The notes under the pieces are model-generated. The model did no database searches and was not told where the DNA came from. It saw only the letters and a list, made by a program, of their open reading frames with translations. This document shows positions 1 through 23,717 of a DNA stretch of 23,717 nt, in pieces. Each line of letters begins with the position of its first letter. The first letter of the stretch is position 1. A program made the position numbers and the translations under genes. The stretch is taken from contig CALGBY010000102.1 of assembly GCA_937886445.1 (NCBI GenBank), positions 1 to 23,717 of the forward strand. The letters are read 5' to 3'. Origin of the DNA: an uncultured Clostridia bacterium. Lineage in GTDB: Bacteria; Bacillota; Clostridia; Christensenellales; Aristaeellaceae.

Positions 1-469
1 TTATACAGGTAAATCCACGAACCTACAAACTGGAGGTCATTACATATTGTCTAAAGGGTGAAAGACCCGAACTCGCCCGGCAGCGGGAAGAGTACAGCCG
101 AAGGCAAGGGTGTCCATCGCGAGGTGTAATCTGAAGGAAGCCGGATGTGGGAACAGACTAACCACGGGCAAACCTCTGGCCTGACGAACAGAAACCGCAT
201 ACAAGGTCACACGTGAGGGTAAGACTGCTAAACAAGCCGAAGCCCAGTAGCTGCACGGAATCATGAGGGATAAATGCGGCAGGTAGATGGAGGGAAAGAA
301 ACGTGTGGTACCCGGGGAGGTCTGCGCGGTATGCGCTGAAAGGAGCAACCATGACTGAAAGGTCATGCTGAACGCGCAGAAGTCAGCCGAAGCCATAGTA
401 CCTTGGGAAAAAAATCAAGGGAAGGACGGAACCAATACAGGCCGGAGTAACCGGAGGAAGGAGGATAGC

Positions 470-1909
470 ATGGAGAAGGTAGAAAACGCTGGAAGCGGCG
501 GCTGCCCGCAAAGAGATAGCACGGAATGCAAAGGGTATGCGGGAGCACAGAGTGCTGTCCAACCGGAAAATGGAGAAACGGCAGGCAGAAGCCGGAAACT
601 GCTTGAGGCGATCCTGTACAAGGACAACATGAACAGGGCATACAAGCGGGTGAAGGCAAACAAGGGAGCGCCAGGAATCGACGGGATGACCGTAGAGGAG
701 GCGTTGCCATGGCTCAAAGAGCACGGTCAGGAATTGCTGGAAAGAATTCGAAGTGGGAAGTACAAACCGATGCCGGTAAGACGGAAGGAAATTCCGAAGC
801 CGGACGGAGGCGTGCGAAAACTCGGAATTCCAACAGTGATAGACCGGATCGTGCAACAGGCAATCGCCCAACAGCTCATGCCATTGTATGAACCGAAGTT
901 TGCGGAGGGAAGCTACGGCTACCGACCGGGAAGAAGTGCGCAGGATGCGATCTTCAAGATTCGGGGATATGCAGAGGAAGGGTACGAATGGGCAGTACTG
1001 CTCGATCTGAGCAAGTACTTTGACACGCTGAACCATGAGAAACTGCTGAACCTACTCCGAAAGACGGTAGAGGATGAGCGAGTGATCCAGCTGATTAAGA
1101 AGTATCTGAAAAGCGGAGTCATGGAAAATGGAGTAAAGGTTGCCACAACGGAGGGAAGCCCACAAGGCGGACCGCTGTCACCGCTATTGGCGAATGTTTA
1201 CCTGAATGAGTTTGACTGGGAGTATGAAAGCCGTGGCGTACCGGTAATCCGGTATGCAGACGATATCGTGCTTCTGTGCAAAAGCCAGAGGGCAGCAGAG
1301 AGACTGCTGGAGAGCAGTATCCGCTATCTTGAAGGTAAATTGAAGCTGAAGGTGAACAGAGAGAAAAGTCACATAGCGAAGGTCAATGCGACGAAGAAGT
1401 TCAAGTTTCTGGGGTTTGCGTACAGCAAAGGGAAAGAAGGACTATTCATCCGGGTACATCCCAAGGCATTGTTGAAGGCAAAGAACAGAATACGAGCAAT
1501 AACGAAGCGAAATCGGGGAGTGAACGTCAGACAGGTTATGAAAGAATTAAAACTCTACATGACAGGCTGGCTGAACTACTTTGGGATTGCCTTACTCAAG
1601 CAGAGACTGAAAGAATGGGACGAGTGGCTGCGGCACCGAATCCGGGTATACATCTGGAAGCAATGGAAGAAACCGAAAACCAAGTTAAAGAATCTGATGA
1701 AACTGGGCGTGCCGGAATACTTCGCACGAATGGCAGCGAACAGCAGGAGAGGATATTGGTTTACGGCTGAAACCGGAGCAGTGAAAAGAGCCATAACAAA
1801 CGAAAGACTCATACGCGCAGGGTATTTTGAACTCTCTGCGGCATATGAGTCTATTCAGTCTGCTTGTGTTGGACGCGCCGTGTACCGAACGGTATGCACG
1901 GTGCGGTGA
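470..1909 (+). CDS. Group II intron-encoded reverse transcriptase/maturase, no endonuclease domain
   Basis: Taken from ORF 365..1909. RT blocks seen: KANKGAPGIDGMTVEE, RKLGIPTVIDRIVQQA, GSPQGGPLSPLLANVYL and YADDIVLL (the YADD active site). The maturase/X region shows LKLYMTGWLNYFG. No HNH/En motif follows. The start is set at ATG 470, 5 nt after GGAGGAAGGAGG (453-464). ATG 365 is an alternative. The last codons overlap domain V. Confidence 0.9.
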   Translation: MEKVENAGSGGCPQRDSTECKGYAGAQSAVQPENGETAGRSRKLLEAILYKDNMNRAYKRVKANKGAPGIDGMTVEEALPWLKEHGQELLERIRSGKYKPMPVRRKEIPKPDGGVRKLGIPTVIDRIVQQAIAQQLMPLYEPKFAEGSYGYRPGRSAQDAIFKIRGYAEEGYEWAVLLDLSKYFDTLNHEKLLNLLRKTVEDERVIQLIKKYLKSGVMENGVKVATTEGSPQGGPLSPLLANVYLNEFDWEYESRGVPVIRYADDIVLLCKSQRAAERLLESSIRYLEGKLKLKVNREKSHIAKVNATKKFKFLGFAYSKGKEGLFIRVHPKALLKAKNRIRAITKRNRGVNVRQVMKELKLYMTGWLNYFGIALLKQRLKEWDEWLRHRIRVYIWKQWKKPKTKLKNLMKLGVPEYFARMAANSRRGYWFTAETGAVKRAITNERLIRAGYFELSAAYESIQSACVGRAVYRTVCTVR

Positions 1910-1938
1910 GAGGACGGGGGTTAATCACCCCCTCCTAC
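1875..1938 (+). ncRNA. Group II intron domain V (1875-1904) and domain VI (1908-1938)
   Basis: Folded by eye. The lower helix pairs GCGCCGTGT (1875-1883) with GCACGGTGC (1896-1904), with G.U pairs at the same positions as the GAGCCGUAU/GUACGGUUC consensus. A short upper helix pairs ACC with GGT around a GAAC tetraloop (1887-1890), with a 2-nt 3' bulge (1894-1895). Domain VI pairs GGGGG (1914-1918) with CCCCC (1926-1930) and AGGA (1909-1912) with TCCT (1931-1934), leaving C1913 unpaired. An unpaired A lies near the 3' end. Confidence 0.7.
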
Positions 1939-1968
1939 TCGATTGATTTATAGTTTGAATTACGCTAT

Positions 1969-2057
1969 TTACTTAATTTAAGTTCAATGACCTATTGACA
2001 AAACCAGTATTTACCTATATTATTAAGTAAAATTAAGCTAAATTAGTTTAATTAACT
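1969..2057. promoter_or_regulatory. AT-rich operator-like boxes around promoter P1
   Basis: TTACTTAAT (1969-1977) and its exact reverse complement ATTAAGTAA (2022-2030) bracket the -35 and -10 elements. A TTAATTAACT box (2048-2057) lies in the leader. Related boxes recur at the second promoter (3834-3902). Confidence 0.3.
1995..2023 (+). promoter_or_regulatory. Sigma-A type promoter P1: -35 TTGACA (1995-2000), 17-nt spacer, -10 TATTAT (2018-2023)
   Basis: Consensus -35 and a near-consensus -10 at ideal spacing, in an AT-rich gap about 50 nt upstream of the RBS AAGGAGG (2059-2065) and ATG 2074. Confidence 0.6.
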
Positions 2058-2073
2058 TAAGGAGGTAAGAATC

Positions 2074-2784
2074 ATGAAGAAACTGCTGTCCCTGATCCTT
2101 ACGCTTTGCGTGGTGCTGAGCATGGCATCCTTCGCCGCGGCGGAGGAACTGCCTGCCTTTGACACGCTCGTACTGGGCGAGAATGCCGATTTGAAGGCGG
2201 ATCTGGTGTTTGCCTACACCACCACCGACTGGGAAGGCAGCAAGGGCATGATCAACAGCGGCAAAATCGGCTGCATGGTGCTGGGCTCCTGGGCATACCC
2301 CCAGATGCAGGAAGCCGGCCCCAACCCCGATGATATCGGCTACATGAGCTTCCCCATCACCGTGAACGGAAAGCAGTACGCTTCCGCCGGCGCGGACTAC
2401 TGCTTCGGCATCAATGTAAAGGCCACCGACGAGCAGAAGCTGGCCGCCATGTACTACATCAAGTGGCTGACCGAGGAAAGCAATTTCAGCTTTGACGAGG
2501 GCGGCGTGCCGATCCTGAAGAACGGCGAATATCCTGCCCTGTACGCTGCCTTTGCCGGCATTGACATGGTATCCGACGCTCCCGCTCTGGCCGGTGAAGA
2601 GACCCTGCTCAATGACCTGAACAGCGAATCCCTGCTGGCCATCAACGCCAGCGGCAACACCAAGATCCAGGAGATCATCGAGCACGCGTTCAACGGCGAT
2701 AAGTCCTTCGATGACATCATGGCCGATTGGAACGAGGCCTGGTCCGATGCGCAGGATGCTCAGAATGTGACGGTAAACAAGTAA
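2074..2784 (+). CDS. Family-1 extracellular solute-binding protein fragment (signal peptide plus C-terminal lobe only); probable in-frame deletion derivative
   Basis: The ORF has a strong RBS and the signal peptide MKKLLSLILTLCVVLSMASFAAA. From TTDWEGSKGMINSGKIGCMVLGSWAYPQMQEAG onward the sequence reads like the second half of a ~440-aa sugar SBP. It is only 236 aa, so most of the N-lobe is missing. Confidence 0.7.
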   Translation: MKKLLSLILTLCVVLSMASFAAAEELPAFDTLVLGENADLKADLVFAYTTTDWEGSKGMINSGKIGCMVLGSWAYPQMQEAGPNPDDIGYMSFPITVNGKQYASAGADYCFGINVKATDEQKLAAMYYIKWLTEESNFSFDEGGVPILKNGEYPALYAAFAGIDMVSDAPALAGEETLLNDLNSESLLAINASGNTKIQEIIEHAFNGDKSFDDIMADWNEAWSDAQDAQNVTVNK

Positions 2785-2797
2785 TCTTTTTACCTGC

Positions 2798-2832
2798 AGG
2801 GGCCACAGGTTCATCCTATGGCCCCTTTTCTT
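2798..2832 (+). terminator. Intrinsic terminator or attenuator after the SBP fragment
   Basis: An 8-bp stem pairs AGGGGCCA (2798-2805) with TGGCCCCT (2819-2826), followed by TTTCTT. Confidence 0.6.
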
Positions 2833-2861
2833 ACCGGGTTGCTCATTTGAAGGTGAATCTA

Positions 2862-3719
2862 TTGACAAGCTTTGCTGCGCGCGATCTGCGGCGCCGGAAA
2901 AAGATCAATTGGCAGAAAGTGCTGTTGATTACCACGTTTTCCGCGCTCCCCTTGTTCCTGCTGATCCTGTTTACCTACGTTCCCTTTATCAAAATGGTGA
3001 AATTCAGCTTCTATGATATGAGTTACACCAGAAACAGGGGCTTCGCATCGTTCAATAATTACCTGAAGATATTCACGAAAGAAGAATACGTGGATGCCAT
3101 GCTGCTGAGTCTGTACTATATGGCCGGCGCGGTCGTACAGCTGGCGCTTGCGTTGTTTTTCGCGACGCTTCTCACGTCCGGCATCAAGGGCAACGGGATT
3201 TTCAAGGGCATCCTGTTCTTCCCCTTCCTTGTGAACGGCATTGCCATCGGCTATATCTTCAAGTTCTTCTTCACCCGCGGCTTCGTGCTGGATACCGTGC
3301 TGCAAGCCTTGGGCTTCCCTCTGGAAAATCTGCCGTACTGGCTGCGCGACCAGAGCGTGAACAACTGGTCGCTGATGTTTACTTCGGTATGGAAATACTG
3401 CGGACAGAATATGGTTCTGTTCATCGGCGCGATCGCGTCCATCGATCCTTCCCTGTATGAAGCCGCCACCATTGACGGTGCCAACAAATGGCAGCAGTTC
3501 AAGGTCATCGTGTTGCCCGGTATCAAAACGGTGTTTATGCTGAATCTGATTCTGTCCATCACCGGCTCTCTTTCCGCCTTCGAACCCGCCTATGTTGTGG
3601 GCAGCATGGGTGCCAACGGAACGGCTACTTTCTTCATCAAAATCCATCAGATGGCGCATGTAAACAACAAGGTCGGCATACGCGGGACTGGCAAGCGGGT
3701 CCGTAAAGGGATAAGCTGA
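2862..3719 (+). CDS. CUT1 ABC sugar permease (MalF/UgpA type), apparently C-terminally truncated; possible pseudogene
   Basis: In frame with ORF 2727..3719. The start is set at TTG 2862, after GAAGGTGA. Five TM segments are visible, plus the EAA loop LYEAATIDGANKWQQFKVIVLPGIKT. After ...HVNNKVG, where a sixth TM helix is expected, the ORF ends in the basic tail IRGTGKRVRKGIS. Confidence 0.7.
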   Translation: MTSFAARDLRRRKKINWQKVLLITTFSALPLFLLILFTYVPFIKMVKFSFYDMSYTRNRGFASFNNYLKIFTKEEYVDAMLLSLYYMAGAVVQLALALFFATLLTSGIKGNGIFKGILFFPFLVNGIAIGYIFKFFFTRGFVLDTVLQALGFPLENLPYWLRDQSVNNWSLMFTSVWKYCGQNMVLFIGAIASIDPSLYEAATIDGANKWQQFKVIVLPGIKTVFMLNLILSITGSLSAFEPAYVVGSMGANGTATFFIKIHQMAHVNNKVGIRGTGKRVRKGIS

Positions 3720-3789
3720 CGGACGGCGGACTTCGCGCATAAAGTCCGCCGCCGGCATCGTGTACGTCCCGGGAACTTCCGGGAACGCG

Positions 3790-3823
3790 ATAAGACGGCT
3801 TCAAACGATGCCGTCTTATTTTA
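3790..3823 (+). terminator. Rho-independent terminator
   Basis: A perfect 10-bp stem pairs ATAAGACGGC (3790-3799) with GCCGTCTTAT (3810-3819), running into a T-tract (TTATTTT). Confidence 0.8.
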
Positions 3824-3833
3824 CCCGCGTCAG

Positions 3834-3902
3834 AGTTAATTACTTAAATATTAGTTTTGGTATTGACTTAAAAAACATAAAGTACTATAATCCTAATTAA
3901 CT
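3834..3902. promoter_or_regulatory. AT-rich inverted repeat bracketing promoter P2
   Basis: AGTTAATTA (3834-3842) and its exact reverse complement TAATTAACT (3894-3902) flank the -35 and -10 elements. The downstream arm starts 3 nt after the -10. An adjacent TTACTTAA box (3840-3847) resembles the box upstream of P1. Confidence 0.35.
3863..3891 (+). promoter_or_regulatory. Sigma-A type promoter P2: -35 TTGACT (3863-3868), 17-nt spacer, -10 TATAAT (3886-3891)
   Basis: A consensus -10 and a 5/6 match at -35 with ideal spacing. It lies just downstream of a strong terminator and about 100 nt upstream of ATG 3991, at the head of a long same-strand gene array. Confidence 0.7.
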
Positions 3903-3990
3903 GAACACAACAAAAAACGCAACAATCACATATAACCGTGGAAACAAACGCCGGCTGCGCCGGTGAATCGAATATCGGGAGGAACAGATC

Positions 3991-5016
3991 ATGGGAATCC
4001 ACATTCTGAACACCGCGAATTTGCCCAATATCCCCTGGCAGGAGCGTCCCGCGGACGACAAGCATGACCTGCCTGTCTGGCGTTACAGCGAAAACCCCAT
4101 TATCCGCAGAAATCCTGCGGCGGGCGTGAGCCGCATTTTCAACAGCGCTGTTTGCCCCTGGGAGAACGGCTTTATCGCCGTGCTGCGCGGCGAGCAGAAT
4201 AACGGCATTCCGCATATCTATCTGGGCAAAAGCCGCGACGGCATCCACTGGGACGTGATGCCGGATAAAATCGCCTTTGTCGATGAAAACGGAAAGCCCG
4301 CCATGCCGCTTTACGCCTACGATCCGCGGCTCGTGAAGGTGGAGGATACCTACTACCTCATCTGGTGTCAGGACTTCTACGGCGCGTCCATCGGCATGGC
4401 GAAGACGAAGGACTTTAAGACCTTTACGCGTCTGGAAAATCCCTACATTCCCTTTAACCGCAACGCGGTGATGTTCCCGCGCAAGGTCGGCGGCTACTAC
4501 ACCATGCTGTCCCGTCCCTCGGACAGCGGACACACGCCGTTTGGCGACATCTTCCTGAGCCAGAGCCCGGACCTCACATTCTGGGGAAAGCACAGGCACG
4601 TGATGAGCCGCTCGGGCAACTGGTGGGAGAGCGTCAAAATCGGCAGCGGCGCGGCGCCCATCGAGACGGATGAGGGCTGGCTCCTGTTCTACCACGGCGT
4701 CACCGGCACCTGCAACGGCTTCGTGTATTCCTTCGGCGGCGCGATACTGGATATTGACGAGCCCTCGAAGGTGCTCTACAGATGCGAAACCTTCCTGCTG
4801 ACGCCCGAGGAAAGCTATGAGACCACGGGCTTCGTGCCCAATGTCTGCTTCCCCTGCGCCACGCTTCAGGACCCCGCAACCGGTCGCATCGCCATCTATT
4901 ACGGCGCTGCCGACACCACCGTTGCGCTGGCGTTCACGAAGGTGGACGAGGTCGTTTCCTATATTAAAGAACATTCCGTTACCACGGTGAGCGATACCGA
5001 GATCGGCATTCGCTGA
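3991..5016 (+). CDS. GH130 subfamily-2-like beta-1,4-manno-oligosaccharide phosphorylase (cytoplasmic)
   Basis: 341 aa with no signal peptide. The RBS GGGAGGA precedes the ATG. GH130 blocks seen: NPIIRRNP, IFNSAV, YDPRLVKVEDTYYLIW, NRNAVMFPRKVGGYY, GWLLFYHGV and IYYGAADT. The length matches the short (~340 aa) GH130_2 enzymes such as the R. albus MP2 type. Confidence 0.9.
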   Translation: MGIHILNTANLPNIPWQERPADDKHDLPVWRYSENPIIRRNPAAGVSRIFNSAVCPWENGFIAVLRGEQNNGIPHIYLGKSRDGIHWDVMPDKIAFVDENGKPAMPLYAYDPRLVKVEDTYYLIWCQDFYGASIGMAKTKDFKTFTRLENPYIPFNRNAVMFPRKVGGYYTMLSRPSDSGHTPFGDIFLSQSPDLTFWGKHRHVMSRSGNWWESVKIGSGAAPIETDEGWLLFYHGVTGTCNGFVYSFGGAILDIDEPSKVLYRCETFLLTPEESYETTGFVPNVCFPCATLQDPATGRIAIYYGAADTTVALAFTKVDEVVSYIKEHSVTTVSDTEIGIR

Positions 5017-5041
5017 CCGAAGGGCAGGGGAGGGATAGAGT

Positions 5042-6511
5042 GTGAAAAACAGAAGGTTCCGCAAATTGCTTCACAGAATGACGGCGCTCACGCTGTGCTG
5101 TCTGCTGCTGCCCGTGTCTTCGCCGGGCACGGCAGAGGATGTGATCCGCCTCGAGGCGGAGGACGGCGTGACCTACGGGAACGTGCGGGCCCTTTCCAAC
5201 AGCCGCAGGGGCTGGGTCGAGGGCTTCAAGGACGACAATGACCGGGTGGAGCTGCCGCTCACAATCGCGGTGGGCGGGCTTTACGACATCACGGTGATCC
5301 TCGCCTCCGAGGGCGGTCATAAGGAAAATCCCCTGCTGCTGGACGGAGAGCGGGTCGCGACCTGCGCAGTCGACAGCAGCACCTATACCCGCGTCACCCT
5401 GTCCGGCATTTATCTTACGGAGGGCGAGCATACGCTGGGCATGGGCAAGAGCTGGGGCTGGGTCAAGGTGGATGCCTTTGAGATTGCGCCCTGCGCCGGT
5501 CTTTCCCCCGAGCTTTACGAGGTCTCCCGTATCCTCGCTGTCCCCAACCCCTCGCCGGAAGCGCAGCGGCTGTTTGACTGGATGTGCGACATCTACGGCA
5601 AAAAGATCATCACCGGCCAGAACTGCGACGGCGGCATGTACGGCATGGAGAATCAGGCCATCTGGCGGGCGACGGGCGGCTCCTATCCCGCGCTGCTGGG
5701 TCTGGACATGATTGACTACAGTCCCTCCCGCGTGGAGCGGGGTACTACGGGCAAGAGCGTGGATTACGCCATCGACTACTGGAACAAGGGCGGCATCGTC
5801 ACCTTCTGCTGGCACTGGAACGCGCCCTCCCCCTACCTCAAGGAGCCGTGGTACTCCGGCTTCTACACGGAGCATTCCACCATCAACCTCAAAAAAATCA
5901 TGAACGGTGAGGATAAGCAGGGCTACGATCTTCTGATGAAGGACATCGACGCCATCGCCTGTCAGCTCACCCGCCTGCGCGACGCGGGCGTGCCCGTCCT
6001 GTGGAGGCCCCTTCACGAGGCCAGCGGCGGCTGGTTCTGGTGGGGCGCGTCGGGCAAAGAGGCGTACAAGTGGCTGTGGGACCTGCTGTTTGACAAGCTG
6101 ACCAATGAGTACGGTCTCAACAACCTCATCTGGGTCTGGAACGGACAGAATCCCGCTTGGTATCCGGGCGACGAGACCGTGGACATCATCGGCGAGGATA
6201 TCTATCCCGGCGAGCGGGTCTACAATTCCCAGAGCGCGAAATTCCTCGAAGCGACAAAGTACACCCTCGCGAAGAAGATGATCATCCTGTCCGAAAACGG
6301 CTGCGTGCCCGATCCGGAGCTGATCTTCCGCGACGGCACGGTCTGGGGCAGCTACTGCACCTGGGGCGGAGACTTCGTGCTCAAAAACAAGAAGTTCAAT
6401 AATCCCTCCGAGCAGTACACCGAGGTGTGGATGCTCAAGAAAATGTACGAAGACGAGCGCAGCGTGACCCGCGCGGACATTCCCGATTTGAGGAGCGGGT
6501 CCGAAAATTAG
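5042..6511 (+). CDS. Secreted endo-beta-1,4-mannanase: CBM6/35-like module plus GH26 catalytic domain
   Basis: GTG start after GGGAGGG. An N-terminal hydrophobic signal sequence is present. The beta-sandwich-like module (nt ~5132-5488) contains LEAEDG and LTEGEHTLGM. GH26 hallmarks are WRPLHEASGGWFWWG (acid/base Glu context) and IILSENG (nucleophile Glu context). Confidence 0.9.
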   Translation: MKNRRFRKLLHRMTALTLCCLLLPVSSPGTAEDVIRLEAEDGVTYGNVRALSNSRRGWVEGFKDDNDRVELPLTIAVGGLYDITVILASEGGHKENPLLLDGERVATCAVDSSTYTRVTLSGIYLTEGEHTLGMGKSWGWVKVDAFEIAPCAGLSPELYEVSRILAVPNPSPEAQRLFDWMCDIYGKKIITGQNCDGGMYGMENQAIWRATGGSYPALLGLDMIDYSPSRVERGTTGKSVDYAIDYWNKGGIVTFCWHWNAPSPYLKEPWYSGFYTEHSTINLKKIMNGEDKQGYDLLMKDIDAIACQLTRLRDAGVPVLWRPLHEASGGWFWWGASGKEAYKWLWDLLFDKLTNEYGLNNLIWVWNGQNPAWYPGDETVDIIGEDIYPGERVYNSQSAKFLEATKYTLAKKMIILSENGCVPDPELIFRDGTVWGSYCTWGGDFVLKNKKFNNPSEQYTEVWMLKKMYEDERSVTRADIPDLRSGSEN

Positions 6512-6546
6512 CCCTTTTCATAATGAACGCAAGGAGTGAAGAAAGC

Positions 6547-9531
6547 ATGATAAGACGGATGAGTGTCCTGCTCGCTGTTGTGATCCTTCTGACATCGGCG
6601 TCCGCGCTGGCTGTCACGGACAAGTCCATCGGGCAGTACGAGGATCTGGTGAGCACCTATTCCATCGATGCGTCGATTCCCTCCTATGACGAATACCTGA
6701 GCGCCCGCGGTGAAAACCGCCCGGAAAAGGTCATCGTGCTCGAGGGCGCGTCCTGCGCACGCTATGAGGAAGAGGGCGTGACCTCGCCCGTTATCCTGAG
6801 TAATTACGAGGGCATGGCGGGAGACGCGCTCCTCACCGGCGAGGAAGCGCTGGCGGAGTGGGAGTTCACCGTGGAGGAAGCGGGCTTATACGGCATTTCG
6901 CTTCTGTACTATCCCTACGAAGGCAAGAACTCGGAGATCCAGCGCGCCTTCTTTATCGACGGATGTCTTCCTTACGACGAGCTTTCCGTGGTGTCGTTTA
7001 CCCGTGTGTGGAGAAACGACCTCGCGAAGGGACTGTCCCGCGTGACGGATGAAAACGGCGTGGAGACCGTTCTGTGGCGCAGGGACAATCAGGGCAATGA
7101 CCTCAAGCCCTCGCCCGCCGAAGCACCCGAATGGGTAGAGGTACCGCTTTATGACAGCAACGGCTATGTCACGGACGAGCTGGGGGTCTATCTTGAGGAG
7201 GGTACCCATACCCTTACGATGCTCTCCCTGCGCGAACCCATGCTGGTGCGCTCCATCACCCTCAAAAATACGGACAGGCCCCTGCCTTACGCGCAGGTGA
7301 AACCGGAGAACACTTCCTCCGCGAAGGGCATCTGCGTGCGCATTGAGGCCGAAGCCGCGCAGAAGACCTCCTCCCAGATGCTCTATCCCGTGCAGGAGCA
7401 GGGCTCGGCGCGGGTGTATCCCTCGTCCGCGCGGTACCTGCTCAACAACACCATCGGCGGAAACGCGTGGAAAAACGCGGGTCAGTGGATCGAGTGGGAG
7501 TTTTCCGTGCCCGAGGAGGGCGACTACTGCCTGAGCTTCTACGACAAGCAGAATTTCGTGCGCGGCATCGACGTGTACCGCAAGATCTATGTGGACGGAA
7601 AGGTACCCTTTACCGAGTATAGCGCCCTGCCCTTCGGCTACGGCGCCAGCTGGCGCATGGAGACCGCCGCGGACGAAAACGGCGAGCCCTACCGCGTACA
7701 CCTTGCCTCAGGGGAGCACACCCTGCGCATGGAGGTCGTGCTGGGCGACATGGCGGACATCATCAGCCGCGTGCAGCAGTGCGTGCTGCAATTAAACGCC
7801 ATCTACCGTCAGGTGCTCTACATCACCGGCGTGTCCCCGGACGAAAACCGCGACTATCAGATCGAGCGCTACCTGCCGGCACTGGAGCAGGAGCTCATCG
7901 ATGTGCAGAACGACCTGCGCGCCGCCATCGCCATACTGGAGAAAACGGCGGGTCACAAGAGCGACAAGCTCACCGTCCTCAAGACCATGGACGACCAGCT
8001 GAGCGAGCTCATCGAGGACCGCGAGCGCTTTACCGAGGTGCTTTCTTCCTATAAAACAAATGTGCGCGCCTGCGGCAACTGGATCACGCAGGTGCTGCCC
8101 CAGCCCCTGCAGATTGACCGCATCTATGTGCACACGCCCGATGTGAAGCCGGAAAAGGACGGCTCCTTCGGAAGCGGTCTTCTGCACGAGGCGGAGCGCT
8201 TGTATAACTCCTTTGTCATCGATTACAACCGTGTCGGCAACATCGCCGAGACGGACGGGGACGGTACGGTCATCACCCTGTGGATCGGCACCGGCCGCGA
8301 TCAGGCAAATGTGATCAAGTCCCTGATCGATGAGCACTTTACGCCCGAAACCGGCATCAATGTGAATGTGCAGCTGGTGGACATGAGCACGCTTCTGCGC
8401 GCCACCCTGTCCGGAGAAGGCCCCGATGTGGCCATTCAGGTATCCGCCACCGGCGGCATCGCGGGCTCGGTCATGAACACCGGCAACGATACGCCCGTCA
8501 ACTACGGCCTGCGCCACGCGGTCATGGATCTCACCGTCTTCCCGGATTTTGACGAGGTCGCCGCGCGTTTTGCGCCCAGCGCTCTCGTGCCCTTCTCCTT
8601 TAACGGCGCCTCCTACGCGCTGCCCGACACACAGACCTTCCCGATGATGTTCTACCGGAAGGACATCCTCGCGGAAATCGGTCTTGCCGTGCCCGAAACC
8701 TGGGACGATGTGAAGGTCGCCATGAGCGTGCTCAACAAAAATCAAATGGAGTTCGGCATGCTCCCGGGCGAGCAGACCTTCGCGATGCTGCTGTTCCAGG
8801 CGGGTGGCGCGTATTACAGCGAAAACGGAGACCGCTCGGCACTGGATTCCGACATCGCGGTCAATGTGTTCTGCCGCTACTGCGAATTCTATACCGATTA
8901 CAAACTGGACGCGGCTACCTCCGTGGAGGAGCGCTTCCGCACGGGCGAGTGCCCGCTCATCATCGCGGACTACACCACCTACAATAACCTGCAGGTATCT
9001 GCCCCCGATATCAAGGGTCTGTGGGACTTCACCCATGTGCCCGGCACCGTGCGCGAGGACGGCAGCGTGAATACCGCCACCGGCTGCTCGGGCCTTGCCG
9101 ACATCATCATGAGCGCCACGGAGGAACCGGAGGCCTGCTGGGAATTCCTCAAATGGTGGACGGATGCAGAGACTCAGACGCTCTACGGTCGCGAGATGGA
9201 ATCCCTGATGGGCTCCTCCGCCCGCGTCGCCACCGCCAACATGGAAGCGCTTTCCAAGCTGTCCTGGCCTATCAAGGACTATAAGGAACTGTCCGCCCGC
9301 TTCGACAGCATCGTGGGCATCCCTCAGGTGCCCGGCGGCTACTACAGCTGGCGCAACGTGAACAACGCGTTCTACGCCGTCACCACGGACAACTCCAGCA
9401 AGGTAAGAAGTGAATCTGGCAACACGCCCCGCGAGGAGCTGATGGACAAGATCTATTACATCAACGCCGAAATCGACTACAAGCGCGCCGAATTCGGCCT
9501 GCTGCTCTACTCGGAAGGAGAGGAGGAATAA
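6547..9531 (+). CDS. Giant extracellular solute-binding protein: two CBM6/35-like modules, a helical segment and a family-1 SBP domain
   Basis: In frame with ORF 6427..9531. The start is set at ATG 6547 after AAGGAG, giving the signal peptide MIRRMSVLLAVVILLTSASALA. Module 1 spans nt ~6727-7264 (LEEGTHTLTM). Module 2 spans nt ~7327-7750 (RIEAEAA and LASGEHTLRM). The predicted helical region spans nt ~7750-8107. The SBP-like region spans nt ~8260-9531 (VITLWIGTGRDQ, FNGASYALPDTQTFPMMFYRKDIL, PETWDDV). Two permease genes follow immediately. Confidence 0.8.
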   Translation: MIRRMSVLLAVVILLTSASALAVTDKSIGQYEDLVSTYSIDASIPSYDEYLSARGENRPEKVIVLEGASCARYEEEGVTSPVILSNYEGMAGDALLTGEEALAEWEFTVEEAGLYGISLLYYPYEGKNSEIQRAFFIDGCLPYDELSVVSFTRVWRNDLAKGLSRVTDENGVETVLWRRDNQGNDLKPSPAEAPEWVEVPLYDSNGYVTDELGVYLEEGTHTLTMLSLREPMLVRSITLKNTDRPLPYAQVKPENTSSAKGICVRIEAEAAQKTSSQMLYPVQEQGSARVYPSSARYLLNNTIGGNAWKNAGQWIEWEFSVPEEGDYCLSFYDKQNFVRGIDVYRKIYVDGKVPFTEYSALPFGYGASWRMETAADENGEPYRVHLASGEHTLRMEVVLGDMADIISRVQQCVLQLNAIYRQVLYITGVSPDENRDYQIERYLPALEQELIDVQNDLRAAIAILEKTAGHKSDKLTVLKTMDDQLSELIEDRERFTEVLSSYKTNVRACGNWITQVLPQPLQIDRIYVHTPDVKPEKDGSFGSGLLHEAERLYNSFVIDYNRVGNIAETDGDGTVITLWIGTGRDQANVIKSLIDEHFTPETGINVNVQLVDMSTLLRATLSGEGPDVAIQVSATGGIAGSVMNTGNDTPVNYGLRHAVMDLTVFPDFDEVAARFAPSALVPFSFNGASYALPDTQTFPMMFYRKDILAEIGLAVPETWDDVKVAMSVLNKNQMEFGMLPGEQTFAMLLFQAGGAYYSENGDRSALDSDIAVNVFCRYCEFYTDYKLDAATSVEERFRTGECPLIIADYTTYNNLQVSAPDIKGLWDFTHVPGTVREDGSVNTATGCSGLADIIMSATEEPEACWEFLKWWTDAETQTLYGREMESLMGSSARVATANMEALSKLSWPIKDYKELSARFDSIVGIPQVPGGYYSWRNVNNAFYAVTTDNSSKVRSESGNTPREELMDKIYYINAEIDYKRAEFGLLLYSEGEEE

Positions 9532-9532
9532 G

Positions 9533-10465
9533 ATGAACCGGACGGAAGCATGCCGCGCGCCCAAGCCACGCGAACTGACCCTGCGGCACGTCATCTGGAA
9601 AAACAGGGCGTCCTATCTGCTGATGGCTCCCTACTTCATTCTGTTTTTCCTGTTTACGGTCGTGCCGGTCATCATGTCCGTATACCTGTCCTTCACCTAT
9701 TTCAACATGCTGGAGCCGCCCTCCTTCGTGGGGTGGAGCAACTACATCAAGCTCCTTCTGGAGGACGATATCTTCATCATTTCACTACGCAACACGCTGA
9801 TCTTTGCCGTTGTGACGGGTCCGATCAGCTATCTGTTGTGCTTGCTGTTTGCGTGGATCATCAATGAGTTCAAGCCCCGCCTGCGCGCCGTGCTGACGCT
9901 GATCTTCTATGCGCCCTCCATCTGCGGCAACGCCTACATGATCTGGAACCTCATCCTGACCGGCGACCGCTACGGCTTTTTGAACGGCCTATTGCTGAAG
10001 CTGGACTTCATCAACGAGCCCATCCTCTGGATGCAGACGGAAAAATATGTGCTGCCCGTGCTGATCGTGGTGCAGCTGTGGCTGTCCCTCGGCACCGGCT
10101 TCCTCTCCTTTATCGCGGGTCTTCAGACCGTGGACAAGGGCATGTATGAAGCGGCGGCCATCGACGGCGTCAAAAACCGCTGGCAGGAGCTGTGGTATGT
10201 GACCCTGCCCGCCATGAAGCCGCAGCTGCTCTTCGGCGCGGTCATGCAGATCACGCAGTCCTTTGCCGTTGCCGATATCTCCATCAACCTCGCCGGAAAC
10301 CCCTCGGTCAACTACGCTGGCGCGACCATCGTGACGCACCTGTTGGACTACGGCTCCACACGCCTCGACCTCGGCTACGCGTCGGCCATCGCCACCATCC
10401 TGTTCCTGCTGATGGTCGGCACCAACAAGCTTGTTCAGAAGCTGCTGGGAAGGGTGGGTGAATAG
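9533..10465 (+). CDS. CUT1 ABC sugar permease, MalF/UgpA type (pair 1)
   Basis: The ATG lies 1 nt after the upstream stop, with RBS GGAGGAGGAA. Six TM segments are visible, plus the EAA loop MYEAAAIDGVKNRWQELWYVTLPAMKP. Confidence 0.9.
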   Translation: MNRTEACRAPKPRELTLRHVIWKNRASYLLMAPYFILFFLFTVVPVIMSVYLSFTYFNMLEPPSFVGWSNYIKLLLEDDIFIISLRNTLIFAVVTGPISYLLCLLFAWIINEFKPRLRAVLTLIFYAPSICGNAYMIWNLILTGDRYGFLNGLLLKLDFINEPILWMQTEKYVLPVLIVVQLWLSLGTGFLSFIAGLQTVDKGMYEAAAIDGVKNRWQELWYVTLPAMKPQLLFGAVMQITQSFAVADISINLAGNPSVNYAGATIVTHLLDYGSTRLDLGYASAIATILFLLMVGTNKLVQKLLGRVGE

Positions 10466-10466
10466 T

Positions 10467-11396
10467 ATGAATACCACCGTAAAAAACAAGCCGGTCGACA
10501 ACCGTCCCGCAAAAATCATCAAACTTGAAAAGAAACTGAAGCATAAGGAAGGCGGCAAAAAGCTGAACCGCTCCGTCGCCGGAAACACCCTGCTGTTCGT
10601 CCTCATGGGCATCTGCGGCGTGTTCATGGTGCTGCCTCTGGTGATGATCGTCAATAACGCATTGAAGCCCCTTGACGAAATCTACCAGTTCCCGCCCCGC
10701 ATCTTCGTGCGCAACCCCACGCTTTCAAACTTCACCGACCTCTTCGTGCTGCTCAACGAAAGCTGGGTGCCTTTCTCCCGCTACATCTTCAACACCATCA
10801 TCATCACCGTGGGCGGCATGGTGGGTCATGTGGTCGTGGCGTCCATGGCGGCTTACCCCCTTGCCAAGCACAAGTTCCCCGGCAAGGCGCTGCTGTTCTC
10901 CATGGTGGTGCTGTCCATGATGTTCTCCTGGACGGTCACGCAGATCCCCCAGTATCTCATCATTTCGTGGCTGGGCATCAACAATACCTACGCCGCCCTC
11001 ATCCTGCCCGCATGGGCGTCCGGAATGGGTCTGTACCTCATGAAGCAGTTCATGGAGCAGCTGCCCGACTCCCTCATGGAGAGCGCGCGCCTGCAGGGCG
11101 CGAACGAGTGGCAGATCTTCTGGCAGATCGTGATGCCCAATGTGCGTCCCGCGTGGCTCACGCTGGCCATCTTCCAGTTCCAGTCCATGTGGGGCAACAC
11201 CGGCGGCATGTTCCTGCGCAATGAGGAACTCAAGCCCCTGCAGTACGCCCTGTACCAGATCACCTCGGGCGGCGTTGCCCGCGCGGGCGCGGGCGCGGCG
11301 GTCAGCTTCATCATCGCCGCCATCCCGATTACATTCTTCCTCATCTGCCAGAGCTCCATTCTGGAAACCATGACCACCTCGGGCATGAAGGATTAA
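10467..11396 (+). CDS. CUT1 ABC sugar permease, MalG/UgpE type (pair 1)
   Basis: In frame with ORF 10431..11396. The start is set at ATG 10467, 1 nt after the upstream stop. EAA loop: LMESARLQGANEWQIFWQIVMPNVRP. Confidence 0.9.
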   Translation: MNTTVKNKPVDNRPAKIIKLEKKLKHKEGGKKLNRSVAGNTLLFVLMGICGVFMVLPLVMIVNNALKPLDEIYQFPPRIFVRNPTLSNFTDLFVLLNESWVPFSRYIFNTIIITVGGMVGHVVVASMAAYPLAKHKFPGKALLFSMVVLSMMFSWTVTQIPQYLIISWLGINNTYAALILPAWASGMGLYLMKQFMEQLPDSLMESARLQGANEWQIFWQIVMPNVRPAWLTLAIFQFQSMWGNTGGMFLRNEELKPLQYALYQITSGGVARAGAGAAVSFIIAAIPITFFLICQSSILETMTTSGMKD

Positions 11397-11408
11397 GGGG
11401 GGAAGCGT

Positions 11409-12887
11409 ATGAAGTGTAAGAAACTGCTCTGCCTGCTGCTCCTTGTGTGCCTGCTGCCTTCCTGCGCGCTGGCAAACGACACGCTGCCCTACGACTGCTA
11501 TAACTACGATTACTGGAACAATATCCTCTATACTCCGGCTCCCTATGTGCCGGACGGCAGCATTTCCGGCGATACACTCCTGTGGAACGAAAGTCCTTTG
11601 GGCGCGTTCCGCTCCCCGCAGGATCTGTGCGTATCCCCGGATGGGTCGGTCTACATCGCCGATACGGGCAACAACCGCGTGGTCGTCGTGGACAGCGACC
11701 TCAAAACCGTGCTGCGCGTCATCGACGGCTTTATGGCGGACGGCAATCGGGAGACCTTCTCCTCGCCCACGGGCGTGGCGGTCTCCCGCAAAGGTCAGCT
11801 GTATGTGGCCGACACCCAGAACCACCGCATCGTGGTGCTGGAACAAGACGGCTCCTTCGTGAAATATGTGGATAACCCCGTGAGCGAGGTGCTGGAGGAG
11901 GGCTATGTGTTCACGCCCCTCAAGGTGTCTGTCGACTACGCGGACCGCGTCTACTGCATCGCCCGCAACATGTTTCAGGGCATCATGGTGTTCACCGCGG
12001 AGGGCGACTTCACGGGCTTTTTCGGAACCATCGAGGTAAAGATCACCCTGTGGGAAAAGTTCTGGCGGAAAATATCCACCAAGAAGGAACGCTCCAAGCA
12101 GCTGCTGTTCATTCCCACCGAGTTTACCGGCATCGATGTGGACGAGGAGGGCTTCGTCTACGCATCCAACAAGGACACCGAGGGCGTGCAGGCCGTGCGC
12201 CGCCTGAACCCCAAGGGACAGGATGTCATCCGCAAGGGCATCAAGGAAAATCTTGGCGGAGACCTCGTATTCGGTACGCTGGGCACCTACGCGGGTCCCA
12301 GTCAGATCGTGGACGTGGTGTACCGCGACCACGGCATCTATTCGCTGCTGGACGCGCGCCGCGGCAGGATATTCACCTACGACCACGAGGGGAATTTTTT
12401 GTATATCTTCGGCGGCATCGGAACCCAGGAAGGCACCTTCCACACGCCCGCCGCCATCGAGCAACTGGGAAACCGTCTGCTGGTGCTGGATTCCCGTCAG
12501 GCGAACATCAGCATTTTCACAGAGACGGAGTACGGTTCCCTCATCAACCGCGCCGTGGCTCTGCGACACAGCGGCGATGAGACGCTGGCTGTGCCGCTGT
12601 GGAACGAGGTGCTCCGGCTGGATGAAAACAACGAGTTGGCCAACTCCGGCATCGGCAAAGCGTATCTTTCCGCGGGCGATAACGAAAAGGCCATGACTTA
12701 CCTGCGCCGCGGCATGAACCGTGCCTACTATTCAGTGGCGTTCAAGAGATGGCGCAATGAGGCGCTGCGCGACAACATCAGCTGGGTGCTGACCGGGCTC
12801 ATTGTCGTCATTGCGGTAGTCATCATAGTGAAAAAGATCGTTTTGCCCAAAATCGGAAAAAAGAGAAAAAGGGGGGAAGAGTCGTGA
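11409..12887 (+). CDS. Membrane-tethered NHL-repeat beta-propeller protein with a TPR-like segment and C-terminal TM anchor
   Basis: The signal peptide is MKCKKLLCLLLLVCLLPSCALA, with a possible LPSC lipobox. Six NHL-like units are visible, for example SPQDLCVSPDGSVYIADTGNNRVVVVD and SPTGVAVSRKGQLYVADTQNHRIVVLE. A helical TPR-like stretch (NSGIGKAYLSAGDNEKAMTYLRRG) follows. The C-terminal TM helix is VLTGLIVVIAVVIIV, followed by a KKRKRG-rich tail. Confidence 0.8.
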   Translation: MKCKKLLCLLLLVCLLPSCALANDTLPYDCYNYDYWNNILYTPAPYVPDGSISGDTLLWNESPLGAFRSPQDLCVSPDGSVYIADTGNNRVVVVDSDLKTVLRVIDGFMADGNRETFSSPTGVAVSRKGQLYVADTQNHRIVVLEQDGSFVKYVDNPVSEVLEEGYVFTPLKVSVDYADRVYCIARNMFQGIMVFTAEGDFTGFFGTIEVKITLWEKFWRKISTKKERSKQLLFIPTEFTGIDVDEEGFVYASNKDTEGVQAVRRLNPKGQDVIRKGIKENLGGDLVFGTLGTYAGPSQIVDVVYRDHGIYSLLDARRGRIFTYDHEGNFLYIFGGIGTQEGTFHTPAAIEQLGNRLLVLDSRQANISIFTETEYGSLINRAVALRHSGDETLAVPLWNEVLRLDENNELANSGIGKAYLSAGDNEKAMTYLRRGMNRAYYSVAFKRWRNEALRDNISWVLTGLIVVIAVVIIVKKIVLPKIGKKRKRGEES

Positions 12888-13516
12888 GCAAGGCATTCAG
12901 CAAGGAAAAATGGAAGTACCTGCTTTATACGGCAGGGCACCCCAATGACGGCTTTTACTGGATCCGTCATCAGGATCGAGGCAGCGTGCCCATCGCCGTG
13001 CTGCTGGTGATCCTCTACTCCGTGTGCTTCTCCATGAACCGCATTTACGCGGGCTTCGTGGTAAACGACATCAATCCCCGCTCGGTCAACTCCATCGCAG
13101 AGTTGGGAGGCGTGGCGATTTTGTTCATGGTGCTATGCGCCGGCAACTGGTCGGTCACCTGCCTCATGGAAGGCGAGGGACGCTTCAAGGATATCGTCAT
13201 CGCCATCGGTTATTCTCTTCTGCCAATGATCATCGGCACGGTGTTGGCAACCTTCATTTCGCAGCTCGTTGCCGAAAACGAGGAAGCATTTTACTCCATC
13301 GTCATGGGCATCGGCACGGCGTATACGGTCATCATGATGCTCACAGGAATCATGCAGATACACAATTATACTCTGGGAAAGACGCTTGTAACGCTCCTGC
13401 TCACGGTGATCGCCGTGTTCATTATCATATTCCTTGCGCTGCTCATCGTGAACTTTTTGACTCAGGTCTACAGCTTCCTGAGAAACATCTACATCGAGCT
13501 TGTATTCCGCTTTTAA
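12884..13516 (+). CDS. Yip1-domain-like integral membrane protein (5 TM)
   Basis: The GTG start overlaps the upstream stop (GTGA, 12884-12887). It is 210 aa, with a short cytoplasmic N-terminus followed by five hydrophobic helices. This topology and size are typical of bacterial YIP1-family proteins. The assignment rests on topology and recollection, not on an HMM. Confidence 0.65.
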   Translation: MSKAFSKEKWKYLLYTAGHPNDGFYWIRHQDRGSVPIAVLLVILYSVCFSMNRIYAGFVVNDINPRSVNSIAELGGVAILFMVLCAGNWSVTCLMEGEGRFKDIVIAIGYSLLPMIIGTVLATFISQLVAENEEAFYSIVMGIGTAYTVIMMLTGIMQIHNYTLGKTLVTLLLTVIAVFIIIFLALLIVNFLTQVYSFLRNIYIELVFRF

Positions 13517-13530
13517 GGAGGGACGGAAAT

Positions 13531-16128
13531 ATGGCGAAAACGGAGAACGCGGCCGGTCTGCCGCCTCGTGTAAAGCGGATTTTGTGGATGATGTTGGTCG
13601 CCGCGATGATCCTCGTGGTCGTACTGATCGTCAGATATGTGTTCCGCTACATGAAGTACGATGCCTATAAAGAGATCATCCAGCCGCCCGTATCCTACGA
13701 TGAAGGGAGCGCTTTCACACCGCTCAAGGATGAGCTGAAGGCTGTTAAGGGCTTTGTTCCCGCAGCGGAAAACGAGAAGATGATCCTATATTTCAATCAG
13801 AAAACGGCGGAGGTTGCTCTGTATGACAAGGAAAGCGGCATCACCGTCTACTCCAATCCGCAAGACGCGGACAAGGACCCCGTGGCGCGCGCTGGCAATC
13901 TGGAGAATTTGAAAAGCCAGTTCATCCTCTCTTATCTGGACGGCAATGCCAAGGAGGGAACAGCGTGGAATTCCTACGCCAAGTCCGTCGAGAGCGGTCA
14001 GATGTCCTGTGAGAAAATCGAAAACGGCGTGCGCGTCATCTACAATCTGTCCAATGAAAAGCTGCTTCTGGTGCCAGACGTGCTTACGCAGGAATGGTAC
14101 GAGATGTTCATTAACGCCGGCAAAAAGCAGGCGAAAAAATCCTACGTTCTGAACGACGAAATGGGCCTGTACGAACTCAAGACGCAGGGTGTCACAGCCC
14201 GCAATCGTCAGCAGATTGACGCGGACGCTCGTGAGGCGGGCTTCACCATGGCTGATTACGAGCAGATGCAGGCCTTGCTCCCGCCCGCCGAGGACGCGGA
14301 GGGGCAGACGGAGACTCTTTCCTTTACCGTGACGCTGGACTGGATCCTGACGCCTGACGGAATCGAGGTTACCATTCCTTATGAGGGGTTGGGCGAGTTC
14401 GGAAACGGTAAGATCCGCGCCATTCAGCTCCTGCCCATGTTCGGCGCGGCGGGCGCGGATGAGACGGGCGAAATAGTGATTCCGGAGGGCAGCGGCGCGC
14501 TGATCCGTTTCAATAACGGAAAGTCCGCTTCCGCGCAGTACAACAAGAACATCTACGATCTGGACCCCGTGGACAGCGATCTGACTGCGCTCCAGAACCA
14601 GCAGACCGTGCGCCTGCCCATCATTGGCATCTGCCGGGAAAATTACTCACTGCTCGCCACCTGTGAGCGGGGCGCGTCGCTCGCGGCTATCGTCGCCGAT
14701 GTCGCGGGGCGCAACAACAGTTACAATTACGCTTACTTCACTTTCTCTCTGCGCCGCACCGATACCCTGACCATCTCTGGTGAAAGCGTGATCGTGGCGG
14801 AAGAAGACCTGTATCCCGTGGATCTCAGGGTGCACTATGAGATTATCCCAAAGGATGCGGGCGGCTACGTAGACATTGCCCGCACCTACCGCGAAAGCCT
14901 GATCGAATCGGGTGCGCTCGAGCGCGAGACGAACGCTGCGGGGGACATCCCCTTCTACTGTGACGTCATCGGTGGCGTCAAGGAAACGGCGCACATCGCT
15001 GGTATTCAGTATCTGCGTCTGCTGCCCATGACCACCTTCGCCGAAGCGGGGGAGATGATGGATGAGCTCGGGAAGATGGGCATCACGAACCGAAGAATGA
15101 ATTTGCAGGGCTGGATGAACGGCGGATACTACCATGATCCGGTCCGAAAAACCAAGGTGATCGGCAAGCTGGGCGGCGAAAAAGGACTCGCCTTACTGAT
15201 CGAGAAAGAAAATCTTTCGGGCGGCAAAGTCTACCCCGACGCCGCCATACAGCAGGTATCCGACATCGCCAAAGGGTTTACGGCCGGCGGCGAGGCATCC
15301 CGCTACTACGCGCAGGGTTACGTGGTCAATCTTGCCCGCGTGAGCCCGGTGTCCCTGCGCCGCACGGACACAATGGGCTACAAGGAACTGGGCTATAAAC
15401 TGCTGTCTCCCAAGTTCCTGCCGCGCTATGCGAAGGCGCTTTCGGAAGAAGCGGAGGAGCTGCAACTTACAGCCCTGTCATTGCGTGACCTCGGGAACGA
15501 TCTGCACGCGGACAAGCGCCGCACCGAGGTCATCAACCGCGAGTACGCGCTGGATCTGGTGAAGGATGCCTTTCAAACCCTTTCCGCGAACGGGCGGGAC
15601 ATTCTCGTTACGGGCGGCAATGACTACTGCTTCCCCTATGTATCGGATGTCATCGGAGCGCCGCTCAGCGCCACGTCCTATCCTATCCTCGATGAGCAGA
15701 TTCCACTGTGGGAAATGATTGTGCACGGCTCCGTTTCCTACGCCGGAAATCCCATCAACATGACCCAGAGCGAAGACAGGCGCGTGGACCTGCTGCGATT
15801 CATCGACTACGGCGCGTCCGTGCGCTACACCTTCACGTGGCGGGATGCCGCGGAAATGAAGTACACCGGACTCAACAGCAGCTACGCCACTACCTTCTCT
15901 TCGTGGAAGGAGCAGGCAGCGGAGGATTATGCCTTTGTGAACGGCGCACTTAAATACGTTTCCGGCGCGGCTATGATAAATCACGCGCGGCTTTCGGACA
16001 CTTTGACGCGCAGCGATTACTCGAACGGAATCAGCATTTATGTAAACACGGGCGATGCGTTCGCTTCGGCGGACGGATACACGGTAGCGCCCTATTCCTA
16101 TCTGGTCACGGGAGGTGAGGCGCAGTGA
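13531..16128 (+). CDS. Type-II membrane-anchored large ectoprotein of unknown function (possibly DUF5696-like or glycosidase-like)
   Basis: In frame with ORF 13024..16128. The start is set at ATG 13531 after AAGGAGGGA, because the upstream part of the ORF overlaps the Yip1-like gene in another frame. The N-terminal TM is ILWMMLVAAMILVVVLIV. The N-half is beta-rich. The C-half alternates beta/alpha-like segments (FYCDVIGG, LQGWMNGGYYH, LSLRDLGNDLHAD, ILVTGGNDY, IPLWEMIVHG). I could not assign any characterised family motif. Confidence 0.7.
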   Translation: MAKTENAAGLPPRVKRILWMMLVAAMILVVVLIVRYVFRYMKYDAYKEIIQPPVSYDEGSAFTPLKDELKAVKGFVPAAENEKMILYFNQKTAEVALYDKESGITVYSNPQDADKDPVARAGNLENLKSQFILSYLDGNAKEGTAWNSYAKSVESGQMSCEKIENGVRVIYNLSNEKLLLVPDVLTQEWYEMFINAGKKQAKKSYVLNDEMGLYELKTQGVTARNRQQIDADAREAGFTMADYEQMQALLPPAEDAEGQTETLSFTVTLDWILTPDGIEVTIPYEGLGEFGNGKIRAIQLLPMFGAAGADETGEIVIPEGSGALIRFNNGKSASAQYNKNIYDLDPVDSDLTALQNQQTVRLPIIGICRENYSLLATCERGASLAAIVADVAGRNNSYNYAYFTFSLRRTDTLTISGESVIVAEEDLYPVDLRVHYEIIPKDAGGYVDIARTYRESLIESGALERETNAAGDIPFYCDVIGGVKETAHIAGIQYLRLLPMTTFAEAGEMMDELGKMGITNRRMNLQGWMNGGYYHDPVRKTKVIGKLGGEKGLALLIEKENLSGGKVYPDAAIQQVSDIAKGFTAGGEASRYYAQGYVVNLARVSPVSLRRTDTMGYKELGYKLLSPKFLPRYAKALSEEAEELQLTALSLRDLGNDLHADKRRTEVINREYALDLVKDAFQTLSANGRDILVTGGNDYCFPYVSDVIGAPLSATSYPILDEQIPLWEMIVHGSVSYAGNPINMTQSEDRRVDLLRFIDYGASVRYTFTWRDAAEMKYTGLNSSYATTFSSWKEQAAEDYAFVNGALKYVSGAAMINHARLSDTLTRSDYSNGISIYVNTGDAFASADGYTVAPYSYLVTGGEAQ

Positions 16129-17045
16129 ACGCACAGAAGAAAAGACGCTTCCGCATCACCTTTGAGCAGAGAAACGCTCTGCGCGGCTACGGGTTCATCC
16201 TGCCTTGGCTCATCGGCTTTCTGGTGTTCTATGTGGGCTGCCTTGTACAACTAGGCCGTTTCAGTGTGATGGACATCAAAATCGACGCAGTCACCGGCAC
16301 ACGCATTGATACCTTTGTGGCGTTTGAAAACTACATTACCGCCTTCACGGCTCATGCGAGCTTCAAGCAGACGCTTACCTCGTCCCTCGTCGACATGGTC
16401 ATCGATCTGCCGCTCATCATCTTCTTCTCGCTGTTCGTGGCGCTGCTTCTGAACCGCAGGTTCAAGGGCAGAGCGCTTGTGCGCGCCATCTTCTTCCTGC
16501 CCATTATACTGGGCGCGGACGCGGTAGGCGCTGCCATCACGAGGGCGACGGAACTGATCAATAACGGCGTTTCTGCCGAGGCGGCGGAAATGGCGGGCGG
16601 GGGAACGGTTTCGGTGAGCTATTACATCGCCCTGTTCGGCGACCTCGCTCTTCCACCCAAGGTGCTCGATTATCTGGTCGGTGCGGTCAACCGCATCGCC
16701 TCCATCATTCAAGGCTCGGGCGTGCAAATTATTCTGTTCATCGCCGCACTGCAGTCCATTCCCGGCTCCCTTTACGAGGTGGCCAAAATCGAGGGCGCGA
16801 CCGGCTATGAGACGCTGTGGAAGGTGACGGTACCGATGGTGATGCCGCACATCATCACCAACACGATCTACACGCTCGTGGACCGCTTCACGGTGAGTGA
16901 TGTCGTTACGCTCGCCGCAGACACCTACCAGAAGTATAACTACGGGCTTTCATCCGTGTTCTCTCTGGTATCCACGCTTGCCACGATTCTGATTCTCGGC
17001 ATCATCGTATACCTGCTCAACAAGCGGGCGTTCTACTACAATTAA
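16125..17045 (+). CDS. CUT1 ABC sugar permease, MalF/UgpA type (pair 2)
   Basis: The GTG start overlaps the upstream stop (GTGA, 16125-16128). EAA loop: LYEVAKIEGATGYETLWKVTVPMVMP. There is an extended extracytoplasmic loop before the EAA-bearing helix pair. Confidence 0.88.
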   Translation: MNAQKKRRFRITFEQRNALRGYGFILPWLIGFLVFYVGCLVQLGRFSVMDIKIDAVTGTRIDTFVAFENYITAFTAHASFKQTLTSSLVDMVIDLPLIIFFSLFVALLLNRRFKGRALVRAIFFLPIILGADAVGAAITRATELINNGVSAEAAEMAGGGTVSVSYYIALFGDLALPPKVLDYLVGAVNRIASIIQGSGVQIILFIAALQSIPGSLYEVAKIEGATGYETLWKVTVPMVMPHIITNTIYTLVDRFTVSDVVTLAADTYQKYNYGLSSVFSLVSTLATILILGIIVYLLNKRAFYYN

Positions 17046-17058
17046 GGGGGAAGAGAGC

Positions 17059-17997
17059 ATGGAAAAGACAAACGTGAATCTGTCCCTCGACCGCAAAAGC
17101 CGCGCGGTGAACAACACGAAGAATACCCTCATGGGTATCTTCCGCTTCATCATCATTGTCGGCATCAGCTACGTGATTCTGGCGCCTGTCATCGGAATTA
17201 TCAGCAGATCGTTTTTCTCCCGTCAGGATTCCATCAATCCCATGGTGTTCACCATCCCGATCAATCCCACATTTGATCGCTACGTGATGGCAGTCAAGTA
17301 CCTGGATTATTTCCCGGTACTGGGAAGAACGCTCCTGTACGTGGGCGGTATCACGCTCATTCAGCTGCTCGTCTGCTCCATGGTGGGCTACGGCTTCGCG
17401 CGCTACAATTTCCCCTTCAAGAAGCTGCTGTTTGGCTTCATCGTGGTGATGATCGTGGTGCCGCTCAACACCATCCAGTTCCCGCTGTATATGACCTTCC
17501 GCTATTTCGGCGTAGGGGAGAAGACGCTGAACCTGCTTAAGACCCCGTGGCCCACGGTCATTCTATCCGTGTTCGGCTGCGGACTCAGGTCGGGCCTGTA
17601 CATCTACATCTTCAACCAGTTCTTCCGCGGTCTTCCCAAGGAGATTGAGGAAGCAGCACTGGTGGACGGCGCGGGCTCCTGGTACACCTACTTCCGCATC
17701 ATGCTGCCCAACGCTGCGCCCGCCATGATTACCGTGGCAGTGTTCTCCATCGTGTGGCAGTACAACGATTCCTTCTTCGCCAACACCTTCAATATCTCGG
17801 ATTCCATCATCCTGACCCGCAAGCTGGATTCCCTCATCAACATGATCGCCAACGCGGAGAAGATCCTCACCATCTCCGAGCAGCAATTGTACTTTGATGC
17901 GGGTGTGGTACTCACGCTCCTGCCCGTAGTCGTTATCTATCTGGTGCTGCAGCGCCGCTTTATCGAGGGCGTGGAACGCTCCGGTATCGTGGGCTGA
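17059..17997 (+). CDS. CUT1 ABC sugar permease, MalG/UgpE type (pair 2)
   Basis: RBS AAGGGGGA precedes ATG 17059. EAA loop: IEEAALVDGAGSWYTYFRIMLPNAAP. Six TM segments are visible. Confidence 0.9.
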   Translation: MEKTNVNLSLDRKSRAVNNTKNTLMGIFRFIIIVGISYVILAPVIGIISRSFFSRQDSINPMVFTIPINPTFDRYVMAVKYLDYFPVLGRTLLYVGGITLIQLLVCSMVGYGFARYNFPFKKLLFGFIVVMIVVPLNTIQFPLYMTFRYFGVGEKTLNLLKTPWPTVILSVFGCGLRSGLYIYIFNQFFRGLPKEIEEAALVDGAGSWYTYFRIMLPNAAPAMITVAVFSIVWQYNDSFFANTFNISDSIILTRKLDSLINMIANAEKILTISEQQLYFDAGVVLTLLPVVVIYLVLQRRFIEGVERSGIVG

Positions 17998-18055
17998 CAC
18001 CCTTTAACTTCGTTACCATGCCCGGAATGGGCAAAGTATAAAAGGAGGTATCCCA

Positions 18056-19789
18056 ATGAGAAAATTCCTTTCCTGGCTGGTGATTGCCGCTCTGGCAGTC
18101 ACTATGTGCGCGTTTGCCGCAGCGGAAACGGAAGCAGCCGGCAAGATCGACTTTGCCGACGGCACTTTCGCTTTCCTGGGCCTTTCCATGGCCAAGGGCA
18201 ACGCGGACGCATCCACCGAGCTTTCCGTCGTTGATTATCAGGGCGGCAAAGCGCTGAAGGTCCTGTCCAAGGGCAAGGTCCCCTATGTTGCCTTCAACAT
18301 CGAGGGTCTGCTGGGCGACAAGCTGTCTGATGTGCGCGCCATCAGCGTCACCTTCGGTATCGACGAGAAGGGCCCCAACGGCAAGTTCTTTGCCGCTTCC
18401 GGCGCCGTCTACACCTACACCGGCGAAGAGAACGCGGAAACCAAGCATGAGTGGAGCGTTTATCTGGCCAAGAAGAACCCCCGCACCATCGTGACCGCCC
18501 TGAAGGACGGCGAGGTGTTCGTGCCCGGCATGGGCAACACCCTCGTGATCTCCAAGGAGACCGATAACTGCCAGACCGCCACCGGCACGCCCCTTGCGCT
18601 GTATCTGACGGACATCGCGTTCCTTGACGCCGAAGGCAACGCTCTCCCCGTGGACCTCACCGCGGAGTATGTGAGCGCCGACACCGGCCGCGACACCTCC
18701 AACCTGTTTGCTCTCAGCAACACCGTCGATTTCGCGGGCTTCACCACCACCGGCGGCGGTTGGGGACAGAGCGGCTTTGACTGGGATGCTGCCGCCCTTG
18801 AGGCGCTGGTACCCGGCACCGCCATCGAGATCGAGTACGAGTCCGAGGACGGCTCCATGTGGGTCGTGTTCCCCGACGCCGCGGCCGGCTGGAGCCGCAT
18901 CGCGCAGGATGCCGCATACATCAACGGCAGCAAGAACATTGCGCAGATCACCTACGAGCAGATCGCCGAGAAACTGGGCGAAGACAAGACTGCCTGGGGC
19001 GGACGCCTCCAGTGCGAAGCCAAGTCCAACTGGACCGTCTTCTCCGTGAAGGTCGGTACCTGCGCTCATAACCTCACCCTCGCGAATGCCGTCGAGTTCC
19101 CCGGCTTTGAGGCCTCCGCGGGCGGCTGGAGCCAGAGCGGCTTCAACTGGGACGAGGCAGCCCTTGCGGCACTGGTTCCCGGCACCGCCATCGAAGTGAA
19201 CTTTGAGTCCGAAGACGGCTCCATGTGGGTCGTGTTCCCCGACGCGGCAGCCGGCTGGAGCCGCATCGCACAGGGCGAAGCTGCCATTCAGGGCGGTAAG
19301 GCCTACATCACCTACGAGCAGATCGCCGAAAAACTGGGCGAGGACAAGAGCGCCTGGGGCGGACGCCTCCAGTGCGAAGCCAAGTCCAACTGGACCGTCT
19401 ACGGCGTCACCATCGGCAAGCTCATTGAGCTTCCCGCCGTCAACAACATCGTGGAGTTCGCGGGCTTCGAGGCCTCCGCGGGCGGCTGGAGCCAGAGCGG
19501 CTTTGACTGGAACACCGCGGTGCTGGATGCGCTCAATCCCGGTAGTGCCCTCATCATTACCTTTGAATCTGAAGACAACTCCATGTGGGCCGTGTTCCCC
19601 GATGCAGCGGCCGGCTGGAGCCGTATCGCGCAGGATGAAGCCATCATCAGCGGCGGCAAAGCCTACATCACCTACGAGCAGATCGCCGCGAAGGTCGGCG
19701 AAGACAAGGCCGCTTGGGGCGGACGCCTCCAGTGTGAAGCCAAATCCGCTTGGACCGTGTACGGCGTAGCCGTCGGCCAGGTGAAGTAA
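18056..19789 (+). CDS. Secreted non-catalytic protein: N-terminal beta-sandwich-like domain plus three tandem ~120-aa modules (putative glycan-binding)
   Basis: RBS AAAGGAGG. The signal peptide is MRKFLSWLVIAALAVTMCAFAAA. The N-terminal domain of ~190 aa looks like a CBM. Three repeats follow, each containing GGW.QSGF.W, ESED.SMW.VFPDAAAGWSRIAQ, ITYEQIA and WGGRLQCEAKS.WTV. No LPXTG, SLH, dockerin or TM anchor is present. Confidence 0.8.
   Translation: MRKFLSWLVIAALAVTMCAFAAAETEAAGKIDFADGTFAFLGLSMAKGNADASTELSVVDYQGGKALKVLSKGKVPYVAFNIEGLLGDKLSDVRAISVTFGIDEKGPNGKFFAASGAVYTYTGEENAETKHEWSVYLAKKNPRTIVTALKDGEVFVPGMGNTLVISKETDNCQTATGTPLALYLTDIAFLDAEGNALPVDLTAEYVSADTGRDTSNLFALSNTVDFAGFTTTGGGWGQSGFDWDAAALEALVPGTAIEIEYESEDGSMWVVFPDAAAGWSRIAQDAAYINGSKNIAQITYEQIAEKLGEDKTAWGGRLQCEAKSNWTVFSVKVGTCAHNLTLANAVEFPGFEASAGGWSQSGFNWDEAALAALVPGTAIEVNFESEDGSMWVVFPDAAAGWSRIAQGEAAIQGGKAYITYEQIAEKLGEDKSAWGGRLQCEAKSNWTVYGVTIGKLIELPAVNNIVEFAGFEASAGGWSQSGFDWNTAVLDALNPGSALIITFESEDNSMWAVFPDAAAGWSRIAQDEAIISGGKAYITYEQIAAKVGEDKAAWGGRLQCEAKSAWTVYGVAVGQVK
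18713..19786 (+). repeat. Three in-frame tandem coding repeats (periods 366 and 360 nt)
   Basis: The units span about 18713-19078, 19079-19438 and 19439-19786. The GAC(GGC/AAC)TCCATGTGGG landmark recurs at 18848, 19214 and 19574. Units 1 and 2 share long identical runs, for example CCTGGGGCGGACGCCTCCAGTGCGAAGCCAAGTCCAACTGGACCGTCT. Confidence 0.9.
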
Positions 19790-19868
19790 TAAAGGGCCTT
19801 TCTATATGACAGCAGCGCCGCCCCGCGCGACGCACAAGGAACAATTCGATTCTAAGGAGGATCATTCA

Positions 19869-21242
19869 ATGAAACGTTTTGCTGCATTGTTGCTGGCTCT
19901 CATCATGGTGCTTTCCATGGCTGCCGGCGTAGCCGCGGCTGAAGAATCCCGCCATCTGACCTATGCTCTGTGGTGGGACCTGTACTACGATTTCGACGAT
20001 GAGGGATGGGAAGCCAGTCCCTCCGCCACCGGCAAGGACTCCGAGATCATGCGCTTTGATAACGTGAAGAACATCGAGAACACCTACGGAGTTACCTACG
20101 AGTTTGTCAATGCCACATGGGAAGGCATTAAGGACTCCATCAATAACTCCATTCTGGCCGGTGAGCCCGACTTTGACATGTACATGGTCGACCTTATGGC
20201 CTTCGGCGTACCCGCCGTTATGAATGGTCTGGCCACCGATCTGCGCAACGTGCTGGATGCAGATGATCCCTTCCTCTCTCACGAGGACCCCATCCTGGAC
20301 TACATTGAGCTGCCCAACGGCGCCGTGTCCCTGATTTTCCCCAAGGGTGCCGAGGACGCCGTGTCTTCCACCAACCCTCTGGCTTTCAACTTGCAGATGA
20401 TCGAGGAAGCCAATCTGGAAGACCCCCGCGATCTGTACGAGCGCGGCGAGTGGACTTGGGACAAGTTCCTTGAGTACTGCCGCGTGCTGACCCGTGACAA
20501 CGACGGTGACGGAGTCATCGACGTGTACGGCTACGGCGCATGGATCGGCGACGCTCTGCCCGCCTGGTATATGTCCAACGGCACCTTCATGGCCGCTACT
20601 CCCGAAGAGAACCTCACTTCTCCCGAGATTGGCGAGACGCTCTCTTTCCTGCAGAATCTGTACTTGACCGAACAGGTCGCATATCCTATCCCCGAAGAGA
20701 ACGGCTGGGATGTCTGCCGCTACCTGTACAGAGACAAGAAGGTTGCCTTCACCACTACCGCCGTATGGATCATGGCCAACTACGACGACTATAACTGGGA
20801 CGGACTGGCTGAGACCACTCTGGACTTCGACATGGTGTTCGTACCCTATCCCATTGGCCCCAGCGGTAACCAGGATACCAACAACACCAAGATCGCCAGC
20901 GGCAACTACTGGATGTTGCCCGCGGGCGTTCAGGATCCCAAGCTGGTGTTCGACGTGTTCCGCGCCTATCAGAACTGGTATCAGGACGATATCGAGCTGA
21001 GAGACGATCCCGAGGAACTCGAATGGTGGTACACTGCGACCTCTGACAAGCTCGACATCCAGAATTGGAACTTTTCCATTCTGGAGCTGCTGGGCTCCAA
21101 GGTCATGGTCGACTTCTACCACGTATTCTCTGATGATCTGCCCATGCTCAACTTCCTGAATGGCGAATACACCCCCGCCCAGTTCCAGGAGACCTACCGT
21201 CAGACCGTGCAGGACGCGCTGGATCAGATTTTCGGCGGATGA
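19869..21242 (+). CDS. Family-1 extracellular solute-binding protein (SBP 2)
   Basis: In frame with ORF 19806..21242. The start is set at ATG 19869 after TAAGGAGGA. The signal peptide is MKRFAALLLALIMVLSMAAGVAAA. It is 457 aa, W/Y/D-rich and SBP-like (ILAGEPDFDMYMV, WTWDKFLEYCRVLTRDNDGDGVIDVYG). Confidence 0.8.
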   Translation: MKRFAALLLALIMVLSMAAGVAAAEESRHLTYALWWDLYYDFDDEGWEASPSATGKDSEIMRFDNVKNIENTYGVTYEFVNATWEGIKDSINNSILAGEPDFDMYMVDLMAFGVPAVMNGLATDLRNVLDADDPFLSHEDPILDYIELPNGAVSLIFPKGAEDAVSSTNPLAFNLQMIEEANLEDPRDLYERGEWTWDKFLEYCRVLTRDNDGDGVIDVYGYGAWIGDALPAWYMSNGTFMAATPEENLTSPEIGETLSFLQNLYLTEQVAYPIPEENGWDVCRYLYRDKKVAFTTTAVWIMANYDDYNWDGLAETTLDFDMVFVPYPIGPSGNQDTNNTKIASGNYWMLPAGVQDPKLVFDVFRAYQNWYQDDIELRDDPEELEWWYTATSDKLDIQNWNFSILELLGSKVMVDFYHVFSDDLPMLNFLNGEYTPAQFQETYRQTVQDALDQIFGG

Positions 21243-21305
21243 GCATGATTATGCGCGGTAAGCGTGCTATCATAGACACGTTCACCGCGTGAACGGCACA
21301 AGCAG

Positions 21306-21361
21306 GGGCTGTCCCAAACGCCGGTTCCGGCGCGCGGGACAGCCCGTTTATTCCTATTTTT
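21306..21361 (+). terminator. Rho-independent terminator after SBP 2
   Basis: The outer stem pairs GGGCTGTCCC (21306-21315) with GGGACAGCCC (21336-21345). It encloses an inner GC palindrome, CGCCGGTTCCGGCG. An interrupted T-tract, GTTTATTCCTATTTTT, follows. Confidence 0.75.
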
Positions 21362-21391
21362 CGCCGGACGCGGTGCCGGGAGGTATTATTT

Positions 21392-22573
21392 ATGGATGTC
21401 CGTCAAATCAGGGAGCAGCTTACCCAAACGATCATTCCCTTCTGGAAAAATCAAATCGATACCGTAAACGGCGGCTACACCGGGTTCATGGGCTTTGACC
21501 TCAAAAAGGACTTGTCCGCCCCTAAGGGCTGCATCCTGAACAGCAGGATATTGTGGTTCTTCTCCGAAGCGGCCATCACGCTTGATGACCCCTCGCTCAT
21601 TCCCTATGCCGACCATGCCTACCGCATGCTCATCCGCATGACGGACGAGGCGCGCGGCGGCGTTTACTGGTCCGTGAACGCGGACGGTACCGTCTGCGAC
21701 GGCACCAAGCACACCTACAATCAGGCGTTCGCGGTGTACGCCCTGTCTGCCTACTACCGCCTGACGGGCAGAAAAGAGGCGCTCGACCGCGCCGCGCAGC
21801 TGTACCGGATCATTGAAACCTACTGCCGCGACGAGGGCGGATATCTGGAGGCCTTCACCGCGGACTGGAACATCGAAAGCAATGAGAAGCTCTCCGAAAA
21901 CGGCGTCATGGCGGAGCGCACCATGAACACGCTCCTGCACGTCATGGAGGGCCTGACCGCGCTGTATGAAGTCTGGCCCGACGCGGGTCTGCTCGCTCAC
22001 CTCATCGAAATACTGGATATATTCAAAAATAAGATTTATAGTGCGGATAAACGCCGTCAGGAAGTGTTTTTTGATCATGAGTACAACACGCTCATCGACC
22101 TGCACTCCTACGGGCACGATATCGAAACCTCCTGGCTCATGGAAAAGACGCTGACCGCGCTGGGGGACGAAGCGCTGACGGGCGAAATCAGGCCGCTTCT
22201 CATCTCCCTTGCCGAAAAGACCTATGAGACCGCCTTCACGGAGAACGGCTTCCTCAACGAGTGCGAGAAGGGCGTCAACAACACCGAACGCGTCTGGTGG
22301 ATCCAGGCCGAGGCGCTGGTCGGCTTCCTTAACGCCTTTGAAAAGACGGGGGACGGGAAGTTCCTGCGCGCCGCGGAAAGCCAGTGGGCGTACATCCGCG
22401 ACCACATCGCCGATCCCCGCGCGGGCTCCGAGTGGTACTGGTCCGTCTCCGAGGACGGCACGCCCGACGCGTCTCAGCCCATCGTCAGCCAGTGGAAATG
22501 CCCCTATCACAACGGCAGAATGGCCTTCGAGGTCATCGAAAGGAGCAAGCATGAAAAGCTATCCGCAGATTGA
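21392..22573 (+). CDS. AGE-superfamily cellobiose/mannobiose 2-epimerase
   Basis: 393 aa, cytoplasmic, with RBS GGGAGGT. It reads like the (alpha/alpha)6-barrel epimerases. Motifs seen: [83 protein letters not shown] and [10 protein letters not shown]. It pairs with a GH130_1 gene, as in the known mannan pathway. Confidence 0.9.
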
Positions 22574-23717
22574 AAAGGAATACGAGGCATTGATTGCCCG
22601 CAGAAACGAAATCGATACGACCTACGATAACGGCATCTACGACCGCTGGAAGTACCCCGTGCTGACCCGCGGCCACGTGCCGCCGTTCTGGATGTATGAC
22701 CCGAACCCCGAAACCAACCCGTACATGATGAAGCGTCTGGGCATCAACGCCACCTTCAACAGCGGCGCGATCTTGCTGGACGGTAAATTCACGCTGGTCG
22801 CCCGCGTGGAGGGCTGGGACAGGAAGAGCTTTTTCGCGGTCGCCCAATCCGATAACGGCATTGACGGCTTCCGCTTCTGGGACAGGCCCGTCCTGCTTCC
22901 CGACACCTGCCCCGATGAGACCAATGTGTACGACATGCGCCTGACCCGGCACGAGGACGGCTGGATCTACGGCGTGTTCTGCTCCGAAAGCAAAGACAAG
23001 ACCTCCTCCGACCTGTCCGCGGCGGTCGCGGCGGCGGGCATCGTGCGCACCCGTGACCTCGTGAACTGGGAGCGCCTTCCCGACCTCAGGACCCTGCGCT
23101 CTCCCCAGCAGCGCAATGTGCTGCTCCACCCGGAATTCGTAAACGGCAAATACGCCTTCTACACCCGCCCGATGGACGACTTCATCGAGACCAGAAGCGG
23201 CGGAGGCATTGGCTTCGGCCTGTGCGATGACATCACGCACGCGGTCATCGACGAGGAAAAGATGACCTCCGTCCGCCGCTACCACACCATCACCGAGAGC
23301 AAAAACGGCGCGGGCGCGGTGCCCATCAAAACGGACAGGGGCTGGATCCACATCGCCCACGGCGTACGCAACACCGCGGCGGGCTTAAGATACGTCATCT
23401 ACGCCTTCGCCACAGCCCTCGATGATCCCTCCCGCGTGATTGCCGAGCCCGGCGGCTACCTCATCGCCCCGATGGGTGACGAGCGCGTGGGCGACGTCAG
23501 CAATGTCGTGTTCACCAACGGCGCCATCGCCGCTCCCGACGGCACGGTCTACATCTACTACGCCTCCAGCGACACCCGCCTGCACGTGGCCACCACCACC
23601 ATCGACCGCCTCACCGACTACGTCTTCAACACCCCCGCCGACCCCCTGCGCAGCATAGACTGCGTAAAGCAGCGCATCGCCTTCATCGACAAAAATCTGG
23701 AATTCCTGCAACAATAA
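22551..23717 (+). CDS. GH130 subfamily-1-like 4-O-beta-D-mannosyl-D-glucose phosphorylase
   Basis: In frame with ORF 22209..23717. The start is set at ATG 22551 after GAAAGGAG, overlapping the epimerase 3' end by 23 nt. It is 388 aa. Motifs seen: [112 protein letters not shown] and [20 protein letters not shown]. These closely match my memory of the B. fragilis and R. albus MGP enzymes. The stop is the last codon of the window. Confidence 0.93.

Follow-up and report, generated by a model that had tools for sequence, protein, structure and literature searches.

The protein encoded at 6547–9531 of the window (the 23,717-nucleotide stretch analyzed here, from an uncultured Clostridia bacterium) is a member of a large family of solute-binding proteins (SBPs) with a fixed architecture. 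Its gene is the first of a strictly conserved cassette, which is placed in glycan-utilization loci with different enzymes. The domain order of this large SBP is signal peptide, two β-sandwiches, four-helix bundle, connector, and complete CUT1 SBP. It may be the receptor subunit of a surface import machine, in which the β-sandwich pair is a binding unit of its own and the bundle an adaptor, a reading to which we give an even chance of being right.

Architecture of the Large SBP

A single forward-strand ORF, with its stop codon at 9529–9531, encodes the secreted 994-aa protein (Table 1). A longer ORF with a GTG start at 6427 would overlap the GH26 gene at its end; it is not needed. The ORF from 6547 is uninterrupted and preceded by a ribosome-binding site. 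The initial annotation was right that this is one protein, about double the normal SBP size.

Table 1. Features of the large SBP and of the genes around it, in window coordinates (RBS, ribosome-binding site; TM, transmembrane)
Feature	Coordinates	Strand	Evidence and remarks
Secreted CBM35-GH26 (β-mannanase family)	5042..6511	+	Pfam; immediately 5′ of the large SBP
RBS, AAGGAG	6531..6536	+	10 nt 5′ of ATG 6547; read from sequence
Signal peptide, aa 1–22 (MIRRMSVLLAVVILLTSASALA)	6547..6612	+	AxA-type signal-peptidase-I site, without lipobox cysteine
N-terminal linker, aa 23–59	6613..6723	+	Two short helices; conserved Y47/Y50 (SYxxYL) motif
β-sandwich module 1, aa ~60–245	6724..7281	+	CBM35/CBM6-like; AlphaFold2, homology to module 2, hhalign, Foldseek
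β-sandwich module 2, aa ~262–401	7330..7749	+	CBM35/CBM6-like; starts IEAEA; AlphaFold2, hhalign, Foldseek
Four-helix bundle, aa ~399–516	7750..8106	+	Second AlphaFold2 model, pLDDT 95–98
Connector, aa 521–572	8107..8262	+	Conserved strand (QPLxIDYI), helix with SFxxDY motif, then SBP
CUT1-type solute-binding domain, aa 573–994 and stop codon	8263..9531	+	Pfam, PDB relatives, Foldseek
Permease pair 1	9533–10465 and 10431/10467–11396	+	Pfam BPD_transp_1; begins 1 nt past the large-SBP stop
NHL β-propeller and TPR protein	11409..12887	+	Pfam NHL (1.6e-19), TPR; signal peptide, C-terminal TM helix
Yip1-family polytopic membrane protein	12884..13516	+	Pfam Yip1 (3.2e-15); start overlaps NHL stop
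DUF5696 protein	13531..16128	+	Pfam DUF5696 (3e-178); N-terminal TM anchor; remotely GH129-like
Permease pair 2	16125–17045 and 17059–17997	+	Pfam BPD_transp_1; position conserved in all loci
Secreted protein with three CBM65 modules	18056..19789	+	Pfam CBM65_1 (4.6e-64), 3 stretches
Normal-size SBP (SBP2)	19806..21242	+	Pfam SBP_bac_1; likely start ATG 19869 (MKRFAALLL...)

The C-terminus is a complete CUT1 SBP, for which oligosaccharide binding and delivery are predicted from sequence. SBP_bac_1 and SBP_bac_8 are the sole Pfam matches of the protein (aa 590–880, E ~ 1e-16), with 59.2 and 59.6 bits for gathering cut-offs of 26 and 27. A recognizable SBP begins only after the N-terminal modules and helices, as the initial annotation had proposed. 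NCBIfam gives SBP matches only, all of them sub-threshold. The PDB relatives of the domain are all sugar SBPs, the best being Lin1841 (5ysb, E = 3.8e-13), and Foldseek also returns SBP matches; the known manno-oligosaccharide binder CpMnBP1 (4r9g) is a weak sequence match (E = 3e-4). The protein also has the secretion signal (aa 1–22) and the two adjoining MalF/MalG-type permease genes (9533–11396) that define a CUT1 SBP.

Upstream of this domain, the initial annotation had seen two modules with a CBM6/35-type fold. The fold and the remote homology are supported, but the family HMM threshold is not reached in the window protein, as aa 1–570 have no Pfam match, with neither CBM_35 nor CBM_6 appearing even at E ≤ 1. 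In AlphaFold2 models both modules are β-sandwiches (mostly pLDDT 80–95), and a direct comparison shows that the two are homologous (BLASTP E = 6e-8; hhalign probability 98.2%, E = 4.8e-14). Foldseek matches them with the CBM6 of an agarase (2cdp; E ~ 5e-6, target-normalized TM 0.6–0.7) and also with CBM35-bearing enzymes. When aligned by hhalign with the CBM35 of the neighboring GH26, a bona fide member of that family, module 1 gives a probability of 90% (E = 1.6e-6) and module 2 one of 94.5% (E = 8.1e-8). Weak partial Pfam CBM_35 matches occur in 16 of 49 family members, only one of which reaches the 28-bit cut-off, and the family matches to CBM_35 and Golvesin_C are 30–50 residues long and at or under threshold. 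Judging by fold and profile–profile comparison, both modules are remote relatives of CBM35/CBM6, with a putative role in carbohydrate binding.

The modules have in common with CBM35/CBM6 (the CBM35 of the GH26, the agarase CBM6 2cdp, and the Xyn30D CBM35 4qaw) the β-sandwich and the core motif G.Y.l...y ... vdG ... G.HtL. Unlike these, which sit on glycoside hydrolases, they are attached to a transport receptor, contain long family-specific insertions, and, in the window protein, fall below Pfam thresholds. An insertion of ~40 aa in module 1 bears a conserved DNxGNxLRPxQxExPxW motif, and in module 2 the loop at aa 278–304 is strongly conserved, yet has low confidence in the AlphaFold2 model. 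The first full-length model, made with 43 close homologs, was good for the N-terminal domains and poor for the SBP part (pLDDT 30–50), and because of this its inter-domain geometry was left unused.

The helical region that had been noticed ahead of the complete SBP (nt 7750–8107, i.e., aa 402–521) is indeed there. It is not the heptad-like stalk that had been suggested, being instead a compact four-helix bundle (helices 399–427, 446–468, 473–496, and 499–516, of 18–29 residues each) with an ordered 18-residue loop inside it. This model does not agree with a coiled-coil stalk, made of a long helix or helix pair in continuous heptad register. The family-invariant motif LNxxYRxIxxITGxxPDxYRDY (aa 416–437) extends from the last part of helix 1 into the ordered loop behind it, where the invariant PDxYRDY lies; D432, Y437, and P444 are the invariant residues of the bundle region. 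Because Foldseek returns only generic four-helix bundles for this model (E > 0.1), no functional analog can be named for the bundle.

A Widespread Family of Constant Architecture

With the N-terminal 570 aa as sole query, 1,919 clusters (at 50% identity) are matched, 852 of them at E < 1e-30. Nearly all these proteins are 930–1,100 aa long, and all of them carry no other annotation than "extracellular solute-binding protein." They are found in Clostridia, Paenibacillus, Bacillaceae, and Dictyoglomus, and at least 582 relatives were confirmed among species-representative genomes. An exact-sequence look-up gave no contig on record with a protein identical to that of the window. Public sequencing runs matching the locus are DNA metagenomes only, with ≤20% of words, and include no RNA runs.

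If the real SBP start lay downstream, the first 570 codons would be a separate gene or noncoding read-through. Such an annotation artefact has a negligible probability, and no evidence was found in its favor. The ORF with its ribosome-binding site at 6547 is uninterrupted, the N-terminal domains have predicted folds of high confidence, and collinear full-length homologs of ~1,000 aa exist in thousands, down to ~30% identity, with conservation of the N-terminal part on a par with that of the SBP. This conservation rules out a split gene or a wrong start.

The β-sandwich pair also exists outside the cassette, in stand-alone, membrane-anchored paralogs whose genes adjoin a GH31 or a LacI regulator gene. 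These keep 68%–88% of the family-conserved β-sandwich positions, but only 21%–64% of the conserved helix-bundle positions, and they lack the connector. Because the paralogs keep most of them, the conserved β-sandwich residues arguably serve a function that is independent of the cassette.

A Conserved Cassette in Variable Loci

The cassette consists of eight genes on one strand (6547–17997 in the window), in the order large SBP, two permeases, NHL(/TPR), Yip1, DUF5696, and two permeases. Starting from the large SBP, 65 of 65 informative genome loci have permease 1, permease 2, NHL, Yip1, and DUF5696 downstream; starting from DUF5696, the large SBP is upstream in 45 of 45 informative metagenome loci. 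The survey of co-occurrence with the NHL, Yip1, and DUF5696 trio (11409–16128) that the initial annotation had called for thus gives 100% in informative loci. The cassette is also present in the six distant relatives (6/6), namely in Paenibacillus harenae, Dictyoglomus thermophilum, Caldicellulosiruptoraceae, Neobacillus bataviensis, and two MAGs. In all three sets of loci the genes follow one another in the identical order. At one edge of the cassette there is usually also a separate SBP of normal size. The gap between large SBP and permease 1 is 1 nt, with stop/start overlaps further on, and in other loci gaps are of 13–43 nt. A scan for promoters and terminators gave no signal above the shuffled background and serves merely as a hint of a single operon.

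The flanking enzymes do not share this constancy. GH26 is a locus-specific cargo outside the universal cassette: among informative close loci, 63 of 68 have it directly upstream, and the distant ones lack it. With GH26, GH130, and an epimerase, the window locus is, by its predicted enzymes, a β-mannan locus, whereas distant loci have GH5 cellulases, GH76/GH125, or GH2/GH123. The N-terminal region of the large SBP is 27%–58% identical in cassettes with these other enzymes, and the conserved module residues are common to them. The CBM65 protein of the window has a syntenic position that is conserved in the gut/rumen mannan-type clade. Across distant loci, permease pair 1 contains the most conserved cassette genes (mean identity 53%); the values are 41% for the SBP domain, 28% for DUF5696, and ~27% for SBP2.

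Among the other cassette proteins, the NHL protein matches NHL propellers in the PDB, including the sensor domain of PknD, and in other taxa the Yip1 and NHL proteins are fused. A search of the PDB with the DUF5696 protein using phmmer gave no match, while a profile of 10 DUF5696 sequences matched the GH129 α-N-acetylgalactosaminidase 5wzq (E = 2.5e-7), the catalytic residues being outside the match. No description of this SBP family or cassette was found in the literature, and SBPs with CBMs are absent from a 2026 review of glycoside transporters.

Possible Roles of the Large SBP

The large SBP would belong to a multi-protein import machine at the cell surface and be its dedicated extracellular receptor, with the SBP domain passing the oligosaccharide to permease pair 1. 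The β-sandwich pair, acting autonomously, would most likely bind glycan chains and hold long or polymeric substrate at the complex; a conserved surface partner is a less likely ligand. Together, bundle and connector would form a rigid adaptor that couples the pair to the SBP domain as well as to the cassette proteins. Because the large SBP is generally not lipid-anchored, one would expect it to be held at the surface by these interactions. The NHL propeller, with its TPR, and the Yip1 protein look like interaction scaffolds, and it is gene order that associates them, and DUF5696, with the large SBP. Since the SBP domain and permease pair 1 are far more conserved than SBP2 and DUF5696, the large SBP may not be the substrate-specific receptor. 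More tentatively, and with somewhat less than an even chance, the cassette as a whole could be an unrecognized, widespread ABC-based glycan-import "utilisome" of Bacillota and Dictyoglomota. A single complex would then unite a nonlipidated receptor bearing a CBM-like capture unit, an NHL/TPR–Yip1 scaffold, the GH129-like protein with its membrane anchor, and both pairs of translocators. The variable SBP2, DUF5696, and flanking enzymes would set the substrate, and the conserved large SBP and permease pair 1 would be the common engine.

The lack of a lipid anchor is a general trait of the family, a lipobox-like motif being present in only 10 of 345 full-length members. The signal peptide of the window protein has no cysteine; a lipobox cysteine is typical of monoderm SBPs but not strictly defining. 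In three loci (L081, L084, and L085) the neighboring normal SBP has a classic lipobox and the large SBP an AxA signal peptide. The argument rests on these loci, because the contrast is uninformative in the window organism, whose SBP2 has no lipobox either; counterparts of SBP2 in other loci are lipoproteins.

The initial annotation went further and proposed that mannan-specific CBM modules tether polymeric mannan at the transporter entrance, with the helical segment as a stalk. The CBM35/CBM6-type fold and remote homology of the modules, the β-mannan locus with its CBM35-GH26, GH130, and epimerase, and the GH26 directly upstream in most close loci are in line with tethering. Mannan specificity is too narrow a reading, as the same N-terminal region is found beside GH5 cellulases, GH76/GH125, or GH2/GH123. 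The conserved module residues are common to those loci and to the stand-alone paralogs near GH31 or LacI regulator genes, and the helices pack into a compact bundle, which has an invariant loop, instead of an extended coiled coil. A mannan-specific role is thus rejected as primary reading, and we consider it decidedly unlikely. Conservation of the β-sandwiches across different flanking enzymes fits a common partner or ligand better than a locus-specific polysaccharide. It is also compatible with an N-terminal region that binds no carbohydrate at all and docks the receptor onto the membrane-anchored NHL/TPR–Yip1 proteins, DUF5696, or both. The β-sandwiches would in that case be protein–protein interaction domains. 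The strict co-inheritance with NHL, Yip1, and DUF5696 in both directions, the absence of a lipid anchor where neighboring SBPs have one, and the presence of NHL and TPR, typical protein-interaction scaffolds, all point that way, as does the low model confidence of the conserved loop 278–304, expected if it becomes ordered upon binding. However, the paralogs outside any cassette keep most conserved β-sandwich positions, and a pure assembly module is, on balance, somewhat improbable.

Retention at the cell wall would also account for the missing lipobox. The CBM35 of the Amycolatopsis exo-glucosaminidase CsxA reportedly binds a wall polymer, and the CBM35-like pair of the large SBP could likewise bind a secondary cell-wall polymer and retain the secreted receptor, which agrees with module conservation being independent of the locus substrate. 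Yet the envelopes of the hosts (Clostridia, Paenibacillus, and Dictyoglomus) are very different, and the stand-alone paralogs already have a membrane anchor and would not need wall binding for that purpose. Such anchoring is therefore very improbable, and the receptor subunit with an autonomous, probably glycan-binding β-sandwich pair is the reading that we retain.

Relation to Known Systems

The usual picture of an ABC importer in Gram-positive gut and soil bacteria is that of a single lipoprotein SBP with two permeases. The cassette would add to this a recurrent, modular, and far more elaborate importer design, found in hundreds of species, including the abundant rumen and gut Lachnospiraceae and Oscillospiraceae and also Paenibacillus, and plugged into loci for β-mannan, α-mannan, β-glucan, and other glycans. 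It gives a function-relevant context to three orphans: the 570-aa N-terminal region (which has no Pfam family), DUF5696, and the bacterial NHL–Yip1 proteins. As present gene labels are generic, the prediction of fiber-degrading capacity from metagenomes would improve, and the hosts include cultured, testable organisms.

Partial analogs exist for several of its traits. SusE/SusF and other SGBPs are surface glycan-binding proteins of the SusCD "utilisomes" of Bacteroidota; SusE/SusF are lipoproteins of diderm bacteria and work with a TonB-dependent transporter. The analogy is functional, with tandem CBM-like β-sandwiches at the mouth of an importer, in polysaccharide utilization loci with surface enzymes, but the modules of the large SBP are joined to an ABC-transporter receptor in mostly monoderm hosts, and no sequence relationship is expected. 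OpuA and GlnPQ are examples of ABC importers with extra or fused substrate-binding domains; in them the SBP is fused to the permease, and receptor stoichiometry is tied to the translocator. They too depart from the rule of one free SBP; in the cassette, however, the fusion is between the SBP and non-SBP domains, with permeases of ordinary size. YknW, from the YknWXYZ system of Bacillus subtilis, is a Yip1-domain membrane protein that is encoded together with an ABC transporter of the exporter type and acts with it. It is a precedent for the cassette Yip1 protein as an assembly factor, although YknWXYZ has no SBP, NHL, or DUF5696.

The nearest known counterparts are CUT1 SBPs such as Lin1841 (5ysb), CpMnBP1 (4r9g), and RiMnBP of Roseburia intestinalis (PMC6385246), which are of the same domain type as the C-terminal 420 aa of the large SBP. 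As in CUT1 systems, two BPD_transp_1 permease genes directly follow it. The Roseburia β-mannan system (PMC6385246) has the same locus logic as the window, with GH26 outside, ABC import, and GH130/epimerase inside. In contrast with these SBPs, the large SBP has 570 extra N-terminal residues, usually lacks a lipoprotein anchor, and is always accompanied by NHL, Yip1, DUF5696, and a second permease pair.

The Big SBP and Its Family

The ORF of the big SBP agrees with the initial annotation: it runs from an ATG at 6547 to a TAA at 9529-9531 with no internal stop and encodes 994 aa, and an AAGGAG box can be read from the sequence upstream of the start. SBP_bac_1 and SBP_bac_8 (E ~1e-16) are its sole Pfam matches, the first 570 residues matching none, and an NCBIfam search adds nothing to this result. 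In Foldseek searches of the PDB, the C-terminal part of the structure model matches sugar SBPs. For this part, the closest solved relatives are the sugar-binding components of CUT1 ABC importers, with Lin1841 at the top (5ysb, E 3.8e-13); no solved structure covers the N-terminal region. Judged by domain content and neighborhood, the protein is best classified as a CUT1 SBP.

Among scored candidates, over 1,770 are detectably related to the full-length protein. The best 120 (65-100% identity) are 963-1,060 aa long, save one outlier of 1,467 aa from a Logan assembly (P0100), in which a CBM35-GH26 enzyme and the big SBP share one reading frame; either the two neighboring genes have fused naturally, or the sequence contains an assembly or frameshift error. 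An exhaustive search of 1.84 billion cluster representatives, with only the N-terminal 570 aa as query, matched 1,919 clusters, 852 of them at E < 1e-30, with identities down to ~28%; the best 150 matches are mostly 930-1,100 aa long, about 30 being shorter. The split-gene alternative is therefore excluded by the full-length homologs found across the family. With patterns taken from the window protein only, at least 582 relatives are confirmed in a one-genome-per-species collection, mostly in MAGs of rumen or gut Clostridia, and the closest among the matches listed there is from Christensenella sp. UBA2853 (81% identity). A profile of distant members also finds proteins of Paenibacillus, Halalkalibacter, Neobacillus, Alkalihalobacillus, Caldicellulosiruptoraceae, Limnochordia, and Dictyoglomus, named in databases only "extracellular solute-binding protein" or similar. 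Cultured carriers include Paenibacillus harenae (WP_051250713.1), Neobacillus bataviensis LMG 21833 (WP_007087232.1), Alkalihalobacillus trypoxylicola (WP_061947448.1), and Dictyoglomus thermophilum (WP_149123336.1).

Features of the window, with mean identities of cassette components across seven distant cassettes
Feature	Window (nt)	Residues (aa)	Mean identity	Remarks
Group II intron	113-1943			Rfam D1-D4 at 113-427, D5/D6 at 1873-1943
Reverse-transcriptase/maturase ORF	365-1909			Intact, inside the intron
Decayed ABC transporter (putative)	2074-3990
Lone permease gene	2727-3719			Within 2074-3990
Promoter-like site	3863-3891			TTGACT-17-TATAAT, ahead of GH130
AAGGAG box	6531-6536
Big SBP	6547-9531 (+)	1-994
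N-terminal region		first 570	34%
Beta-sandwich module 1		~60-245
Beta-sandwich module 2		~262-401
Conserved loop of module 2	7378-7458	278-304		KSxxTLYPxxDRSSPxTxP...LNTIGG
Four helices of bundle		399-427, 446-468, 473-496, 499-516		Separate structure model
Connector		521-572		Conserved strand QPLxIDYI and helix SFxxDY, then first SBP strand
SBP domain		590-880 (Pfam)	41%
Permease pair 1	9533-11396		53%	Downstream of big SBP
NHL beta-propeller/TPR protein	11409-12887			Signal peptide, C-terminal membrane helix
Yip1-family membrane protein	12884-13516
DUF5696 protein	13531-16128		28%	N-terminal membrane anchor
Permease pair 2	16125-17997		39-40%
Triple-CBM65 protein	18056-19789			Secreted
SBP2 (normal-size SBP)	19806-21242		27%	Identity over partial alignments
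Terminator-like hairpin	21334-21347			After SBP2
Epimerase-family gene and second GH130	21392-23717			3' of the cassette

Structure of the N-Terminal Region

The first two modules are mutually homologous (BLASTP E 6e-8; hhalign probability 98.2%, E 4.8e-14), with an insertion of ~40 residues in module 1, and both are beta-sandwiches in an AlphaFold2 model built with 43 homologs (pLDDT mostly 80-95). Foldseek matches this part to CBM6 modules, led by the agarase CBM6 2cdp (E ~5e-6, target-normalized TM 0.6-0.7), and further to CBM6E (8j3x) and to CBM35-bearing enzymes (4qaw, 6f2p, 5x7o). In profile-profile comparison of the family alignments with a CBM35 alignment made from the neighboring GH26 gene and 67 orthologs, module 1 matches with a probability of 90% (E 1.6e-6) and module 2 with 94.5% (E 8.1e-8). 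Among 49 diverse family members, each scanned singly, weak Golvesin_C matches occur in 32 and weak CBM_35 matches in 16; these are 30-50 residues long, lie in either module, and mostly fall under the gathering score. Hence the modules share the CBM35/CBM6 fold, in line with the initial description, but are not members by HMM, and they are best regarded as remote CBM35/CBM6-fold relatives and putative sugar binders. Few stretches of the family are as conserved as the loop of module 2 listed in the table, which nevertheless has a pLDDT below 50; it may become ordered only upon binding of a ligand or partner.

The helical segment, heptad-like in the initial description, had been proposed as a possible stalk or docking element; in the model it is no heptad stalk. 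Aa 398-575, modeled separately from 73 diverse sequences (mean pLDDT 86; 95-98 across the bundle), form a compact four-helix bundle with a specific conserved surface: four helices are modeled, helix 1 leads into an ordered loop of 18 residues, and the motif LNxxYRxIxxITGxxPDxYRDY, spanning the end of helix 1 and this loop, is the best conserved of the entire N-terminal region, D432, Y437, and P444 being invariant across the 73 sequences. PDB neighbors of the bundle model are generic four-helix bundles only, every one at E > 0.1.

The Cassette

The big-SBP architecture co-occurs with the trio of NHL, Yip1, and DUF5696 genes (11409-16128), an association that the initial annotation had singled out for survey, in all loci of sufficient length among those surveyed, which are the best-matching 80 per scan and not a census. 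Of 80 genome loci retrieved, 65 have 7 kb or more of downstream sequence, and in every one of these the big SBP is followed by permease 1, permease 2, NHL, Yip1, and DUF5696 in the same order. In reverse, when metagenome contigs were seeded with a DUF5696 profile (matches 28-70% identical to the window protein), the big SBP, including its N-terminal region, is present in 45/45 loci reaching far enough upstream. The same core is found in each of six distant relatives (31-40% identity) looked up individually. Intergenic gaps from permease pair 1 through SBP2 are tiny or negative. The window has no ATPase gene, and none appears in the gene listings of the six cassettes examined one by one.

Four of these six encode NHL and Yip1 as a single, fused protein of ~700 aa (L081 14721-16847, L082 5606-7672, L083 14723-16810, and L086 5387-7525, from Paenibacillus harenae, Dictyoglomus, Caldicellulosiruptoraceae, and one MAG); in the window they are separate, overlapping genes. 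Such a Rosetta-stone fusion in other taxa indicates that the two proteins probably work together. DUF5696 has no direct PDB match. Its 10-sequence profile remotely matches the GH129 alpha-N-acetylgalactosaminidase NagBb (5wzq, E 2.5e-7) over ~140 residues that leave the catalytic residues outside, and weakly the GH129 3,6-anhydro-D-galactosidase 5opq.

The flanking genes are GH26, GH130, and epimerase in the window and its close relatives, a GH5 cellulase with CBM_X2 in Dictyoglomus and Caldicellulosiruptoraceae, GH125 and GH76 in P. harenae, and GH2, GH123, and BNR in Neobacillus bataviensis; one MAG has no CAZyme there. Because mean identities differ by component, the big SBP and permease pair 1 would form a conserved core and SBP2 and DUF5696 the variable, possibly substrate-specific, parts. 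Conservation by domain in the 73-sequence alignment gives a similar picture.

A lipobox-like motif occurs in only 10 of the 345 full-length family members. In P. harenae, N. bataviensis, and one MAG, the adjoining normal SBP has a textbook lipobox and the big SBP an AxA signal peptide; in the window organism, SBP2 likewise lacks a lipobox. The N-terminal region also exists as stand-alone, membrane-anchored proteins of ~570 aa (P0125, P0127, P0128, and P0157; loci L167 647-2368, L168 10001-11767, and L169 10001-11713), which sit outside any cassette and adjoin a LacI-type regulator or a GH31 gene. Of the positions at least 85% conserved in the big-SBP family, they keep 68-84% in module 1 and 77-88% in module 2, and only 21-64% in the bundle, where the motif is degenerate; the connector motif is absent. 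Since these paralogs keep the sandwich positions, the pair is an autonomous unit, and the PDxYRDY surface and connector are specific to the SBP-fused, cassette-borne form.

Proposed Role and Alternatives

Beyond the observed architecture, family, cassette, absent lipid anchor, and autonomy of the sandwich pair, the best explanation as a whole, to which we give an even chance, is that the big SBP would serve as receptor subunit in an import machine of several proteins at the cell surface, with capture by the sandwiches and the bundle as adaptor. Its SBP domain would feed permease pair 1; the sandwich pair would bind glycan chains, a conserved surface partner being less likely, and hold substrate and receptor at the complex; and bundle and connector would form a rigid adaptor toward the SBP and the cassette partners.

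Alternatively, the whole N-terminal region could serve protein docking only, which is unlikely, the strongest argument to the contrary being that the sandwich residues are kept in paralogs outside the cassette. The mannan-specific tether with a stalk, as first proposed, is still less probable: against any CBM role specific to the substrate of a locus, the strongest argument is that cassettes whose enzymes are unrelated share a conserved N-terminal region. We give little credence to the CBM35-like pair as a cell-wall anchor, and practically none to an annotation artifact.

Unlike the usual CUT1 SBP, the big SBP has 570 additional residues, in most cases lacks a lipid anchor, and has obligate partners. 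SusE/F are surface glycan-binding proteins at SusCD transporters, and proteins of this type may be the closest functional analogy to the big SBP. YknW provides a precedent for Yip1 as an ABC-transporter accessory protein. The beta-mannan system of Roseburia intestinalis has the same outer logic as the window locus, but its manno-oligosaccharide-binding SBP, RiMnBP, is of the ordinary kind (PMC6385246). No paper on DUF5696 (PF18952) was found in full-text literature searches, and no title or abstract retrieved describes the big-SBP family or the cassette. That the cassette as a whole is a new kind of importer is a tentative view, somewhat short of an even chance.

Rest of the Locus

A group II intron with its maturase ORF lies at the 5′ end of the window. 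The region that follows resembles a classical ABC transporter in decay. An SBP-like ORF of 236 aa there has a signal peptide of its own and matches SBP_bac_8 only in the C-terminal part of that family; the permease gene is alone, and ~270 nt with stop codons occupy the expected place of the second permease, just ahead of GH130. The promoter-like site there is near the sigma-70 consensus and, with the terminator-like hairpin, hints at a single ~17-kb, 12-gene transcription unit, site counts for both being not above shuffled background. CBM65 is a beta-glucan/xyloglucan-binding family, and the locus is of beta-mannan type; the triple-CBM65 gene is kept 3′ of permease pair 2 in most close gut or rumen loci reaching that far. 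Past the cassette, the N-acylglucosamine 2-epimerase-family gene (Pfam GlcNAc_2-epim) probably encodes, by its context, a mannobiose/cellobiose 2-epimerase; with the second GH130 phosphorylase it completes, as predicted from gene content, the epimerase/phosphorylase pathway by which manno-oligosaccharides are usually processed inside the cell.

Follow-up and report, generated by a model that had tools for sequence, protein, structure and literature searches.

We found that three consecutive genes, encoding an NHL-TPR protein, a Yip1 protein and a DUF5696 protein, are an uncharacterized addition always found alongside a single type of ABC sugar importer in Clostridia that degrade plant fibre. 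They lie in a 23,717-nucleotide stretch of DNA (the window) from an uncultured Clostridia bacterium (GCA_937886445.1 CALGBY010000102.1:1-23717). On balance, we lean toward the view that the trio is a conserved accessory module, extracytoplasmic and membrane anchored, that belongs to a single clade of CUT1 ABC importers for sugars. It is best read as a surface complex at the service of these importers, as an earlier note on the window had proposed.

Three coupled genes in a beta-mannan operon

All window genes described here are on the plus strand. The NHL gene (11409..12887) encodes 492 residues comprising an NHL beta-propeller, TPR-like helices and a C-terminal transmembrane (TM) helix. The Yip1 gene (12884..13516, GTG start) encodes a 210-residue protein with five TM segments, and the DUF5696 gene (13531..16128, ATG start) an 865-residue type II anchored ectoprotein. 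ORF analysis revealed GTGA stop/start overlaps between NHL and Yip1 (12884-12887) and between DUF5696 and permease B1 (16125-16128), as well as a 14-nt spacer between Yip1 and DUF5696 (13517-13530) preceded by an AAGGAGG-type ribosome-binding site. The three genes, both overlaps and the gap given by the earlier note were thus exactly reproduced, and Pfam searches confirmed the identities of the three products and the presence of BPD_transp_1 permeases on either side of them.

The operon runs in the order GH130, CBM35-GH26, cassette, CBM65 protein, second solute-binding protein (SBP), epimerase and second GH130, and the whole cassette is its uptake core. A promoter-like site at 3863-3891 (TTGACT-17-TATAAT, 11/12 matches) precedes the GH130 mannoside phosphorylase-like gene (3991..5016; Pfam GH130, E=5e-70). 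The conserved cassette begins with a CBM35-GH26 beta-mannanase (5042..6511; Pfam), followed by a giant SBP of ~1000 residues (6523..9531; probable start ATG 6523 or 6547). The latter carries SBP_bac_1 and SBP_bac_8 matches at residues 630-920, and the ~560 residues ahead of this domain gave no Pfam match. Permeases A1 (9533..10465; BPD_transp_1) and A2 (10467..11396; BPD_transp_1, E=1.1e-16, probable ATG start at 10467) lie upstream of the trio. Downstream are permeases B1 (16125..17045; BPD_transp_1) and B2 (17059..17997; BPD_transp_1, E=1.3e-17, and synteny). They are followed by a secreted protein (18056..19789) with an N-terminal domain without assignment and three CBM65 modules (CBM65_1, E=4.6e-64, three stretches), and by the second SBP, SBP2 (19869..21242; SBP_bac_1, probable start MKRF at 19869). 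The cellobiose/mannobiose 2-epimerase-like gene (21392..22573) belongs to the GlcNAc_2-epim family and matches NCBIfam EpiA at E=4e-90, which is below the curated cut-off. The second GH130 gene (22590..23717; Pfam, approximate start) runs off the window end and is 75% identical to the GH130 of locus L088.

This locus follows the same enzymatic logic as published beta-mannan loci of Firmicutes such as Roseburia intestinalis and Faecalibacterium prausnitzii, in which an extracellular GH26 and ABC import feed an intracellular epimerase/GH130 phosphorylase route. To our knowledge, the published loci encode a single transporter, whose SBP is a lipoprotein, and a GH36 inside the cell, and they contain no NHL/Yip1/DUF5696 module, giant SBP or CBM65 protein. 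NHL, DUF and CBM65 go unmentioned in a 2026 paper on how gut Bacillota use mannan.

The trio is the fixed centre of one importer cassette

In 80/80 related genome loci, the trio lay in a cassette of fixed order: GH26, giant SBP, A1, A2, NHL, Yip1, DUF5696, B1, B2, CBM65 protein and SBP2. DUF5696 was followed by permease B1 in 80/80 genome loci and in all 8 loci of distant subfamilies. NHL, Yip1 and DUF5696 were adjacent in 75 of the 80 loci, and a fused NHL-Yip1 gene preceded DUF5696 in 2; in the remaining ones, the contig end was reached or overlapping ORF calls blurred the order. NHL and Yip1 were present wherever the contig extends that far, and the full 8-gene core was found in 59 loci. 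GH26 lay upstream of the giant SBP in 58/80 loci, most others stopping at a contig end, and the CBM65 protein came after permease B2 in 69/80. The junctions are conserved as well: the NHL/Yip1 overlap was kept in 79% and the DUF5696/B1 overlap in 70% of loci, and the median Yip1-DUF5696 gap was 16 nt. NHL and Yip1 are fused into one polypeptide in at least four lineages (L013, L001/L024, L086, L090 and P0384). Such an arrangement is far beyond chance, and the trio was co-inherited with CUT1 permeases in all loci examined.

The 8 distant loci (25 to 31% identity) kept the order DUF5696-B1(-B2), together with NHL and Yip1 wherever upstream DNA was identifiable. Their minimal unit consists of an NHL-Yip1 pair (in some cases one fused protein), DUF5696, permeases of the B type and an SBP. 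Both the giant SBP and the A permeases are absent from three of the distant loci (L086, L089 and L090). By BLASTP, B1 orthologues from five distant loci were 36 to 48% identical to B1 versus ~25% to an A-type permease. It is the downstream B pair to which the trio is specifically tied. The earlier note had pictured the trio as wedged between two complete permease pairs; rather than lying between two independent transporters, it is the fixed centre of one cassette. The mannan-specific reading also had to be given up, since the distant loci neighbour pectate lyase/GH2, PL9-like, GH31/GH130, GH31 or GH38 genes, or none, and the module thus occurs in pectin-type, GH31-type, GH38-type and CAZyme-free loci.

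A related arrangement is found in Caldicellulosiruptor bescii, where Athe_0174-0181 comprise xloEFG, an NHL repeat protein named X, a putative extracellular GH129 and axoFGE (PMC8579813). Xylan and Avicel induce all of these genes together, with XynR/AraR as regulators, and no function is given there for X or the GH129 (PMC8579813). By annotation, the operon has the same gene order as the window (SBP, two permeases, NHL protein, GH129, two permeases, SBP), although its context is xylan rather than mannan. Athe_0177/0178 are therefore probably homologous to the window proteins, and because a single gene separates the A permeases from the GH129, NHL and Yip1 are presumably fused in this organism.

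The NHL-TPR and Yip1 proteins are candidate scaffold components

Pfam detected the NHL repeat at E=1.6e-19, and the TPR match was subthreshold (TPR_2, E=6.5e-5; 23 bits versus a cut-off of 27). Hydropathy analysis placed an N-terminal signal segment at residues 6-24 and the TM helix at 460-478, with the basic tail of ~14 residues inside and the ectodomain outside. The six blades claimed earlier are plausible: the best Foldseek matches of a fused NHL-Yip1 homologue were six-bladed NHL domains, but the homologue model itself is of low confidence (pLDDT 58.6) and poor in the middle blades. The Yip1 domain was matched at E=3.2e-15, in a protein with five hydrophobic segments by hydropathy.

YknW of the Bacillus YknWXYZ system is likewise a bacterial Yip1-family membrane protein encoded beside an ABC transporter, and it is reported to modulate the assembly of YknXYZ (PMC4887032). 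The two proteins share a Pfam domain. YknXYZ, however, is an exporter of the MacB type that works with a membrane-fusion protein, whereas the window encodes a CUT1 importer, and the Yip1 protein of the trio has an NHL propeller as its partner or fused to it. By analogy, NHL-TPR and Yip1 could make up a scaffold in the membrane and assemble there with the permeases.

Among the extracellular parts of the cassette, the membrane-anchored, extracytoplasmic NHL propeller is conserved best, which would also fit a ligand sensor gating or regulating the importers. The kinase PknD, with its NHL sensor domain, offers a comparison. We consider this role very improbable for the NHL-TPR ectodomain: Pfam detected neither a kinase, HTH or GGDEF domain nor any other output domain in the three proteins, the cytoplasmic tail is only ~14 residues long, and related loci carry their regulators as separate LacI or AraC genes.

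DUF5696 is a remote homologue of GH129 enzymes

The 865-residue protein matched Pfam DUF5696 at E=3e-178, and a full-text literature search for "DUF5696" found no paper, in agreement with the statement of the earlier note that it knew of no functional study. The AF2 model (pLDDT 85.5, pTM 0.84) predicts an N-terminal beta-sandwich, a (beta/alpha)8-type barrel and a C-terminal beta domain. Its best Foldseek matches were the GH129-like DagB (5opq, E=4e-33) and NagBb, an alpha-N-acetylgalactosaminidase of family GH129 (5wzn, E=2e-28), with weaker matches to GH101 (~1e-16 to 1e-18) and to GH36 and GH31 (~1e-11 to 1e-12). Profile homology was also detectable: the DUF5696 family profile found NagBb among PDB sequences at E=0.008, hhalign aligned residues 433-847 with a full-length GH129 homologue at 96.7% probability, and NagBb-like fragments scored 57 bits on the Pfam DUF5696 model (cut-off 25.6). 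As judged from profiles and the predicted fold, the protein is a remote GH129/GH101-fold alpha-glycosidase homologue.

NagBb and DagB share the three-domain architecture of DUF5696 (target-normalised TM-score 0.68-0.71) at ~14-15% identity; DagB is a 3,6-anhydro-D-galactosidase, whose domain layout we took from PMC5698469. Motifs common to DUF5696 and GH129 include GW..GY after strand 2 and PL[YW]..[VI].H at 725-732, and R670 corresponds to Arg451 of the GH129 homologue (hhalign). Unlike these enzymes, DUF5696 has an extra N-terminal region of ~220 residues and a TM anchor, NagBb being cytoplasmic (PMC7232152).

The alignments further indicate that DUF5696 has not kept the canonical catalytic pair of GH129 intact. 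Nothing in DUF5696 corresponds to E478, the acid/base of NagBb, which falls in an insertion missing from DUF5696, between G695 and G696 (hhalign). D653, the presumed nucleophile equivalent, lies where barrel strand 4 ends. It is invariant in 40/40 and 29/29 mannan-type orthologues, but 7/18 wider-family representatives have R, N, Y, H, T or S instead, and hhalign puts the nucleophile of NagBb at S650, three residues off, an assignment of low confidence. The missing acid/base alone does not mean that DUF5696 is inactive, since DagB, in which only the nucleophile of NagBb is retained, is an active enzyme (PMC5698469). Family-wide invariant residues are D345, D/E478, W528, D661, R670, D721, N743, E759 and K777, the acidic residues D/E478, D661, D721 and E759 differing from those of NagBb and DagB. 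Conserved only in the mannan subfamily are K484, H488, N524, Q526, Y533, Y534, H535, D536, Q574, E588, Y592, Y593, R652, D653, H659, K662 and R664. In the barrel, the invariant acidic and polar residues cluster where the strands have their C-terminal ends, suggesting a working pocket. The protein, in which the earlier note had found no characterized CAZy motif, thus does have characterized relatives, although its fit to GH129 is not clean.

Hydropathy showed a single N-terminal TM segment (16-34). Its flanking charges are ambiguous in the window protein (+2 on both sides), but 58 family members average +3.9 on the N-flank and -0.6 on the C-flank, and 52/58 are predicted N-in, which supports a type II ectoprotein with an outward-facing ectodomain. 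In one distant homologue, a cleavable signal peptide takes the place of the anchor.

Could DUF5696 simply work on its own at the cell surface, as an alpha-galactosidase taking the branches off galactomannan oligosaccharides, with NHL and Yip1 as unrelated neighbours? Its nearest folds (GH129, GH101, GH36 and GH31) are all retaining alpha-glycosidases, Pfam found no GH36 or GH27 gene within the window whose missing function it could supply, and D653 is invariant in mannan-type orthologues. We nevertheless regard this as improbable. The same coupled three genes occur in the non-mannan loci described above and, by annotation, in a xylan locus; NHL and Yip1 are never missing where visible; and the NagBb acid/base is absent. 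Moreover, NHL and Yip1 are better conserved than DUF5696. Of all cassette members, DUF5696 evolves fastest (median identity 43%), compared with 46% for SBP2, 49% for the CBM65 protein, 62 to 63% for NHL and Yip1 (62% for NHL in mannan-type loci) and 80% for the A permeases (81% for A1). Its rapid divergence, the residues conserved only in the mannan subfamily and the outward-facing ectodomain all hint that DUF5696 has a substrate-specific role.

Binding proteins without lipid anchors

In all of the ~65 giant SBP orthologues, from every lineage, we found an AxA-type signal peptide and no lipobox cysteine; the mature N terminus is conserved (VSTYSI[DN]xSIPxY). In the lineage of the window, a lipobox is likewise missing from SBP2 and from the CBM65 protein, whereas both are ordinary lipoproteins in Lachnospiraceae, where the trio is unchanged. 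This bears on the earlier idea that the trio replaces sortase, SLH or dockerin anchoring. The giant SBP without lipobox in every lineage gives this idea circumstantial support; against it, the trio is kept with lipoprotein binding proteins and in loci without a giant SBP.

A rival reading is a non-catalytic docking platform that would keep the giant SBP, joined in this lineage by SBP2 and the CBM65 protein, beside the permeases at the membrane, DUF5696 being a pseudo-glycosidase lectin or scaffold. NHL propellers and TPR-like helices are typical interaction modules, and the canonical catalytic residues are not kept across the DUF5696 family. For the same two reasons that weigh against an anchoring substitute, and because the invariant strand-end residues of DUF5696 suggest a working pocket, we find such a platform, in either form, rather doubtful.

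A proposed accessory module for glycan import

In the accessory module that we favor, the unit comprises the NHL-TPR propeller, Yip1, the DUF5696 ectoprotein, the dedicated permease pair B1/B2, with B1 coupled translationally to DUF5696, and an SBP, to which many versions, including that of the window, add the upstream giant nonlipidated SBP with its own permease pair A. We infer that these proteins form a physical complex. The GH129-like ectodomain would bind incoming oligosaccharides at the outer face, probably trim them, and hand them to the SBP and permease B. In mannan loci, the most obvious candidate reaction is the release of galactosyl side groups in alpha linkage. The pocket residues of DUF5696 would vary by subfamily, in parallel with the type of glycan that characterizes the locus.

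The trio encodes NHL, Yip1, and DUF5696 proteins in a CUT1 importer setting

The three-gene layout claimed in the earlier note was borne out when open reading frames (ORFs) and junctions were read from the raw sequence. All three genes lie on the + strand and encode proteins of 492 aa (NHL, 11409-12887), 210 aa (Yip1, 12884-13516, GTG start), and 865 aa (DUF5696, 13531-16128). The first two overlap in a GTGA at 12884-12887, an AAGGAGG ribosome-binding site stands at the upstream edge of the 14-nt spacer between the second and the third, and the next gene, encoding the permease permB1 (B1) on the same strand, has its GTG start at 16125. The names "NHL / YIP1 / DUF5696" mentioned in that note were right as well: the proposed Pfam search of the three proteins assigned exactly these families.

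Upstream of the trio, the window holds a group II intron, a short SBP-like ORF with a lone permease, a GH130, a CBM35-GH26 protein, a solute-binding protein of ~1000 aa (giant SBP, 6523-9531), and permeases A1 and A2, in this order. After the trio come permeases B1 and B2, a three-module CBM65 protein, a second solute-binding protein (SBP2, 19869-21242), an epimerase, and a second GH130. With four BPD_transp_1 permeases and two SBP_bac_1/8 proteins, the setting is that of CUT1 importers. No ATPase gene was found in the window; CUT1 importers of Firmicutes usually depend on a shared MsmK-type ATPase encoded elsewhere. The msmK gene of C. bescii has been described as encoding such an ATPase (PMC8579813). 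The locus is an ABC-importer glycan locus of a known kind, joined by a previously undescribed three-protein accessory module.

A promoter/terminator scan gave no terminator signal above chance inside the cluster, a result that fits a single transcript as well as several. A promoter-like site of the sigma-70 type (TTGACT-17-TATAAT, 11/12 consensus matches) was observed at 3863-3891, ~100 nt upstream of GH130. The group II intron (113-1943) is complete, with Rfam matches RF02001 (113-306), RF01998 (346-427), and RF00029 (1873-1943) and a reverse-transcriptase/maturase ORF at 365-1909. Beside it, the segment 2074-3719 holds a 236-aa SBP-like ORF with its own signal peptide and a match confined to the SBP_bac_8 model's C-terminal half, followed by a single permease gene (2727-3719); the two look like what is left of a third ABC system.

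The trio belongs to a fixed transporter cassette

A scan for relatives, with one genome per species, gave 302 loci encoding a relative; the best 80 were kept, and their ORFs were assigned by BLASTP to the window proteins and counted. Close and mid-distance DUF5696 homologues on long contigs showed an identical ten-gene order. The co-occurrence with CUT1 permeases that the earlier note had proposed to survey was complete among these best 80 of 302 loci, permB1 directly following DUF5696 in 80/80. NHL, Yip1, and DUF5696 were adjacent in 75 of the best 80, NHL and Yip1 being fused in 2, while in the rest a contig end cuts the locus or overlapping ORF calls blur the order. The full core (giant SBP, A1, A2, NHL, Yip1, DUF5696, B1, and B2) was present in 59 of these 80 loci, a GH26 gene 5' of the giant SBP in 58, and a CBM65 protein gene 3' of permB2 in 69. 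The junctions were kept too: NHL and Yip1 overlap in 79% of the loci (median, -4 nt), and DUF5696 and permB1 in 70%, by exactly 4 nt in 57%. Between Yip1 and DUF5696, the median gap is 16 nt; spacing is looser at the CBM65 and SBP2 genes. It is very likely that the trio is functionally linked to the importer.

Among the labels of the best 80 of the 302 loci are Christensenella, Candidatus Limiplasma, Aristaeellaceae, Oscillospiraceae, "Faecalibacterium sp.," Lachnospiraceae, Anaerocolumna, and Mobilitalea, and the loci include one of the isolate Clostridium sp. KNHs205 (L076). A complete Firmicute-type cassette also stands on two contigs whose labels read "Alloprevotella sp." and "Bacteroidaceae bacterium" (L032 and L047), which points to mis-binning or horizontal transfer. 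Two assemblies labelled uncultured Faecalibacterium sp. each have two mannan-type cassettes on different contigs (L026/L043 and L028/L040).

Fold and profile evidence places DUF5696 remotely within the GH129/GH101 superfamily

The DUF5696 protein matched PF18952 with 594.6 bits (cut-off, 25.6; E = 3e-178), residues 259-857 covering model positions 16-612 of 612. Its AF2 model, built from a 40-sequence alignment (pLDDT 85.5, pTM 0.84), has the fold of GH129: an N-terminal beta-sandwich, a (beta/alpha)8-like barrel, and a C-terminal beta domain. Foldseek against the PDB retrieved the GH129-like 3,6-anhydro-D-galactosidase DagB (5opq; E = 4e-33) and NagBb, an alpha-N-acetylgalactosaminidase of GH129 (5wzn; E = 2e-28, target-normalised TM-score 0.70, identity 14-15%), followed by GH101 endo-alpha-GalNAc-ases (~1e-15 to 1e-18) and by GH36 and GH31 (~1e-11 to 1e-12).

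In phmmer, the single 865-aa sequence had no match among the PDB sequences, and a profile of the C-terminal 300 residues gave only chance matches in the PDB (nsp8 and phycocyanin). The DUF5696 family profile reached NagBb among the PDB sequences at E = 0.008, and hhalign aligned DUF5696 with NagBb or a GH129 homologue at 92-97% probability. With the wide family profile and a full-length GH129 homologue, the value was 96.7% over residues 433-847; this homologue came from a scan of gut metagenome contigs, as a search with a 142-aa NagBb fragment had given only gene fragments. The Pfam DUF5696 model itself scored 57 bits on NagBb-like fragments (cut-off, 25.6). Fold, profile, and hhalign evidence thus identify DUF5696, at the level of sequence and model, as a remote member of the GH129/GH101 superfamily rather than an orphan, and the 865-aa protein, in which the earlier note could find no characterised CAZy motif, does have characterised relatives.

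Hydropathy indicates one N-terminal transmembrane (TM) segment, and flanking charges in 58 family members point to an inside N terminus and an outside position of the large domain. In one distant homologue, a cleavable signal peptide takes the place of the anchor.

Structure prediction and Foldseek had been suggested as a way to find a barrel with a pair of conserved acidic residues. The barrel was found, and one acidic residue has a candidate, D653; a counterpart of the acid/base was not found. In NagBb, the nucleophile is D435 and the acid/base E478 (PMC5698469). D653 lies at the end of the strand equivalent to barrel strand 4 of NagBb, 20 residues after LP.Y (21 from AP.Y to D435 in NagBb), and is invariant in the mannan subfamily; by motif spacing in sequence and model, it should be the counterpart of D435. 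With low confidence, hhalign pairs D435 with S650, three residues earlier, and position 653 is not Asp in 7/18 members of the wider family. As for E478, the Glu pair (SSSEEV) of the GH129 homologue falls, in the hhalign alignment, into an insertion between G695 and G696, next to N697 and a nonconserved D/A698. D698, at the end of strand 5, was considered as the acid/base and ruled out, since only 25/40 close homologues have Asp there and most of the wider family has Ala. DagB keeps only the nucleophile of NagBb and is still an active enzyme (PMC5698469); the absence of E478 in DUF5696 is therefore no proof of inactivity.

The family invariants are D345, D/E478, W528, S626, D661, R670, P711, D721, P725, N743, E759, K777, H818, and N839, and the shell around them is conserved only inside the mannan subfamily. 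Such a pattern would be expected of a family of enzymes or lectins that share one mechanism but have several specificities. Within the cassette, DUF5696 also evolves fastest, with a median identity to the window of 43%, compared to 46% for SBP2, 49% for the CBM65 protein, 62-63% for NHL, Yip1, and the giant SBP, and 80-81% for the A permeases. Judged by its residues, catalysis by DUF5696 is uncertain. Its fold would suit a stand-alone alpha-galactosidase, a reading that seems to us quite improbable.

The NHL and Yip1 proteins are membrane proteins, and Yip1 has a precedent beside an ABC transporter

The NHL protein matched the Pfam NHL repeat (E = 1.6e-19, 69 bits), two stretches passing alone, and its TPR matches were sub-threshold. 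Hydropathy shows a signal segment and, towards the C terminus, a TM helix; the C-terminal tail is basic. An SGL (SMP-30/gluconolactonase) match (31.8 bits; cut-off, 26.3) covers only residues 73-159, and the "gluconolactonase" names of NHL homologues at NCBI are automatic annotations. NCBIfam gave only sub-threshold ScyF-type NHL matches for this protein and none for Yip1 and DUF5696. The Yip1 protein has five hydrophobic segments by hydropathy and matches PF04893 (E = 3.2e-15, 56.9 bits; cut-off, 28.6) over model positions 6-172 of 173.

The existence of natural NHL-Yip1 fusions places the N terminus of Yip1 in the cytoplasm. The AF2 model of one such fusion, P0384, has a pLDDT of 58.6 and is confident only in about blades 1-2 and 5-6; its alignment was shallow, every sequence except the window Yip1 row sharing at least 69% identity with P0384. 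The best Foldseek matches of this low-confidence model were the six-bladed TRIM/Brat NHL domains (target-normalised TM-score, ~0.58). A nearly invariant basic amphipathic insert, TIEVKITLWEKFWRKISTKKERSKQLLFIPTEF, was noticed in the propeller at residues ~211-243 (window 12040-12140); it is modelled at very low confidence and could be a membrane-contact or partner-contact element. The Yip1-family protein YknW modulates the assembly of an ABC transporter and is thus a bacterial precedent for a Yip1-family protein working with such a transporter (PMC4887032).

Anchoring of the binding proteins varies by lineage

None of the giant SBP orthologues (window ~6523-9531; L006-L085) has a lipobox. They start with an AxA-type signal peptide followed by a conserved mature N-terminal motif, Y.E.VSTYSI[DN].SIP.Y, and the ~560 residues after this motif had no Pfam match. 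Lachnospiraceae (L039, L045, L048, and others) have SBP2 and the CBM65 protein as lipoproteins, each with a long low-complexity linker; their counterparts in the window's lineage (window 18056-21242) have plain signal peptides and are not lipoproteins. That non-lipidation of the binding proteins tracks the presence of the trio was ruled out, since lipidation varies by lineage whereas the trio does not.

From their sequences, these anchoring differences make a docking role for the trio possible and do not single it out. A trio acting purely as a noncatalytic docking platform would suit a giant SBP devoid of a lipobox and would leave the GH129 fold of DUF5696 without a catalytic role; we judge it unlikely.

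The module predates the mannan cassette and has a wider range

An exhaustive search with the DUF5696 profile found 5939 clusters (50% identity) at E ≤ 0.001 and 3523 at E ≤ 1e-30. We viewed eight distant representatives (L086-L090 and L171-L173), whose DUF5696 is 25-31% identical to that of the window. L086, which neighbours a pectate lyase and a GH2, has an NHL-Yip1 fusion, DUF5696, B1, B2, and an SBP, and is without giant SBP and A permeases. The same five genes are found in L090, with a GH38 nearby, and DUF5696, B1, B2, and SBP in L089, whose contig begins at DUF5696 and has a GH31 nearby. L087 holds the full double cassette and a PL9-like beta-helix protein, and L088 the full cassette with GH31, epimerase, and GH130. 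In L171 and L172, the full double cassette has no adjoining CAZyme gene, the neighbours in L172 being serine dehydratase and pyruvate:ferredoxin oxidoreductase; DUF5696 would be the only glycosidase-like protein of these units. L173, a short contig, is consistent with the same pattern. In L088, a DUF624 membrane protein is encoded at 2134-2769, directly 5' of the giant SBP gene; DUF624 is an uncharacterised family that often adjoins CUT1 transporter genes.

In BLASTP, the B-type permeases of the five loci L086-L090 were 35-52% identical to window B1/B2 and ~22-27% identical to the A pair. Being nearer to B1/B2, they show that the trio travels with the B transporter, a unit to which the giant SBP and the A pair are frequently added. 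The position between two permease pairs is no rule, the A pair being absent in L086. Nor is the trio confined to mannan loci: it also accompanies pectate lyase, PL9-like, GH31, and GH38 proteins or stands without an adjoining CAZyme. Its occurrence is wider than that of the mannan cassette, which it also predates.

Discussion

In Gram-positive fibre degraders, how extracellular depolymerisation is connected with ABC import is far less well known than for the Sus-type systems of Bacteroidota. Our literature search found no paper naming DUF5696 and, in main texts, nothing on Yip1 and NHL with ABC, on NHL repeats together with mannan, or on Athe/Csac locus tags. In C. bescii, a xylan-locus operon is listed as xloEFG-X-GH129-axoFGE; the syntenic protein is annotated GH129, Athe_0174 to Athe_0181 are all induced on xylan and Avicel, and the regulon study gives no function for X or GH129 (PMC8579813). 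By annotation and gene order alone, this operon has the same architecture as the window. The co-induction of the trio with its neighbours that the earlier note had asked for is thus seen on xylan and Avicel in a counterpart whose homology rests on annotation and synteny only (PMC8579813). GH129, GH130, and CBM35 proteins also appear together in a Paenibacillus proteome (PMC4867992).

The interpretation in the earlier note holds up in part. We lean towards a trio that serves one specific clade of CUT1 importers as an extracytoplasmic accessory complex, in which the GH129-like subunit would process or hold glycan on an NHL-TPR/Yip1 scaffold, and we consider this somewhat probable. If true, it may point to a new activity, with a specificity so far unrecognised among GH129-like proteins. 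A further-reaching arrangement, which we regard as rather unlikely, would make the cassette a single membrane supercomplex: the scaffold would join one or two translocators, the non-lipidated giant SBP, and the enzyme, so that a GH129-like ecto-enzyme is built into the ABC importer and trimming and uptake are physically coupled. In Gram-positive bacteria, such a supercomplex would correspond to the "selfish" uptake by enzyme plus SusCD in Bacteroidota, and it would have been re-used for glycans such as mannan, xylan, and pectin.

The module is experimentally accessible, the same architecture being present in the cultured Clostridium sp. KNHs205 (L076) and in C. bescii, which is genetically tractable. 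It is common and widespread in Clostridia (rumen and gut Christensenellales-like bacteria, Oscillospiraceae, and Lachnospiraceae) and, by annotation, occurs in Caldicellulosiruptor. It may account for the two permease pairs and for a 1000-aa binding protein without lipid anchor. The module serves loci for different glycans, and if it is an enzyme-plus-scaffold importer subunit, it would define a new class of ABC importer architecture.
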